From NCBI GenBank assembly GCA_035519135.1, contig DATIWX010000125.1:2576-66575 (forward strand): a stretch of 64,000 nucleotides of DNA, read 5' to 3'. Below the pieces are notes generated by a model. That model did not search any database. It saw only the letters and a program-made list of their open reading frames with translations, and had not been told where the DNA came from. Numbering within the stretch: the stretch's first letter is position 1; each line of letters begins with the position of its first letter. The translations under genes were made by a program, and so were the position numbers. Below, piece by piece: positions 1 to 64,000 of the stretch. This DNA comes from Burkholderiales bacterium (GTDB lineage: Bacteria; Pseudomonadota; Gammaproteobacteria; Burkholderiales; SG8-39).

Positions 1-102
1 GGATTGTAAGAATGCGGGTACATCAAGTAGAGAAAGCCGGAGATCCGAGCGGTGAGCTGCAGAGAGGACGAGGTGATCAATGCTTGATGAGCCTGCACGC
101 GT

Positions 103-131
103 CTTATACAGACAGGCGCGGTGCGGGTCAA
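103..131 (-). promoter_or_regulatory. Candidate sigma70 promoter reading leftward out of the window
   Basis: The minus strand reads TTGACC (131-126), a 17-nt spacer, then TATAAG (108-103). It lies in a lower-GC stretch downstream of the hydrolase gene. The target gene is outside or at the edge of the window. Confidence 0.3.
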
Positions 132-153
132 GTGACCCCCTCCGGCGGGGCGC

Positions 154-1005
154 TCAGCGGGACGGCTGCGCCGCGAGCTGATGCAGGTCGGAGCGATGGA
201 AGGGCCGGTGCCGCTCGAGGAAGCGGGCGATGACGCTGTTGACCATCTCCGGGTGGGTCACCGGCCCCATGTGGCCCAGTCCCTTGAACTCGACCACCTG
301 CACCCGCGGCAGCGCCGGGGTGAGCACGCGCGCGACCCCGCAAGCGGGCGCCGGAGAGTCTTCTCCGAGCATGTACAGGACCGGAACGCCCAGCCAGGAG
401 AAGGCCCGCAGGGGCGTGGGCTCGTTGAACAGCGCGCCGGCCCAGCCGCGGATATTGGCGATGGAAGCGGTGATGGGGCCGCGGCGCTCCTCGGGCGTGG
501 CATCCCAGGCGCCCGGGCCCGCCCAGAAATCGACGAAGCACTGCGCCGCGCCGGCCGGATCGCCGGCGTCGAGCGCGGCGGCGGCGACCGCCAGCGCGCT
601 GCGGATGCCGTCGGCGTCGTTCGGCGCAGGGGAGACCTCGTCGATCAGGCCGAACAGCGTCGGCTCGTACAGCGCCAGCGAGTGGACGCGATCGGGCCGC
701 TCCAGGGCCGCGATCAGGGCCACCGCGGCGCCGTAGGAATGCGCGACCAGCGAAACCGGTCCGCGGGCGCGCGCAAACAGCGGCTCGAGCAGCGCGACTT
801 CATCGCGAAGCGAGACCGGCCTGTCGGTCGGCCACGCGGGACTCCTGCCGTGGCCGTAGGAGTCGGCGGCGAGCACGTGGAAACGCGGAGCAAGCGAATC
901 CATGAGCGCGCGCCACTGGCCCGAGCTGCTCGCGTTGGCGTGCAGGCAGATGACGCTCGGACCCGCGCCGGCCTCGCGGAAGAAAGGAGCGGGATGCATT
1001 TTCAT
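154..1005 (-). CDS. Alpha/beta-fold hydrolase
   Basis: 283-aa ORF with strong GC3 bias. It has the HG oxyanion motif 'VICLHANASS' and the nucleophile elbow 'VAHSYGA'. Its start lies 3 nt after the stop of the upstream gene. Confidence 0.85.
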   Translation of the reverse strand: MKMHPAPFFREAGAGPSVICLHANASSSGQWRALMDSLAPRFHVLAADSYGHGRSPAWPTDRPVSLRDEVALLEPLFARARGPVSLVAHSYGAAVALIAALERPDRVHSLALYEPTLFGLIDEVSPAPNDADGIRSALAVAAAALDAGDPAGAAQCFVDFWAGPGAWDATPEERRGPITASIANIRGWAGALFNEPTPLRAFSWLGVPVLYMLGEDSPAPACGVARVLTPALPRVQVVEFKGLGHMGPVTHPEMVNSVIARFLERHRPFHRSDLHQLAAQPSR

Positions 1006-1008
1006 CGG

Positions 1009-1596
1009 CTAGTACATGCCCGCGCTCTGGCTCGCGGGCGCCGCCGGATGGCTCGGCGTGAAGAAGTAATAGTCCGCCGTATAGCTCACCCGTACCTGCT
1101 TTCCGGCCGTGGCATCGGAGCAGCCGCCCTGGGGCGCCACACCGCCCACGGTATGCAGGCGCTGCACGCTGGTCACCCTGCTCATCGAGCCTTCCGGACC
1201 GACGGATTTCGCCGCAAGCAGCAGCCAGGGAATCGCGCCGGCCTGCGGAGCATCCGCGCGCTCCTTCAGCGTGCCCGCGATGCGGCTGCCGTCGCCCGAT
1301 TCCCAGTGCGGTCCGGCGTAGTGCGAGCCGACCTTGGCGCCGTGCCCGTCGTAGAGATCGGCCTCGGGAGCCACGAACATCCATTCGTATTCCCCCGAGC
1401 GGTCCTTGCGGGCGTGGCATTCGTAGATCTGCACGCCTCCCGCGGGAAGCACCATCGCCAGAGACTCGTTCGGGCCGGGTCTCAGCTTGTTCATCGCTTC
1501 GGCGCCGGGCGGCTGCATGCTGGTGCAGCCCTCCACGAACAGCAACGCCAGGAAGATCGTCAACAGGAACGCCGTCACCTTCGATGGCAGGGACAT
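1009..1596 (-). CDS. DUF3455-like secreted lipoprotein
   Basis: 195 aa. It has a signal peptide with a Cys lipobox ('LLFVEGC') and a GGAG Shine-Dalgarno (SD) site upstream. The 'VQIYEC...YAGPHWES...WLLL' pattern matches my memory of the DUF3455 family. Confidence 0.7.
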   Translation of the reverse strand: MSLPSKVTAFLLTIFLALLFVEGCTSMQPPGAEAMNKLRPGPNESLAMVLPAGGVQIYECHARKDRSGEYEWMFVAPEADLYDGHGAKVGSHYAGPHWESGDGSRIAGTLKERADAPQAGAIPWLLLAAKSVGPEGSMSRVTSVQRLHTVGGVAPQGGCSDATAGKQVRVSYTADYYFFTPSHPAAPASQSAGMY

Positions 1597-1638
1597 CGCC
1601 TCTCCTTTCTTGCGCTTAGGGCACGAGGATCGGAACGG

Positions 1639-2274
1639 TCAGCGACATGTCGAGGGATTGGTCCCCTCGGCGCATTGCGGATAGATCGCCCAGCCGCGCT
1701 GGATCCGGCTCTGGTTTCCGGCGGACACCGTGTGCAGGCCGTCAGGCGCGACCATGGCGCTGAACCCCCAGTCTTCCCTGAACACCGTCAGCTTGACGCC
1801 GCCGTCGAAGCGCGGGCCGCGCATGCCGAAGGGATAACATTGGTCGGTCCACCACTCGAGCTCGAACGGTGCGTCGGGCACCAGCGCGCCCGGCCGGAGC
1901 GGCATGCCGTTCACGCGCACCACCGTTCCCGGCCCGCAGCGCAGCACCGGCCGGGGATCGACCCAGCGCAGCGGCACCGCCTCGGCATCGAGCGCGGGCG
2001 CGAGCAAGGCGTTGAGGATGAATCGGGACGCATCGAAGTCCGCGTGCGCCGCGGGGGCGGGCTGCGGCCTGCCCGCGCGCGCGCTGGTGGCCGACAGCAG
2101 CGCACCCAGCGCGACCGCGGCCGCGAGTCCCAGCGCATAACCGAGCGCGGAGGCGAGACCCACTGCTATAAAAAGGCAGACGGCCCGGAAGGAGGGTTTC
2201 CCGGCCAAAGGGGGAGTCCCGGCCGCCCCGAGATACGGATGGACCGACTGCGTGGGAAACGTGGATCGGTACAA
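1639..2274 (-). CDS. Hypothetical membrane-anchored protein with a Cys-containing C-terminal domain
   Basis: 211-aa ORF with a TTG start preceded by an AAGGAG SD site 7 nt upstream. It has one N-terminal TM helix ('AVCLFIAVGLASALGYALGLAAAVALGALL') and good GC3 bias. I recognise no family. Confidence 0.6.
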   Translation of the reverse strand: MYRSTFPTQSVHPYLGAAGTPPLAGKPSFRAVCLFIAVGLASALGYALGLAAAVALGALLSATSARAGRPQPAPAAHADFDASRFILNALLAPALDAEAVPLRWVDPRPVLRCGPGTVVRVNGMPLRPGALVPDAPFELEWWTDQCYPFGMRGPRFDGGVKLTVFREDWGFSAMVAPDGLHTVSAGNQSRIQRGWAIYPQCAEGTNPSTCR

Positions 2275-2443
2275 GACCAGTCTCCTTGGAGAGAAGTGCG
2301 GCGTAGTCTAGAGAGGGGGTGCATCAGGCGAATTTCAGCGGCCGGCCATTTTTGTTTCGTTTGTTTCACGCGCCGGGACCGGCGGCACGCGGTAGCGGTA
2401 TGATTTGCCTCTTTATTGTCCAGGGGCCGGGACAGCAGCGACC

Positions 2444-3154
2444 ATGAGCCACAAGGCAACCATCCTGATCGTCGACGACGAGCCCGACGTGCGCGAAGTG
2501 CTCGAGGAGTACCTTGCCGGCCACGGCTTCCGGGCGATCGGCACCGAGAGCGCGCTGGCCGCGCGGCAGATAGCCCCCCGCGAGACCGTCGATCTCGCGC
2601 TGGTCGACATCCACATGCCCGGCGAAGACGGCCTGAGCCTGGCGCGGCACCTGCGCGAGCGCTACACCGGGATCGCGATCGTCATGCTCACATCCGCGGC
2701 CGAGGTCGTGGATCGCGTGGTGGGCCTGGAGATGGGCGCGGACGACTACATCACCAAGCCCTTCGATCCCCGCGAGCTGCTCGCCCGCGTCAAGAGCGTG
2801 CTGCGGCGCACCTCGTCCGCAAGGCGCGCCGATATCGGCGCCGAGCGGGTGCGCATCGGGCGATGCGTGCTCGACCTCGCCGCGCACCGGCTCACCGACG
2901 AAGACGGCAGGGACGTGCCGATGTCCCCGCTCGAGTTCGACCTGCTGAAGGCGCTGGCGGAGCATCCCAACCGGGCGCTCTCCCGCGAACGCATCGTGAA
3001 CATGACCCAGCGCCGCGACTGGAGCCCCTTCGACCGCAGCGTCGACCTGCGCATCATGCGGCTGCGCAAGAAGATCGAGCCCGACCCCGAGCATCCGCGC
3101 TACATCCGCACCATACGCAACGAGGGCTACCTGTTCGTGCCCGGCGGAGCCTGA
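2444..3154 (+). CDS. OmpR/PhoB-family response regulator
   Basis: The start was trimmed to the ATG at 2444 ('MSHKATILIVDDEPD'). It has a receiver domain ('LALVDIHMPGEDG', 'DDYITKPF') and a winged-helix output ('IRTIRNEGYLF'). Confidence 0.9.
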   Translation: MSHKATILIVDDEPDVREVLEEYLAGHGFRAIGTESALAARQIAPRETVDLALVDIHMPGEDGLSLARHLRERYTGIAIVMLTSAAEVVDRVVGLEMGADDYITKPFDPRELLARVKSVLRRTSSARRADIGAERVRIGRCVLDLAAHRLTDEDGRDVPMSPLEFDLLKALAEHPNRALSRERIVNMTQRRDWSPFDRSVDLRIMRLRKKIEPDPEHPRYIRTIRNEGYLFVPGGA

Positions 3155-3158
3155 GTCG

Positions 3159-4130
3159 ATGAATGCGCGGTCGCGGGCGCGAGGCCTCCTGTGCATCCTC
3201 GCCGCGGCGCTGGCGCTCTTCGGCTGCGTGCGCGAGCCGGAATCTGCGCTGCGCATCGGCACCAACGTCTGGATCGGGTGCGAGCCCTTCTATCTCGCGC
3301 GCGAGCTGGGCCGTCTCGACCCCAAGGCGGTCCAGCTGGTCGAGTATCCGTCCGCGAGCGAGGTCATGCGCGCCTTCCGCAACCAGGCCATCGACGGCAT
3401 GGTCGTCAGCCTGGATGAGCTGTTCGGTCTCGCCGCGGACGGGCTGCAGCCGCGCATCATACTGGTGGTCGACGTGTCCCACGGGGCCGACGCGGTGGTG
3501 GCGCGGCCCGGCATCGGAGGCATGAAGGATCTCAAGGGCAAGCGCGTCGCCGTGGAAAGCGGCGCCCTCGGCGCGTTCGTGCTGAGCCGGGCTTTGGCCC
3601 TCAGCGGCATGCGCGCGCGCGACGTCAAGGTCGTGCCGCTGGAGTCGAACGAGCAGCCCGGCGCATTCCAGAAGGGCCAGGTGGATGCCGCCGTCACCTT
3701 CGATCCCTATCGCGAGCAGCTGCTGCGCGCGGGCGCGAGGACGCTGTTCGACAGCACCCAGATTCCAGGCGAGATCGTCGATGTGGTGGCGGTGCGCGCC
3801 GGCGTCCTCGACACGCAGCCCAAGGCGGTACAGGCGCTGCTGTCGGGCTGGCTGGCGGCGATCACCTATCTCGGGCGCGATCCCCAGGACGCGGCGCGGC
3901 GCATGGGCGTGCGCCAGCAGACGAGCGGGGAGCAGTTCCTGAAGGCCCTGAAGGGCCTGCACATCCCGTCGCGCCAGGAGAACCTGAGGATGCTCGGCGG
4001 GGCGAGTCCGGAGCTGGCCGGGAGCGGACGCGTGCTCATGGACCTGATGCTGGAAGCCAAGCTGCTGCGCATGCCGCTCGAAATCGAGAGCCTGCTCTCG
4101 CCGGGTCCGCTGGCGGGGCTTGCACCGTGA
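3159..4130 (+). CDS. Periplasmic solute-binding lipoprotein, NMT1/SsuA/TauA-like (NitT/TauT family)
   Basis: 323 aa with a signal peptide and lipobox 'ALFGC'. The type-2 periplasmic binding pattern ('LKGKRVAVESGALGAF', 'VDAAVTFDPY') is present. It starts 4 nt after the response-regulator stop. Confidence 0.8.
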   Translation: MNARSRARGLLCILAAALALFGCVREPESALRIGTNVWIGCEPFYLARELGRLDPKAVQLVEYPSASEVMRAFRNQAIDGMVVSLDELFGLAADGLQPRIILVVDVSHGADAVVARPGIGGMKDLKGKRVAVESGALGAFVLSRALALSGMRARDVKVVPLESNEQPGAFQKGQVDAAVTFDPYREQLLRAGARTLFDSTQIPGEIVDVVAVRAGVLDTQPKAVQALLSGWLAAITYLGRDPQDAARRMGVRQQTSGEQFLKALKGLHIPSRQENLRMLGGASPELAGSGRVLMDLMLEAKLLRMPLEIESLLSPGPLAGLAP

Positions 4131-6826
4131 GCTTCCGCGTACCGGCGTCGCTCAAGCTCACGGTCCCGCTGATCCTGCTGGGCTTCGCCGCGACGCTGAG
4201 CGCGGTGAATCTCATGTATCACGTGCCGCAGGCCGAGCGCGCGGCGGACGACGCTACCCGCAAGCGCCTGGCCCAGGAGACGTCGCGCCTGCAAAGCACC
4301 CTGGAGTACCTGCTGCTCAAGGGCGACGAGGCCGCCGCGCAGCACGAGATCGCGGTGCTGGCGCACAACCACGACTACGTCTTCGCGGCCCTGACCGACG
4401 ACCGCAACATCGTCACCGCGGCGACGCAGCGCGCCTGGCTGGGACGGCAGATCGCGGACGTCCTGCCGCAAGTCGACAAGGACGAGGGGGTCAGGGGCCC
4501 GCGCGGGCGCCCGGCGCGGATCGAGATCGACGAGGACCAGATCGCCCTGCTCGCCTCGGCCGGGGTGCTGATGGGCAGCGAGCAGGCGGAGCTGCGCCCC
4601 TCGCGGACCGGCGGGCTGTTCCTCGCCTACGATCTCAGCCGCTCCCGGTCGGAGGCGCGGGCGCAGGTGCTGCGGCAGTCCTTTTACTGGGCCGGCTGGG
4701 TGACCGCGCTGGCGCTGGCGATGTGGCTGGTGTTTCACTTCCTGCTCACCCGCCGCACGGCGAAGCTGGTGCGCGCCGCCGAGCAGCTCGCCGCCGGGAA
4801 CCTCGCCGCGCGAAGCGGGCTGACGGGACGCGACGAGCTCGGCCGCCTGAGCCGCGCCTTCGACGCGATGGCGCTCGAAGTCGCCTATACGCAGACCCGG
4901 CTGCGCAAGGACATCACCGAGCGCGCCCTGGTGCAGCGGGCGCTGGAGAACAGCGAGGCGCGCCTGCAGCAGATCCTCAACAACAGCACGGCCGTGGTCT
5001 TCGTCAAGGACACGGAAGGGCGCTTCCTCTTCGTCAACCGGGAGTTCGAGCGCATCTTCCATTGCCGCCAGGCGGAAGTGGCGGGAAAGACCGATCGCGA
5101 GATTCTGCCCGAGGAGATCGCGCGCGCATTTCGCGCCAACGACCTGCTCGTGCTCCAGCGCAACAGCCCCATCGAGTTCGAGGAGACCGCGCCGCTGGAC
5201 GACGGCCTGCATACCTACATCTCGATCAAGTTCCCCCTGCACGACGCCAGCGGGGCGGCCTACGCGGTGTGCGGCATCGCCACCGACATCACCGAGCGCA
5301 AGCGCTCCGACGAGGCGCTGCGGGTGTCGGAGGAGAGCTACCGGGCGATCTTCGACGCCGCCGAGGACTCGATCTTCGTCCACGACATCGCAACCGGCGC
5401 CATCGTCGACGTCAACCGCAGGGCCTGTGCCACCTTCGGCTATACGCGCGAGGAATTCCGGCACATCGACGTCGGCGCGCTCGGCACCGGAGAGCGGCCC
5501 TACACGCAGCAGGACGCGATGGAGCTGATCGCGGGCGCGGCTGCGGGTGAGGAGCGGCGCGTCGAGTGGCACGGCAGGAGCAAGGACGGCAGCCTGCGCT
5601 GGCACGAGGTATTCGTGAAGCGCGTGACCATCGGCGGGCGGGATCGGGTGCTGGCGCTCGCCCGCGACATCACCGAGAAGAAGCGCGCGGCCGAAGAGCT
5701 GGCGCGCCAGCGCGAATCGTCGTACCAGCGCGAGAAGCTCGCCGCGCTCGGCTCGCTGCTCGCCGGCGTCGCCCACGAGCTCAACAACCCGCTTTCGGTG
5801 GTCGTGGCCCGGGCGGTGATGCTCGAGGAAGAGAGCTACCCGGCGGCCCAGGCGGCGGCATCGAAGATCCGCACGGCCGCGGAGCGCTGCGCGCGCATCG
5901 TGCGGACCTTCCTCGCGATGGCCCGGCAGCAGCCGCCCAAGCGCGGGCCGGTGGCGGTCAACGACGTAGTGTCGGCGGCGCTCGACATGACCGCCTATAC
6001 GGTCCGCACCAGCAGCATCGAGGTGTCGCTCGACCTGGCCGGAGGCATTCCGCCGATCCTCGCCGACCCCGACCAGCTGCACCAGGTGCTGCTGAACCTT
6101 GTCGTCAACGCGCAGCAGGTGCTGCAGGACCGGCCGGGACCGCGGCGCATACGCGTGGCGAGCCGCTACGACGCGGAGGGCGGCGTGATCCGCATCGCGG
6201 TCGCCGACAACGGCCCGGGAATTCCGGAGCACCTTCGCGCGCGGGTGTTCGAGCCGTATTTCACCACCAAGCCCTCCGGGCTGGGCACCGGGATGGGATT
6301 GGCCGTGAGCCACGGCATCGTCGAGGCCCACGGCGGCACCCTCACGCTCGACTGCCCCGAAATGGGAGGAGCCGTGTTCACGATCACGCTGCCCGTATGC
6401 GCCGTGGACGAGAGCCGCGCCGACGCCGGCCCCTCCCGCGAGGCGAAGGCGAGCCCGCGCAAGATACTCATCGTCGACGACGAGGCGGAAATCCGCGAAA
6501 CGCTGGCCGAGATCCTGAGCGGGGCGCAGCACTACGTCGTAACGGCCGGCTCCGGACGCGAGGCGCTCGAGCGGATGGCGGCGGACCACTACGACGTGAT
6601 CCTCACCGACATCCGCATGCCCGACCTCGACGGGCGCACCCTGTACCGGGAAATCGAGCGGCGCTGGCCGGAGCGCGCAAGGCGCGTCGTGTTCGTGACC
6701 GGGGACAGTTTCGCCGCGACCCTGCACGAGTTCGCCAGCGAATACGGCCGTCCCGTGATCGAGAAGCCCTTCGTGCCGGGAGACGTGCGCCGCGTCGTCG
6801 CCGAGACGGCGCTCGACCACCGGTGA
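4127..6826 (+). CDS. Hybrid sensor histidine kinase (periplasmic domain, HAMP, PAS repeats, HisKA, HATPase, receiver)
   Basis: 899 aa. The GTG start overlaps the binding-protein stop (GTGA). It has two TM segments, H-box 'HELNNPLS', 'DNGPGIP', 'GLGTGMGLAVSHGIVEAHGG' and a C-terminal receiver domain 'ILIVDDE...LTDIRMPDLDG'. Confidence 0.9.
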   Translation: MSFRVPASLKLTVPLILLGFAATLSAVNLMYHVPQAERAADDATRKRLAQETSRLQSTLEYLLLKGDEAAAQHEIAVLAHNHDYVFAALTDDRNIVTAATQRAWLGRQIADVLPQVDKDEGVRGPRGRPARIEIDEDQIALLASAGVLMGSEQAELRPSRTGGLFLAYDLSRSRSEARAQVLRQSFYWAGWVTALALAMWLVFHFLLTRRTAKLVRAAEQLAAGNLAARSGLTGRDELGRLSRAFDAMALEVAYTQTRLRKDITERALVQRALENSEARLQQILNNSTAVVFVKDTEGRFLFVNREFERIFHCRQAEVAGKTDREILPEEIARAFRANDLLVLQRNSPIEFEETAPLDDGLHTYISIKFPLHDASGAAYAVCGIATDITERKRSDEALRVSEESYRAIFDAAEDSIFVHDIATGAIVDVNRRACATFGYTREEFRHIDVGALGTGERPYTQQDAMELIAGAAAGEERRVEWHGRSKDGSLRWHEVFVKRVTIGGRDRVLALARDITEKKRAAEELARQRESSYQREKLAALGSLLAGVAHELNNPLSVVVARAVMLEEESYPAAQAAASKIRTAAERCARIVRTFLAMARQQPPKRGPVAVNDVVSAALDMTAYTVRTSSIEVSLDLAGGIPPILADPDQLHQVLLNLVVNAQQVLQDRPGPRRIRVASRYDAEGGVIRIAVADNGPGIPEHLRARVFEPYFTTKPSGLGTGMGLAVSHGIVEAHGGTLTLDCPEMGGAVFTITLPVCAVDESRADAGPSREAKASPRKILIVDDEAEIRETLAEILSGAQHYVVTAGSGREALERMAADHYDVILTDIRMPDLDGRTLYREIERRWPERARRVVFVTGDSFAATLHEFASEYGRPVIEKPFVPGDVRRVVAETALDHR

Positions 6827-7962
6827 GCGGCCGCATCCTCACCACCCACGTCGGCAGCCTGCCGCGGCCCGCGGACCTGCTCGACCTGATGAAGGCGAAG
6901 CTCGCGGGTGCGGCCGTCGATCAGCGCGCCTACGAAGCCCGCGTGAAGGGCGCGGTCGCCGAATGCGTGCGCAGGCAGGTCCACGCCGGCATCGACTTCG
7001 TCAGCGACGGCGAGCAGTCCAAGCCCGGTTTCTTCACGTACGTGCACGAGCGCCTCGAGGGCTTCGAGCCGCGGCCCCAGGCGAAGCGCAGGATGTTTCC
7101 CGCGGAGGTCGCGGCTTTTCCCGAGTACTACGAGAAATATTTCAGGGAAGCGATGACGGGCGGGGCGATCGCCCCGGTGGTGCCGCTCGTCTGCACCGGT
7201 CCGGTGAAATACCGCGGCGAGGCGGCGCTCCGGCGCGACATCGACAATCTCAGGGCCGCGGCGACCGGGGCCTACGGCGCCTTCATGCCGGCGGTGGCGC
7301 CGAGCGGGGTCGGGACGAACGAGTACTACCGCGACGAGGAGGACTTCTTCCACGCGGTGGGCAGGGCGCTGCGCACCGAGTACAAGGCCATCGCCGACGC
7401 GGGCCTCGTCCTTCAGGTGGACGATCCCTTCCTGTGCGACATCTTCGCCGATCCGGAGCTGGACGCTGCCGCGAGGAAGAAGCGCGCCGCAATGTACGTC
7501 GATGCGGTCAACGACGCCCTCCACGGCATTCCTCCCGAACGGGTGCGCTATCACACCTGCTACGGGATCAACGAGGGCCCGCGCATCCACGAGGCGGCGC
7601 TCGCGGACGTGCTGGAATACATGCTGCGCGTGAGCGCCGGCGCCTACAGCTTCGAGGCCGCCAACCCGCGCCACGAGCACGAGTATCACCTGTGGGAGAC
7701 GGCGAAGCTTCCGGAGGGCAAGGCGCTGATACCCGGCGTCATCACCCACGCGAGCAACATCGTCGAGCATCCCGAGCTGATCGCCGAGCGGCTGGTCCGC
7801 TTCGCCCACCGCGTCGGCCGCGACAACGTCATCGCCGGCGCCGACTGCGGCTTCTCCTCGCAGGCGAGCTACCACACCGAGGTGCACCCCACGGTGGTGT
7901 GGGCGAAATTCGCGGCGCTCGCAGAGGGCGCGCGGCTCGCCAGCCGGCAATTGTGGCCGTAG
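6823..7962 (+). CDS. Short (single-barrel) MetE-family protein; cobalamin-independent methionine-synthase-like zinc alkyltransferase
   Basis: 379 aa. The GTG start at 6823 overlaps the kinase stop (GTGA). The N-terminus 'ILTTHVGSLPRP' is typical of the family. The Zn-site pattern is 'YHTCYG ... YSFEAAN ... GADCGFSS'. Confidence 0.85.
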   Translation: MSGRILTTHVGSLPRPADLLDLMKAKLAGAAVDQRAYEARVKGAVAECVRRQVHAGIDFVSDGEQSKPGFFTYVHERLEGFEPRPQAKRRMFPAEVAAFPEYYEKYFREAMTGGAIAPVVPLVCTGPVKYRGEAALRRDIDNLRAAATGAYGAFMPAVAPSGVGTNEYYRDEEDFFHAVGRALRTEYKAIADAGLVLQVDDPFLCDIFADPELDAAARKKRAAMYVDAVNDALHGIPPERVRYHTCYGINEGPRIHEAALADVLEYMLRVSAGAYSFEAANPRHEHEYHLWETAKLPEGKALIPGVITHASNIVEHPELIAERLVRFAHRVGRDNVIAGADCGFSSQASYHTEVHPTVVWAKFAALAEGARLASRQLWP

Positions 7963-7964
7963 CG

Positions 7965-7983
7965 GAGGAGCTCGCTTCTCCTC
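7965..7983 (+). terminator. Candidate stem-loop terminator after the MetE-like gene
   Basis: GAGGAG (7965-7970) pairs with CTCCTC (7978-7983) across a 7-nt loop, followed by GTCTTTG. The stem is short and the T tract is weak. Confidence 0.35.
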
Positions 7984-8082
7984 GTCTTTGATGACGTCCG
8001 TCGGATCATTGTTGACGGATCATCATGAAATCCGCCGGATCGCCCCCTGTACAATTTCCGCTGATTCTCGGAGGAGGGGACG

Positions 8083-9792
8083 ATGACTTCACGATTTTCA
8101 GGCAAGGGCGGTTTCTCGCGGCGCAACTTCGTCAAGGCCGCCGCCGCGGCGGGCACCGCGCTGACGGCGGGCGGGTCGATGCTCGGCGGCGCGCTCGCGC
8201 ACGAGGACGATCGCGACCGCGACGACTTTTCCTGCAACGGCTCCGCCGACATCGCGCTGGTGAACGGCCGCATCCTCACCATGGATGCGAAGAACCGCGT
8301 GGTCTCGGCGGTGGCGATCCGCAACGGCCGTTTCGCGGAGATCGGCCATCCCAGGGACCTCGGCCGCTGCGCGCAGGTCATCAATCTCCACGGGGCCACG
8401 GTGATTCCAGGGCTGATCGACTCGCACTGCCACTTCATCCGCGACGGCCTCAATCCCGGCCACGAGGTGCGCAGCATCGAGCTGGCGGCATCGATTCCAG
8501 AATTGCTCGGCATGATCTCCGACCGCGCGAGGACGGTGCCGCCGGGCCAGTTCATCAGCTGCGTCAGCGGCTGGAACATCAACGGCCTCGCCGAGCGCCG
8601 CCTGCCGACGGTGGCCGAGCTCGATTCGGCCGCGCCGAGAAACCCGATCTACATCAGCGAATTCGGCGGGACCAACAAGCCGGTGACCAACAGCTCGGGC
8701 AAGGCGTGGTTCACCGCGAAGGGCGTGGTCGTCAACGCCGACGGCACGCTCGCCAACGCCGGGCTCGCGTTCGCCGCGCTGCGCGCGGCCGAGATCGCAC
8801 GCGATCCGGCTTTGCCCGACCGCCTGACCACGACCCGGGAGAACATCGCCTTCGCCTCGAGCCTCGGCCTCACCATGGTCCACGACGTCGGCGGCAACGG
8901 CTTCCCGCAGGCCAACGCGGCGCAGACCAGCCTGTTCGTCGATCTCGATCCCTACGACCAGGCGCTCAGCCTGTGGCGCGCGGGCGAGCTGAACATGCGC
9001 ATCCGGTCTTTCCTCTACAGCGAGTTCGACACCTCGGCGACGCTGGACGTGGCCCGCTCCCGCATGATCAACAATCTCATCCGGCTGGGCGACGACGTGT
9101 TCCGGCTCAACGGCGTGGGCGAGCGCGTGCAGGTCAGCACCACGGCACCGGGCTTCGTCGACCATTGCAAGTTCGCCGCGCAGAACGGCTGGACGGTGCA
9201 CCAGCATTCGGTGACCGCGCAGGAAATCGCCTTTCACGTGGACGCGTACCAGCAGGGGAGCGCCGCCGCGGCGCCGGCCGGAATCGGGGCGCTGCGCTGG
9301 TCGCTTACTCACGTGAACGTCATCACCGACGATCAGATCCGGGCGCTGCGCGACATCAAGGTCGGCTGCACGGTGCAGGGCACGGCGTATACGGGCAACG
9401 CGGGCGGCACGCCGTTTCGCAGCATTCTCGACATCATGGGGCCGGCGGGCATCCCGGTCGGCGGCGGCAGCGACGCCACCAACGTCGGCCCGCTCAATCC
9501 CTGGCTGATGATGTACTTCATGGCGACCGGGAAGAACAATGCCGGCGTCGCGATCAACGCCGCGCAGAGCTGCACGCGGCTGGAGGCCCTGCGCATGTAC
9601 ACGACCGGCAGCGCCTACTTCTCCTTCGACGACGACAAGCTGGGCTCGATCGAGAGAGGCAAGCTCGCCGACGTGGCGGTCCTGAGCGACGATCCGCTGA
9701 GCGCGTCGGACAGCGCCTTCCGCAGGATCTCCTCGATGCTCACGCTGCAGGGGGGCAGGGTGGTGAGCGGGAGCCTGCACCACCGCGGCTGA
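8083..9792 (+). CDS. Tat-exported amidohydrolase-family metallohydrolase
   Basis: 569 aa. It has the twin-arginine motif 'SRRNFVKAAAAAG', the metal-binding motif 'LIDSHCHF' and a GGAGGAGG SD site upstream. Confidence 0.85.
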   Translation: MTSRFSGKGGFSRRNFVKAAAAAGTALTAGGSMLGGALAHEDDRDRDDFSCNGSADIALVNGRILTMDAKNRVVSAVAIRNGRFAEIGHPRDLGRCAQVINLHGATVIPGLIDSHCHFIRDGLNPGHEVRSIELAASIPELLGMISDRARTVPPGQFISCVSGWNINGLAERRLPTVAELDSAAPRNPIYISEFGGTNKPVTNSSGKAWFTAKGVVVNADGTLANAGLAFAALRAAEIARDPALPDRLTTTRENIAFASSLGLTMVHDVGGNGFPQANAAQTSLFVDLDPYDQALSLWRAGELNMRIRSFLYSEFDTSATLDVARSRMINNLIRLGDDVFRLNGVGERVQVSTTAPGFVDHCKFAAQNGWTVHQHSVTAQEIAFHVDAYQQGSAAAAPAGIGALRWSLTHVNVITDDQIRALRDIKVGCTVQGTAYTGNAGGTPFRSILDIMGPAGIPVGGGSDATNVGPLNPWLMMYFMATGKNNAGVAINAAQSCTRLEALRMYTTGSAYFSFDDDKLGSIERGKLADVAVLSDDPLSASDSAFRRISSMLTLQGGRVVSGSLHHRG

Positions 9793-9803
9793 GCCGGGAC
9801 GGC

Positions 9804-10289
9804 CTACTTCGCCGGGGCCGGCGGCACCAGCCGGGTGAGCTCGGCCCCGATCCTGCGCGCGAGCGCCACGCCCTCGGCGCGTCCGAGCAGGTGGATCAGC
9901 GCGTCCTCGACGCTGCGAAGCCTCTCGCGCAGCTCGAGCGGCGTGGAGCAGGCCTTGATCTCGGCGACCAGCAGGTCCGCGATCGGGCCGGCCCGGCCGC
10001 GGATCTCGGTCATCGCCCGGATCTTGATTCCCGCAAAGACGACCGGATCGTTCGCCGCGGGCGCGCGGGCGAGGCGCCCGGCCGCGGTGCCGCCGACCTC
10101 TTCCACGAACCCTTCGGTGAGCAGCAGGGCGAGGGTGCCCTCCAGCTCGCCGGGGCGGACGTAGACCGAGAGCTCCTCGGCGTCTCTTTGGCCGTCGATC
10201 AGGATCAGCAGGCGCCGCGCCCGGGCTTCGAGTCCGGCGGCGCGGTCCGCGACTTCCTGTTTCCCCTTGTCCGTCTTGCGATAGATCAA
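9804..10289 (-). CDS. Hypothetical protein (about 161 aa); start uncertain
   Basis: This is the C-terminal part of an artefactually long ORF (9804-13052) and has good GC3 bias. The candidate TTG start at 10289 overlaps the stop of the upstream ABM gene (TTGA). An alternative GTG lies at 10307. I recognise no family. Confidence 0.5.
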   Translation of the reverse strand: MIYRKTDKGKQEVADRAAGLEARARRLLILIDGQRDAEELSVYVRPGELEGTLALLLTEGFVEEVGGTAAGRLARAPAANDPVVFAGIKIRAMTEIRGRAGPIADLLVAEIKACSTPLELRERLRSVEDALIHLLGRAEGVALARRIGAELTRLVPPAPAK

Positions 10290-10573
10290 GGCGCGACGCG
10301 CTTCCACACGTGGCGTTCGCGCGATGAGAGCAGGGGCACCGCCTCGGCGACGTACTTCTTGAAGTGCGCGGTCTGCTGGTGGGCGTCGAAGGCCTTGTCG
10401 TCCGCGTACACCTCGTAGAGCAGCACCTTCGTCCGGTCCTTCGGATCGACCAGCACGTCGAACTGCCGGCAGCCCGGTTCCCTGCGCGAGTCGGCCGCGT
10501 TCTCTATGGCCTTGGCGATGAAGGCTTCGACGTTCTCGGGCTTGATGCGAAGATCGACCGACAGGACGAACAT
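10286..10573 (-). CDS. Antibiotic-biosynthesis-monooxygenase (ABM) family protein
   Basis: The start was trimmed to the ATG at 10573 ('MFVLSVDLRIKPENVEAF...'). At about 95 aa it has the size and pattern of a ferredoxin-like ABM domain ('LLYEVYADDKAFDAHQQTAHFKKY'). Confidence 0.8.
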   Translation of the reverse strand: MFVLSVDLRIKPENVEAFIAKAIENAADSRREPGCRQFDVLVDPKDRTKVLLYEVYADDKAFDAHQQTAHFKKYVAEAVPLLSSRERHVWKRVAP

Positions 10574-10628
10574 GGCGATTCCTTTCCGCAGGCGTTTGGG
10601 TGGGCGGAATGATATGCCAAAATAGCCC

Positions 10629-11984
10629 ATGACTCGGTTCGACTACGACCTCTTCGTCATCGGCGCCGGCTCGGGAGGCATCCGCGCGAGCCGCGTCTCG
10701 CGGCACCTCGGCGCCCGGGTGGCGGTCGCCGAGAACTACCGCATCGGCGGCACCTGCGTGATCCGCGGCTGCGTGCCGAAGAAGCTGCTGACCTACGCCG
10801 CGCACTACGCCGAGGACTTGGAGGACGCGCGCGGCTACGGCTGGAGCGTCGAAGGCGCGTCGTTCTCCTGGCCCGCACTGATCGAGAACAAGAACCGCGA
10901 GATCGCGCGGCTCTCCAAGGTCTACGCCGACGGGTTCGCCCGGACGGGCATCGACGTCATCGAGGACACCGCGAAGCTCGCAGACGCGCACACCGTGGAG
11001 GTCGGCGGGCGCCGCGTGACGGCGCAGAGCATCCTCGTCGCCACCGGCGGATGGCCGGTGAAGCCGGCGATCCCCGGCATCGAGCACGCGATCACCTCGA
11101 ACGAGGCCTTCGAGCTCCCCGCGCTGCCGAAACGGGTTGTCATCGTCGGCGGCGGTTACATCGCGGTGGAATTCGCCGGCATCTTTCAGGGGCTCGGTTC
11201 GGAGGTGACGCTTTCCTACCGCGGCGAGCGGATCCTTCGCGGCTTCGACGACGACGTGCGCCGCCACCTGCACGACGAGATGGGGAAGAAAGGCGTGCGC
11301 ATCCTGCTGAAGAGCACGCTGGCGAGCATCGCGCGCCGCGCCGACGGCACGCTGGAAGCCGCGGTGGACGGGAGCAGGATCGGATGCGACGCGGTGATGG
11401 TCGCCACCGGCCGCGTGCCCAACACCGCGGGTCTCGGCCTGAAGGAAGTCGGGGTCAGGCTGGACGAGGCGGGCGGGGTGGCGGTGGACCGCTTCTGCCG
11501 CAGCAGCGTCGCCAACATCTACGCGGTCGGCGACGTGACCCACCGCATCGCGCTCACGCCGGTGGCCGTTCGCGAGGGCGGGGCCGTGGCGATGACGCTC
11601 TTCGGCGGCGCGGAGACGCCGGTGGATCTCGACGACGTGTCGAGCGCGGTCTTCAGCCAGCCGCCTGTCGGTACCGTGGGCCTCACTGAAGCCAGGGCCG
11701 TGGAGAAATTCGGCAAGGTGGATGTCTACAAGGCGAGCTTCCGGCCGCTGCGGCATACGCTGTCGGGGCGGGACGAGCGCACCCTCGTGAAGCTCGTCGT
11801 CGATGCCGCGACCCAGCACGTCGTCGGCGCGCACATGGTGGGGGCGGACTCGCCGGAAATCATCCAGGGGATTGCGGTCGCGGTGAAGGCGAAGCTCACC
11901 AAGGCGCAGTTCGACGCGACGATCGGCATCCATCCGACGGCCGCGGAAGAGTTCTTGACGCTGCGGGAAAAAGCCGCGGCCTGA
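10629..11984 (+). CDS. gor: Glutathione-disulfide reductase
   Basis: 451 aa. It has the FAD motif 'VIGAGSGG', the redox-active disulfide 'GGTCVIRGCVPKK', and a C-terminal 'HPTAAEE' dimer-interface His-Glu motif. Confidence 0.9.
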   Translation: MTRFDYDLFVIGAGSGGIRASRVSRHLGARVAVAENYRIGGTCVIRGCVPKKLLTYAAHYAEDLEDARGYGWSVEGASFSWPALIENKNREIARLSKVYADGFARTGIDVIEDTAKLADAHTVEVGGRRVTAQSILVATGGWPVKPAIPGIEHAITSNEAFELPALPKRVVIVGGGYIAVEFAGIFQGLGSEVTLSYRGERILRGFDDDVRRHLHDEMGKKGVRILLKSTLASIARRADGTLEAAVDGSRIGCDAVMVATGRVPNTAGLGLKEVGVRLDEAGGVAVDRFCRSSVANIYAVGDVTHRIALTPVAVREGGAVAMTLFGGAETPVDLDDVSSAVFSQPPVGTVGLTEARAVEKFGKVDVYKASFRPLRHTLSGRDERTLVKLVVDAATQHVVGAHMVGADSPEIIQGIAVAVKAKLTKAQFDATIGIHPTAAEEFLTLREKAAA

Positions 11985-11999
11985 TGAAAAGGGGGGAAA

Positions 12000-12968
12000 G
12001 TGAATTTCCGACGCTCGGTTCCGGTCGCGCTGTCCATGCTGTGCCTTCAGGCCGGCCTTGCGGCCGCGCAGAGCTTCCCTTCGAAACCCGTCCGCGTGAT
12101 CGTGCCGTTCGCGCCCGGCGGAGCGACCGACGTGGTGTTCCGGCTGCTCGCGCCGAAATTGTCGGAGAACCTCGGGCAGCAGGCGGTTGTCGAGAACCGC
12201 GCGGGCGGCGGCTCGACCATCGGCATGGACGCCGTCGCCAAGTCCGCGCCGGACGGCTATACGTTGGGCGTCGCCAATCTTTCCTTTGCCGTCAATCCGA
12301 GCCTGATGGCGAAGCTGCCCTACGACACCGAGCGCGACTTCGCGCCGGTGAGCCTGGTCACGATCGTGCCGCTCGCGATTTCGGTGCACCCGTCGGTGCC
12401 GGCGAGATCGGTGAAGGAGCTGATCGTGCTCGCCAAAGCGAAGCCGGGCAGCCTGCACTACGCCTCGTCGGGCAACGGCAGCGCGACTCACATGGCGACC
12501 GAGCTGTTCAAGTTCATGACCGGGACCGACATCGTGCACGTCCCGTACAACGGTGGCGGTCCGGCGGTCGTTGCCGTGGTCGGCGGGCAGGTCCCGATCT
12601 ATACCGGCAGCATTCCCTCGCAGGTGCAGCACGTGAAGTCCGGCAAGCTGGTGGCCCTCGCCGTGACCAGCTCGAAGCCCGACCCGGCGCTTCCCGGGAT
12701 ACCGACTGTCGCCGAGGCCGGCGTGCCCGGCTACGAGGCGGTCGAATGGCAGGGCGTGGTCGTGCCCGCAGGTACGCCCGGCCCGGTCATCGAGCGACTC
12801 AACCGGGCGATCGTCCAGTCGGTGAAGGCTCCGGATTTCAACGAACGCCTCGTCGGCGTCGGGGCACATGCGGTGGGGAGCACGGCGGCAGAATTCGCCG
12901 ACTACCTCAAGAAGGAACTCGCCACGTGGTCGAGGGTGATTAAGGCGACGGGCATCAAGATCGAGTAG
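12000..12968 (+). CDS. Bug/TctC-family tripartite tricarboxylate transporter substrate-binding protein
   Basis: 322 aa with a GTG start and a signal peptide. It carries the family signature 'FPSKPVRVIVPFAPGGATD'. Confidence 0.9.
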   Translation: MNFRRSVPVALSMLCLQAGLAAAQSFPSKPVRVIVPFAPGGATDVVFRLLAPKLSENLGQQAVVENRAGGGSTIGMDAVAKSAPDGYTLGVANLSFAVNPSLMAKLPYDTERDFAPVSLVTIVPLAISVHPSVPARSVKELIVLAKAKPGSLHYASSGNGSATHMATELFKFMTGTDIVHVPYNGGGPAVVAVVGGQVPIYTGSIPSQVQHVKSGKLVALAVTSSKPDPALPGIPTVAEAGVPGYEAVEWQGVVVPAGTPGPVIERLNRAIVQSVKAPDFNERLVGVGAHAVGSTAAEFADYLKKELATWSRVIKATGIKIE

Positions 12969-12981
12969 GGAAGGTCGAATC

Positions 12982-14136
12982 ATGCCGTCCGGCACCTGGA
13001 TCGAGCAGTTCCCTGGCAATCTCACCTGGTCGAATGCGGCCCTCGTCACCAAGGGGATGGCGCCCTACGGCGCGGTCGCGCTGGGCGAGATCGACGCAGT
13101 CTGCGAAAGGCTGAAGGCCCGTCAGGGCGAGCCCGACGCCTGGCGCGAGGAGTGGTGCGCGCTGGCGAAGCGCCTGGAGCGCGCCGCGGACGCGGCCGCA
13201 GCCGAAGGTCGCCAGCTCACCGCGGGCAACCTCTACCTGCGCGCTGGCATGTACTACTTCACCGGGGAGCGCTTCGTCGTCCCGGGCGAGGAAAAGCGCG
13301 AGATCGGGCGCAAGGCGCTTCAATGCCAGCACGCGGGCCTCGAGCGCCGCTATCCGAACCTCGAGCGCGTGGAGGTGCCGTACGAAAAGTCCACGCTGCC
13401 CGCGCTGTTCATGAAGGTCCCGGGCGCGTCGGGCCGCGCGCCGACCGTGGTCGTATTCGACGGCATGGACAACTGCAAGGAGATGAGCGTCCTCTTCGCC
13501 GGGCTGGAATTCGCCCGGCGCGGGTTCCACACGCTCGCCATCGACGGGCCGGGACAGGGCGAGTCGCTGCGTCTGCGCGGGCTGCATGCCCGTCACGACT
13601 ACGAAGTGCCCGGTACCGCGGCCTTTGATTACGTAGCGGGTCGGCAGGAAGTGGACGCGCGCAAAGTCGTGGTCATGGGCTACAGCTTCGGCGGCTACTA
13701 CGCTTCGCGCATCGCCGCGTTCGACAAGCGCTATTGCGCGGGCGTGGCCATGAGCGCGCTGCACTGGGACCTCGCGGCGTGGCAGCGCGAGGTCAAGCGC
13801 CGGCACGAGACCGACCCGAAGACCACGCCGCAATCGACTTTTCACTTCCGCTGGATCATGGGGGCGGAGAACGCCGACGAGGCGATCGCGCGGGCCGAGC
13901 GCTTCTCGCTCGCGGGCGTCGCGCAGAAGATAACCTGCCCGTTTCTCGTCGTTCACGCCGCGGACGACAAGGTCGTGCCGGTGGCCTCCGCCCACAAGCT
14001 CTTCGAGGCGATCGGCTCACGTCGAAAAACCCTGAAGATCCTCACGGCGGAAGACGGCAGCACCTATCATGCGCAAGCCGACAACCGGCAGGTCGGGATC
14101 GACATCATCGCCGACTGGATCGGCGCGAATATCTAG
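12982..14136 (+). CDS. Alpha/beta hydrolase (2,6-dihydroxypseudooxynicotine-hydrolase-like family)
   Basis: 384 aa. It has a helical N-terminal cap followed by the nucleophile elbow 'GYSFGG', and later 'VVHAADDKVVP'. Confidence 0.85.
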   Translation: MPSGTWIEQFPGNLTWSNAALVTKGMAPYGAVALGEIDAVCERLKARQGEPDAWREEWCALAKRLERAADAAAAEGRQLTAGNLYLRAGMYYFTGERFVVPGEEKREIGRKALQCQHAGLERRYPNLERVEVPYEKSTLPALFMKVPGASGRAPTVVVFDGMDNCKEMSVLFAGLEFARRGFHTLAIDGPGQGESLRLRGLHARHDYEVPGTAAFDYVAGRQEVDARKVVVMGYSFGGYYASRIAAFDKRYCAGVAMSALHWDLAAWQREVKRRHETDPKTTPQSTFHFRWIMGAENADEAIARAERFSLAGVAQKITCPFLVVHAADDKVVPVASAHKLFEAIGSRRKTLKILTAEDGSTYHAQADNRQVGIDIIADWIGANI

Positions 14137-14233
14137 CTCGGGCGCGTCCACACGACTGGGTCGCAGCGAGCCTTTTGCCTGCGCCGCGCGCCTTATGTTA
14201 CGGTTATGCTAGTCGAACGAGCGGGAGGTTTCG

Positions 14234-14662
14234 GTGCTGCGGGAGATTCACGACGTGTTGCAGGACGACCCTTCGAGCGTGCGGCGCTGGTTCCACGACA
14301 ATTATTTCGACCTGTACACCTGGCAGAAGGGCGAGGAGCTGGTGGCGTTCGAGCTGTGCTATGGCATCCACGCCTACGAGCGGGCGCTGGCGTGGAGGCA
14401 GGGGAGGGGTTTTTTCCACGACGGCGAGCCGTCCGGGGATTTCATCGGGGCCGGCATTGCGCCCGGCGGCTCGCTCGACGCCGACCCGATCATCGCGCGC
14501 TTCAAGGCCGCGACCGGCAGGCTGCCCGAGCCGCTGCGCTTGTCGCTGGAGGCGCGGCTGCGCGAGTTCGCGCTGGACCACGCCGAAGGCTCGGCGCGCC
14601 GCACGCGCTTTCGCCGCGCCGACTGGCAGCGTACCGGCGATATTCTGAACCGGGACCGGTAG
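14234..14662 (+). CDS. Hypothetical protein
   Basis: 142 aa with a GTG start 7 nt after a GGGAGG SD site and strong GC3 bias. I recognise no family ('WFHDNYFDLYTWQKGEELVAFELCYG'). Confidence 0.6.
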   Translation: MLREIHDVLQDDPSSVRRWFHDNYFDLYTWQKGEELVAFELCYGIHAYERALAWRQGRGFFHDGEPSGDFIGAGIAPGGSLDADPIIARFKAATGRLPEPLRLSLEARLREFALDHAEGSARRTRFRRADWQRTGDILNRDR

Positions 14663-15841
14663 CTACTTCAGCATCCGCACCACCCAAGGCAGGGTCACGG
14701 TCTCGAAGATCTTGTGATCTGAAATCTCCTTGTTCCTCCCCATGTGCCCGCCCTGCGGGTTGATCCAGACTTCCTTGGGCGAGCCGGAGCGCATCAGCAG
14801 GAACACGTCTTCGACCGGCACCTGGGTGTCGCGCATGCCGTTGATGAGGAGCATGGGCGCCGAGGGTTTCTCCAGCCAGCCCGCGGTCTTCAGCGACATC
14901 TTCGGGCCGTAGGCGAGGAACTCGTCCAGGGTCTTCGCGCCGTAGATCGCCGCCCGCGCCTCGAACAGCTCGAACAGGTATTCGCGCGTCTTGACCGCCT
15001 GGGTCTGCCATTGCGGCTGGAAGTACTCGTGCACCGGCCCGCCTTGGACGACCGCGCCGCGGATGCGCTCGCGCTCGCTGTAGGCGAGCCGTGCCGCCCA
15101 GTGCCCGCCCCAGGAGCCGCCGTAGACGACGACGCGCTTCGCGTCGATATCGCGGCGCGTGGCGATGTAGTCGAGCACGCGGGTGAACTCGCGCTCGGCG
15201 CCCGGCACCACCTGGCGGATGGTCGACTGGCCGGTGCCCGGCATGTCGAAGGAGAAATAGGCGACGCCCTGCGCGAGGTAGGCGTCGTTGCGGAACGAGG
15301 CGTTCTCTTTGCGGCCGTCGAGCCCGCCGATGGTGAGGACGAGCGGGGCGGGGCGCACGTTGATGGGCAGGCGCAGGTAGCCGACGATCTCCTTGCCTTC
15401 GAAGGGAATGCGCACGATCTCGATCGGCGGGTAGGGGATCTTCGCGTAGGCGGCGAAGGCTTCCAGCGCCCGGTCGTAGGCCTTCACCTTCCCGGGAGAA
15501 TTCTCCAGAGGGAAGCGCGCGAACAGGTAGTACTCGAAGGCGTACTTGTAGTGCCTGGAGGCGGCAGCCGGGTCGGCCGTTCCGGCCTTCCCGGCGAGCG
15601 CCATGTGGCGGTCGCCGATCGCGCTCCAGGCGGAGGCCCATTCGTCGCGATCGAGGCTGTTCAGGTTCGCGAGCGCCTCGCGCACTTCGGCGGGGTCGAG
15701 CTCGGACACCGGATAGGCGTGGCGGTCGGCGCGCTCCTGCACGTCGGCCTTCAGCTCGGGCAGCGTGCGCGGTCCGCCGGATTGCGCGAAGGCGGCGAGC
15801 GAAAGCGCGGCGAACGCGAGTACGAAGAGGGGTCGCAGCAT
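14663..15841 (-). CDS. Secreted alpha/beta hydrolase (FrsA/DUF1100-like esterase)
   Basis: The start was trimmed to the ATG at 15841 ('MLRPLFVLAFAALSLAAFAQ', a signal peptide). The nucleophile elbow is 'YGGSWGGHW'. Confidence 0.85.
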   Translation of the reverse strand: MLRPLFVLAFAALSLAAFAQSGGPRTLPELKADVQERADRHAYPVSELDPAEVREALANLNSLDRDEWASAWSAIGDRHMALAGKAGTADPAAASRHYKYAFEYYLFARFPLENSPGKVKAYDRALEAFAAYAKIPYPPIEIVRIPFEGKEIVGYLRLPINVRPAPLVLTIGGLDGRKENASFRNDAYLAQGVAYFSFDMPGTGQSTIRQVVPGAEREFTRVLDYIATRRDIDAKRVVVYGGSWGGHWAARLAYSERERIRGAVVQGGPVHEYFQPQWQTQAVKTREYLFELFEARAAIYGAKTLDEFLAYGPKMSLKTAGWLEKPSAPMLLINGMRDTQVPVEDVFLLMRSGSPKEVWINPQGGHMGRNKEISDHKIFETVTLPWVVRMLK

Positions 15842-15896
15842 CGGCTTCTCCCGGGGTTCCCGCGAATCATAAGCCAACCGCGGCGGACCTTGTAGA

Positions 15897-16808
15897 ATGC
15901 CCGGCTCGGTGAAAGCCACGCGCCCTTACGCCTTCATGCTGCTCGCGCTCGCGACGCTCTTATGGGCCGGCAACTGGGTTCTCGGGCGCGGGCTGCGAGA
16001 CGTCTTCGAGCCGGCGGCGCTGAACCTGTGGCGCTGGCTGATCGCCGCGCTCGCCCTCGCGCCTTTCGCGCTGCCTGGCCTGCGCGCGCGGCTTCCCGCG
16101 ATCCGCCGCTCCGCGGGCCTGCTCCTGATGCTGTCCTTGCTCGGGGTGGCGCTGTTCCAGTGGCTGGTCTACGAGGGGCTGAAGACGACCACCGCGGTGA
16201 ACGCGGTGCTGCTCAACTCGGCGTTCCCGGCGTTCCAGCTCCTTTGCTCATGGGCGATCGAGGGCGAGCGGCCCACCCGGCGGCAGGTCGCCGGAATGCT
16301 CGTATCCCTGGCGGGCATTCTCGTCATCCTCGCGCGCGGCGAGCCCGCGAGCCTCGCGCGCCTGGAATTTCACGCGGGCGACGCGTTCATCCTGCTCGCC
16401 ATGCCGGTGTGGGGCGTGTACTCGGTGCTGCTGAGGCGCCGTCCGGCGGAGCTGGACGGAACGACTTTCCTGTTCGTGATCTCGCTCGTCGGCGCAGTGC
16501 TGCTGCTTCCGGGCTTCGCGCTCGAGGCGGTCCACGCGCCGCCGCGCTGGCCCGGCGCCGCGGGCCTCGCCGCGGTCCTGTACGTTGGACTCGCGGCTTC
16601 GGTGCTCGCCTTCATCTGCTGGAACCGCGGGGTGGCCATCGTCGGTGCCAACGCCGCCGGCTTCACCATCCACCTGCTGCCGGCGTTCGGCACGCTGCTC
16701 GCGGTACTGTTCCTCGGCGAATCCTTTCAGGCCTTCCATGCGGCGGGCATCGCCGCCATCTTCGCCGGCGTGGTGATCGCCACGCGGGCGGCGCCCGCGC
16801 GCGGCTGA
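15897..16808 (+). CDS. DMT-superfamily (EamA-like) transporter
   Basis: 303 aa and hydrophobic throughout (about 10 TM segments), with two EamA-like halves ('LLWAGNWVLGR'). Confidence 0.85.
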   Translation: MPGSVKATRPYAFMLLALATLLWAGNWVLGRGLRDVFEPAALNLWRWLIAALALAPFALPGLRARLPAIRRSAGLLLMLSLLGVALFQWLVYEGLKTTTAVNAVLLNSAFPAFQLLCSWAIEGERPTRRQVAGMLVSLAGILVILARGEPASLARLEFHAGDAFILLAMPVWGVYSVLLRRRPAELDGTTFLFVISLVGAVLLLPGFALEAVHAPPRWPGAAGLAAVLYVGLAASVLAFICWNRGVAIVGANAAGFTIHLLPAFGTLLAVLFLGESFQAFHAAGIAAIFAGVVIATRAAPARG

Positions 16809-16914
16809 AGTCCCGCGATCGGCGGCATCGCCGCGGCCCTGCGCAACACCGGCTGGGTTCGCCCGGGAATTCAGTTAGGATATCGGGGCTGGCCCCTTTT
16901 CGAGGAGGAGACCC

Positions 16915-17877
16915 ATGCATCGCTTCGTCCGTTCAGCCGCGCTCGCCCTGTTGCTCGTCTGCCCCGGCCTGGGCATCGCCGCCGACTATCCCACGCACGC
17001 GGTGAAGGTGATCTCTCCGTATCCGCCCGGGGGCACCGTCGACATCCTGGCGCGCATCATCTCGGGCTGGCTGCAGGAGAAGCTCGCACAGCCCTTCGTG
17101 GTCGAGAACAAGGCGGGCGGGGGCAACAACATCGGCACGGAGTTCGTGGTCAAGTCGGCGCCCGACGGCTACACCATGCTGCTGGTGAATCCCGCGAACG
17201 GTATCAACGCGACGCTCTACAAGAACCTGTCCTTCAATGTCGTCCGCGACATCGCGCCGGTGGCGGGTCTCATCCGGGTGCCGAACGTGATGGAGGTGAC
17301 GGTGTCCTTCCCGGCGAAAAACGTCGCCGAGTTCATCGCCTACTGCAAGGCGAATCCGGGGAAAATCAACATGGCTTCTTCGGGGAGCGGCACCTCGGTG
17401 CATCTTTCGGGCATGCTGTTCCAGTCGATGACCGGCTGCAGCATGCTGCACGTGCCCTACAAGGGGTCCGGGCCGGCGTTCGTCGACCTCATCCCGGGCC
17501 AGGTGCACGTGATGTTCGACAACCTGCCTGCGTCGATCGGCCACATCAAGGGAGGCAAGCTGCGCGCGCTCGCGGTAACCTCCACCGAGCGCTCGCCCGA
17601 GCTGCCCGATATTCCGACGGTCGCGGAGACGGTTCCCGGCTACGAGGCGACCGCGTGGTTCGGCCTGGGGATGCCCAAGGGGTCGCCGCGCGAAGCGATC
17701 GACAAGGTCAACGCCGCGGTGAACGCCGCGCTCGTCGATTCCGGGATGCTGAAACGCTTCACCGAGCTCGGCGGCAAGCCGATCGGGGGTACGCCCGAGG
17801 ACTTCGGCAAGGTCATCGTGGCCGAGACCGCGAAGTGGGAGAAGGTCGTCATCTCATCCGGTGCCAAGGCGGAGTAG
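16915..17877 (+). CDS. Bug/TctC-family substrate-binding protein
   Basis: 320 aa with a signal peptide, 'YPTHAVKVISPYPPGGTVD', and a GGAGGAG SD site. Confidence 0.9.
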   Translation: MHRFVRSAALALLLVCPGLGIAADYPTHAVKVISPYPPGGTVDILARIISGWLQEKLAQPFVVENKAGGGNNIGTEFVVKSAPDGYTMLLVNPANGINATLYKNLSFNVVRDIAPVAGLIRVPNVMEVTVSFPAKNVAEFIAYCKANPGKINMASSGSGTSVHLSGMLFQSMTGCSMLHVPYKGSGPAFVDLIPGQVHVMFDNLPASIGHIKGGKLRALAVTSTERSPELPDIPTVAETVPGYEATAWFGLGMPKGSPREAIDKVNAAVNAALVDSGMLKRFTELGGKPIGGTPEDFGKVIVAETAKWEKVVISSGAKAE

Positions 17878-18082
17878 AGCGATCCGGATAGCGCTCGACA
17901 TGTAAGGCGGCCCCCGACCCGGGAGCCTTCCCGGAACGACTTCAGTCCGCGCGGGTTCCGGCCGTTATGGTTGTTTGCCGGCGGCCGCGCCTCTGCCTGC
18001 CGGGGCGAGCTTGGCCGCTCGGTTGACGCGCTCCAAAGCGAGGCATAACGTGAGGGCGTCCCGGGGGACACTGCTGTTCCGA

Positions 18083-21000
18083 ATGAGTCCGAAGCCCATC
18101 CGCAAGCTTCGCATCCAGCTGATGGCGGCCGTGGCCGTCATCCTGGCGATGGTGTGGGCGGCGGTCGCGCACCAGCTGGGCAAGGAGCGCGCCGACGCGC
18201 TGGAGACCGCCATTCAGCAGGGGGAAAACCTCGGCGGCGTCGTCGCCGGCCATTTCTCCGCGTACGCGGAAGCAATGGATCTCCTGCTGCGGCGCTTGAG
18301 GGTCCAGTGGATCCGGGACCCGCGCAGCCTGGCCGAGACACTGGCGCTCGAGAAGGAACTGCGCCGGGAAGCTTCGTCGGTGCGGGTCGCCGTGATCGAC
18401 GCCCAGGGTCGCCTCGCCTATGCCAGCCCGGACCGCGAGCACGCCTTCTTCGGCGATGCCGAGTATTTCGTCGCTCACCGCAGCAGGCCCGCCGACGAGC
18501 TGCGCATCAGCAACCCGGCATGGGACGACGCCTCCGGAAGGCCGCTGATCCATTTCACGCGCCCGATCCTCGACGGGCGAGGGCGATTCTCCGGCGTGCT
18601 GGTGCTGTCGACTTCGCTGGAAAGCCTGACGCGGGTGTACGAGGGGCTCCAGCTGGGGCCGAAGAGCCTGATAGCGATCAGGCGCCTCGACAACACCCTG
18701 CTGGTGCGCTGGCCCGAGAGCGCCGCGCAAGGCGGCCGGCTTCCCGACATCCCGCAGAGCGCCGCGGTCTCGGGCAGCGAGATCCGCCGCGGCGGAATCG
18801 ACGGGGTCGAGCGCATTTTCAGTTTTCAGCGTGTCGCCGGGTTTCCTTTCTACGCCGTGGTCGGGCAGGCGGTCGAGTCCGTGCTCGCGGACTACCGCAT
18901 CGAGCGCCGGCTCTATTTCGCGGCGGGCGGCTTCGTCTCGCTCGTGGTGCTGTGGTTCGGGCTGGCGCTGCTCTCCAAGCTCAAGCACGAGGAACGGGTG
19001 GAAACCGCTCTGGGCCTGAGCGAGGCGCGCTTTCGCAGCCTGACCGAGCTCGCCTCGGACCTGTACTGGGAGCAGGACAGCGAGTACCGCTTCGTCTCCG
19101 GTTCCGAAGGCGCCTACAGGGGCAAAGCCGGGGGACGCAGCGAAGCGGTCGGCAAGCGGCGCTGGGATTTCGATTACATCAACATGACCGAGGCGGACTG
19201 GGCGGCGCACCGCGCGGTGCTCGACGCACGCAAGCCGTTCCAGGACCTCGAGTTGTGCAGGCTCGACGACTCGGGCAGGAAGCTCTGGGTGAGCGTGAGC
19301 GGCACGCCGGTATTCGACGCCGCCGGCGTGTTTACGGGTTACCGGGGCATCGGCAAGAACATCACGGAGCGCAAGCGCGCCGAGCACCTGCAGGCGCTGG
19401 AGCATGCGGTGAGCCGCTCTCTCGCCGACGCCGACACCACCAGCGCCGCAGTGCAGGGCGCGGTGCGCGCGATCTGCGAATCCGAGGGATGGGAATGCGG
19501 CCGCTACTTCCGCTGGGAGGAGCGCGACGGGGTGCTGCGCTTCAGCGACGGCTGGGGCATTCCGGAGGAATCGGCCCAGCAATTCCTCGCCAGGTCGCGG
19601 GGGCTGTCCTACGCTCCGGGCGTCGGCCTGGCGGGCAAGGTCTGGCAGTCGCGCCAGCCCATCTGGGCAAGCGATGTCACCAAAGACGCGCGGGTCGTGC
19701 AGGGCGGGCTGGCGCGCGATATCGGAATGCGCGGCGCGTTCGTTTTTCCGGTGATCTCGGAAGGCAATGCGATCGGCGTGCTCGCCTTCACCAGCCGCCA
19801 GACGCGCGAGCCGGAAGGCCGCCTGATGCTGGCCATCAGCGTCATCGGCACCCACATCGGCCAATTCCTGCGGCGCAAGCAGGGAGAAGAAGACCTGCGC
19901 CGCTTCCGCGCCGCAATAGACGCGTCCGAGGACATGATCTGGCTCGTCGACCCGGTCTCCGTGAGCATCATCGACGTCAACGACACCGCCTGCCGCAAGC
20001 TGGGCTACACCAGGGAGGAGCTGCTGGCGAAATCTCCGCAGGACATCATCGGGATACCGCGCGAGGAACTGGCCGCGACCTACCGCCGGCTGATCGCGGG
20101 CGGGGAGGGCGACACGGTCGAGGGCTGGTACCAGCCGAAGGCCGGTCCCCGCTTCCCGGTCGAGGCCTACCGGCGCGCGATCCAGTCCAGCGGGAGGTAC
20201 GTGATCATCTCGGTGGTGCGCGACGTCACCGAGCGGCGCGCCGCCGAGGAGGAATTGCGGCGATTCCGTCTGGCGATGGACAACTCGGCCGACATGATCG
20301 TGCTCATCGACCGCGCGAGCATGCGCTTCGTGGACGTCAACGAGACGGCGTGCCGGCTGCTCGGCTATCCCAGGGAAGAGCTGCTCAAGATGGGTCCGCA
20401 GGACGTGCTTCCCATCTCGCGCAAAGAGCTCGAGCAGGACTACGACGCGCTGATCGCGCGCCCTCCCGGCGAAGTCGACATGGTCGCCAGCGGGATGAAG
20501 AGCCAGTACACCTGCAAGGACGGGAGCAAGCTGCCGTTCGAGTCGACGCGGCACGTGCTGCGCTCGGGGGACACGTACATCATCGCCGCGATCGCGCGCG
20601 ACATCCGCGCGCGTCTCGCCATCGAGGAGAAGGTGGCCTACCTGGCGCAATTCGACGCGCTCACCGGCCTGCCCAACCGCAACCTTTTCCAGGACCGCCT
20701 GGTGCAGGCGATGGCGCTCGCCAAGCGCAACGACTGGCCGATGGCGGTGCTGTTCATCGACCTGGATCGCTTCAAGCTGGTCAACGACACGCTGGGGCAC
20801 AGCGCCGGCGACAAGCTGCTCAAGGAGGCGGCGGAGCGCCTGCGAAGCTGCATCCGCAGCAGCGATACCGTCGGACGCCTCGGCGGGGACGAGTTCGCCG
20901 CGATCCTCTCGGAGCTCGCCAGGCCGGGCGACGCGGGGCTGGTTGCCCAGAAGTTCATCGAAGTCCTGAAGCACCCCTTCGATCTCGACGGCAAGGAGAC

Positions 21001-21982
21001 CTACGTCTCGGCGAGCGTCGGCATCACGCTGTACCCGGCCGACAGCGACAGCGCCGAGGCCCTGGTCATGAACGCCGACGCGGCGATGTACCGCGCCAAG
21101 GAGCAGGGGCGCAACAACTACCAGTACTTCACGCGCGACATGAACGAGCGCGCCCTGCGGCGCGTGCAGGTCGAGGCCGCCCTGCGGCGCGCGCTCGAGC
21201 GGAAGGAATTCCGGCTGGTCTACCAGCCCAAGGCCAACCTGGCCACCGGAAAGATCTCCGGGTTCGAAGGGCTGCTGCGCTGGCAGCACCCGGAGAGGGG
21301 GACGGTCGCGCCGAGCGAATTCATACCCGTGCTCGAGGAAACCGGGCTGATCGTGCCCGTCGGCGAATGGGTGCTCCACACCGCGTGCACGCAGATCAGG
21401 ACGTGGGAGAAGCTCGGGCTCAAGGTGCCGCCGGTCTCGGTGAACCTCTCGGCGCGGCAATTCGAGCAGAAGAACCTCAAGGATGCGGTACACCGGATCC
21501 TGGGCGAGACCGAAGTGGACCCCTCGCTCGTCGAATTCGAGATCACCGAGTCGCTGCTGATGAAAGATCCGGAGGGAACCGCCCGTACCCTGAGCAGCCT
21601 CAAGGAGTCGGGCGTCAGGCTGTCGATGGACGACTTCGGCACCGGATATTCGAGCCTGGGCTATCTGAAGCGCTTCCCGATCGACACGCTGAAGATCGAC
21701 CGCAGCTTCGTCCACGACATATCCACGGACGCCGACGGCGCGACACTCACCCGCGCCATCATCCACCTCGCGCAGAACCTCCGCCTCAAGGTCGTCGCCG
21801 AGGGCGTCGAGACCGAGGACCAGCTCGCCTTTCTGCGGGACAACGGCTGCGACGAGATGCAGGGCTACCTTTTTGCCAAGCCGACGGACGCCGAAGAGTG
21901 CGGACGCATGCTCCGGGAAGGGCGCAAGCTCGCGATCCCCCGCAACGGCGGCAAGAGCGGCGCGCAGCTCAGGCGCGCGTAG
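18083..21982 (+). CDS. Membrane sensor with periplasmic Cache-like domain, PAS, GAF, PAS, PAS, GGDEF and EAL domains (c-di-GMP turnover)
   Basis: The start was trimmed to the ATG at 18083 ('[25 protein letters not shown]'). Motifs include '[11 protein letters not shown]' (GGDEF), 'EFEITES' and '[10 protein letters not shown]' (EAL). Confidence 0.9.
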
Positions 21983-22010
21983 GTGGCCGAGAGGATCTCT
22001 ATCGTCAGCG

Positions 22011-23300
22011 CTACGGGTACAGTCCGCGCACGGCGTGGGCTTCCAGCACGCGCGTGCAGCCGATGACGTAGGCCGCGGTGCGAAGCGGGATCTTGCGCTC
22101 CAGGTGCAGGTCCCACACCGCGCGGAAGGCGTCGCCCAGGATGCGTTCGAGATTCGCGTTGACGTCGGACTCGCTCCAGAAGAAGCTCGAGAAGTCCTGC
22201 ACCCACTCGAAGTAGCTGACGGTCACGCCTCCGGCGTTGGCGACGACGTCGGGGACTACGGGAATGCCGCGGCGGCGCAGCACGTCGTCGGCCTCGGGCG
22301 TGGTCGGTCCGTTCGCGCCTTCGACGACGAGGCGGCAGGCGAGGGTCTCCGCGCGCGCCGCGGTGAGCTGGCCCTCGAGCGCCGCCGGCACGAGGATGTC
22401 GCAGGGCGTGCGCCAGAACGATTCCGCGTCGATGGTCCGCGCTCCCGGCGCGCCCGGCAGCGCTCCGCCGGCGTCGCGCCGGGCCTTCACCGCGGCGAGA
22501 TCCAGGCCCGCCTCGGAAGCGATCGATCCGGTGTGGTCCTGCAGCGCGACGATCTTCGCTCCCTGCGCCGCGAACAGCCGTGCCGCCGCCTCGCCGACGT
22601 TGCCGTATCCCTGGACGGCGACTTGCGCGCCGTCGATCACGGCTCCGAGCCGGCCCATGGCCTCGCGCGCGATCTTCACCACGCCGCGGCCGGTCGCGTC
22701 GCGCCGGCCCAGGCTTCCGCCCATCGAGACGGGCTTTCCCGTGACGACGCCGAGGACCGTGCTGCCCTGGCCCATGGAATAGGTATCCATGATCCACGCC
22801 ATCACCTGCTCGTCGGTGCCGACGTCGGGCGCGGGCACATCGCGGTCGGGACCGAGCAGCATCGCGATCTCGCTGGCGTAGCGCCGCGTGAGGCGCTCGA
22901 GCTCGGCGCGCGACAGCTTGTCGGGCGCGACCCGCACGCCGCCCTTCGCCCCTCCGTAGGGAAGATTCACCACCGCATTCTTCACCGTCATCCACGCGGC
23001 GAGCGCCATCACCTCGGGCAGCGACACGTCGGGGTGATAGCGCAGCCCGCCCTTGCCGGGTCCGCGCGAAAGATTGTGCTGCACGCGAAAACCCTCGAAG
23101 TGCGCGTATTCGCCCGAGTCGAGCCGTATCGGCACGTCGACGGCGAGGCAGCGCTTGGGCTGGCGCAGCGTGTCGACGTAGCGAAGCAGGCCCTTGGGCA
23201 GGAGCGGCGCCACCCGCTCGATCTGCGCGAGGTAGGTTTCCCAGGGACCGGATCCGGCGGCGCGGGCGTAGGAGGGCTGAACGGGGGACGGGGAATCCAA
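22011..23300 (-). CDS. gdhA: Glu/Leu/Phe/Val-family dehydrogenase, most likely glutamate dehydrogenase
   Basis: 429 aa. It has the catalytic-Lys motif '[12 protein letters not shown]' and the Rossmann motif '[10 protein letters not shown]'. Confidence 0.9.
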
Positions 23301-23378
23301 GGCTGGCTCCGTGCATCGCGTGAACTCGCGCCAAAGCTTATACGATAATGGGCTTTCGAATCTCTTATCGAGGACGTC

Positions 23379-23951
23379 ATGACGGGAACGCAGGAGCGGC
23401 GCTTCAGGCCGCTCGCCGAAAGCGAGATGAGCGAGGCGCAGCGCAAAGTATACGGGGAGATCGCTTCAGGGCCGCGCGGCGGCGTGCGCGGCCCCTTCAA
23501 CGCGCTGCTGCGCAGCCCCGAGCTCGCCGACCGGGCGCAGAAGCTGGGCGAATGGGTGCGCTTCAACAGCTCGCTGCCGGAGCGGCTCAAGGAGTTCGCG
23601 ATTCTCGTCACCGCCCGCCACTGGAGCGCGCAGTACGAATGGCACGCACATCATGCGCACGCGCTCAAGGCAGGTCTGGACCCGCGGCTCGCGGCCGAGC
23701 TCGCTCTGGGGCGGCGTCCGGCGGGAATGGCCGAGGACGAAGCGGCGATACACGACTTCTGCAGGGAGCTGCACGAGAAGAAAGCGGTGAGCGACGACAA
23801 CTACGCTCGGGTCGTGAAGCACTTCGGCGAGCGCGGCGCCGTGGACCTCATCGGGACGGTCGGGTACTACACCCTGGTCTCGATGGTGCTCAACGTCGAC
23901 CGGGTACCGATCCCCGGCGGAGCGCCCGCACCCCTTGCTCCGCTCGGGTGA
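23379..23951 (+). CDS. Carboxymuconolactone decarboxylase (CMD/AhpD-like) family protein
   Basis: 190 aa. '[25 protein letters not shown]' is typical of the CMD family. Confidence 0.85.
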
Positions 23952-23955
23952 AGCG

Positions 23956-25080
23956 ATGAGCGAATCGGACGCAGTCGGCCTGACGCAGACGCTGCTGCGC
24001 TTCGACACCGTCAACCCGCCGGGCCGCGAGCGCGAGTGCGCGCGCCACGCCGGAGCGCTGCTCGAGCGATGGGGGTTTCGCGTCGACTATCACGAGTACG
24101 CCGAGGCGCGCACCAGCGTGGTCGCGCGCGCCGGCGGGTCCGATGCGAAGCCGCCGCTGTGCCTCACCGGGCATATCGACACCGTGGCGCTGGGCACCGC
24201 GGCGTGGACGCGCGACCCCTTCGCCGGAGAGACCGACGGCGACCGCCTCTACGGCCGCGGCTCCTCGGACATGAAGGCCGGGGTGGCCGCGATCCTGCTC
24301 GCGGCGCGCGGTCTGGCGAGGAAGCTGCCGGGAACGCCCGGCGTCGTTTTGGTGCTCACCGCCGCGGAGGAGGGCGGCTGCGTCGGCTCGCAGCACCTGT
24401 TGCGCACGCCGCTCCTCGGCAAGGCGGGCGCCGTGGTCGTCGGCGAGCCGACCTCGAACTACCCGCTGGTGGGCCACAAGGGCTCGCTCAAGTTCCATGC
24501 GAAGTTCCGCGGCGTCTCGGCGCACGGCTCGATGCCCGAGCTGGGCGTGAACGCCATCTACAAGGCGGCCAAGGCGGTCGCCAGGCTCGAGGGCTTCGAT
24601 TTCGGGGTGAAGCCGCACCCCGTGATGGGCGGTCCGACCATGAATGTCGGCACCATCGAAGGCGGCCAGGGCGTTAACATGGTGCCGGACGAAGCGCGCA
24701 TCGGCGTGGACATCCGGACCGTCGCAGGGATGGATCACGCGGCGCTTCTCTCACGGTTGAGAGACCTTCTCGGAAACGAAGCGGAGGTGGACGTGTTCTC
24801 CGACATGAACGCGGTCTGGACCGAGCCCGAGGCTGAGTGGATTCAGCGCGTGTTCGACATCTGCGCGCACCACCTCGGCGCGCGGCCCGCGGCGAAGACC
24901 GCGACCTACAACACCGACGCCGGCAATCTCCTCAAGGCCTATGCCGGCGCGCCGACTGTGGTGCTCGGGCCGGGAGAGGCGCGGCTCGCGCACCAGACCG
25001 ACGAGTACTGCAGCATGGAGCGCATCCGGCAGTCGGTCGCGATCTACGAAGCGATCATCCGCGACTGGTGCGGAATATGA
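23956..25080 (+). CDS. M20-family metallopeptidase / deacylase (ArgE/DapE-like)
   Basis: The start was trimmed to the ATG at 23956. Motifs include 'LTGHIDTV', 'LYGRGSSDMKAG' and 'EEGG'. Confidence 0.88.
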   Translation: MSESDAVGLTQTLLRFDTVNPPGRERECARHAGALLERWGFRVDYHEYAEARTSVVARAGGSDAKPPLCLTGHIDTVALGTAAWTRDPFAGETDGDRLYGRGSSDMKAGVAAILLAARGLARKLPGTPGVVLVLTAAEEGGCVGSQHLLRTPLLGKAGAVVVGEPTSNYPLVGHKGSLKFHAKFRGVSAHGSMPELGVNAIYKAAKAVARLEGFDFGVKPHPVMGGPTMNVGTIEGGQGVNMVPDEARIGVDIRTVAGMDHAALLSRLRDLLGNEAEVDVFSDMNAVWTEPEAEWIQRVFDICAHHLGARPAAKTATYNTDAGNLLKAYAGAPTVVLGPGEARLAHQTDEYCSMERIRQSVAIYEAIIRDWCGI

Positions 25081-26018
25081 AACGCGCGCTCGTCACCCTG
25101 CTTCTGGCTGTCGCCGCGAACTCGGCGTCCGCGCAGGCCGTCACCCGCATCATCGTCCCGTTCGCCGCGGGCGGCGTGCAGGATATTCTCGCGCGCGCGA
25201 TCAGCTCGGAGCTGGGGACGGCGATCGGGCGCAGCGTGATCGTCGAGAACCGTCCGGGCGCGGGGGGTACCATCGGCACGGCGCTGGTCGCCAAAGCGCC
25301 GCCCGACGGGCACACGCTGGTGCTCGCGGCTGCGAGCCACACCATCAACGGCTCGCTGCACGCGAAGCTTCCCTACGACCCGATCCGCGACTTCAGCGGC
25401 GTGGCGCACATCGGCACGGTGGAGTACGTTCTCATGATCAACCCGCGGATTCCGGCGAAGACGGTCGGCGAATTCGTCGCCTACGCCCGCGCCAATCCGG
25501 GCAAGCTCAACTACGCTACCGCGGGCAGCGGCACCGCCACGCACCTGTCCATGGCCTACTTCGCCGCGCTCGCCGGCATCGACATGGCCCACATCCCGTT
25601 CAAGGGCACCAACGAGGCCGTGAACGAGGTTCTGGCCGGCCGCGCCGACGCGGTGATCGCGGCCAACATCGGGGCGCTGGCCTTCGTCAAGGACCCGCGC
25701 ATCCGAATGCTCGGGGTTACCTCGGCGAAGCGCTCGAAGTTCCTGCCCGAGCTGCCGACGATCGCCGACGGCGTGCCCGGGTACGAGTTCGATTCCTGGC
25801 TGGGCCTGCTGGGGCCGGCCGGAATGCCCAGAGGGACCGTCGATCAGCTCAACCTTGCGGTCGCCGCCCTCCTGCGGGACGCGGTGATCCTCGAGCGCCT
25901 GGCGAAGCAGGGCATCGAGCCCCAGGCGCTGAGCCCGGAGGCCTTCGATGCGCTGCTGCGCGCCGATTTCGACAAGATGGCGCGCGTCGTCAAGGCTTCC
26001 GGCGCGCGGGTCGAATAG
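25077..26018 (+). CDS. Bug/TctC-family substrate-binding protein
   Basis: The ATG at 25077 overlaps the M20 stop (ATGA). It has a signal peptide 'MKRALVTLLLAVAANSASA' and 'RIIVPFAAGGVQD'. Confidence 0.88.
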   Translation: MKRALVTLLLAVAANSASAQAVTRIIVPFAAGGVQDILARAISSELGTAIGRSVIVENRPGAGGTIGTALVAKAPPDGHTLVLAAASHTINGSLHAKLPYDPIRDFSGVAHIGTVEYVLMINPRIPAKTVGEFVAYARANPGKLNYATAGSGTATHLSMAYFAALAGIDMAHIPFKGTNEAVNEVLAGRADAVIAANIGALAFVKDPRIRMLGVTSAKRSKFLPELPTIADGVPGYEFDSWLGLLGPAGMPRGTVDQLNLAVAALLRDAVILERLAKQGIEPQALSPEAFDALLRADFDKMARVVKASGARVE

Positions 26019-26031
26019 CCTAGAATCGAGA

Positions 26032-27015
26032 ATGTCCCAGGAGAATCTCATGCTCCGCTTCCTCACCGCGACGCTCGCGGCGGCCGCATGCCTGCTGCCG
26101 CAGGCCGCGCCGGCGCAGGACTATCCCGCGCGCGAAATCCGCTCGCTGTGCAACTACGCGCCGGGCTCGGGAGCCGACATCATCGTGCGCTTCTATAGCG
26201 ACCGGCTCTCCAAGCTCGCCGGCAAGGCGGTGATCGTGGAGAACCGGGTCGGCGCGAACGGCGCGCTTGCCACCGACGCGCTCGCGAAGTCGAAGCCCGA
26301 CGGCTACACCATCCTGATCACTCCGGCGAGCGCAACCATCGTGTCCGCGCCCTACATGTTCAAGAGCCTGCCCTTCGATTCCGCGAAGGATTTTGCGGCG
26401 GTGACGACGATCGCCTCGCTGTCGTTCGTGATCCTGGTCGACGCGGGCGGACCGATCAGGTCGATTCCAGATCTGGTCGCGCACCTTAGGGCGAAGCCCG
26501 GGGAGAGCTTCTACGGCGCGACCAGCAACACCGGGGTGATCGCGGCGGAACTCTTCAAGACTGCGGCCGGCGTGAAGACGACCTACGTTCCGTACAAGCA
26601 GAACGTCCAGGCGCTCACCGATCTCCTGATCGGGCAGCTCGACTTCATCTCCTTCGACGCGACCTGGGCGCTGGGCCAGGCCAAGGCGGGGAAGCTGCGC
26701 ATTCTCGCGGCGACGGCCGCGAAGCGTTCGACGGCGCTGCCCGACGTGCCGACGCTCGCCGAGCTCGGCTTCGGCGGCAACGACGTCTCGCCCTGGTGGG
26801 GTGTCGTCGTCGCCGCGGGCACGCCCAGGCCGGTCGTGGACAAGCTGGCCGGCTGGTTCAATCAGATCACCAGCGCGGAAGACACCAGGCAATTTCTCGC
26901 CAATTCGGCGTTCGACCCGTTCCCGGGGTCCCCCGAGCAGATGCAGTCGCTCATGAAGAGCGACGCGCAACGCTGGAAGCATTACGTCGAGCTGGCGAAG
27001 ATCGAGCCGCAGTAG
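26032..27015 (+). CDS. Bug/TctC-family substrate-binding protein
   Basis: The start was trimmed to the ATG at 26032. It has a signal peptide and 'YPAREIRSLCNYAPGSGAD'. Confidence 0.88.
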   Translation: MSQENLMLRFLTATLAAAACLLPQAAPAQDYPAREIRSLCNYAPGSGADIIVRFYSDRLSKLAGKAVIVENRVGANGALATDALAKSKPDGYTILITPASATIVSAPYMFKSLPFDSAKDFAAVTTIASLSFVILVDAGGPIRSIPDLVAHLRAKPGESFYGATSNTGVIAAELFKTAAGVKTTYVPYKQNVQALTDLLIGQLDFISFDATWALGQAKAGKLRILAATAAKRSTALPDVPTLAELGFGGNDVSPWWGVVVAAGTPRPVVDKLAGWFNQITSAEDTRQFLANSAFDPFPGSPEQMQSLMKSDAQRWKHYVELAKIEPQ

Positions 27016-27026
27016 GAGGTGCGCAC

Positions 27027-27749
27027 ATGAAAGCCCAAGCTCTCACATCCGACCAGCGCGCCGACGCGCTCGAGGAAAGCCTGATGAAGCAGACGCACAA
27101 ACCGGCCGTGCGGCGCGGCACGGGCGTGTTGTTCGGCGGCCTCACGCCGAGCGGTGCGCCCATCGAGATCAAGCCGCTCGCGCCGATGCCGCCCAAGCCC
27201 ACGCTTGCCGACTTCTTCCGGCTGCGCTTCATGCCGCACACCGTGACGCACATGCTGCAGAGCGCGACCGATGCTCTCAAGAAAGGCGAGCCCGAGGACA
27301 TCGTGCTCGCCTGCCTGCTGCACGACATCGCCATCAACCTGCTCAAGGTCGACCACGGCTACTGGGCGGCGCAGATGCTCGAGCCCTACGTTTCGGAGAA
27401 GATCAGCTGGGCGATCCGCCACCACCAGGCGCTGCGCTTCTTCGCCGACCCGGAAGCCGGGTACGAGTATCCGCAGCGCTACGTGCAGATCTTCGGCGAG
27501 GGCTACCGGCCCGAGCCCTACATCCGCGCGGCATACGAGCAGGCGCGCAAGCACAAGTGGTACATGGAAGCGCGCATGATCACCGTGCACGACCTGTACG
27601 CCTTCGATCCGGACATGAAGGTGAGCATCGATCCTTTCGTCGACATCATCGGGCGGCGCTTCAGGCAGCCGAAGGAGGGGCTGGGGTTCGACGGCAGCCC
27701 GGTCGCGCACATGTGGCGCTCGCTGATCTACCCGGACAACCCGCTCTGA
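27027..27749 (+). CDS. HD-domain protein resembling myo-inositol-oxygenase (MIOX)-type diiron oxygenases
   Basis: 240 aa with an AGGAGG SD site 8 nt upstream. The ordered motifs are 'THMLQSA', 'CLLHDIA', 'VDHGYW', 'AIRHHQALRF' and 'VHDLYAFD'. By eye these parallel the MIOX ligand motifs (HAFQTA / LLHDLGK / GHDEYMY / IRFHSFYPWH / FDLYTK). Confidence 0.7.
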   Translation: MKAQALTSDQRADALEESLMKQTHKPAVRRGTGVLFGGLTPSGAPIEIKPLAPMPPKPTLADFFRLRFMPHTVTHMLQSATDALKKGEPEDIVLACLLHDIAINLLKVDHGYWAAQMLEPYVSEKISWAIRHHQALRFFADPEAGYEYPQRYVQIFGEGYRPEPYIRAAYEQARKHKWYMEARMITVHDLYAFDPDMKVSIDPFVDIIGRRFRQPKEGLGFDGSPVAHMWRSLIYPDNPL

Positions 27750-28760
27750 CTACTCGGGCTCAAGCCCGATCGCTTTCACCAGCTTCCCCACGGCGTCGAT
27801 CTCGCGGCGCAGGTGCGCATCTAGCTCCTCCGGCGTGCTCGCCAGCGTGGCGAGGCCCAGGTCGTTGAGCTTGACCTGAACGTCCGGCGCCTTGAGTGCT
27901 GCGCGCACTTCTTCGCTCAGGCGTCTGGCGATCGGAGCGGGAAGGCCCGCCGGGCCGAAGAACGCCCACCACGCCGGAAAGCCCTGGAAGCCCGGCACGA
28001 TCTCTGCCACCGTCGGCAGCTCGGGCAGGCGCTCGGAGCGCCGGGTGTCGACGATCGCGAGGGGTTTCACCTTGTTCACCATGTTGGGCGCGAGGAAGGC
28101 GTAGGTCGGGAACCACAGCGCGACGCGTCCGCTCGCCCAGTCGTTGATCATCTGCGAGAAGTTGGCCTGCGCGTAGGGCACGTGCAGCAGGTCGATGCCG
28201 GCGTAGAGCTTGAGCGACTCCCCGGTCAGGTGGAACACCGAGCCCACTCCGGTGGAAGCGTATTCGAGCTTCCCGGGATTGCGCTTCGCGTAGTCGATCA
28301 ACTCCGCGAGGGAATTCACCGGGACCGAGGCGTTGACCACGACATAGCTCGGCGAGCTGACCGCGAGGCTGACCGGCGCGAAGTCCTTGAGCACGTCGAA
28401 GGCGAGGTTCTTGTAGAGGAAGCGCGCGTTGACGTAGGTCCCGGAGGTCCCGTAGGTGAGGGTATAGCCGTCGGGACCGGCCTTGGCGAGCGCCTGCGCC
28501 GCCTGCGCCCCGCGCGCCGCGGTCTTCAGCTCGACCACCACCGGCTGGCCGAGGCTCGCGGTCATCTTCGCGGCCATCAGCCGCAGCGCCGCGTCGCCGC
28601 TCGATCCCGGCGATGCGGTGCTCACCACGAGTATCGGCTTCGACGGATACGTTTGAGGTCGGGTCGACGTCGCGGTGAGGAAGAGCGCCGCGGCGACCGC
28701 CCAGACTGCAGCGTGCCGGTAGAGACCCCTCGCTTCGCTCGGGATGACGGACCGTGTCAT
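27750..28760 (-). CDS. Bug/TctC-family substrate-binding protein
   Basis: The start was trimmed to the ATG at 28760. It has a signal peptide and 'YPSKPILVVSTASPGSSGD'. Its stop codon abuts the convergent MIOX-like stop with no spacer. Confidence 0.88.
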   Translation of the reverse strand: MTRSVIPSEARGLYRHAAVWAVAAALFLTATSTRPQTYPSKPILVVSTASPGSSGDAALRLMAAKMTASLGQPVVVELKTAARGAQAAQALAKAGPDGYTLTYGTSGTYVNARFLYKNLAFDVLKDFAPVSLAVSSPSYVVVNASVPVNSLAELIDYAKRNPGKLEYASTGVGSVFHLTGESLKLYAGIDLLHVPYAQANFSQMINDWASGRVALWFPTYAFLAPNMVNKVKPLAIVDTRRSERLPELPTVAEIVPGFQGFPAWWAFFGPAGLPAPIARRLSEEVRAALKAPDVQVKLNDLGLATLASTPEELDAHLRREIDAVGKLVKAIGLEPE

Positions 28761-28827
28761 TTGTCGCCCGCGATCGCAGACATTGTCATTCCGAAAGCGC
28801 AAGCCCGAGGAATCTCAGTACGCACAA

Positions 28828-29646
28828 TCAGGTCTTCGTGTCGCCGTTTCCGGGACCAGGAAGCAGGCTGTCTTTGAGGTGATAGCGGAACATGGTCTTG
28901 CCGCGCAGCTTGTACAGGTAATCGATGATGTCCTCGTTCGACATGTACTTGGACATGTCGTAGGTCTCGCGATGAACGATCTCCTTCAGCTCGCGCCGCA
29001 CCCCGGGCTTGCGCTCGATGTCGGCGTAGCCGACCGAGATGATGAGATACACGTCGATCAGGTCGGGGACGCCGAGAACGCGCTTGAGGGGCTCCTGCAC
29101 GTGCACCGTACCCCAGTGCGAGCCCAGGCCGAGCGACGCGATCGCGAGCTGCATGTGGGTGCAGGTGTTCGCCAGGCCGTCGGTGAAGTGGCTGGCGTGG
29201 CGGCCGAAGGTGAACGCGGCGTTCACCGTCGCCCACTGCCTGCGCCCGTCGCCGAGTACCACGATCACCACCGGCGCCTCGTGCCAGGGGCGGCGCTGCT
29301 GGCCGCCGGTGGAGTTGCGGATCTTCTGCCACTCGTCCCTGAGATCGTCGCCCTTCACCTGGAAGGCCGGGTGGCGCAGCTCGAAGGGCCGCATCTGCTC
29401 CATCCAGAAGCAGAACTCCTGGTTGGTGTCCTGGAAAGCGTCGTAGAGCTCCTTCTTCTTGTTCGGGTCCTTGATCACGAGATATTCCCAGGGCTGTCCG
29501 TTCGCCCCCGACATCGCCCAGCGCCCGGCCTCGAGGATCTTCTCGACGTATTCTTCGGGAATGGGATCGGGCTTGATGCGGCGCACGCTCATGCGCGTGG
29601 TCATGATGCGATGGAGAACGTCGTAGTCGGATTCAGCGGCGGGCAT
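28828..29646 (-). CDS. Nitroreductase-family flavoprotein
   Basis: 272 aa from the ATG at 29646 (GGAG upstream). 'RMSVRRIKPDPIPEEYVEKILEAGRWAMSGANGQPW' is the classic nitroreductase N-terminus. Confidence 0.85.
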   Translation of the reverse strand: MPAAESDYDVLHRIMTTRMSVRRIKPDPIPEEYVEKILEAGRWAMSGANGQPWEYLVIKDPNKKKELYDAFQDTNQEFCFWMEQMRPFELRHPAFQVKGDDLRDEWQKIRNSTGGQQRRPWHEAPVVIVVLGDGRRQWATVNAAFTFGRHASHFTDGLANTCTHMQLAIASLGLGSHWGTVHVQEPLKRVLGVPDLIDVYLIISVGYADIERKPGVRRELKEIVHRETYDMSKYMSNEDIIDYLYKLRGKTMFRYHLKDSLLPGPGNGDTKT

Positions 29647-29685
29647 GGTGGATTCTCCGGCGGGGCCTGTGCGACTATAGCAAGG

Positions 29686-32337
29686 ATGCGAATCGTGCAG
29701 CGGCCCGCGGTCTTCCTTCTCTTCGCCGCGGCGGTCCTGTCCGCAGGGCACGCGGCAGGCGAACCCAGGTTCTCGTTCGCGACCACGCCGGGGAAGCTGC
29801 CCAAGGACGTGGTGCCGAGGCATTACGCGCTGCGCATCGCACCGGGGGCGGACCGCTTCGAAGCCGAAGCCGGCATCGATATCGACGTGAAGGCGCCGGT
29901 GCAGGCGATCGTTCTCAACGCTTCCGAATTGAGCTTCAAGTCGGTAAAGCTGCGCGCGGCCGGCGGAGACGAACTGGTCCTCGCGCCGAGCGTCGATCCC
30001 AAGCAGGAAACCGTCGCCCTTACGGCCCCGCGCGCGCCGATCGCGCCGGGAAGCTACCAGCTCAGGATCGAATATTCCGGGAAGATCGGCAGGCACCCCG
30101 AGGGCCTGTACCGCATCGACTACAAGCAGCGCGAGGCGGGAGGGCTCGTCGAGAAGACCATGCTCGCCACCCACATGGAGCCGGTGAGTGCGCGCAAGCT
30201 GTTTCCCGGGTGGGACGAGCCGGTGTTCCGCGCGAGCTTCGAGGTAACGGTGCTGGTGGACCGGTCGCTGACGGTGGTGTCCAACATGCCGCAGTCGCGG
30301 GCCGAGCCCCGCCCGGACGGCAAGAAGGAGGTGAGCTTCGCAAGGTCGGTGCCGATGTCCGCGTACCTCGTCGCGCTCTTCGTAGGCGAGATGGATGCGC
30401 TCGAAGAGGACGTCGACGGAATCCGGCTGCGGATCTATAGCGCCAAGGGCAAGCGCGAGAGCGCGCGCTACGCGATGGAATCGACCAGGCAGATCGTGCG
30501 CTACTACAACGAGTACTTCGGCGAGCGCTATCCCCTGGACAAGCTCGATCAGGTCGCGCTGCCGGGAGGAAGCGGCGGCGCCATGGAGAACTGGGGCGCG
30601 ATCGCCTACAACGAAGGCCGGCTCCTCTACAACCCGCGCGCCGATTCGCCGCGGCAGCGGCAGCAGGTCTACAACATCATCGCCCACGAAATCGCACACC
30701 AATGGTTCGGCAACCTGGTCACGCTGGCGTGGTGGGACAACCTGTGGCTGAACGAGGGCTTCGCCACGTGGATGGCGAGCAAGGCGACCGAGCGTCTGCG
30801 CCCGGAATGGAAGATGCGCTTGCGCGACTCGCTCGGCAAGGACTGGGCGCTCGGGGAGGACGCGCGCAGGACGACCCATCCGATCCAGACGCGCGTGGAC
30901 GACGACTTCCGCGCCATGGAGGTGTTCGACTCGATCAGCTATGCCAAGGGAGCGGCGGTGCTGCGCATGCTGGAAACCTACCTCGGCGAGGACGTGTTTC
31001 GCGCCGGCGTGCAAGGCTACCTGAAGGCGCACCGCTTCTCGAACACGACCACCGCCGACCTGTGGCATCACCTGTCCAGGGTCTCGGGGCGAGACATCCT
31101 CGAGCTCGTATCGGGGTGGACCGAGCAACCCGGGTATCCGGTGGTCCGCGTCTCGCAGCGGTGCGACAACGGCGAGGGCGTCGTGACGCTCAGCCAGGAG
31201 CGCTTCACGCTCAACCATCCCGGGGCTCAGATCTTGACCTGGAAGGTGCCGGTCGTGCTCGCCGACGCCGGCGGCTCACGGCGCACCGTGCTCCTCGAGG
31301 AGGGGTCGAAGACGACCCGCCTCCCGGGCTGCGGACCGATCGTCGCGAACGCCGGAGACGCCGGCTTCTACCGCGTCGAGTATGCCGACGCGGCTTTCCG
31401 GAACCTCAGCAGGGACCTGAAGAACCTCGCAGCCCTGGATCGCCTGCGCCTGCTCTCGGACACCTTCGCCCTGGTGCAGGCGGGCAGGAGCGAGGTGTCG
31501 CGCTACCTGGCGCTGGTCGAGAACCTGGGCGGCGAAGCCGAACGCACAATCTGGGACCAAGTCATCGGCTCCCTGCGTTTCTTCGGCGACCTCCTCGACA
31601 GGCCCGACGAGAGGGCTGCTTTCGACCGCTACGTCTCGCAGGTGCTTCGCCAGCCCCTGTCCTCGGTCGGATGGGATCGCAAGCCCGGCGAAGCAGCCGA
31701 TGCCGGGCTACTCCGCAGGTCCTTGATCGAGGCGCTCGGCAGGGCCGGTGACCCGGCCACCGTGCAGGAGGCGCAGGCGCGCTTCGCGGCGCGGATGGAG
31801 AAGCCGATCGACCCTTCCATCCGCAGCGCGGTGCTGAACGTGGCCGGCCGCTACGCCGACGAGGGTACCTACCGTGCGCTGCTCGGGCGGTTGCGCAATA
31901 CGACCGACGAGAACGCCAAGTGGGAGACCCTGTCCGCGCTCAGGCAGATGCGGGACCCGCGCCTGCTGCGGCAGGTGATGGAGCTGATGCTGACCGACGA
32001 GTTGCCGCCCGCCGAAGCCGTGTTCAACCTCACCCACCTCGGAGGGGACAGCGGCGAAGTCGAGCTCGTCTGGCGGTTCGTGACCACGCGGCTAAGCGAC
32101 GTGCTTGCCAAGGCATCCCCGCGCGGACGCATGTACGTCCTGCCCAACACTGCCTTTGGATTCAGCGACGCCGCTCGCGCGGACGAGCTTCTCGCGGCAA
32201 CGCGGGCGCATCTCGACGCGACCGCGCTGTATCAGGCGGAGAAGACCGCGGACTGGATCCGCATCAAGGCCGCGGTGAAGGAGCGCGAAGCGGCCCGCGC
32301 GGTGGCCTGGGCCCGGGCGCATTCGCGTCCGGGCTGA
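29686..32337 (+). CDS. Secreted M1-family zinc aminopeptidase (aminopeptidase N-like)
   Basis: 883 aa from the ATG at 29686. It has a signal peptide, the 'GAMENWG' exopeptidase motif and 'HEIAHQWFGNLV...WLNEGFATW' (HEXXH-18-E). Confidence 0.9.
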   Translation: MRIVQRPAVFLLFAAAVLSAGHAAGEPRFSFATTPGKLPKDVVPRHYALRIAPGADRFEAEAGIDIDVKAPVQAIVLNASELSFKSVKLRAAGGDELVLAPSVDPKQETVALTAPRAPIAPGSYQLRIEYSGKIGRHPEGLYRIDYKQREAGGLVEKTMLATHMEPVSARKLFPGWDEPVFRASFEVTVLVDRSLTVVSNMPQSRAEPRPDGKKEVSFARSVPMSAYLVALFVGEMDALEEDVDGIRLRIYSAKGKRESARYAMESTRQIVRYYNEYFGERYPLDKLDQVALPGGSGGAMENWGAIAYNEGRLLYNPRADSPRQRQQVYNIIAHEIAHQWFGNLVTLAWWDNLWLNEGFATWMASKATERLRPEWKMRLRDSLGKDWALGEDARRTTHPIQTRVDDDFRAMEVFDSISYAKGAAVLRMLETYLGEDVFRAGVQGYLKAHRFSNTTTADLWHHLSRVSGRDILELVSGWTEQPGYPVVRVSQRCDNGEGVVTLSQERFTLNHPGAQILTWKVPVVLADAGGSRRTVLLEEGSKTTRLPGCGPIVANAGDAGFYRVEYADAAFRNLSRDLKNLAALDRLRLLSDTFALVQAGRSEVSRYLALVENLGGEAERTIWDQVIGSLRFFGDLLDRPDERAAFDRYVSQVLRQPLSSVGWDRKPGEAADAGLLRRSLIEALGRAGDPATVQEAQARFAARMEKPIDPSIRSAVLNVAGRYADEGTYRALLGRLRNTTDENAKWETLSALRQMRDPRLLRQVMELMLTDELPPAEAVFNLTHLGGDSGEVELVWRFVTTRLSDVLAKASPRGRMYVLPNTAFGFSDAARADELLAATRAHLDATALYQAEKTADWIRIKAAVKEREAARAVAWARAHSRPG

Positions 32338-32349
32338 CGGCCTCTCCCT

Positions 32350-33009
32350 CTAGTTAACAGCGAAGCAGTAGAACAGGCCGTCGCCTCCGGTGCCTCGCAG
32401 GGCGACCTGACTGCAGCCGGGAGCGCCGTCCTTCGAGGGCCGGGAGAGGTGCGAGGAGTTCCACGACCTGGATTCGGCGTCGTCGCGCAATCCCTGGCGG
32501 TCGTGGTGGCCCAGCATCGCCGCGCCGGTGCCGCTGGTGGTCCAGTCGCTGCAGGTGGAATCGCCGCCTCCGCCGATCGCGCGGCCGTCGGGGGTCGAGC
32601 CGGTCAGCATGTCGTGCCTGTTGGGCGTGTCGCCGCGGCCGTTGACCACCTCGCCCTTTTCGTTCAGCGACGTCTGCTTGCCGAGGTTGTTCACGCCGTG
32701 GAGCTGATCGACGCTGGTCGCGACGACCACGCCTTTCGCGTTCTGCCACGGGCCGCTGCCGATGCGGTCGCGGGCATTCACCCCGGTGGCGCTGAGATAG
32801 GCGTGCCAGGTCCGTCCGCCGGCGCCCACCGACTCCGCGAGCGACTGGCAGTGCCTGTCGGCCCCGGCGATGCCGCCCAGGTCCGCGCCCTTGCCCGAGC
32901 CCGCGCTGGTGACGAAGAAGGTCATCTTGTTTTCCGGCTTGTACATCTCGCAGGCGCTCAGCGCCAGGACCACCGCGGCGGCCAGGGAAATACACACGAT
33001 CGGCTTCAT
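32350..33009 (-). CDS. Lipoprotein with an endostatin-like (collagen XV/XVIII C-terminal, C-type-lectin-fold; DUF1554-like) domain
   Basis: 219 aa with signal peptide and lipobox 'ALSAC'. The mature part aligns by eye to human endostatin: 'GIAGADRHCQSLAESVGAGGRTWHAYLS' against '[27 protein letters not shown]'. It has four ordered Cys residues and ends 'LFYCFA' against 'IVLCIE'. Confidence 0.7.
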   Translation of the reverse strand: MKPIVCISLAAAVVLALSACEMYKPENKMTFFVTSAGSGKGADLGGIAGADRHCQSLAESVGAGGRTWHAYLSATGVNARDRIGSGPWQNAKGVVVATSVDQLHGVNNLGKQTSLNEKGEVVNGRGDTPNRHDMLTGSTPDGRAIGGGGDSTCSDWTTSGTGAAMLGHHDRQGLRDDAESRSWNSSHLSRPSKDGAPGCSQVALRGTGGDGLFYCFAVN

Positions 33010-33089
33010 CTATCTCCTCCTTGTTGTAGGAAAATCCGGGAACAACGCCGGGCGAACACCGCCGGCGCGCCGGATATTCCCGCGGCAGC

Positions 33090-33296
33090 CTACTTCGCCG
33101 CGTCCTCGCGCGACTGCTGGGATTGCTGCAATTGCTCCATGGCCTGGCCGATCTTCTGCTGAGCCTGGTCCTGGGTCTTCTTGGCCTGCTCGAGCTCCTG
33201 CTTCTTGAGCGCGGCCGCGGTGGCGGCGCTGCTCGCGGTGTCCAGGCCGCAGGCGGAGAGCGCCGCGGCGGCGATCAGGGGGATGAGCCGTTTCAT
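33090..33296 (-). CDS. Small Gln/Lys/Glu-rich helical lipoprotein
   Basis: 68 aa with signal peptide and lipobox 'ALSAC' and an AAGGAG SD site. The remainder is a low-complexity helix ('KKQELEQAKKTQDQAQQKIGQAMEQLQQSQQ'). Confidence 0.6.
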   Translation of the reverse strand: MKRLIPLIAAAALSACGLDTASSAATAAALKKQELEQAKKTQDQAQQKIGQAMEQLQQSQQSREDAAK

Positions 33297-33327
33297 GATC
33301 TGCTCCTTCGAGGAAAAGGGACGTGGA

Positions 33328-34386
33328 CTACGATAGTCTCGCGACTACTGCCTCTGCAAATTCGCGCGTGCCGAGCTTTCCACCCAGGTCCGCGGTGCGG
33401 GTCGCCGGGTCTTTCAGGGCGGCATCCACCGCCGCCTCGATCTTCTTCGCCGCAGTACCGAGAGCGCCGTTGCGGTGCCGCACACCCAGCCATTCGAGCA
33501 GCATCGCCGCCGACAGGATCAGCGAAGTGGGGTTGGCGCGATCCTGGCCGGCGATATCGGGGGCGGAGCCGTGCTGGGCCTGGGCGAGGCACCAGGTGTC
33601 GCCGGCGTTGATCGAGCCGCCGAGGCCCAGGCCTCCCGAGAGCTCGGAGGCCTCGTCCGAAAGGATGTCCCCGTACATGTTCTCCGCGACGATGACGTCG
33701 AAGCGCATCGGATCGCGCAGGAGCAGGGCGGCCATGGCATCGACGATGATCTCCTCGAGCTGCACCCGGGGAAATTCCGCGGCGACCTTGCGCACCTCGC
33801 GCAGCCACAGGCCGTCGGAGACGCGGAAGACGTTCGCCTTGTGCACGGCGGTGACTTTCCCGCGCCGGGTGAGCGCCGCCTCGAAGGCGCGGCGGGCGAT
33901 GCGCTCGCTGCATTTCGCGGTGACGCGGCGGATCGAGATCGCCGTGTCCTCGGTGACCATGAGGTCCGCGACGCCCTGGTAGAGGTTGCGGTCGGCGTAG
34001 AAGCCCTCGGTATTCTCCCGGTAGATCACCAGATCGACGGGCTTGCCGGTGAGGCCGACGCCCAGGCGCGACGTGGCCGGGCGGATGTTGGCGTAGAGAT
34101 CGAGCCTGGTGCGGAATTCCGCGGAGGGATTGAGGCCGCCCTTGTCTCGCGCGGGATAGTCGTAGGTCGCGAGCGGCCCGAGAATCACGCCTGCCGCGGA
34201 GCGCGCCGCCTCGAGCACCCGCGGCGGCAGCGTCGTGCCTTCCCTCTTCAGCGAGGAAAGGCCGACCTCCTCGCGCTGCCATTCGAGGCCGAGCTTGGAC
34301 AGCGCGTCGGCGCGCTCGAGCACCGCGAGCGTCGCCGCGGTGATCTCGGGCCCTATGCCGTCGCCGGGCAGGACCAGGATCCTCAT
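33328..34386 (-). CDS. Isocitrate/isopropylmalate dehydrogenase-family oxidative decarboxylase (tartrate/D-malate/IPM dehydrogenase-like)
   Basis: 352 aa from the ATG at 34386, which overlaps the Bug stop (ATGA). Motifs include 'ILVLPGDGIGPE', 'YRENTEGFY', 'ENMYGDILSDE' and 'GSAPDIAG'. Confidence 0.9.
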   Translation of the reverse strand: MRILVLPGDGIGPEITAATLAVLERADALSKLGLEWQREEVGLSSLKREGTTLPPRVLEAARSAAGVILGPLATYDYPARDKGGLNPSAEFRTRLDLYANIRPATSRLGVGLTGKPVDLVIYRENTEGFYADRNLYQGVADLMVTEDTAISIRRVTAKCSERIARRAFEAALTRRGKVTAVHKANVFRVSDGLWLREVRKVAAEFPRVQLEEIIVDAMAALLLRDPMRFDVIVAENMYGDILSDEASELSGGLGLGGSINAGDTWCLAQAQHGSAPDIAGQDRANPTSLILSAAMLLEWLGVRHRNGALGTAAKKIEAAVDAALKDPATRTADLGGKLGTREFAEAVVARLS

Positions 34387-35345
34387 TGGGCGGGAATCCT
34401 CGCGTCCCTGATCAGCTTGGCGTAGGCCTGCAGGTCGCTCCGGATCAGCGCCGCGAACTCCTCGGGCGTGCCGGTGACGATGTCGTTGCCGCCCTGGACG
34501 GCGATGCGCTCGTGAACGTCGGCCGCGTGCATGGCCTTGACGGTCTCGGCGTTGAGACGGTCGACGATCGCCCTGGGTGTTCCGGCGGGCGCGAGCAGGC
34601 CTTGCCACTGCGAGATGTCGAAGGCCTGGATGCCCGCTTCCTGCAGGGTCGGCACTTCCGGAAGGCTGGACGCACGCTTGGCGCTCGAAACGGCGAAGGC
34701 GCGCAGCTTGCCCGCTCGGATCTGCGGCACCGAGGTGATCACGGTGTCGAACATGAAAGTGAGCTGGCCGCCGAGCAGGTCGGCGAGCGCCGGCGCGCTG
34801 CCCTTGTAGGGCACGTGCGTGAGCTGGGTTCCGGTCGCGAGCGCGAACAGCTCGCCGGCGAGGTGGTTGCCCCCGCCGACCCCGGTGGAGCCGTAGGAGA
34901 GCGCGCCGGGGCGCGCGCGCGCGGCGGCGGCGATGTCGGCGATGCTCTTGTAAGGCGAGCCGGCGAGGGTCACCAGCACGTACTGGTATACGGCGCACTG
35001 GGACACCGGCGCGAAATCCTTCAACGGATCGTAGGGGACCTTGGCGTAGAGGGTCGGGTTGACGACGATCGGGCCGCTTGCGGTCACCAGCAGCGTGTAG
35101 CCGTCGGGGGCGGCCTTGGCGACCAGGTCCGTGCCGATGCCGCCGTTCGCGCCGCCGCGGTTCTCCACGACGAAGGGCTGCCTGAGCGCGTCGCCCAGCT
35201 TCTGGGCCAGGGTACGGCCGAGAATGTCGGCGTTGCCCCCGGCCGCATAGGGAACGACGATGCGCACCGGCTTGGCCGGATAGTCCTGGCCCGATGCGGC
35301 GGAGGAAAACACGGCGGTTGCGACTGCGGCGAGGAGGATTTTCAT
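34383..35345 (-). CDS. Bug/TctC-family substrate-binding protein
   Basis: 320 aa with a signal peptide and 'YPAKPVRIVVPYAAGGNAD'. Confidence 0.9.
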   Translation of the reverse strand: MKILLAAVATAVFSSAASGQDYPAKPVRIVVPYAAGGNADILGRTLAQKLGDALRQPFVVENRGGANGGIGTDLVAKAAPDGYTLLVTASGPIVVNPTLYAKVPYDPLKDFAPVSQCAVYQYVLVTLAGSPYKSIADIAAAARARPGALSYGSTGVGGGNHLAGELFALATGTQLTHVPYKGSAPALADLLGGQLTFMFDTVITSVPQIRAGKLRAFAVSSAKRASSLPEVPTLQEAGIQAFDISQWQGLLAPAGTPRAIVDRLNAETVKAMHAADVHERIAVQGGNDIVTGTPEEFAALIRSDLQAYAKLIRDARIPAQ

Positions 35346-35417
35346 GAATCGGGCGTGCGATGTTCGCGGGCCTACAGGCTATCATATGCGGCGCGGGCCA
35401 ATCCTGGAGCCGGAGCG

Positions 35418-35831
35418 ATGAGCGCAGACATCAAGATGTTCAACCCCGACACGTTGGGCCAGCCGGCCGGGCAGTATTCGCACATCGCCCGCGTCAGGGG
35501 AGCAGGCGAGCTGGTATTCATCGCCGGGCAGATCGCCGTGGACAAGGCGGGGAATGCGGTCGGGGCGGACGATTTCGATGCGCAATGCCGCCAGGTGTAC
35601 GCCAATATCGAAGCCGCGCTCAAGTCGGCCGGAGCCGGCTGGAGGAACGTGGTGCAGTTCACGACCTACCTGGTGCATTCGCAGGACATCTCGAAATTGC
35701 GCGCCTTCCGCCAGCGCGAGTTCCCGCGGTACTTCCCGGACGGGGCCTATCCGCCGAACACGCTCCTCGTCGTGGACCGCCTCGCGAGCGAATCGTACCT
35801 GCTGGAAATCCAGGCGGTGGCAGCGCTGTGA
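35418..35831 (+). CDS. RidA/YjgF-family reactive-intermediate deaminase
   Basis: 137 aa from the ATG at 35418. The 'YSHIARVRGAGELVFIAGQIA...NIEAALKSAGAGWRNVV' pattern fits YjgF/UK114. Confidence 0.88.
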   Translation: MSADIKMFNPDTLGQPAGQYSHIARVRGAGELVFIAGQIAVDKAGNAVGADDFDAQCRQVYANIEAALKSAGAGWRNVVQFTTYLVHSQDISKLRAFRQREFPRYFPDGAYPPNTLLVVDRLASESYLLEIQAVAAL

Positions 35832-36790
35832 GACGCCCCCTGCATGCGGCGCTTGCCGCTCTCTGGCTGCTGGCTGCGCCCCAGGCCTTCGCCCAATCCT
35901 ATCCGCAGAAACCGGTACGCTTGATCGTTCCGGCGCCGGCCGGCGGTCCCACCGACGTTCCGGGGCGTCTCATCGCGGACGGCCTGTCGAATCTCACCGG
36001 CCAGCGCTTCGTGATCGAGAACCGGGTGGGCGCGGGCGGCCTGGTGGCCGGGGAGTTCGTGTCGCGCTCGGCGCCCGACGGCTATACGCTGCTCTACGCG
36101 AACACCAGCGTGCTCGCCGTCAATCCGGCGCTCCAGGGCGCCAATATGCCCTACGACCCGGCCAAGGCGTTCGCCCCGATCGGCTTCGTCTCCAATTCGC
36201 CGCAACTGCTGGTCGCCAATCCCAAGGTTCCGTATCGATCGGTGCAGGAGCTCGTCGCCTGGGCGAAGACTCACCCGGGCAAGCTCAACTTCGCCACCGC
36301 CGGTGTGGGGACGCTGCCGCATCTCACTTACGAGCTCTTCAGGATGGAGACGGGCATCGATGCGCTCAACGTGCCCTACTCGGGCGGCGCGCCCGCGCTC
36401 ACCGCGGTGATCGCGGGGCAGGCCGATGTGCTTTTCGACCTGGTGCGTACCCGCGTGAAAAGCGGCGAAGTCCGCGCCATCGCCATCACCGGCTCCGAGC
36501 GCGACCCCGACCTGCCCGACATCCCGACGCTCGCCGAGAGCGGCTATGCCGCCGTGACTTCGACCTCGGGTACGGGCATCGTCTCGCCGGCGGGAATCTC
36601 CGCGGAAATCGTCGCCCTGCTGAACGCCAGGCTGAACGAGCTGCTCAGGCAGCCCGAGACCCAGGCGAAGATGAAATCCTTCGGTCTCGTTCCGAAGTCC
36701 GGCACGCCCGAGGAATTCGGCTCCTGGGCGGCGCAGGAACGGCAGCGCTGGACCCGGGTGGTGAAGGAATCCGGCGCCAAGGCGCAGTAG
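35828..36790 (+). CDS. Bug/TctC-family substrate-binding protein
   Basis: The GTG at 35828 overlaps the RidA stop (GTGA). It has a signal peptide and 'YPQKPVRLIVPAPAGGPTD'. Confidence 0.85.
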   Translation: MRRPLHAALAALWLLAAPQAFAQSYPQKPVRLIVPAPAGGPTDVPGRLIADGLSNLTGQRFVIENRVGAGGLVAGEFVSRSAPDGYTLLYANTSVLAVNPALQGANMPYDPAKAFAPIGFVSNSPQLLVANPKVPYRSVQELVAWAKTHPGKLNFATAGVGTLPHLTYELFRMETGIDALNVPYSGGAPALTAVIAGQADVLFDLVRTRVKSGEVRAIAITGSERDPDLPDIPTLAESGYAAVTSTSGTGIVSPAGISAEIVALLNARLNELLRQPETQAKMKSFGLVPKSGTPEEFGSWAAQERQRWTRVVKESGAKAQ

Positions 36791-36797
36791 GGAAGGT

Positions 36798-37805
36798 ATG
36801 GCGAAACTCGCAGCGGCATTCGGTTCCTCCCACAGCGTGATGCTCGCCGCCGAGCTCCAGGACTGGCTGCGCGGGTTCCGGCAGAGCGACCTGCGCATGA
36901 AATTCTACGACCGCGAGGGCAGGCCGCGCTCGTACGCGGAGGTGCTCGCTCAGGCGCCCGCGAACATCGCCGAGCTGGTCGCGGACGACGCCGTCACCGC
37001 GCGCTACCGCCAGGTACAGGAAGCGATGAAGCGCATGCGCGCGGAGATTGCGCAGGCGAAGCTCGATGCGCTGGTGATCGTCGGGGACGACCAGCACGAG
37101 CTCTTCCAGGACCAGCACATGCCCTCGATCGGGATCTACTACGGCGAGAGCATCCGCAACGCGGCGCGCGCCAATGCGAAGCGCTTCACCTGGCCGGAGG
37201 AGTGGTACAACCGCGCGCAGATGCGCCGCTACGAGGACGAGGCCGACGCCGACTATCCCTGCCACAGGCCGCTTGCCCTGAGGCTCATCGAGGGCCTGAT
37301 CGAGCGCGAGTTCGACGTCGCCGCGGTCGCGGGCCTAGGCGAGGCGTCAAGCGAAGGCCACGCCTACTCCTTCGTGCACCGCTGGTACCTGAAAGGCGAC
37401 GGCGCGCGCATGCTGCCGGTCGTCCCGATCTTCCTCAATACCTACAATCCTCCCAACCCGCCGCTGCCCCGGCGCTGCGTGAAGTTCGGCAAGGCGCTGA
37501 AGGAGCTGATCGAGAGCTATCCGGAGGACCTGCGCATCGGCGTGCTCGCCTCCGGGGGCTTGAGCCACTTCGTCGTCGAGGAGGAGCTCGACCATGCGGT
37601 GATCGAGGCGCTCCGGAAGAAGGACCTCGATTTCCTCGGCAGCCTCGATCCGCGCCAGTTGAAGGCGGGCAGCTCCGAGATCCGCAACTGGATCGTGGTG
37701 GCGAGCGCTGCGACGCACCTGGATCTGAAGTGGATTTCCTATACGCCTTCGTACCGGACACCGGCGGGGACCGGCATCGGGCTGGGCTTCGCGAGCTGGA
37801 GCTGA
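36798..37805 (+). CDS. Class III (LigB-type) extradiol ring-cleavage dioxygenase, single-subunit form
   Basis: 335 aa. It has the N-terminus 'MAKLAAAFGSSHS', then 'LVIVGDDQHE' and 'VLASGGLSHFV', typical of LigB/MhpB-type enzymes. Confidence 0.85.
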   Translation: MAKLAAAFGSSHSVMLAAELQDWLRGFRQSDLRMKFYDREGRPRSYAEVLAQAPANIAELVADDAVTARYRQVQEAMKRMRAEIAQAKLDALVIVGDDQHELFQDQHMPSIGIYYGESIRNAARANAKRFTWPEEWYNRAQMRRYEDEADADYPCHRPLALRLIEGLIEREFDVAAVAGLGEASSEGHAYSFVHRWYLKGDGARMLPVVPIFLNTYNPPNPPLPRRCVKFGKALKELIESYPEDLRIGVLASGGLSHFVVEEELDHAVIEALRKKDLDFLGSLDPRQLKAGSSEIRNWIVVASAATHLDLKWISYTPSYRTPAGTGIGLGFASWS

Positions 37806-37807
37806 GC

Positions 37808-38938
37808 GTGGGGCCTTTCCGCGCCGATCAGGTCGGCAGCCTGCTGCGCGCGCCCGAGCTGCGCGCGGCCCATGAAAAATCCCTGCAGGGGCGGTACGGC
37901 GCGGCGGCGCTGCGCGAGCTGCAGGACCGCTGCATCCGCGACGTGATCCGGATGCAGGAGTCGGTCGGCCTGCAGGCGATCACCGACGGCGAATACCGGC
38001 GCACCTCGTTCCACGCCGATTTCATCGAGAAGCTGGACGGCGCACGAGCCGCCGGACGCCTGGACGTGAAGGACACCGTGAGCGGCTTCGATGCGAAGAA
38101 GGAAGAAAGCGGCAAACCCTTCGCACCGCGCGCCTTCGCGATCACGGGAAAGCTGCGCCATTCGCGCCCCATCGAGGTGGACAACTTCAAGTTCGTGAAG
38201 GCGAACACCCGCCGCACCGCAAAGCAGACCATGCCCTCGCCGACCATGCTCCTGCGCGGGGGCCGGGCGGCGGTGAGCAAGGAGGCCTACCCGGAGCTGG
38301 AGGAATTCCACGCCGACATCGTCCAGGTCTACCGGGAAGAGCTGCGGCAACTCGGCGAGGCCGGCTGCCGCTACGTACAGCTCGATGACACCAATTTCGC
38401 ATTTCTCTGCGACCCCAAGCTTGCCGAGACTTATCGTCGCGACGGCTACGATCTGGCGCGGCTGCCCGGACAATTCGCCGACCTGATCAATTCGGCGATC
38501 GCCGGCCGCCCGGCCGGGATGGCCGTCGGCATCCATATCTGCCGGGGCAACTCGGTAGGGCAGTGGGCGGCCCGCGGCGGCTACGAGCCGGTGGCCGAAG
38601 TGCTGCTGGGGCAGCTCGGCGTGGACGCGTACTTCCTGGAATACGACGACGAGCGTTCCGGAGGCTTCGAGCCCCTGCGTTTTCTGCCAAAGGGCTCGCC
38701 CAAGCGCGTCGTGCTCGGCCTGGTGAGCACCAAGGTCCCCGTGGTGGAGCCGAAGGACGTGCTGAAGCGGCGCATCGAGGCGGCGGCGAGGGTCGTGCCC
38801 CTGGAGAACCTGTGCCTGAGCCCGCAGTGCGGATTCGCCAGCACCTTCCGCGGCAATCCGATTTCGGAAGATGTGCAGCGCCGCAAACTGGAGCGCGTGG
38901 TGGAGGTTGCGAGCGAAGTCTGGGGTACGACTCTGTAA
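37808..38938 (+). CDS. Short (single-barrel) MetE-family zinc alkyltransferase-like protein
   Basis: 376 aa. The GTG at 37808 lies 2 nt after the LigB-like stop. Motifs include 'FRADQVGSLLRP', 'ITDGEYRR', and the Zn-site pattern 'IHICRGN ... YFLEYDD ... SPQCGFAS'. Confidence 0.85.
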   Translation: MGPFRADQVGSLLRAPELRAAHEKSLQGRYGAAALRELQDRCIRDVIRMQESVGLQAITDGEYRRTSFHADFIEKLDGARAAGRLDVKDTVSGFDAKKEESGKPFAPRAFAITGKLRHSRPIEVDNFKFVKANTRRTAKQTMPSPTMLLRGGRAAVSKEAYPELEEFHADIVQVYREELRQLGEAGCRYVQLDDTNFAFLCDPKLAETYRRDGYDLARLPGQFADLINSAIAGRPAGMAVGIHICRGNSVGQWAARGGYEPVAEVLLGQLGVDAYFLEYDDERSGGFEPLRFLPKGSPKRVVLGLVSTKVPVVEPKDVLKRRIEAAARVVPLENLCLSPQCGFASTFRGNPISEDVQRRKLERVVEVASEVWGTTL

Positions 38939-39109
38939 GGAATCCGAAAGTACTTTCAGCCGCAAGGCGTTACCCCGCGTGCTTGAAGAAGCACATTCAA
39001 TTGCTCGCCGCAGAGCTTGCTTTTTGCGCAATGCGAGTCTTTACCTCGCGTTTCGCGCAGTGTAGATTGACGCTCCCCCGATACAAGAACACGACAGTCC
39101 GAGTCCGAA

Positions 39110-40159
39110 ATGGCGTTAGAGCGGTCAGGCGCCGCAGTCGCGCGGCGACAGTCTTCCGGAGCTGAAGAGAGCGCACGCCTTTCCGCCCTGCGCGGCTACT
39201 GCGTCCTCGACACCGGACGCGAGGCGCGCTTCGACGACCTGACCTGCCTCGCGGCGAGCATCTGCGAGACGCCGCTTTCCCTTGTGAGCCTGGTCGATAC
39301 GAACCGGCTGTTCTTCAAGTCCGCGCACGGCATGGACATCCGGGAGGTTCCCTATCCGGATTTCTTCTGCGGCTACGCCATCCGCCAGCGCGATGTCTTC
39401 GTCGTTCCCGATGCCTCCCTGGATCCACGCTTCGCGAATCATCCTCTGGTGGCCGACCAGCCGCGCGTGCGTTTTTACGCCGGAGCGCCGCTGGTCACAC
39501 CGCAGGGCCACGCGCTGGGGACCCTGTGCGTGGCCGATTTCGTCCCGCGGCAGCTCGATTCCAAGCAGCTCGAGACGCTGCGCATCCTCGCCCGGCAGGC
39601 GATGTGCCAGCTGGAGCTGAATCTGCAGGCGATGCGCGACCCGCTTACCGGGATGTACAACCGGCGCCAGCTGGAGGAGAGCCTGCATCGCGAAGTGCTG
39701 CGCGCGCGCCGCATCGGGGCGCCGGTCGGAGTCATGGCGATAGACGTGGACCATTTCAAGAGGGTGAACGACACGCTGGGACACGAGGTGGGCGACAGCG
39801 CGCTGCGCGGAATCGCCGAGGAGCTCGCTTCGTGCGTACGCGAGGAAGACATTGCTTGCCGGGCCGGCGGAGAGGAGTTCGTCATCATTCTTCCGGGGAC
39901 GGGGAAGACGGCCCTGCGATCGCGCGCCGAGGCGGTGCGCAGGACGATCGAGCAGGCGAGCATCCAGGCGGAAGGGGGAACGATCAAGCTGACTGTTTCG
40001 ATAGGGCTCGCGAGCTTTCCCTCCTACGGCGACAGCGGGCAGGCGGTGCTGCGCGCCGCCGATATCGCCCTGTACAAGGCGAAAGCGGCGGGCCGGAATC
40101 GCGTGATCATGTGCGCGCCGAACAGCGTGCGCAGCTCGTCGCCGGCCAAAGCGGCGTAA
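39110..40159 (+). CDS. GAF-domain diguanylate cyclase (GGDEF)
   Basis: 349 aa. The N-terminal GAF-like domain ('RFYAGAPLVTPQGHALGTLCV') is followed by 'DPLTGMYNRR' and the active site 'RAGGEEFVIIL'. Confidence 0.88.
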   Translation: MALERSGAAVARRQSSGAEESARLSALRGYCVLDTGREARFDDLTCLAASICETPLSLVSLVDTNRLFFKSAHGMDIREVPYPDFFCGYAIRQRDVFVVPDASLDPRFANHPLVADQPRVRFYAGAPLVTPQGHALGTLCVADFVPRQLDSKQLETLRILARQAMCQLELNLQAMRDPLTGMYNRRQLEESLHREVLRARRIGAPVGVMAIDVDHFKRVNDTLGHEVGDSALRGIAEELASCVREEDIACRAGGEEFVIILPGTGKTALRSRAEAVRRTIEQASIQAEGGTIKLTVSIGLASFPSYGDSGQAVLRAADIALYKAKAAGRNRVIMCAPNSVRSSSPAKAA

Positions 40160-40255
40160 AATCGGTCTCCAGTTTCGAATCCTTCGCTCGGTCGCCGGGG
40201 AGCTTTCTCCCGGGCGATTCGACGCGCGTTTTCCGACCAAACCGGAGGAAGGCTG

Positions 40256-42553
40256 ATGGCTAAGGGTTTCAAGGGCCGGCGCGAAGACCTGAGGCTGGTC
40301 ACGGGGCAGGGCAAGTACACCGCCGACTGGAACCTGCCCGGACAGCTCTACGGCTATTTCCTGCGCTCCGACCGGGCGCACGCCGAGATCGTCTCGATCG
40401 ATACGGCTCAGGCGTCGAAGGCGCCCGGCGTGCTCGCGGTCTTCACCGGCGCCGACACCGCGAAAGCGGGATTCAAGTCCACGCCGAACATCGCGCGCTA
40501 TCCCGGGCGCGGCGGAGCGACCATCAAGGTGCCGCACCGCGACGGCCTCGCGAACGGCCGCGTGCGTTTCGTCGGCCAGGAAGTCGCGCTGGTGGTCGCG
40601 GCCAGCGCATTTGCGGCCCAGGATGCCGCGGAAAGAATCGAAATCGATTACCGCGACCTGCCGGTGGTCGTGGACGCCGAGGCGGCACTCGTGCCCGGCT
40701 CGGAGCAGCTCTTTCCGGAAATTCCGGGCAACCTGTGCTTCGACTACGAATACGGCGACGAGGCGAAGACGGCGGAAGCCTTCTCGCGCGCAAGCCACGT
40801 GACGCGCATCGAGCTCGACAGCCAGCGCATGGTCGGCAACCCGATGGAGCCGAAAGCCTGCCTGGCTGCGTACGACGCGGCGGCCGACCAATACCATCTC
40901 TACGCCAGCTCCCAGGGACTTTCGCTGATGCGCGGCAGCGCGAGCGGCATCACCGGAGTTCCGGCGGAAAAGATCATGGTCCACGCGCAGGATGTGGGCG
41001 GCGGCTTCGGCATCCGCTCCGACGCCTACAGCGAGTATTGCGTGGCGATGCTCGCGGCCAAGTCGCTGGGAAAGCCGGTGAAGTGGACCTCGACGCGCTC
41101 CGAGACCTTCGTTTCGGACTTTCACGGCCGCGCGGCGAAACTCGTCGGCGAGCTCGCTCTCGACCGGGAGGGGCGCTTCCTCGCCATCCGCATCCACTGG
41201 TTCGTGAACATGGGAGCCTACCTGTCCTCGCCGGGCGCGCTCATCAACACCCTGCCGCCGGGGCTGCACGCGGTGAACCTGTACCGCATTCCGGTGATGT
41301 ACGGGCGGCACCGCCTCGCGCTCACCAATACCACGCCGACCACGGCCTACCGCGGAGCGGGTCGTCCCAATGTGTGCTATCTCGCCGAGCGCCTGGTCGA
41401 GGAGGCGGCTCGCGAGATGAAGATCGACCGGATCGAGCTGCGCCGCCGCAACCTCATTCCGAAGGACGCCTTTCCCTACCAGACGCCGCACCCGCACTCG
41501 GTGTACGACAGCGGCGATCCGCCCGGGCTGCTCGATGAGGCGCTCGCGCAGGGGGAATGGAAGACCTTCGAGTCGCGTCGCGCCGAGGCGAAGAAGCGCG
41601 GCAAGCTGCGCGGCATCGGCTGCTCCGTCTTCGTCGAGCCGGCCGGGGCGGGAGGCGCGCCCAAGGAAGAGGCGATGATCAAGTTCGGCGAGTCGGGCAG
41701 CGCGCTGCTCTACGTGCTCGCCGGCCCCTCGGGGCAGGGCCACGAGACGGTCTACCCGGAAGTCGTCGGCGAGGCGCTCGGAATGGATCCGGAGAGGATC
41801 ACGCTGCGCGCGAGCGATCCGGACGGGCCGAAGCTCATCGGGGAGGGCACCATAGGCTCGCGCTCGATGATGGCGCACGGCGGCTCGCTTCTGGTCGCGG
41901 CGCGCGAAGTGATACGCAAGGGTACCGAGCTTGCGGCCAAGGATCTGGAGGTGGCGCCGGGCGATCTGGAGTTCAGGCAGGGCCGCTACCGGGTGAAGGG
42001 AACGGACATTTCAGTGGGCGTCGAGGATCTCGCCAAGAAGCATCCGGGGGCGCTCGACTCGGGCGGCGAGATTCCCTTGCCGCGCTCCTTTCCGAGCGGC
42101 GCCCATGTGGCCGAGGTCGAGGTCGATCCGGACACGGGCGTGGTGGCGCTCCTGCGCTACACGGCGGTGGACGATTGCGGCCGGGTCATCAACCACGTAC
42201 TCCTCGACGGCCAGCTGCATGGCGGCATCGCGCAGGGCATAGGGCAGGTGATGGGCGAGCACGCGATCTACGACAAGGACAGCGGACAGCTGCTGACGGG
42301 CACGTTCATGGACTACGAGATGCCGCGCGCCGACGGCATGCCGGAGATACGGTTGGTCGACCGCTCGATCCCTTCGCCGGGCAACCCGCTCGGCGTGAAG
42401 GGCGCAGGGGAGGCGGGGACGACCGGTGCCGTGCCGGCGGTGGCGAACGCCGTGATCGACGCGCTGCGGCACCTCGGCATCAATACGCTGGACTTTCCCT
42501 ACACGCCCGATCGCGTGTGGCACGCGATCGGGAAGGCGAGAGGGAAGGGCTAG
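40256..42553 (+). CDS. Xanthine-dehydrogenase-family molybdopterin-binding large subunit (CoxL/aldehyde-oxidase-like)
   Basis: 765 aa with a GGAGGAAGG SD site. It has an a/b-hammerhead N-terminus, 'DVGGGFGIRSD', 'TAYRGAGRP' and a C-terminal 'GVKGAGEAGT'. Confidence 0.9.
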   Translation: MAKGFKGRREDLRLVTGQGKYTADWNLPGQLYGYFLRSDRAHAEIVSIDTAQASKAPGVLAVFTGADTAKAGFKSTPNIARYPGRGGATIKVPHRDGLANGRVRFVGQEVALVVAASAFAAQDAAERIEIDYRDLPVVVDAEAALVPGSEQLFPEIPGNLCFDYEYGDEAKTAEAFSRASHVTRIELDSQRMVGNPMEPKACLAAYDAAADQYHLYASSQGLSLMRGSASGITGVPAEKIMVHAQDVGGGFGIRSDAYSEYCVAMLAAKSLGKPVKWTSTRSETFVSDFHGRAAKLVGELALDREGRFLAIRIHWFVNMGAYLSSPGALINTLPPGLHAVNLYRIPVMYGRHRLALTNTTPTTAYRGAGRPNVCYLAERLVEEAAREMKIDRIELRRRNLIPKDAFPYQTPHPHSVYDSGDPPGLLDEALAQGEWKTFESRRAEAKKRGKLRGIGCSVFVEPAGAGGAPKEEAMIKFGESGSALLYVLAGPSGQGHETVYPEVVGEALGMDPERITLRASDPDGPKLIGEGTIGSRSMMAHGGSLLVAAREVIRKGTELAAKDLEVAPGDLEFRQGRYRVKGTDISVGVEDLAKKHPGALDSGGEIPLPRSFPSGAHVAEVEVDPDTGVVALLRYTAVDDCGRVINHVLLDGQLHGGIAQGIGQVMGEHAIYDKDSGQLLTGTFMDYEMPRADGMPEIRLVDRSIPSPGNPLGVKGAGEAGTTGAVPAVANAVIDALRHLGINTLDFPYTPDRVWHAIGKARGKG

Positions 42554-42557
42554 GCTT

Positions 42558-44222
42558 TCACTTCGCCGGTTTCGATCCGGATTGCCGGGACGCGCCGGCG
42601 ACGAGGATCTCCGTCAGCACCCGTCCTTCGCTTCCCGAAGGCGGCTGCGTCTCGAGCAGGGCGGCGAGCGTCGGCGCGAGATCGACCACTTCGGCATAGC
42701 CTGCGTAGGATCCGGCGCGTATCCAGGGACCGCCGTAGAGCATGAGCGGCACGTTGGTGTCGTACGCATAGGGAGATCCGTGGGTCGCGGCGTTGCTGCC
42801 GAACATCGCGTAAGCGCGCTGTACCACGTACAGGTCCCCGCTCAGCTGGCGGTGCCACGCCCGCTGAACCAGCGTGCCCAGACGGCCGGGAAGCGCTCCA
42901 CCCTCGAGCTGTGTGCGCGTGTATACGGCGGCGATGCCCGGATAGTCGCCAACGATGCGCGCGGCAGCCGACTCCACTTCGGCGGCGGCGAGCTTCTTCT
43001 CCTCGATCAGCTTGCGGTCGAGAATGATCGTGGGGTACGAGTAGCGGAGCGCGTAGGCTCCCGCGCCGAAGCGCGCCGCGAGCTTCTCGTTCAGGTCCGC
43101 GAGCAGCTTGCGCGAATCGATATGCACTCCGGCGAAACCCTTCGACGAGCTGTACTCGGGTGCGTTCAGGAATCCGTGATCCGCGGTGAGCGCGATCAGC
43201 ACCTTGTCCGGTCCGAAGCGCTTCGTGAGGTAGCCGAAGAAAGAGGCAAGCGAGCGGTCGAGCTGCAAGGCGTGGTCCTGGGACTCACGGCTCTCCGGGC
43301 CGAATGCGTGGTTGACGTAATCGTGCGTCGAGAGGCTGACGCCCAGGAGATCGGGCACGCCGGCGGGGTTCCTGCCGAGGCTCTCGCCCTCGATCGCAGC
43401 GCGCGCGAACTCGAGCGTGGCCTCGTCGCCGTAGGGAGTCCTGATGAGCGCGCCGTAGTAGGCGGCGTCGGGCTTCCCGGGACCGCCCGGCAGGGCGAAG
43501 GGAAAGCGGTTTCCCATGCCGCGATAGTTCAGGAACCAGGGCTGGCCGTCGGCGATCGAGCGCGCGTACGCGGCCTCCGGCAAGGCGAGCGTCCAGGACT
43601 TTCCCAGCCAGCGGTCCTGAGGGCGGCCCGAGTAGAAGGTTTCCCACCAGCGCGGGTGCTCCTTCATGTAATAGGTGCTGCTCGCGAAGCGGCCGCTCCT
43701 GTCCATGTACATGTACGCGGTACCCGTCTTCCCGGCGAGCAGGATCGCGCCGCGGTCCTTGCCGGAAACCGTGAGAACCTTGGACTGCCCGCCGTTCGCA
43801 TAGCGCAGCTCGTCGCCCAGGGTACTGACGCGCAGGTTCGCGGGCGAGGTCCCGTCGAGCTTCTTCGTCTCCTCGCCAATGTAAGTGTGGGCGGGATCGC
43901 CGGTGCAGTAGGTCTCCGCGAGCGTCCTGGGATCGATCCACTCGTTGGCGATGATCCCGCTCTGGTAGGGGTAGGCGCCGCTGAGCACGGCCGTGTGCCC
44001 GGGCGCCGTAAGCGTCACCGCGTGCGCATGGTGGGCGTTGCCGAACCAGGCGCCTTTCTGCAGCAGCAAGTTGAAGCCGCCGGGCCCGAATTGGTCGCGG
44101 TACCTGAGGACCTGCTCCTGCGGCAGGCCGTCGATCACGATCACGACGACGAGCTTGGGCGCCGCGGCTGCGGCGGCGAAGGAGGCGAGCCCGAGAAGCA
44201 GCAGGAGGAAGGTGCGCCGCAC
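42558..44222 (-). CDS. Secreted alkaline-phosphatase-superfamily enzyme (PafA / nucleotide pyrophosphatase-phosphodiesterase-like)
   Basis: 554 aa with a signal peptide. Motifs include 'VVIVIDGLP' and the Thr-nucleophile motif 'TLTAPGHTAVLSG', plus 'LTADHGF'. It starts 2 nt after the MetE-like stop. Confidence 0.88.
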   Translation of the reverse strand: MRRTFLLLLLGLASFAAAAAAPKLVVVIVIDGLPQEQVLRYRDQFGPGGFNLLLQKGAWFGNAHHAHAVTLTAPGHTAVLSGAYPYQSGIIANEWIDPRTLAETYCTGDPAHTYIGEETKKLDGTSPANLRVSTLGDELRYANGGQSKVLTVSGKDRGAILLAGKTGTAYMYMDRSGRFASSTYYMKEHPRWWETFYSGRPQDRWLGKSWTLALPEAAYARSIADGQPWFLNYRGMGNRFPFALPGGPGKPDAAYYGALIRTPYGDEATLEFARAAIEGESLGRNPAGVPDLLGVSLSTHDYVNHAFGPESRESQDHALQLDRSLASFFGYLTKRFGPDKVLIALTADHGFLNAPEYSSSKGFAGVHIDSRKLLADLNEKLAARFGAGAYALRYSYPTIILDRKLIEEKKLAAAEVESAAARIVGDYPGIAAVYTRTQLEGGALPGRLGTLVQRAWHRQLSGDLYVVQRAYAMFGSNAATHGSPYAYDTNVPLMLYGGPWIRAGSYAGYAEVVDLAPTLAALLETQPPSGSEGRVLTEILVAGASRQSGSKPAK

Positions 44223-44224
44223 GG

Positions 44225-45259
44225 CTAGCCCGCGATCTCCTTGCGCACCTGCGCCGCGCCCGTGGCCAGGGCTCTCAGCTTACCCGCCGCGACTTCGCGC
44301 GCGAGCGGCACCATGCCGCAGTTGGTGCACGGGTAAAGCTTCTCCGCAGGCACGAATTTCATGGCGGCGCGGATGGTCGCGGCGACCTGCTCCGGTTTCT
44401 CGACGGCCTCGCTCGCCACGTCGATCGCGCCCACCATCACGTCCTTGCCCTTGAGCAGGGCGAGCAGCTCGAGCGGCACGTGCGAGTTCGCGCATTCGAG
44501 GGAGACCTGGTCGATCTTCGACCCGGCGAGCAGGGGAAAGGTGGATTCGTACTGGCGCCACTCCGAGCCCAGGGTCTTCTTCCAGTCGTTGTTCGCCTTG
44601 ATGCCGTAGCCGTAGCAGATGTGCACCGCGCTCTTGCATTTCAACCCGGCGGCCGCGGTCTCGAGCGCGGCGACGCCCCAGTCGCGCACTTCGTCCATGT
44701 AGACGTTGAATGCCGGCTCGTCGAACTGGATCACGTCCGCGCCGGCGCGTTCGAGCTCGCGCGCTTCCTGGTTTAGGATGGCGGCGAATTCGCGCGCCAG
44801 CTTCTCGCGGCTGCGGTAGTGATCGTCGTAGAGCGTATCCACCATGGTCATCGGACCGGGCAGGGTGGCCTTGATGGGCCGGCGGGTCTGGGAGCGCAGG
44901 TAGCGGATGTCCTCCACGTAGACCGGCCGCTTGCGGGCGACCTCGCCGACTACGACGGGAACATCGGCGTCGTAGCGGTTGCGGATGCGGACCGTGCGCT
45001 TGTGCTCGAAGTCCACGCCTTCGAGGCTTTCGATGAAGGTGGTGACGAAGTGCCGGCGGGTCTGCTCGCCGTCGGTGACGATGTCGATGCCGGCGGATTC
45101 CTGGTCGGCCAGCACCAGCCGCATCGCGTCGCGCTTGCCTTCTTCGAGCAGCGCGCCCTCGAGCAACCAGGGGGCCCAGAGCTTTTTCGGTTCGGCGAGC
45201 CACGCCGGCTTGGGCAGGCTGCCGGCGATCGTGGTCTGAAGCAAGTCGTTCCCGGTCAA
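44225..45259 (-). CDS. Short (single-barrel) MetE-family zinc alkyltransferase-like protein
   Basis: 344 aa. The TTG start overlaps the LigB-like stop (TTGA). Motifs include 'TTIAGSLPKPAWL', 'VTDGEQTR', and the Zn-site pattern 'VHICYGYG ... VSLECAN ... PCTNCGM'. Confidence 0.85.
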   Translation of the reverse strand: MTGNDLLQTTIAGSLPKPAWLAEPKKLWAPWLLEGALLEEGKRDAMRLVLADQESAGIDIVTDGEQTRRHFVTTFIESLEGVDFEHKRTVRIRNRYDADVPVVVGEVARKRPVYVEDIRYLRSQTRRPIKATLPGPMTMVDTLYDDHYRSREKLAREFAAILNQEARELERAGADVIQFDEPAFNVYMDEVRDWGVAALETAAAGLKCKSAVHICYGYGIKANNDWKKTLGSEWRQYESTFPLLAGSKIDQVSLECANSHVPLELLALLKGKDVMVGAIDVASEAVEKPEQVAATIRAAMKFVPAEKLYPCTNCGMVPLAREVAAGKLRALATGAAQVRKEIAG

Positions 45260-46092
45260 GCGCGGGCGCCTAGGTTCCAGGAGGCGAAGCCGCAGCCGAC
45301 GTAGACCTCGGGGCAGTTGCAGTAGCCGATCAGCTCGAATCCGCGGCGGCCGGCGGCACCGTGCGCCGCGACCCAGTTGCGGATCTCGGCCGCGCCGTTA
45401 CCGATGGTGGGAAGGCGTTCGTTCAGGAAGTCGACCAGGCTGCGCTCGTCGCCGGCTTCGAAATGGCGGATGCATTCGCGGTCGAAGGGTTCGTCGATCT
45501 CGCCCATCGTCGGCTCGCCGATCGAGTGGCTCAAGCCGCCCGTCGCGAGAAGCGCGACGCGAATATCCTCCGGGTAGGTACGCACCGCCTCCGCGAGCAT
45601 CGAACCCCATTGCAGGCAGCGCCGCACCGTCGGATAGGGCGGCTCGAGGTCGTTGAAGATGATCGGCACGATCGGGGGCAGGGGATCGAGCCCGCCCCGC
45701 CACAGCGGGATGCAGAAGCCGTGATCGAGGGTCAGGCGGTGAGACATCGACGGCTCGAAATCGCGCTCGAGCGCGGTCTCGATGATGTGGTGGGCGAGCT
45801 TGGGATGGCCCTTGATCTTCTTGTAGGGGCAGTCCTTCATCCACGGCTCGGCCGGACCGTCGTGCTCCTCGCCCATCCCGACGCAGATGCTCGGCAGGTT
45901 GTTGATGAAGAAATTGACCCAGTGATCGGGAGCGATCTCGATGAGCACGTCGGGCTTCGCCGCCTTGATGCGGCCGCCGATCTCGGTCATCGAGCGGGTC
46001 AGGGCGTCCTTGTTTGCCGCGCTCACGTCCTTCCAGCCGCGGATGATGAGCGGGGCGTGGCTGGAGGCGAATACGCCGACGAGCTTAGCCAT
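45256..46092 (-). CDS. Class III extradiol dioxygenase catalytic subunit (LigB-like)
   Basis: 278 aa. Motifs include 'MAKLVGVFASSHAP', 'VLIEIAPDHW' and 'LLATGGLSHSIG'. Confidence 0.88.
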   Translation of the reverse strand: MAKLVGVFASSHAPLIIRGWKDVSAANKDALTRSMTEIGGRIKAAKPDVLIEIAPDHWVNFFINNLPSICVGMGEEHDGPAEPWMKDCPYKKIKGHPKLAHHIIETALERDFEPSMSHRLTLDHGFCIPLWRGGLDPLPPIVPIIFNDLEPPYPTVRRCLQWGSMLAEAVRTYPEDIRVALLATGGLSHSIGEPTMGEIDEPFDRECIRHFEAGDERSLVDFLNERLPTIGNGAAEIRNWVAAHGAAGRRGFELIGYCNCPEVYVGCGFASWNLGARA

Positions 46093-46366
46093 GGCTGGAC
46101 CGCGCGGCCGACTCGGCTCCGGCGTTGCGCACTTTCTTCAGGAACTCGGTCTCGGGCATGCCGACGACGACGAAATAGAACCGCAGCAGGTAGGGATTGA
46201 CCCGCGCGGCGAGGAACACCACGTCATCGCGCTCGACCGCCTTGCGCACCTCCGGCTTGAGGGGATAGCGGTCGAGGATCTTCTTCCTGTCCGCGCGGTA
46301 CTCCTCGCCGAGGGGAGGAGAGCTCTGAAGATCGAAAAAAAGCTTGCTCAGCCAATAATCTCTCAT
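46085..46366 (-). CDS. LigA-like small subunit of extradiol dioxygenase
   Basis: 93 aa, overlapping the LigB-like start by 8 nt. The pattern 'YWLSKLFFDL...EEYRADRKKILDRYPLKPEVRKAVERDD...VNPYLL' parallels the protocatechuate 4,5-dioxygenase alpha chain. No obvious SD site. Confidence 0.7.
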   Translation of the reverse strand: MRDYWLSKLFFDLQSSPPLGEEYRADRKKILDRYPLKPEVRKAVERDDVVFLAARVNPYLLRFYFVVVGMPETEFLKKVRNAGAESAARSSHG

Positions 46367-46394
46367 GGGGCTGCTATTTTGCCACGGCAGGAGG

Positions 46395-47132
46395 TCAATT
46401 GCCGCGCTCGCGGGTCAGCGGCACGAATCTTACCGGCAGGGTCCGCCGGGTGGTGGTCTTTCCGTCGGCCTGCTTGTGCACGAGCAGCAGTTCCTGCGCG
46501 TAGAACATTTCCCCGACAGGGATCACCATTCTCCCGCCGGGCTTGAGCTGGTCGATCAAGGGCTGCGGAACCGCCGCCGGCGCCGCGGTGACGATGATGG
46601 CGTCGAATGGCGCGGCCGCCGGCCAGCCGCCGTAGCCGTCCCCCACGCGCACCTCGATGTTGCGGTACCCCAGCTCGTGGAGCACCTTGGCAGCACGCTT
46701 GCCGAGCGGCTCGACGATTTCGATCGTGTACACCTTCGCGACGAGCTCGGCGAGCACTGCGGCCTGGTAGCCGGAGCCGGAGCCGACCTCGAGCACCGTG
46801 TCCGAGGGCTTCGGATCGAGCAGCTCCGTCATCAGCGCGACGATATAGGGCTGCGAGATCGTCTGGCCCTCGCCGATGGGAAGCGGGCGGTTCTCGTAGG
46901 CGAACGGCTCCTGCGAGGAAGGAACGAAGCGGTGGCGTGGCACCTTGCCCATCGCCGACATCACCGTATCGCTGAACTTCGGCCGCCCGGTTTCCCCGCC
47001 GGTTACGCGGGCCTCGGCGGCGATCTCCGCCACCATGCGCGCCCGCGCCTCCGCGTGTAGATCCTGGGCGCCAGAGGGTGGTCCCTGCGTGAGGCCGATC
47101 ATGGCCAGCGCGGATACGAGAATGGCCCGCAT
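46395..47132 (-). CDS. pcm: Protein-L-isoaspartate O-methyltransferase with a hydrophobic N-terminal (signal-like) extension
   Basis: 245 aa. Motifs include 'GEGQTISQPYIVALM', the SAM motif 'VLEVGSGSGYQAA' and 'GGRMVIPVG'. The N-terminus is 'MRAILVSALAMIGLTQG'. Confidence 0.88.
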   Translation of the reverse strand: MRAILVSALAMIGLTQGPPSGAQDLHAEARARMVAEIAAEARVTGGETGRPKFSDTVMSAMGKVPRHRFVPSSQEPFAYENRPLPIGEGQTISQPYIVALMTELLDPKPSDTVLEVGSGSGYQAAVLAELVAKVYTIEIVEPLGKRAAKVLHELGYRNIEVRVGDGYGGWPAAAPFDAIIVTAAPAAVPQPLIDQLKPGGRMVIPVGEMFYAQELLLVHKQADGKTTTRRTLPVRFVPLTRERGN

Positions 47133-47145
47133 GATTGCTGTCGGC

Positions 47146-47844
47146 TCAAGCCATCACCAGGCTGGTAAGACGCTGCGGATCGGCGAGGAGGTCGGCGCTG
47201 GGACCGCTGTAGGCGATTCGGCCGCGGTTCAGAACCAGCGCGTCCTGCGTCACCTCGAGCGCGAGCTTGGCGTGCTGCTCGACCAGCATGACCGCGAGCG
47301 AGTCCTCGCGGATCAGCCGCTGCAGGGCCTGCAGCAGCACCTCGACGATGATCGGGGCGAGCCCCTCGAGCGGTTCGTCCATGAGGAGCAGCGTCGGGTT
47401 GCCCATCAGGGCACGGCCGATGGCGAGCATCTGCTGCTCGCCACCCGAGATCTGGTTACCCCAGTGCTTGCGACGGTCCGCGAGCCGGGGGAAGAGATCG
47501 TGGACGCGCTCCAGGGTCCAGCGCCCGGGCCTAGCCGCGACCGTGAGGTTCTCCTCGACCGAGAGCGAAGGAAAGATGTCGCGGGTCTGGGGGACCAGAC
47601 CCACCCCCAGCCGGTTGCGCTCGTAGACGGGCAGCTTCTCGATGCGCGCGCCGCGGTACTCGATGCTCCCGGTATGGAAAGTCGTGTGGCCCATGATCGT
47701 AGCCAGCAGTGTAGTCTTCCCCACACCGTTGCGCCCGAGAACGGCGAGCGAGCCGCGCTCCGGAAGCGAGAGCCCGATGTCCTCGATGACCACGGTCTCG
47801 CCGTAGCCCGCGCGAACATCCTTGAGGCGGAGCGCGTCAGCCAT
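47146..47844 (-). CDS. ABC transporter ATP-binding protein, LivF-like
   Basis: 232 aa. It has the Walker A motif 'GRNGVGKTT', the signature 'ISGGEQQML' and the Walker B motif 'LLLMDEP'. Confidence 0.9.
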   Translation of the reverse strand: MADALRLKDVRAGYGETVVIEDIGLSLPERGSLAVLGRNGVGKTTLLATIMGHTTFHTGSIEYRGARIEKLPVYERNRLGVGLVPQTRDIFPSLSVEENLTVAARPGRWTLERVHDLFPRLADRRKHWGNQISGGEQQMLAIGRALMGNPTLLLMDEPLEGLAPIIVEVLLQALQRLIREDSLAVMLVEQHAKLALEVTQDALVLNRGRIAYSGPSADLLADPQRLTSLVMA

Positions 47845-48589
47845 GGCGCTGCTCGCCGAGATAGACCTGGTGCACGCGCCTGTCTTTCCCGATCTCGTCG
47901 GGCGTGCCTTCCACCAGCACCTCGCCCTGCACCAGCACCGTGATGCGCTGCGCGAAGCGGAACACCAGGTCCATGTCGTGCTCGATGATCAGGATGGCAA
48001 TGTCCTTGGGAAGCCTGTCCAGCACCTCGAGGATGCGGTGCGACTCGAGCGAAGGCACGCCGGCAGCCGGCTCGTCGAGCAGGAGCACGCGCGGTCTCAG
48101 GCCGAGGGCGATCGCGATTTCCACCAGGCGCTGCTTGCCATAGGGCAGGTCGAGAATCCGCTGCCCCGAATCGTCGGCGAGCCCCAGGGTCGCGAGCAGC
48201 TCCATCCCTTCGCTGCATACCTCGGCGTGGGCACTCGCGGCGCGCAGCATCTTGGGGGCAACGCCCCGGCGTTCGGCAACGGCGAGCGCCACGTTATCGA
48301 GCACGGACAGCCGGCGGAACAGGGCGTTGATCTGGAACGTCCGGCCGAGGCCGCGCTTCACGCGCTTGGCCTGCCCCAGCGCGGTGATGTCCTCTCCGCC
48401 GAGCACGATTTTCCCGGAGGAGGGCGGCAGCACGCCGGTGAGCATGTTGACGAAGGTCGTCTTTCCGGCGCCGTTCGGACCGATGAGGGCGTGGCGCGCG
48501 CCGGGCTCGAGGCGGAAATCGATTCGGTCGGCCACGGTGAGCGCGCCGAAGGCTTTGCACAGCGCGTGCGTCTCCAGGGCGGCGCTCAC
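47837..48589 (-). CDS. ABC transporter ATP-binding protein, LivG-like
   Basis: The GTG start at 48589 (GGAGGAAGG SD) overlaps the permease stop. It has the Walker A motif 'GPNGAGKTT' and 'LLLDEPAAG'. Confidence 0.88.
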   Translation of the reverse strand: MSAALETHALCKAFGALTVADRIDFRLEPGARHALIGPNGAGKTTFVNMLTGVLPPSSGKIVLGGEDITALGQAKRVKRGLGRTFQINALFRRLSVLDNVALAVAERRGVAPKMLRAASAHAEVCSEGMELLATLGLADDSGQRILDLPYGKQRLVEIAIALGLRPRVLLLDEPAAGVPSLESHRILEVLDRLPKDIAILIIEHDMDLVFRFAQRITVLVQGEVLVEGTPDEIGKDRRVHQVYLGEQRHG

Positions 48590-49563
48590 GCCTTCCTCCG
48601 CAATCTCGCGATCAGCCCATCGAGGATTCCGAGAATCCCGCCGCGCGCGAACATGACCACCAGCACCAGCATGGTCCCGATGCCGAAGTACCAGTACTCG
48701 GGAAATTGCTTGGCGAGCAGATCCTGGGCGATGAGATACACCACGGGCCCGACGAACGCCCCGTAGATGCGCCCGACGCCCCCGAGGATCAGCATCACCA
48801 GCAGCTCGCCCGCCGACTCGAACGAGAGCACGTTGAGGCCGACGAACTGGTTCGTCTGGGTGATCAACCCTCCGGCGACGCCGGCGATCGTGGCCGAAAG
48901 CGTATACACCAGCACCAGCCGCCAGTAGACCGGAGCGCCGATGGCGTGCATGCGCAGGCTGTTTTCGCGCACTCCGGTCAGGGAAGTGCCGAAGGGCGAG
49001 TAGATGATCTTTCTCACCAGCCACCAGCCTATGAGCAGCACCACCAGGCAATAGAGGTACGCCGTCTTGCCGTAGATGTCGAACCTGAACAGGCCGAGGA
49101 TCGGTGCGATGACGACGCCGGAGAGGCCGTCGGCGCCGCCGGTGAGGCTCGAAGCCTTGTTGGCGATCTCCAGCAGCACGGAGGTGATCGCGAGCGTCAG
49201 CATGAGCAAGGTGAGCGCCCGGGTCCTGAGAATGATCGCGCCGGTTGTCAGGCCGAGCAGGGCGCCGGCCGCCGCCGCGGCGGCGAGCTGGACCATCGGG
49301 TCGGCGATCGCCGCCTTGGCGGCGAGTATTCCGGCGACGTAGGCGCCCAGGCCGAAGTAGGCGCTATGGCCCAGCGTAATAATTCCGGCGTAGCCGACGA
49401 TCAGATCGAGCGACAGCGCGTAGAGCATGTAGATCAGGATGCGCGCGCCGAGCGAGAGATACTCCGGCAGCAGGAAGAAGGCCGCGAGCGCGACAATCCA
49501 CGGCAGCCACTCGATGCGGCGGATGCGCGGATCGGCGCTGTAGCCTCCGGCGTGGGTGCTCAT
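48586..49563 (-). CDS. Branched-chain-amino-acid-type ABC permease, LivM-like
   Basis: 325 aa from the ATG at 49563 (ATGA overlap with the LivH-like stop). It is polytopic, with 'LDLIVGYAGIITLGHSAYFGLGAY'. Confidence 0.88.
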   Translation of the reverse strand: MSTHAGGYSADPRIRRIEWLPWIVALAAFFLLPEYLSLGARILIYMLYALSLDLIVGYAGIITLGHSAYFGLGAYVAGILAAKAAIADPMVQLAAAAAAGALLGLTTGAIILRTRALTLLMLTLAITSVLLEIANKASSLTGGADGLSGVVIAPILGLFRFDIYGKTAYLYCLVVLLIGWWLVRKIIYSPFGTSLTGVRENSLRMHAIGAPVYWRLVLVYTLSATIAGVAGGLITQTNQFVGLNVLSFESAGELLVMLILGGVGRIYGAFVGPVVYLIAQDLLAKQFPEYWYFGIGTMLVLVVMFARGGILGILDGLIARLRRKA

Positions 49564-50435
49564 GCGTGCCGTCCGAACAGTCCAGCGGGCCGCCACAGCA
49601 GGATCGCGATCGTGGCGACGTAAATGGGGAAGGCGCCGAACTGCGGCAGCCAGTACTTGCAGGCGGTGTCCGCGACGCCGATCAGCAGCGCCGCGACGAA
49701 AGGTCCGCGCAGGCTCCCCAGCCCTCCCACCGCGACCACGACCAGGAAGTAGACGAGATTCTCGAAGGGGTAGGTGGGCTGGATCGCGATGATCTCCGCC
49801 CCCAGCCCGCCGCCCAGGCCGGCGAGCCCGCTTCCCAGGGCGAAAGTGAGGGTGAACAGGCGCTTGGTGTCGATTCCTACCGACTGCGCCATCGGCCGGT
49901 TGTCCACGGCGGCGCGCACCATCGCGCCCCAGCGCGTGCGCTCGACCCCGAACCACAGGAGGCCCACCATCACCGCGCTGAACGCGATGATGAATACCCG
50001 GTAGGTGGGAAAATCACGGCCGAGCAGGGAGAACTGGCCCTTCAGGTACTCGGGCAGCACCACCGGCTGCTGCAGGGTGCCGTAGATGAATCGCGCCACG
50101 GCGACGGCGATGAAGATCAGGCCGATGGTAAACAGCACCTGCTCGAGATCGCTCGCCGTGTAGAGCCGCGAATACAGAAGGCGCTCGAGCACGACGCTCG
50201 CCGCCCCGACCAGGACGAAGGCGAGCGCGAGGGCGAGGGGGAAGGGCACGCCGAAGCGGGAAATCGCGGTGGTCAGGACGTACCCGCCCGCCATGGCGAA
50301 CACGCCGTGGGCCAGATTGGCGAATCCCATCAGGCCCATCGTGACCGACAGGCCAACCGAGATCACGTACAGGATCATGCCGAGCGCCGCGCCGTGAAAC
50401 GCGACGCTCACCACCGATGCCAGAACTGCCTGCAC
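49560..50435 (-). CDS. Branched-chain-amino-acid-type ABC permease, LivH-like
   Basis: 291 aa with a GTG start. It is polytopic, with 'GLMGFANLAHGVFAMAGGY'. Confidence 0.9.
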   Translation of the reverse strand: MQAVLASVVSVAFHGAALGMILYVISVGLSVTMGLMGFANLAHGVFAMAGGYVLTTAISRFGVPFPLALALAFVLVGAASVVLERLLYSRLYTASDLEQVLFTIGLIFIAVAVARFIYGTLQQPVVLPEYLKGQFSLLGRDFPTYRVFIIAFSAVMVGLLWFGVERTRWGAMVRAAVDNRPMAQSVGIDTKRLFTLTFALGSGLAGLGGGLGAEIIAIQPTYPFENLVYFLVVVAVGGLGSLRGPFVAALLIGVADTACKYWLPQFGAFPIYVATIAILLWRPAGLFGRHA

Positions 50436-50468
50436 TGAAGGCGCCCTCGCGAGTGAGTCAGGTACCGC

Positions 50469-50509
50469 AAATGAACAAACCCCGCGCCACGTCCAGGCGT
50501 GGCGCGGGG
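50469..50509 (-). terminator. Strong stem-loop plus T-rich tail between the binding-protein gene and the permease genes (intra-operon terminator/attenuator)
   Basis: A perfect 12-bp GC-rich stem (50480-50491 pairs with 50498-50509) has a 6-nt loop. On the minus strand it is followed by TTTGTTCATTT. Confidence 0.55.
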
Positions 50510-50525
50510 CGGCCGGTCTGCCGAC

Positions 50526-51716
50526 TTATTTCTTGTTGTTGATGATCTTCCAGGGATCCTTGACGGCGGCCTGTACCGTTTCCAGCTCGACGTTCTCGAG
50601 CTTGCCACCGACCTTGCGCACTTCGCGCAGGTACTCGTTCTGCACGATGTCGCGCGTCTCGGGATCGATCGAGATCGGTCCGCGCGGGCTGTCGGCGCTC
50701 TTGTATTGCTTGAGCAGCTCCATGGTGCGGTCCGGATCGACCTTGCCCTTCTGTTCGCGGATCGCGTAGTAGATCGCGTCCATCCCGTCCCAGGCTCCCA
50801 CCGACATGAAGCTCGGGGTGGAGTTCGCTCCGTACTCCTTGTGCCAGGCGGCGATGAACGCCTTGTTCGCGGGGCGGTCGGCCGCGGCCGAGTAGTGGAA
50901 TACCGTGAGCACGCCCAGCGGCACGTCGCCCATGTTGGGCAACTCCTCGTCCGTGGTGATGTCGCCCGGCCCGATGAACTTCACGCCGGCCTTGTCCAGG
51001 CCGAGGTCGCCGTAGGCTTTCATGATCGCGGTGGCCTGCTTCCCGGCGGGCACGAAGCCGAAGATCGCGTCCGGCTTGGCGTCCTTGGCGCGCTGCATGA
51101 AGGGAATGAAGTCGGGGTTCGCGAGCGGAATGCGGACCTCGCCCACGATCTTGCCGCCGCCGTCGGTGAAACCCTTGGTGAAGGCGGCCTGGGCATCGTG
51201 GCCGGGCCCGAAGTCGCTCACCGCGATGTACGCCGTCTTGAAGCGCTTGGCCGCCCAGGTGCCCATCGGCAGGCTCGACTGCCACAGCGTGAAGGACAGC
51301 CTCACGATGTAGGGAGACATGGTGGTGATGACGGAGGTGCCCGCGTTCATGATCACCATCGGGACCTTAGCCTCGGTCGAGAGCGGAGCCGAGGACATCG
51401 CGTTGGGCGTCCAGGTCATTCCGGCCAGGAACTGGACCTTGTCGCGCACGATCAGTTCCTGCGACAGCTGCTTCGCCTTGTCGGGGTTGGGGCCGCCGTC
51501 GTCCCGCGTGATCACCTCGACCTTCACGCCCGGGGGCAGCTTGTCCTGGTGCAGCTTCATGTAGAGCTTGATCGCGCGGTCCATGTTCTCGCCCAGCGTC
51601 GCGTTGGGTCCGGACAAGGTCAGCACCGAGCCGATCTTTATCGTTTGAGCCGTCGCCTGCGCGGCGCACAGCAGCGAAGCCACCACTATCGTTGCGGTTC
51701 TGATTATGTGATTCAC
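50526..51716 (-). CDS. LivK-family (type I periplasmic binding protein) ABC substrate-binding protein
   Basis: 396 aa with a signal peptide. 'IKIGSVLTLSGPNATLGE' is typical of Leu/Ile/Val-binding-protein-family receptors. Confidence 0.9.
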   Translation of the reverse strand: MNHIIRTATIVVASLLCAAQATAQTIKIGSVLTLSGPNATLGENMDRAIKLYMKLHQDKLPPGVKVEVITRDDGGPNPDKAKQLSQELIVRDKVQFLAGMTWTPNAMSSAPLSTEAKVPMVIMNAGTSVITTMSPYIVRLSFTLWQSSLPMGTWAAKRFKTAYIAVSDFGPGHDAQAAFTKGFTDGGGKIVGEVRIPLANPDFIPFMQRAKDAKPDAIFGFVPAGKQATAIMKAYGDLGLDKAGVKFIGPGDITTDEELPNMGDVPLGVLTVFHYSAAADRPANKAFIAAWHKEYGANSTPSFMSVGAWDGMDAIYYAIREQKGKVDPDRTMELLKQYKSADSPRGPISIDPETRDIVQNEYLREVRKVGGKLENVELETVQAAVKDPWKIINNKK

Positions 51717-51772
51717 TTTTTCCCCCTCGGAATGAAATTAGACCGATTCTATACAGTCCGGGCGAGCTTGCG

Positions 51773-52735
51773 CTAGTCCACCTTGACTCCGACCTCCTTG
51801 ACAACTTTGCCGTACTTGTCGTAGTCGCGTTTGATCAGGGCCGTGAACTCGGCAAGCGTGCTGATGTAGGCCTCGAGCCCCCCTGCGGCGTGGAGCTTGT
51901 TCCGGGTTTCCGCTTCGGCGAGCAGCTTGTTCACCTCGGTGTGGAGGCTCGCGAGCACCGGCTCCGGCGTTCCGGCAGCGGTGAACAGCCCCAGCCAGAT
52001 GGTGACTTCGTAGCCGGGATAGAACTCGGCGATAGTCGGCAGCTCGGGGAAGATGTCGGAGCGACGCAGCCCGGTCACCGCCAGCGCTCGCAGCCGGCCG
52101 GCCTTGATTTGCGGCGCGCTGGAGGTGCCCGAAAACATGGCTGCCACCTCGCCCGAGACGGTGGCAGTCGTTGCGGGGGCGCCGCCCTTGTAGGGCACAT
52201 GGACGAGGTCGATCCCCGCCCGCTGTTTCAGCATCTCCATGGCGAGCTGGTGAATGCTGCCGTTTCCGCCCGAGGCGTAGGCGAGCGGCGGCCGGGCCCC
52301 GCGGGCGTACGCTATGAACTCCTTGAAATCCTTCGCCGGGACCGAGGGGTTCACCGAGAGCACCCACTGGTTCGACACGACCGAGGCCACCGGCGCCAGG
52401 TCCTTGAGCGGGTCTATCGGCATCGTCTTATATAGGTGCGGATTGATGGTGATCATGCTGTCGGCGAGCAGCCCCAGCGTGTAGCCGTCGGGCGGCGCCT
52501 TGCCGACGAGATCCATGGCGATATTGCCGTTCGAGCCCGGGCGGTTCTCCACGACCACCGGCTGGCCCACCAGCTCCGAGAGCCTCTGTCCGACGACCCG
52601 CGCGGAGATGTCGGGGGCGCCTCCGGGCGGGATGGGCACGATCAGCTTGATCGGCCGCGTGGGATACTGGGCCCAGGCGTGGGCCGAGATCACAGCCGCG
52701 AAGGCCAGGACGACGAAACGACTCGCAATCTTCAT
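51773..52735 (-). CDS. Bug/TctC-family substrate-binding protein
   Basis: 320 aa with a signal peptide and 'YPTRPIKLIVPIPPGGAPD'. Confidence 0.9.
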   Translation of the reverse strand: MKIASRFVVLAFAAVISAHAWAQYPTRPIKLIVPIPPGGAPDISARVVGQRLSELVGQPVVVENRPGSNGNIAMDLVGKAPPDGYTLGLLADSMITINPHLYKTMPIDPLKDLAPVASVVSNQWVLSVNPSVPAKDFKEFIAYARGARPPLAYASGGNGSIHQLAMEMLKQRAGIDLVHVPYKGGAPATTATVSGEVAAMFSGTSSAPQIKAGRLRALAVTGLRRSDIFPELPTIAEFYPGYEVTIWLGLFTAAGTPEPVLASLHTEVNKLLAEAETRNKLHAAGGLEAYISTLAEFTALIKRDYDKYGKVVKEVGVKVD

Positions 52736-52813
52736 TGGAACCCTCCAAGGAATAGACCAGCGCCTGCGATGCTATGATATTCGCCGCTCGGGCAAAAATC
52801 ACATGATCCTGAC

Positions 52814-54022
52814 ATGTTGTTCATAGAACGCCGCATCGAACGCCTGATCGCGAAGCTCAGGCAGTCCGCGTCCATTCCGCTGCGCCTGGAGCTGTGGAAC
52901 GGGCGCACCTTCGACCTGGCGAACCAGCCCACGGTCAAGATCGGGGTGACCAGCCCGTCGGCCCTGAGGTTCCTGATCTCACCCAACCTGATGAATCTCG
53001 GCTACGCCTATGTCGAGGGCTACCTGCGCGTCGAAGGCCCGATTCTCGAGGTGTTCCGCGCGGCCGAGGCGCTTGCGCGGGGCGCCGCTTCCCGCGGAAG
53101 CAGCGGCTTGCGGCGCGTCTGGCACCATAGCCGCAAGCGCGACCGCGACGCCATTCAATACCACTACGACGTCTCGAACGATTTCTACTCGCTGTGGCTC
53201 GACCGGAACATGGTGTACTCCTGCGCCTATTTCCGCAGCGAGTCCGATTCCCTGGATCTCGCCCAGGAGCAAAAGCTCGACCACATTCTCAACAAGCTCA
53301 TGCTCAAGCGCGGCGAGCGCTTCCTCGACATCGGCTGCGGCTGGGGCGCGCTGATCCTGCGCGCGGCGAAGAAGTACGGAGCGCACGCGACGGGCGTGAC
53401 GCTCAGCCGGAATCAGCACGAATTCGTCACGCGGCGAATCCGCGAGGAAGGACTGGAGGACCGCTGCGAGGTGCGTCTCCAGGACTACCGCGACATTCCG
53501 GGCGAGGGCGCGTACGACAAGATCGCCAGCGTCGGCATGTTCGAGCACGTCGGCTTGCGCCATCTGGGCGCGTACTTCGCGAAGATGCGCTCGCTGCTCG
53601 CCGAGGGCGGGCTGGCGATGAACCACGGCATCACCGCGGTCGATCCCGACAACAGCTGGGTCGGGCTGGGTGCGGGGGAGTTCATCGACCGCTACGTCTT
53701 TCCGCACGGCGAGCTCCCGCACGTGTCGCTGGTGCTGCGCGAAATGTCGCTCGCCGGCTTCGAAGTCGCCGACGTCGAGTCGCTGCGCCGCCACTACGCG
53801 CGCACCTGCCTGGAGTGGGCGAAACGCCTCGAGGAGAACCGGGAGCGCGCCATGGCTTCCGCCGGTGACAAGCGCTACCGCATCTGGCAGATCTACCTTG
53901 CCGGGTGCGCGCACGGTTTCGCCAACGAATGGATGAACATCTACCAGGTGCTCGCGCGCAAGGAAGGCGCGAGCTCGAACCCGCTTCCGCTCACCCGCGA
54001 GTACATGTATCGCGCTTCGTAG
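52814..54022 (+). CDS. cfa: Cyclopropane-fatty-acyl-phospholipid synthase-family SAM methyltransferase
   Basis: 402 aa. Motifs include 'YHYDVSNDFYSLWLDRNMVYSCAYF' and the SAM motif 'FLDIGCGWG'. Confidence 0.85.
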   Translation: MLFIERRIERLIAKLRQSASIPLRLELWNGRTFDLANQPTVKIGVTSPSALRFLISPNLMNLGYAYVEGYLRVEGPILEVFRAAEALARGAASRGSSGLRRVWHHSRKRDRDAIQYHYDVSNDFYSLWLDRNMVYSCAYFRSESDSLDLAQEQKLDHILNKLMLKRGERFLDIGCGWGALILRAAKKYGAHATGVTLSRNQHEFVTRRIREEGLEDRCEVRLQDYRDIPGEGAYDKIASVGMFEHVGLRHLGAYFAKMRSLLAEGGLAMNHGITAVDPDNSWVGLGAGEFIDRYVFPHGELPHVSLVLREMSLAGFEVADVESLRRHYARTCLEWAKRLEENRERAMASAGDKRYRIWQIYLAGCAHGFANEWMNIYQVLARKEGASSNPLPLTREYMYRAS

Positions 54023-54025
54023 CGC

Positions 54026-57000
54026 TCAGTGAAAATCCCGCGACTCGACTTTCAGCGATCCGATCAGCTCGCTGTGATCGCTCAGCCGCTTCGCGACGAG
54101 ATGCATCACCTCGCCTTCGCGTTCCAGCGTTCCCTCGACGCCCATCAGTTGCGAGCCTAGCAGCTCGCGCCGCTGGGCCTCGACCAAGCGTGGCCAGACG
54201 ATGACGTTGACGGTGCCGGTCTCGTCTTCGAGCGTGACGAACACCGTTCCCGAGGCGGTTCCGGGACGCTGGCGGCCGGTGACGATGCCTGCAGCCCGGG
54301 CCGCGCTGCCGGCGGGAAGCAGCCGGATTTCCTCCGCGGAAGAGAAACGCATGCGCGCCAGGCGCGGACGCAGCAGCGCGAGCGGATGGCGTCCGAGCGT
54401 CAGGCCGGTGCTCGCGTAGTCGGCGACCAGGGTTTCCCCTTCCCCGGGAGACGCAAGAACCGGCTGCCTTTCTGCAACCGGCGCGCCGCTCAGGACGTGC
54501 CGGCCGGTGACGATGCCGGCGACCGACCAGTGCGCCTGGCGGCGGTGCCCGGTGAGCGGTTCGAGCGCGCCGGCGTCGGCCAGGCACTTCAGATCGCGCC
54601 GGTCGAGCGAAGCGCGATCCGCCAGGTCGTCAAGCGATTGCAGCGGCCGCTCCGCGCGTGCCGCGACAAGGCGCTTCGCCGCGGTCTCGGCAAGACCCCG
54701 CACCATGAGGAAACCCAGGCGCACCGCCGCCTGGGGGGGGGAAAGAGGCTCCAGCGCGCACTCCCATTCGCTTGCCGTGACGTCCACCGGCCGCACTTCG
54801 ACCCCGTGGCGGCGCGCATCCTGCACCAGCTGCGAGGGGGTGTAGAAGCCCATCGGCTGGCTGTTGAGGAGCGCCGCGAGGAACGCCGCCGGCTCATGGC
54901 ACTTGAGCCAGGCGGAAACGTAGGCGAGCAGAGCGAAGCTCACCGAGTGCGATTCGGGGAAGCCGTACTCGCCGAAGCCGAGGATCTGGCGATAGATACG
55001 GTCGGCGAACTCTGCGGGAATGCCGTTCCTGCGCATGCCATCGACGAGTTTTCTCTGGAAAGGCTCGAGCCCGCCTTTGCGGCGCCAGGCTGCCATGGCG
55101 CGGCGCAGCTGGTCGGCTTCGCCGGGAGTGAAATCCGCGGCGACCACGGCGAGCTGCATCACCTGCTCCTGGAAGATGGGCACGCCGAGCGTGCGCTCGA
55201 GCACTTTTTTCACCGCTTCGTTCGGATAGTCGACCGGCTCTTTTTTCTCGCGCCGCCGCAGATAGGGGTGGACCATGTCTCCCTGGATCGGCCCGGGCCG
55301 CACGATCGCGATCTCGATCACCAGGTCGTAGAAATGCTCGGGCTTCAGCCGCGGCAGCATCGACATCTGCGCGCGCGATTCGATCTGGAACACCCCGATG
55401 GTGTCGGCGTGGCGGATCATCTCGTAGACCGCGGGGTCTTCCTCCAAGAGCAGCGCGTCCATGGTGATATTGTCCCCGCGCCGCGAGTTGACGAAGTCGA
55501 GCGCGCGCCGGATGGCCGACAGCATCCCGAGCGCGAGCACGTCCACTTTGAGCAAGCCCAGGCTCTCCAGGTCGTCCTTGTCCCACTGGATGACGCTGCG
55601 CTCCGGCATGGCGGCGTTCTCGATCGGCACCAGTTGCGCAAGGGCTCCCCGCGAAATGACGAAGCCGCCGACGTGCTGCGACAGGTGGCGCGGGAAGCCG
55701 AGGAGCGCGCAAGCGAGCGCCATCAGGCGCCGCATCACCGGGCTCGCGGGATCGAAGCCGGCATCGCGCAGACGCCCGGCGAGGTCCTTACGGTCGTCCC
55801 ACCAGGCGATCGATTTGGCGATGGCATCCACCTGCCGGGCATCGAGATCGAGCGCCTTGCCCGCGTCGCGCAGCGCGCTCTTGGGCCGGTAGGTGATCAG
55901 CGTGGCCGCCAGCGCAGCGCGCTCGCGCCCGTATTTGCCGTAGATGTACTGGATGACCTCCTCGCGCCGCTGGTGCTCGAAATCGACGTCGATGTCGGGG
56001 GGCTCGTTGCGTTCCTTCGAGATGAAGCGCTCGAACAGGAGCTCCTGCTTCGCCGGGTTGACCTCGGTGATGCCGAGGGCGTAGCAGACCGCGGAATTGG
56101 CCGCCGAGCCGCGTCCCTGGCACAGGATGCCACGGCGGCGCGCGAACGCGACCACGTCGTGCACGGTGAGAAAGAAGGGCTCGTAGCGCAGCTCGGCGAT
56201 CAGCGCGAGCTCGCGCTCGACCAGATCCCGTATTTTCCGCGTGGCTCCTTCCGGAAAGCGCTGCTGCAATCCCTTTTCGGTGAGCTTGCGCAGCCAGCTC
56301 GCCGGAGTCTCGCCATCGGGAACCAGCTCCTCGGGATACTCGTAGCGCAGCTCCTCCAGCGAGAAGGAGCAGCGCTCGGCGACCCTCACGGCCTCGGCCA
56401 GGAGCTCCGGAGGATAGATCTGCGCAAGGCGCATGCGCAGCCGCAGATGCCGCTCGGCATTGGGGTGGAGCGCGCGGCCGCAGGCCCGCACCGGCGTGCG
56501 CAGCCGGATCGCGGTCAGCGTGTCCTGCAGCACCCTGCGCGAGCGCAAATGCATGTGCACGTCCCCCGCGGCGACCAGCGGCAGGCCCGAGCGAGCGCCC
56601 AGCTCGCGCAAGGTCGCGAGGCGCGAGCGGTCGTCCGGCCCGCACAGCAGCTCCGCGGCGATCCAGGCGCGGCCGGCGAAAAGCTCCGCGACGAGCTCTG
56701 CATGCACGGCGTCGTGCTTTCCGTCCGGCAGCAGCAGCGCGAGGCACCCGGGCAGGCCGCCGGCGATATCTTCCAGTCCGAGCGAATAGCCGCCCTTCCT
56801 GCTCCTGCGCCGCCCCAGAGTGATGAGCTCCGAGAGATGGCCGTAACCACTGCGATCGGTCGCAAGCAGCACCAGCTTCGGTCCGTCCTTCAACCGTACT
56901 TCGGAGCCGATGACGAGATGCAAACCGGCATCCTTTGCCGCGACGTGCGCACGCACGACGCCCGCGAGCGAACACTCGTCGGTCAACGCAAGGGCCGAGT

Positions 57001-57112
57001 AGCCGAGCGCCGCGGCGCGCTGCACCAGCTCCTCGGGATGCGAAGCGCCGCGGAGAAAAGTGAAATTGCTGAGGCAATGCAGTTCGGCGTAAGCGGGAAG
57101 AGGCGAGAGCAT
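54026..57112 (-). CDS. dnaE2: Error-prone DNA polymerase III alpha-like subunit DnaE2 (ImuC)
   Basis: 1028 aa from the ATG at 57112. It has the PHP N-terminus 'YAELHCLSNFTFLRGAS' and is the last gene of the imuA-imuB cassette. Confidence 0.92.
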   Translation of the reverse strand: MLSPLPAYAELHCLSNFTFLRGASHPEELVQRAAALGYSALALTDECSLAGVVRAHVAAKDAGLHLVIGSEVRLKDGPKLVLLATDRSGYGHLSELITLGRRRSRKGGYSLGLEDIAGGLPGCLALLLPDGKHDAVHAELVAELFAGRAWIAAELLCGPDDRSRLATLRELGARSGLPLVAAGDVHMHLRSRRVLQDTLTAIRLRTPVRACGRALHPNAERHLRLRMRLAQIYPPELLAEAVRVAERCSFSLEELRYEYPEELVPDGETPASWLRKLTEKGLQQRFPEGATRKIRDLVERELALIAELRYEPFFLTVHDVVAFARRRGILCQGRGSAANSAVCYALGITEVNPAKQELLFERFISKERNEPPDIDVDFEHQRREEVIQYIYGKYGRERAALAATLITYRPKSALRDAGKALDLDARQVDAIAKSIAWWDDRKDLAGRLRDAGFDPASPVMRRLMALACALLGFPRHLSQHVGGFVISRGALAQLVPIENAAMPERSVIQWDKDDLESLGLLKVDVLALGMLSAIRRALDFVNSRRGDNITMDALLLEEDPAVYEMIRHADTIGVFQIESRAQMSMLPRLKPEHFYDLVIEIAIVRPGPIQGDMVHPYLRRREKKEPVDYPNEAVKKVLERTLGVPIFQEQVMQLAVVAADFTPGEADQLRRAMAAWRRKGGLEPFQRKLVDGMRRNGIPAEFADRIYRQILGFGEYGFPESHSVSFALLAYVSAWLKCHEPAAFLAALLNSQPMGFYTPSQLVQDARRHGVEVRPVDVTASEWECALEPLSPPQAAVRLGFLMVRGLAETAAKRLVAARAERPLQSLDDLADRASLDRRDLKCLADAGALEPLTGHRRQAHWSVAGIVTGRHVLSGAPVAERQPVLASPGEGETLVADYASTGLTLGRHPLALLRPRLARMRFSSAEEIRLLPAGSAARAAGIVTGRQRPGTASGTVFVTLEDETGTVNVIVWPRLVEAQRRELLGSQLMGVEGTLEREGEVMHLVAKRLSDHSELIGSLKVESRDFH

Positions 57113-57128
57113 GGGCGCCAACCGCGAC

Positions 57129-58547
57129 TCAAGCGAACAAACCGTGCAGGTACCAGCCGCCCCCGCCGCGCTCCCGGTAGATCCATACCAGGGCCTCGTT
57201 CTGCATGCGCGCGATGAAATAGTCGCGGGCGACGTCGTCCCCGTCCCACCACCCGGATTCGATGCGCTCCGGGCCGGCGAGCAGCTCGAGCGGTCCTTCG
57301 TGATGCGGCCTGGCGCCGATTTCCGCGAGCGGCTTGGGGCTGTGAAGCAGCCACAGGGGGCGCTCGCCGAATTCCAGTTGCGCCTGTTCGGCATCGGGAT
57401 CGGCGGTCGCGCTGGCCAGCTCCGGGCGATGCTCGGACCGGACGGCGACCCCGCGCACCGCTTCGCTGCCGAGCCGCGCGCGCAGGCGCTCGACCAGGCG
57501 CTCCCAATCGCCCCGGGGCTTGCCCTGCTCGAGCAGCAGCCCGAGGTTGCGTCCGGCGAGCGGCACTATCTCGTCGACCTCCAGCGCGATCTCGCGCACC
57601 GGCTGCCCGAGCGCGAGGCCGGCAAACCGCTCGCGCGCGAGCAGCGTGAAGTGCCCGGCGTCGCGCGAAGGCGCCACCAGGCCGATCGCGACCTGGGTGG
57701 CGGCGTTATCGCGATGCCTGAGCCGGAAGACGAAGCGTGGCGCGCCGCCCGAGCGCGCGGCGAGAAATCCGGTGAGCTGGACGATCAGCCGTTTCGCGGC
57801 GAACAACAGGGCCTCGGCCTGGACGATTTCCGCCGGTAGCTCGATCGCCGCCCTGAACCGCGCCGGCGGAACGAAGAAATTCCGCGGATCGGGGAGCCGC
57901 CCGAGCGCGCGGTCGAGATCGCCGAGCAGCCCCTGTCCGAAACGCCGCGCCACGCCTTCGCGCGGCAGCGCGAGCAGCTCGCCGAGCGTGCGCACGCCGA
58001 TCGCTTCGAGCGCCTCCAGCGTTTCGCCGTCGCGGCGCAGGACCGCAACGGGCAGCACGGCCAGGGCCGTTTCGAGCTCGGCGGCGGAATCGACGAACCG
58101 GCTCTTTCCGGCGAGGGCCAGCCAGAACGCCCCGCGCGGCGTGGGTGCGCCCGCAAGCTCCGCGCTCCAGCCCATCTCCGTCAGCTCCCGGTGCAGGCGC
58201 TCGCGAAGCGGCGCCAGCCCGCCGAAGAGCTTGAGGCTGCCCGCCGCATCGAGCAGCACCGTGTCTGGGAATTCGAGCGCAACGCCGGGGGTGAATTGCG
58301 CCGCCCACCCGGCCACCCCGAGCAGTGCTTCGGTTTCCGCAGCAGTATCGCGCCGAACGACGCGCAACCGCGGCGCGAGGGCGAGTGCCGCCGCAACGGC
58401 CATGCCGGCACGAACGCCGCGCGTCAGGGCCTTGCGGTCGCAGGCGAAAACGCGGTGCCGCTCTTCGAGCGCAAAAGGCTCAGGCGTGGACGAGCCGCGC
58501 AGGAAAATCTCGAGCGGCAGCTGCGGCAGTCGGATAGCGATCCACAT
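57129..58547 (-). CDS. imuB: Y-family-polymerase-like protein ImuB
   Basis: 472 aa from the ATG at 58547. It has the conserved N-terminus 'MWIAIRLPQLPLE' and sits between imuA and dnaE2. Confidence 0.88.
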   Translation of the reverse strand: MWIAIRLPQLPLEIFLRGSSTPEPFALEERHRVFACDRKALTRGVRAGMAVAAALALAPRLRVVRRDTAAETEALLGVAGWAAQFTPGVALEFPDTVLLDAAGSLKLFGGLAPLRERLHRELTEMGWSAELAGAPTPRGAFWLALAGKSRFVDSAAELETALAVLPVAVLRRDGETLEALEAIGVRTLGELLALPREGVARRFGQGLLGDLDRALGRLPDPRNFFVPPARFRAAIELPAEIVQAEALLFAAKRLIVQLTGFLAARSGGAPRFVFRLRHRDNAATQVAIGLVAPSRDAGHFTLLARERFAGLALGQPVREIALEVDEIVPLAGRNLGLLLEQGKPRGDWERLVERLRARLGSEAVRGVAVRSEHRPELASATADPDAEQAQLEFGERPLWLLHSPKPLAEIGARPHHEGPLELLAGPERIESGWWDGDDVARDYFIARMQNEALVWIYRERGGGGWYLHGLFA

Positions 58548-59196
58548 GAGAGTTCTTGCCGCGCCCGGCAGGCGGCATCGCCAGAAGCAGGATGGGGCGG
58601 GTGAGGGGAGTGCCGCGGCGCTTGAACACGTGCGCTGCAAGGCCCCCGCATGCCGTGCCGAGCGCGATACGCAACGCCGCGGGGGAGGATTCACCGGCGG
58701 TGTCCGGAGACCTGAACAGGAAGGCGGGAGCCCGCCCGCCTTCGGCGGCGATCTGCAGGCGCCTCAGCTCCGCGTACTTTGCTCCTTGGAGCCAAGCGAG
58801 TACTGCGCCACAGGCGTTCGAGGCGAGCGCCTGCTCGGCCGCCCAGAGCGTTTCCTTGAGCGAGACAGTGCGTACGATGACAAGCTTGGTGATGTCGATC
58901 CCCGCCGCGGCGAGCGCCGGAGCGTAGGGCAGGTAAGGCGGGGCGACCCAGGCGAGCCGCAATCCGCGGCGGGACAGCCCGGCGAGCGCGGGCCCGAGCA
59001 GACGCAGCTCGCCGATGCCTTCGTGCGCGGGCAGGATCTCGGTCAGCGCCCCGGCAGGCCAGCCGCCGCCCGGAAGCCCGGTATCAAGCTCGGGAAATCC
59101 GCTGGAAACGACGTGCGCGCCAGCCCGGTTCAGGCTGTCGCCGCGCCAGATGTCGTGGCGGTCGAGCAGGGCGGAGAAAGAGAAAGACATGCCCAC
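58480..59196 (-). CDS. imuA: ImuA (SulA/RecA-like SOS mutagenesis protein)
   Basis: About 236-238 aa (GTG at 59196 or ATG at 59190). 'SSGFPELDTGLPGGGWPAGALTEIL' is typical of ImuA. Its 3' end overlaps imuB by 68 nt. Confidence 0.8.
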   Translation of the reverse strand: MGMSFSFSALLDRHDIWRGDSLNRAGAHVVSSGFPELDTGLPGGGWPAGALTEILPAHEGIGELRLLGPALAGLSRRGLRLAWVAPPYLPYAPALAAAGIDITKLVIVRTVSLKETLWAAEQALASNACGAVLAWLQGAKYAELRRLQIAAEGGRAPAFLFRSPDTAGESSPAALRIALGTACGGLAAHVFKRRGTPLTRPILLLAMPPAGRGKNSHVDRYPTAAAAARDFPARLVHA

Positions 59197-59235
59197 CGAT
59201 GACCGCGGTTCGTGGAAAAAACGGCAGGACGAGCG

Positions 59236-59835
59236 TCAAAGAGGCCTGCGGATGACGCCGACGCCCAGGCCTTCGATGACGAAATCGTCCTCGCGCGGAT
59301 CGACGACGATGGTCTTGAACTCGGGATTCTCCGCGAGCAGCTCCACGACGTTGCCGCGGCGGCGCAGGCGTTTCACCGTGACCTCGTCGTGCAGCCGCGC
59401 CACCACGATCTGGCCGGTCCGTGCCTCGCGTGTGCGGTGCACGGCGAGCAAGTCGCCATCGAAGATGCCGGCATCGCGCATGCTCATGCCGCGGACCTTC
59501 AGCAGGTAGTCGGCGCGCGGCTGGAACAAGGCCGGGTCGACCTGGCAGCGCCGCTCGATGTGCTCCTCGGCGAGGATAGGGCTGCCCGCGGCGACGCGGC
59601 CGATCAGTGGCAGGCCCAGGCCCTCGGTGAGGCGGATGCCGCGCGAGGCGCCCGGGGTCAGCTCGATCGCGCCTTTCCTTTCCAGCGTCCGCAAATGCTC
59701 TTCGGCAGCGTTGGCCGAGCTGTAATTGAACGCCTTCGAGATCTCGACCCGGGTAGGCGGAAAGCCGGTCTTCTCGATGGCTTTGCGGACGAAGTTGAGA
59801 ATTTTCTGCTGCTTGGGAGTGAGCTCGTCGTTCAT
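59236..59835 (-). CDS. lexA: LexA SOS repressor
   Basis: 199 aa from the ATG at 59835. It has an N-terminal winged helix-turn-helix, the cleavage site 'VAAG', catalytic Ser 'GMSMRDAGI' and Lys 'VTVKRL'. Confidence 0.92.
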
Positions 59836-59848
59836 AGGGTCTCCATAT

Positions 59849-59864
59849 CTGTATTTATATACAG
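59849..59864. promoter_or_regulatory. LexA operator (SOS box) CTGT-N8-ACAG
   Basis: CTGTATTTATATACAG is a perfect palindromic consensus arm pair. It lies 14 nt upstream of the lexA ATG and overlaps the predicted -10 element. Confidence 0.85.
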
Positions 59865-59882
59865 TCTCTGTCCGCTTGGCAA
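59854..59882 (-). promoter_or_regulatory. Candidate lexA operon promoter
   Basis: The minus strand reads TTGCCA (59882-59877), a 17-nt spacer, then TATAAA (59859-59854). A GGAG SD site lies 6 nt before the ATG. Confidence 0.6.
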
Positions 59883-59921
59883 GGGGCGTATAATTCCGCC
59901 CGACACACGGACTTCCGCCCA

Positions 59922-60113
59922 ATGGCGAAACCCTACGAATCCGACATCACTCGAATGATCCGGGATCTGCTTCGGGACAAGCCGCACATCGTCCAGGAGC
60001 AGAAAAAGGGGCGGGCACTGTGGTGGGATCGGAAGCTCGACCCCGAAGATCAGAAGCGCAACCGGGAATCGAGCGTCAAACAGCAGGCCTACGTCTATCA
60101 GAACAAGGTCTGA
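59922..60113 (+). CDS. Small conserved protein, DUF3460-like
   Basis: 63 aa, divergent from lexA, with TATAAT at 59889-59894 upstream. '[16 protein letters not shown]...QQAYVYQ' matches my memory of the betaproteobacterial DUF3460 family. Confidence 0.6.
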
Positions 60114-60213
60114 CTCCTTCCTCGTCGCGATCTTTGCGGCCTGTATTGCGCTTTGCGAGGGCTGCACTCCAGCCCCCGGTTCCGCTTTCAGCCTGGAACC
60201 CGCTCCACCTCTG

Positions 60214-60807
60214 ATGGACCCGCTGTGGGCGTCGGCCATCCCCGGGCGCGGCGACACCTATGAAGAGCGGCAGATCATCGCCGAGCTCTCCAAGAAGCAG
60301 GATTGGACCGCCATGGTGCAGTTCGCCGAAGCTCAGCAGAAGCGCGACCCCGAAGGCTCCGATTGGAGCGTACTCGCCGGTTACGGGTGGCTGCGCCGCG
60401 GCGAATATCCGAGGGCGGTCGCGGCATTCGCGTGGGTCGTTCAACGCAATCCGGAGGACATCGGCGCCTGGAACCTGCTTGGGGAGGGTCAACGCCGGTC
60501 CGGGCAACCGGGCCAGGCGATCCGGACCCTGGAACGCGCCAGCGCGGTCGGCAGAACTTCCTTCGCGACATACTTCTTTCTCGGTGAAGCCTACCGGGAT
60601 TCGAGGCGGCTCGACCGGGCGATTCCTGCCTACCGGGAGGCCGCGCGGCTGGAGCCGGGATTTGCGCAAGCCTGGTTCGAACTGGGTTCAGCCTATGCGC
60701 GGATGGGGCAGCGCGAAGAAGTCGGCATGGTGATGGAGCGACTGGAGAAGCTCGATCCGGGGCTGAACAAGGAGCTCAAGAAGCAGCTGGAAGCCAAGGC
60801 CAAGTGA
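60214..60807 (+). CDS. Tetratricopeptide-repeat (TPR) protein
   Basis: 197 aa with several 34-residue TPR-like repeats ('AWNLLGEGQRRSGQPGQAIRTLERA', 'AWFELGSAYARMGQREE'). The true start may lie upstream; see findings. Confidence 0.75.
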   Translation: MDPLWASAIPGRGDTYEERQIIAELSKKQDWTAMVQFAEAQQKRDPEGSDWSVLAGYGWLRRGEYPRAVAAFAWVVQRNPEDIGAWNLLGEGQRRSGQPGQAIRTLERASAVGRTSFATYFFLGEAYRDSRRLDRAIPAYREAARLEPGFAQAWFELGSAYARMGQREEVGMVMERLEKLDPGLNKELKKQLEAKAK

Positions 60808-60926
60808 TTTGGGCCTGGTGGAGTATTATTGCATATGTGTATTATGTTAAATAGATATGAGGCTGAAGTTCATGCATATATCCCCTTATTTTCTAGCTTA
60901 TTATATGTAACTCCTCAGGCAATACA

Positions 60927-61715
60927 TCAACTTCCTCCTCTCACAAAAAGCCCGAAGAAATTCCTGGTGGTAGCCTCGGCAAGTGCTTCGAGCGAAATGC
61001 CCCGGAGGCGAGCGACCTCTTCGGCCACGTAGCGCACGAGGCCAGGGCGGTTGGTCTTGCCCCGGTGCGGCACCGGAGCAAGGTAGGGCGAATCGGTTTC
61101 GACGAGCAGCCGTTCCAAGGGCACCGTCCGGGCAACGTCCTTCAGAAGCCCGGCGTTCTTGAAAGTCACGATGCCGGAGAAGGAGATGTGGAAGCCTTGG
61201 GCAAGGGCCGCTTCGGCCACTTCCCTGGTCTCCGTGAAGCAGTGCATCACCCCCCCGACCTTCCCCGCCCCCTCCTCGCGCATGATCCGCAGCGTGTCCT
61301 CGGCGGCATCGCGCGTATGGATGACCAAGGGCTTGCCGCATTCGCGGGCGGCCCGGATGTGGGCGCGAAAGCGCTCCCGCTGCCACTCCAGATCGCCCGA
61401 TAGCCGGTGGTAGTCCAGCCCAGTTTCACCGATCGCGACCACACGCGGGTGCCGCGCGAGCTCCACGAGGCGCTGCGTGGCAACCGGCTCGGCCTGGTGA
61501 TCCGGATGAACGCCGACGCTCGCGAAGAAGTTGTCGTGGCTTTCTGCGAGGGCGAGCACCTTGGGGAAGCCCGCGAGCTCGACGCTGATGCAGAGCGCAT
61601 GGGTCACCCCATTGATCCGCATCTCTTCGCGCAATTCCTCCAGCTTCCCTTCGAATTCCGGAAAATCCAGATGGCAATGCGAGTCCACCAGTCCGGGGAA
61701 AGAAGCGGGCATCAT
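60927..61715 (-). CDS. TatD-family metal-dependent DNase/hydrolase (YcfH-like)
   Basis: 262 aa. Motifs include 'LVDSHCHLDF', 'AIGETGLDY' and 'ETDSPYLAP'. Confidence 0.9.
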   Translation of the reverse strand: MMPASFPGLVDSHCHLDFPEFEGKLEELREEMRINGVTHALCISVELAGFPKVLALAESHDNFFASVGVHPDHQAEPVATQRLVELARHPRVVAIGETGLDYHRLSGDLEWQRERFRAHIRAARECGKPLVIHTRDAAEDTLRIMREEGAGKVGGVMHCFTETREVAEAALAQGFHISFSGIVTFKNAGLLKDVARTVPLERLLVETDSPYLAPVPHRGKTNRPGLVRYVAEEVARLRGISLEALAEATTRNFFGLFVRGGS

Positions 61716-62710
61716 GGTTGCGCGACCAGACGCCGGTATTGAAGTAGGAGATCCTCGACAAACAGCTTGGCGTTGAGCGGGTGCCGGGCAAGGGCGCGAG
61801 CCTGCGCTAGGCGTCGAAGATAGGCCGCGATGCTCGCCGCTTCGCAGCGCAGAGCGATCTCGGCGATCGGCTTTTCATGCCCCAGGTGATATCTGACCCG
61901 GCCAGTCGCCCGTGACAACTGCAGGTCGAAGGCCCAGCGCTGCAGCCACCCGACAAGATCCGGGAGTGGCACGCGCTGGACCGATTCGGCGAGCGCGATC
62001 GGATCGAAGCCAGGGCGCCGGATTCCTTCGATGAAAGCATGCCGGTCGGTTTCGGCCGCCGCTCCCTTCAATGCGGCGAGAGGTGCTCCGCCGACCGCCG
62101 CGAGGGCCGCGTCCGGCCGCTCGATACCCTGCTCCTTCAGCCAGCGAAGCACTCCAGCTGTATCCGGAAGGGGAAGCGCAAGTCTCATGCAGCGGCTGCG
62201 CACGGTGGGAAGCAGCCGGTCGGGTTGCGTGGTGACCAGGAGGAAGACGGTGGCTGGCGGCGGTTCCTCGAGGCTCTTGAGCAGGGCGTTCTGGGTATTG
62301 GCGTTCATCGCTTCGGCCGGGTAGACCAGGACAACGCGAAGGCCCGCCCGGTGCGTGCCTACCCCGAGAAAGCCGGCCAGCTCGCGAATCTGCTCGATGC
62401 GGATCTGATCGCTGCGCTTCTTTCCCGGCTCCGCAGCCTCCTCCGGCTCCGGCGACAGACTCTCCGGAACCACCAGCCGGAAATCGGGGTGGTTGCCCAG
62501 CGCAAACCAGGTGCAGGCCCGGCACATGCCGCAGGCGCGCCTGTTCGCCCCGGCTTTTTCGCAAAGCAGCGATTGGCCGACAGCCTGCCCGAATTCGAGC
62601 TCGCCCCAGCCTTCCCCACTTTGGATGAGGATCGCGTGGGGAAGCCGTTCGCGCAGTTTGTCCCATGCCAACCAGGCCACTTCTTGCCACATAAAAGTAC
62701 TGTTTATCAT
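61712..62710 (-). CDS. holB: DNA polymerase III subunit delta-prime
   Basis: 332 aa. It has an AAA+-like N-terminus 'LPHAILIQSGEGWGE', the zinc module 'CGMCRAC' and 'VVLVYPAEAMN'. It overlaps both tmk and tatD by 4 nt. Confidence 0.88.
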   Translation of the reverse strand: MINSTFMWQEVAWLAWDKLRERLPHAILIQSGEGWGELEFGQAVGQSLLCEKAGANRRACGMCRACTWFALGNHPDFRLVVPESLSPEPEEAAEPGKKRSDQIRIEQIRELAGFLGVGTHRAGLRVVLVYPAEAMNANTQNALLKSLEEPPPATVFLLVTTQPDRLLPTVRSRCMRLALPLPDTAGVLRWLKEQGIERPDAALAAVGGAPLAALKGAAAETDRHAFIEGIRRPGFDPIALAESVQRVPLPDLVGWLQRWAFDLQLSRATGRVRYHLGHEKPIAEIALRCEAASIAAYLRRLAQARALARHPLNAKLFVEDLLLQYRRLVAQP

Positions 62711-63312
62711 AGTGTTGAAACGATATTTTCAACTATCTTCTTAACTTCCTCTACCGGCCTTTGGCCGTCGACGACCCGCACGCGACCCGGATCTCCAGCG
62801 GCGCGCTCCAAGTATCCGCCTCGGACACGCTCGAAGTAGCCCCGGTTCTCAGACTCGAATCGATCCGCCCGTTCCCGGGACAGACGAGCAAGAGCAACCT
62901 CGACCGGGACGTCGAAGACCAGCGTCAAGTCGGGCTTCAGTCCGGTCTGGACCCAATGCTCCAGAGCCGCGATCCGGTCCATCGCCATCCCCCCGCCCGA
63001 GCCTTGGTAGGCGTAGGTCGCGTCGGTGAAGCGGTCGGAGATGACCCAACGCCCTGCCGCCAGTCCCGGCTCGATCACCCGGGCAATGTGCTCCCGGCGG
63101 GCGGCAAACATCAACAGCGTCTCGGTGTCGATATGCATCACCTGAGAGAGCAGCATCGCACGGAGCTGCTCGCCGAGGGGCGTACCGCCCGGTTCGCGGG
63201 TGACGACGACTTCCCTGCCCTTGCCGCGCAGAAAATCGGCGATGCCCCGGATGTGGGTGCTCTTTCCAGCGCCATCGATACCCTCGAGCGTGATGAACTT
63301 GCCGCGACTCAT
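62707..63312 (-). CDS. tmk: dTMP (thymidylate) kinase
   Basis: 201 aa. It has the P-loop 'ITLEGIDGAGKST' and 'SDRFTDATYAYQG'. Confidence 0.92.
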   Translation of the reverse strand: MSRGKFITLEGIDGAGKSTHIRGIADFLRGKGREVVVTREPGGTPLGEQLRAMLLSQVMHIDTETLLMFAARREHIARVIEPGLAAGRWVISDRFTDATYAYQGSGGGMAMDRIAALEHWVQTGLKPDLTLVFDVPVEVALARLSRERADRFESENRGYFERVRGGYLERAAGDPGRVRVVDGQRPVEEVKKIVENIVSTL

Positions 63313-64000
63313 GGAACCGCCCGCCGGCGCGCGCCCGGCATCTGGTATCTCGCGACCGCCCTATTGTGCTCGATGAGCGTTCGCGAGAACTCGCTGGTTC
63401 CGTCCCCGCGCGAGACAAAATACAGGGCGTCGCTCTTCGCCGGATGCGTCACCGCGGTGAGGGACGCGAGCCCCGGCATGGCGATCGGGTGCGGGGGCAG
63501 ACCCAAGCGCGTGTAGGTGTTGAAGGGCGTGTCCCGCACCAGGTCCCGCTTGCGCAGGTTGCCGTCGAACTCCTCCCCCATGCCGTAGATGACGCTCGGA
63601 TCGGTCTGGAGCTTCATCTTGAGGCGCAGGCGGTTGGTGAACACCGCCGCCACCATCGCGCGATCGCTCGAGCGGCCGGTTTCCTTCTCGACGATCGAGG
63701 CGAGAATGAGGGCCTCGTACGGATCGCCGACCGGCAAGCCGACGTCGCGTGTTGCCCAGGCGGCCTCGAGCTGCCTTTTCATCGCGCGGCGCGCGCGCGC
63801 CAGCACCGCCAGGTCGCTGGACCCCTTGGCGAAGATGTAGGTATCGGGAAAGAACATTCCCTCGGCCACGCTCCCCGCATCTCCCAGCTTCTCCATGATC
63901 GCTGCCTCGGTCAGGCCGGCGCTGTCGTGCTTCAGGTCGGGGTGCCCTCCCATCGCCTCGCGCATCTGGCGAAAGGTCCAGCCCTCCGGGAACAGAATTT
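63309..64000 (-). CDS. mltG: Endolytic murein transglycosylase MltG (YceG-like), N-terminally truncated by the window edge
   Basis: The reading frame is open to position 64000 ('...ILFPEGWTFRQMREAM...'). Motifs include 'EGMFFPDTY', 'LASIVEKE' and 'LPPHPIAMPG'. Confidence 0.88.
   Translation of the reverse strand, partial: ILFPEGWTFRQMREAMGGHPDLKHDSAGLTEAAIMEKLGDAGSVAEGMFFPDTYIFAKGSSDLAVLARARRAMKRQLEAAWATRDVGLPVGDPYEALILASIVEKETGRSSDRAMVAAVFTNRLRLKMKLQTDPSVIYGMGEEFDGNLRKRDLVRDTPFNTYTRLGLPPHPIAMPGLASLTAVTHPAKSDALYFVSRGDGTSEFSRTLIEHNRAVARYQMPGARRRAVP

Follow-up and report, generated by a model that had tools for sequence, protein, structure and literature searches.

Canonical MetE, the 5-methyltetrahydropteroyltriglutamate-homocysteine methyltransferase, consists of two domains, a C-terminal catalytic barrel with a zinc site and a folate-binding barrel (Meth_synt_1). 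The MetE family also includes epoxyalkane:CoM transferase, which uses an electrophile other than a methyl group to alkylate a thiol. The folate-binding domain is absent from the MesD/MesX system, in which MesD has been shown by genetics to act as a methionine synthase that needs neither folate nor B12 (PMC7857596); canonical MesD depends on both O2 and MesX (Price, Deutschbauer and Arkin, 2021; PMC7857596). YxjG/YxjH-type proteins, annotated as the 'cobalamin-independent methionine synthase II family' (1YPX from Listeria; PRK06520, PRK06233), form a subfamily for which no biochemical characterisation was found in the searched literature. Among class III extradiol dioxygenases, LigAB protocatechuate 4,5-dioxygenase, DesB gallate dioxygenase and the CarBaBb-type enzymes have in common a fold, a His/His/Glu Fe(II) site and catalytic His residues. 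The initial annotation knew of no characterised aromatic pathway that couples a LigB-type dioxygenase to a MetE-like enzyme, and no paper in the searched literature links the two.

Here, we analysed a 64-kb stretch of Burkholderiales DNA (the window) in which two LigB-type genes are each followed directly 3', on the same strand, by a Meth_synt_2 gene. The initial annotation had pointed to this adjacency, and it proved to be real, with all ORFs, a 2-nt spacer and a TTGA overlap found just where they had been placed.

Gene pairs and layout

Pair 1 lies on the + strand in the order TctC, LigB1 and MetE1, and its LigB1/MetE1 junction reads TGA-GC-GTG, which gives the 2-nt spacer. Pair 2 lies on the − strand and runs from Liv-type ABC transporter genes through PCMT, LigA2, LigB2 and MesD2 to a phosphatase, LigB2 and MesD2 being joined by the TTGA start/stop, an overlap of 4 nt. 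Both gene pairs are tightly packed and probably co-transcribed. No riboswitch was found that would place the operons under methionine or B12 control, and no downstream meta-pathway genes of the LigC/I/J/K type lie near either dioxygenase.

LigB1 and LigB2 are about 27% identical (hhalign probability 99.8%, full length), and MetE1 and MesD2, also homologous over their full length, about 24%. Judged by these identities, the two pairs are distant paralogues, which agrees with the earlier view that they are not a fresh duplication. Assuming about five LigB and about four Meth_synt_2 genes among about 5000 genes, we estimated that random gene order would give about 4e-3 LigB/Meth_synt_2 pairs per genome, and two such pairs at most 8 kb apart would be very unlikely.

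The MetE-like proteins

The zinc site proposed for both MetE-like proteins survived profile alignment, with the quoted motifs present and in the same alignment columns as in proven MesD and in MetE. Both proteins have the C-terminal catalytic barrel of canonical MetE and lack its N-terminal folate-binding Meth_synt_1 domain, as had been claimed; Pfam returned only sub-threshold partial matches to that domain, and scores to the MetE equivalog models of NCBIfam were far below the cut-offs. MetE1 and MesD2 are assigned by their profile matches to two different core methionine-synthase subfamilies. Their thiol substrate is almost certainly homocysteine, because the Ser/Glu/Asp residues that bind its amino-acid part are conserved in both. 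The generic thiol alkyltransferase label of the initial annotation therefore gives way to narrower ones, MesD (PMC7857596) for one protein and the YxjG/PRK06520 type for the other, with the homocysteine binders kept.

MesD2 (44225..45259, − strand, 344 aa) is a predicted MesD-family core methionine synthase of a subfamily without adjacent mesX, and it matched Pfam Meth_synt_2 (136.5 bits), NCBIfam PRK09121 (604 bits, cut-off 392) and PDB 3RPD (536 bits). It shares with the MesD/MesX system (3RPD) its length, the zinc ligands (His-x-Cys, Glu, Cys) and the Ser/Glu/Asp binders, and every zinc- and homocysteine-binding residue is conserved. Identity is about 70–76% to proven methionine synthases and about 70% to the MesD of Acinetobacter, Pantoea, Vibrio and Cupriavidus. 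MetE1 (37808..38938, + strand, 376 aa) is a core MetE-like protein of the YxjG/YxjH (PRK06520) subfamily, with matches to Pfam Meth_synt_2 (66.4 bits), NCBIfam PRK06520 (375.8 bits, cut-off 313) and, over its full length, PDB 1YPX (290 bits). Its zinc ligands and Ser/Glu/Asp homocysteine binders align with the motifs of this subfamily, and it is presumed to be a homocysteine S-methyltransferase. Unlike MetE1, YxjG/YxjH-type members elsewhere have no LigB neighbour.

The tight spacing of the adjoining genes, together with the chemistry of epoxyalkane:CoM transferase, would suit the second hypothesis of the initial annotation, the capture of a reactive ring-fission product by a thiol; the zinc-activated thiol would add to a product of the muconate-semialdehyde type, much as that transferase opens epoxides. 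We consider such capture highly improbable, since MesD2 closely resembles proven methionine synthases and keeps all the homocysteine and zinc residues. MesD shows no substitutions specific to the LigAB-linked clade of a kind to remodel the pocket so that it could take up a bulky electrophile, and the pairing is not conserved beyond one clade.

The dioxygenases

Pfam profile searches upheld the earlier LigB and MetE family calls, the LigA call being weak. LigB2 (45256..46092, − strand, 278 aa) is the predicted catalytic subunit of a two-subunit, CarBb/LigB-like class III extradiol dioxygenase (Pfam LigB, 115 bits). Alignment with LigB 1B4U_B (92.7 bits) placed His61, His127, His195 and Glu242, invariant among 21 homologues, in register, so that by aligned residues the 2-His-1-carboxylate Fe(II) site is complete; the fold and catalytic His residues of the LigAB/DesB/CarBaBb-type enzymes are likewise shared. 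Characterised enzymes are only about 30–36% identical to LigB2, with 36% for a subunit of the carbazole-pathway meta-cleavage enzyme of Novosphingobium KA1 pCAR3. The LigA/CarBa position of two-subunit enzymes is held by a small overlapping upstream ORF, LigA2 (46085..46366, − strand, 93 aa), a putative small (alpha) subunit whose gene shares 8 nt with the start of LigB2. This assignment is weakly supported, because LigA2, unlike characterised LigA, falls just under the Pfam LigA cut-off (23.8 against 25.3 bits); BLASTP against bona fide LigA gave E = 0.009. An ORF of 90–99 aa overlapping LigB is kept in all homologous loci, and the Rhizobium equivalent carries the annotation 'subunit of meta cleavage enzyme'.

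LigB1 (36798..37805, + strand, 335 aa) is a predicted single-subunit protein of the class III extradiol dioxygenase fold, with a weak Pfam LigB score above the cut-off (49.7 against 26.3 bits) and an insertion of about 55 aa past the first strand. Its AF2 model (pLDDT 84, pTM 0.89) matches DesB, LigB, MhpB and aminophenol dioxygenase at E = 1e-15 to 1e-10, but only about 18% of residues are identical in the alignment with DesB/LigB. In its GDDQxE motif, Gln stands at the expected second Fe-ligand His, unlike in the LigAB/DesB/CarBaBb-type enzymes. The catalytic residues of LigB1 are invariant with or without a MetE-like gene 3', as are those of LigB2. All NCBIfam dioxygenase models scored these proteins under their own cut-offs, and the '3-O-methylgallate dioxygenase' labels are automatic annotation.

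Neighbouring genes and distribution

Seven nt upstream of LigB1 lies a gene for a TctC/Bug-family periplasmic carboxylate-binding protein (longest ORF 35360..36790, + strand; Pfam TctC 201 bits, aa 203–472), which, judging by orthologues of about 320–328 aa, probably begins near 35.8 kb. Its adjacency to LigB1 is retained in L092, L094, L102, L191 and L193 and is therefore conserved further than that of LigB1 and MetE1. Between the pairs, Pfam identified a GAF-GGDEF diguanylate cyclase gene (39110..40159, + strand; same position in L095, L102, L191 and L193) and a molybdopterin-binding subunit of the xanthine dehydrogenase/aldehyde oxidase family (40256..42553, + strand; MoCoBD_1, MoCoBD_2, Ald_Xan_dh_C), both of which belong to a conserved syntenic block.

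Close spacing was also seen outside the pairs. The gene for a PafA-like alkaline phosphatase (42558..44222, − strand; Pfam Phosphodiest; NCBIfam PafA 437 bits, below the cut-off of 650) starts 2 nt past the MesD2 stop, and one for a PCMT-like SAM-dependent methyltransferase (46395..47132, − strand; Pfam PCMT 215.6 bits, NCBIfam PRK00312 236 bits) lies 28 nt upstream of LigA2; both products have signal-peptide-like N-termini and are predicted to be exported. An unrelated PhoA-type phosphatase takes the place of the PafA-like gene in L191 and L192, and the PCMT-like gene, present in most clade members, is absent from L009 and L010. Upstream on the same strand, an arrangement kept in clade loci, are the Liv-type ABC transporter genes (47146..51716, − strand; Pfam Peripla_BP_6, two BPD_transp_2 and two ABC_tran genes), comprising the binding protein (50526–51716), two permeases and two ATPases, one LivF-like (47146–47844), with a hairpin past the binding-protein gene (50510–50479).

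Both pairings lie in this one syntenic block of about 17 kb, which is confined to a single clade of uncultured soil Burkholderiales. LigAB lies upstream of MesD at 19 loci, and 18 of these MesD form one clade in a neighbour-joining tree. In the genome scan, MesD identity was at least 83% at all 13 LigAB-linked loci, several of which, along with further loci, also carry pair 1 and the GGDEF and MoCoBD genes. The LigA-LigB-MesD core is intact, with spacing of −4 to +9 nt, at most of the 19 loci, while the downstream neighbours vary. No MetE-like neighbour accompanies LigA2B2 homologues at 65–76% identity or LigB1 homologues at 70–75%, including the in-clade locus L095, which keeps LigB1, the whole block and pair 2. 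Beyond this clade, each of the four families is found without the others: the genes around distant MetE1 homologues are unrelated and include no LigB, and distant LigB1 and LigB2 homologues lie in ordinary aromatic or N-heteroaromatic catabolic clusters. We infer that each pairing arose once, in one lineage. The earlier suggestion that the adjacency is selected rests on a single origin for each pair, within one block of one lineage, and the adjacency is lost in the next and distant relatives. Absence of the adjacency from other genomes, which the initial annotation had named as an argument against its reading, is therefore half borne out.

An ancient LigB-MetE module, duplicated from one ancestral pair and held together by selection, would account for the same gene order and full-length homology of the two pairs. 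MesD2, however, is far nearer to the MesX-linked MesD of other classes (about 70%) than to MetE1, for all four genes the closest relatives come without the partner gene, and an old conserved pair should be widespread, which this one is not. We rejected this origin as improbable in the extreme.

Absence of MesX

In all five annotated replicons and all 76 metagenome loci, mesX lies directly upstream of canonical mesD, whereas in the window clade ligA-ligB occupy this position. No MesX (DUF1852) was found in the window, nor did any of 80 related MesD genes have one within 6 kb. No orphan MesX was seen, and genomes of the LigAB-MesD clade may therefore lack it. Eighteen alignment positions divide the MesX-less subfamily from MesX-linked MesD, among them R69 (Q), A257 (H), two residues past the zinc-ligand Glu, and D273 (K).

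This arrangement could reflect functional coupling through the methyl donor, with the dioxygenase taking the O2-dependent role of MesX, an unproven but testable idea that we regard as rather unlikely. In one variant, extradiol cleavage beside the methoxy group of an O-methylated catechol (e.g. 3-O-methylgallate) would leave a methyl ester in place of the aryl methyl ether, and the Zn-homocysteine thiolate of MesD or MetE1 would then accept the ester methyl to form methionine. Methyl-ester-forming ring cleavage reportedly occurs with DesZ and LigAB of Sphingobium SYK-6; to our knowledge, no methyl ester is established as a methyl donor in biology, which counts against coupling. The variant is near to the O-demethylation idea of the initial annotation, but cleavage precedes methyl transfer. 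Coupling would suit the O2 and MesX requirement and unknown methyl donor of canonical MesD (PMC7857596), the absence of MesX, the recurrence of the pairing with a second LigB/MetE-like pair, the tight spacing across the clade and the lack of downstream ring-fission genes nearby. Against it, 66 of those 80 MesD relatives, which belong to the same subfamily, adjoin neither MesX nor LigAB, so that the subfamily needs no adjacent LigAB. Moreover, MesD carries no substitutions peculiar to the LigAB-linked clade, each pairing arose only once, L095 dispenses with MetE1, MesX and LigB are unrelated (hhalign probability 0.3–0.4%), and the 3-O-methylgallate labels of the dioxygenases come from automatic annotation.

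Discussion

As the likeliest reading of the two pairs we favour, with even confidence, clade-specific co-transcription of enzymes that work independently. LigB2 (with LigA2) and LigB1 would cleave a catecholic (hetero)aromatic acid, imported by the adjoining binding-protein-dependent transporters. MesD2 and MetE1 would act as zinc-dependent homocysteine S-methyltransferases, that is, core methionine synthases, activating homocysteine as a Zn-thiolate and accepting a methyl group from a donor other than methyl-folate. Most likely, the dioxygenases and the methionine synthases take no part in a common reaction, and the pairing would persist through transcription shared with the upstream dioxygenase genes rather than through a pathway.

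Co-transcription of independent enzymes fits the identities of the parts, the single origin and clade restriction of the pairings, their decoupling in next and distant relatives, the lack of partner-specific adaptation in MesD, LigB1 and LigB2, the 66 unpartnered MesD genes, the close spacing elsewhere and the lack of a shared RNA regulator. Against it, chance would hardly account for two independent recruitments, only 6 kb from each other, that placed different MetE-like subfamilies directly behind different LigB subfamilies, the LigA-LigB-MesD core is stable while downstream genes change, and the usual meta-pathway genes are absent nearby. Furthermore, the O2-linked partner of MesD, missing here, is normally encoded where LigAB sits. 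The most notable point is a MesD without its usual helper gene mesX, the place of which is taken by dioxygenase genes.

Gene Pairs and Junctions

Both LigB–Meth_synt_2 pairs were found as open reading frames where the initial annotation had placed them, and Pfam returned LigB twice and Meth_synt_2 twice, the LigA match being weak. In module 1 (forward strand), LigB1 (36798-37805; LigB PF02900, 49.7 bits, cut-off 26.3) precedes MetE1 (37808-38938; Meth_synt_2, 66.4 bits) with a 2-nt spacer (TGA GC GTG). In module 2 (reverse strand), LigA2 (46085-46366; LigA PF07746, 23.8 bits, below the cut-off of 25.3) and LigB2 (45256-46092; PF02900, 115 bits, cut-off 26.3) precede MesD2 (44225-45259; Meth_synt_2, 136.5 bits), which overlaps LigB2 at a TTGA; both junctions are as first described. 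Because the G+C content of the window is about 67% and the GC3 bias is strong, the called frames were preferred over many shadow ORFs.

The MetE-like Proteins

MesD2 had been labeled a generic zinc alkyltransferase, a label that gives way to MesD. The protein scored 604 bits against NCBIfam PRK09121 (cut-off 392) and 536 bits against PDB 3RPD, and it shares about 70% identity with "methionine synthase" genes of Acinetobacter, Pantoea, Vibrio and Cupriavidus (69.9% with A. baumannii MesD). The family was named MesD by Price et al., whose genetics showed that methionine is made without methyl-folate or B12, and membership was set at no less than 55% identity (390 bits) to a characterized MesD (Price et al., 2021; PMC7857596). 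With 3RPD and A. baumannii MesD as references (ACIAD3523 was left out), MesD2 falls within these bounds, and it is predicted to work like MesD. Canonical MesD requires O2 and the DUF1852 protein MesX, and its methyl donor is unexplained (PMC7857596); no mechanistic paper on MesD after 2021 turned up in our literature search. MesD2 differs from the canonical system in having no adjacent mesX. Capture of ring-fission products by a thiol would give the MetE-like enzymes another role next to a dioxygenase, and we consider it very unlikely: MesD2 is nearly orthologous to methionine synthases of proven function, and its pocket is unchanged.

MetE1 belongs to the uncharacterized YxjG/YxjH-like group PRK06520 (375.8 bits, cut-off 313) and matched PDB 1YPX across residues 2-374 (290 bits); our literature search found no biochemical characterization of the PRK06520/YxjG subfamily. 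The zinc site proposed for both proteins was recovered, with His-x-Cys, Glu and Cys aligning with MesD and MetE, and the Ser, Glu and Asp that bind the amino-acid end of homocysteine were also aligned in both. The N-terminal folate barrel is missing from both, as had been noted, since Meth_synt_1 gave fragments of 16-18 bits at most (cut-off 27). The absence of this domain and the half-size of the proteins (344 aa for MesD2 and 376 aa for MetE1, vs. about 750 aa for canonical MetE) rule out an identity as canonical MetE, and the automatic name [quoted passage not shown] was without support at curated cut-offs.

The Dioxygenases

In LigB numbering, the Fe(II) ligands are His12, His61 and Glu242, and the catalytic residues are His127 and His195. 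When LigB2 was aligned with 1B4U_B (phmmer), His61, His127, His195 and Glu242 were matched and the equivalent of His12 lay outside the alignment; H11, H56, H123, H188 and E235 of LigB2 are all invariant in 21 homologues. Judged from these alignments, the predicted His/His/Glu iron site and the catalytic histidines of LigB2 are complete. LigB2 shares about 30-36% identity with LigB and the carbazole-pathway meta-cleavage enzyme subunit (CarBb type), fell below the cut-off of every substrate-specific NCBIfam model, and gave no record in an exact-sequence look-up. Together with LigA2 it is probably a two-subunit class III dioxygenase similar to CarBaBb and LigAB. LigA2 had no NCBIfam or PDB match, and BLASTP to bona fide LigA gave E = 0.009; a 90-99-aa ORF overlaps the LigB start in every one of the homologous loci L001-L011, as well as in those clade loci that include the upstream flank, and its counterpart in Rhizobium bears a meta-cleavage enzyme subunit annotation.

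LigB1 is homologous to the LigB2 family over its whole length (hhalign, 99.8%) and carries an insertion of about 55 aa. Its AlphaFold (AF2) model (pLDDT 84, pTM 0.89) matched DesB and LigB (E ~1e-15), as well as MhpB and aminophenol dioxygenases. LigB1 is a single-subunit relative. In the LigB1 subfamily, the residues corresponding to His12, His195 and Glu242 do not vary, and the position of the metal ligand His61 is an unusual, invariant Gln99 (GDDQHE at residues 96-101). The subfamily motif is GDDQxE, with H, Y, A, E or K after the Gln, and it also occurs in distant LigB1 relatives within aromatic catabolic clusters (L096, L097, L098), which suggests a non-canonical metal site in this subfamily. 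The automatic names "protocatechuate 3,4-dioxygenase" and "3-O-methylgallate 3,4-dioxygenase" found no support from curated cut-offs. Descent of both modules from one ancient, duplicated LigB–MetE pair is contradicted by the family relationships and is scarcely credible.

Genes Around the Modules

A TctC/Bug binding-protein gene lies 7 nt upstream of module 1, and the modules are separated by genes for a GGDEF protein and a molybdopterin-hydroxylase subunit. Module 2 is part of a tightly spaced reverse-strand string of Liv-type ABC genes, a PCMT-like methyltransferase, LigA, LigB, MesD and a PafA-like alkaline phosphatase, whose start is 2 nt past the mesD stop. The PCMT-like protein and the phosphatase are probably exported because both have signal-peptide-like N-termini; therefore, tight spacing in this genome also joins genes whose products belong to different compartments, and it is doubtful that these two proteins are pathway members. 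Such an N-terminus on the PCMT-like protein (46395-47132, reverse strand) is odd for a SAM-dependent enzyme. On contig L008 the PCMT-like gene reads through into LigA as one 362-aa ORF (2688-3776), which was set aside as Rosetta-stone evidence: several genes on that contig are fragmented, so that the read-through may be an assembly error, and the LigA Met start is retained.

In different clade members, mesD is followed immediately by a gene for a probably exported alkaline phosphatase from one of two unrelated families, either PafA/Phosphodiest-type (42558-44222 on the reverse strand of the window, and L015, L017 and L193) or PhoA-type (PF00245; L191 and L192). The pattern resembles a non-orthologous replacement in a constant position and hints that regulation of the operon is linked to phosphate. 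In one clade member, L019, mesD is followed directly by an inserted canonical protocatechuate 4,5-cleavage set (7034-10137) made up of Amidohydro_2, LigA of 123 bits, another LigB and a LigC-like oxidoreductase.

The window itself contains no ring-fission pathway genes of the LigC/I/J/K or hydrolase/aldolase types and no other methionine genes. No riboswitch tie to methionine or B12 was found at the Rfam gathering threshold over the 64 kb, and hits at E <= 1 over 33-54 kb were noise. The promoter and terminator scan gave nothing above shuffled expectation save a strong, GC-rich, 13-bp hairpin with a T-rich tail (50510-50479, reverse strand), which separates the ABC binding-protein gene from the first permease gene and may be an intra-operon attenuator.

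Elsewhere in the window, eight TctC/Bug-family genes were found (12000-12968, 16915-17877, 24837-26018, 25948-27015, 27750-28802, 34383-35345, 35360-36790 and 51773-52735), one being the conserved upstream neighbor of LigB1; some Burkholderiales lineages typically have many such genes. A DNA polymerase III alpha-type gene (54026-57394, reverse strand), probably error-prone DnaE2, an ORF overlapping it (57129-58694, reverse strand) and a LexA gene (59236-59922, reverse strand) may form an SOS mutagenesis cassette. The 329-aa ORF at 33293-34282 (reverse strand), flanked by DUF1554-like and TctC genes, had no Pfam or NCBIfam match and fails the GC3 coding filter. In an M1-family aminopeptidase of 1197 aa (28744-32337, forward strand), roughly the first 350 aa form an extension that matches no domain.

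Distribution of the Adjacency

The interpretation in the initial annotation is partly supported. The families, the missing folate barrel and the zinc site stand; a conserved functional module would call for an adjacency that extends past close relatives or arose independently elsewhere, and the adjacency is confined to one syntenic clade. LigB2 homologues at 79-89% identity retain the order ABC–(PCMT)–LigA–LigB–Meth_synt_2, and those at 65-76% keep LigA and LigB with no MetE-like neighbor. The 80 MesD loci from a scan of one genome per species were analyzed by tblastn, and the upstream ORFs were identified by GC3-filtered calling and clustering, as stop-to-stop calling is unreliable in high-GC loci. 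LigA–LigB lay upstream of MesD in 13 of the 80 loci, all from soil Burkholderiales or Betaproteobacteria MAGs and all with MesD at 83% identity or above; several had module 1 about 5 kb away, arranged as in the window, and LigB was absent from nearly all the other loci. After contigs from further look-ups were added, a neighbor-joining tree placed 18 of 19 LigAB-linked MesD in one clade, the nineteenth coming from an error-prone contig.

Approached from LigB1 and MetE1, the whole block was seen again in L102, L103 and L191-L193. In L095 (LigB1 at 75% identity), the block and module 2 are present and a small RRM gene takes the place of MetE1; in L092-L094 (70% identity), TctC–LigB1 is followed by unrelated genes. 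Distant relatives of LigB1 and LigB2 lie in ordinary aromatic or N-heteroaromatic clusters with RraA/LigK-like aldolases, amidohydrolases, P450s, FAD monooxygenases and Mo-hydroxylases, and distant relatives of MetE1 have unrelated neighbors, urea transporters among them. In most loci of the clade, LigB and the MetE-like gene are -10 to +9 nt apart; the four exceptions have spacings of 19, 43 and 118 nt. Each pairing arose once and was inherited in one syntenic block. None of the four families has such pairing as a trait of its own; it is a lineage-specific operon arrangement out of known families. Our literature search found no report of a link between LigB and MetE-like proteins.

mesX and the MesX-less MesD Subfamily

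A DUF1852 gene lies upstream of mesD in all five annotated replicons (Acinetobacter, Robbsia, Cupriavidus CH34, Novosphingobium and Vibrio; the CH34 case from tblastn), 18-28 nt away where annotated. A plasmid and chromid collection gave 220 MesD and 210 MesX, in nearly the same records and with almost equal numbers per genus, and MesX is highly conserved, at 67-78% identity across classes. With two MesX sequences as tblastn queries, neither the 64-kb window nor the 6-kb flanks of the 80 related MesD genes gave a MesX. A metagenome scan with a MesX profile, from which the best 80 matches (72-82% identity) were sampled, placed mesD directly downstream of MesX in all 76 loci with enough downstream sequence; among these best 80 matches, no orphan MesX and no LigB beside MesX was found. 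Within this sample of best matches, genomes with a MesX-less mesD are probably not hiding a canonical mesX elsewhere.

MesD2 belongs to a subfamily that also includes 66 species-level MAG loci among L022-L091 with neither MesX nor LigB within 6 kb, whose MesD share 74-81% identity with MesD2; about 50 of the 66 are divergently transcribed from a 2-hydroxyacid dehydrogenase and a sugar-type ABC transporter. At 18 positions common to the MesX-less MesD, both orphan and LigAB-linked, the residues differ from those invariant in MesX-linked MesD (for example R69/Q, A257/H and D273/K, numbered as in the window), and one of these positions is two residues past the zinc-ligand Glu. Zero positions were specific to the LigAB-linked clade, and a partner-specific adaptation of MesD thus found no support. 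LigAB as a divergent MesX was rejected (hhalign 0.4% for LigB2 and 0.3% for LigB1; BLASTP empty).

Discussion

The sequence data establish the gene pairs and their families, the intact catalytic residues of LigB2 and of the MetE-like proteins, the restriction to one clade with a single origin, and the lack of a mesX close by; all statements about function are inferences. The most likely account is that the dioxygenase and MetE-like genes are co-transcribed and their products otherwise act independently, for which we judge the chances to be evenly balanced. It is favored because the pairing decouples outside the clade and once inside it, because the enzymes show no partner-specific sequence change, because the 66 sister MesD genes do without LigAB, and because the same tight spacing joins obviously unrelated genes. 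A coupling in which the dioxygenase serves the MetE-like enzyme in supplying a methyl donor is possible and, on balance, unlikely. The sister genes and the absence of MesD residues specific to the LigAB-linked clade count against it as well. In contrast, several observations speak for a genuine connection: within a few kb, genes of two different MetE-like subfamilies came to stand behind genes of two different LigB subfamilies, which is very unlikely by chance; the ligA–ligB–mesD core is steadier than its flanks; neither dioxygenase has a downstream pathway; and MesD is known to require oxygen and a partner that is encoded exactly at the position of ligAB.

A more specific form of methyl-donor coupling, which we regard as distinctly improbable, would have the LigB-type dioxygenases replace MesX as O2-dependent methyl suppliers via a methyl ester. 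With an O-methylated catechol or gallate as substrate, extradiol cleavage would change the aryl methyl ether, which is inert, to a methyl ester, and MesD and the YxjG-type enzyme would then pass the ester methyl to zinc-activated homocysteine. If so, methionine would be synthesized without folate, B12 or MesX, fed by lignin-type methoxy groups, and this would point to the kind of donor used by canonical MesD/MesX. If the genes are co-transcribed only, the arrangement is an ordinary lineage-specific gene order and its remaining value is better annotation, as MetE is the wrong name for the MetE-like genes and protocatechuate 3,4-dioxygenase the wrong one for the dioxygenases.

As an aerobic methionine synthase, MesD is widespread, and neither its donor nor its need for oxygen has been explained since 2021 (PMC7857596). 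Uncultured soil Betaproteobacteria hold a large MesD subfamily without adjacent mesX, one branch of which has an O2-dependent dioxygenase at the mesX position. Beyond routine annotation, a MesX-less MesD with an O2-dependent enzyme at the position of MesX brings the methyl-donor question within reach of simple complementation.
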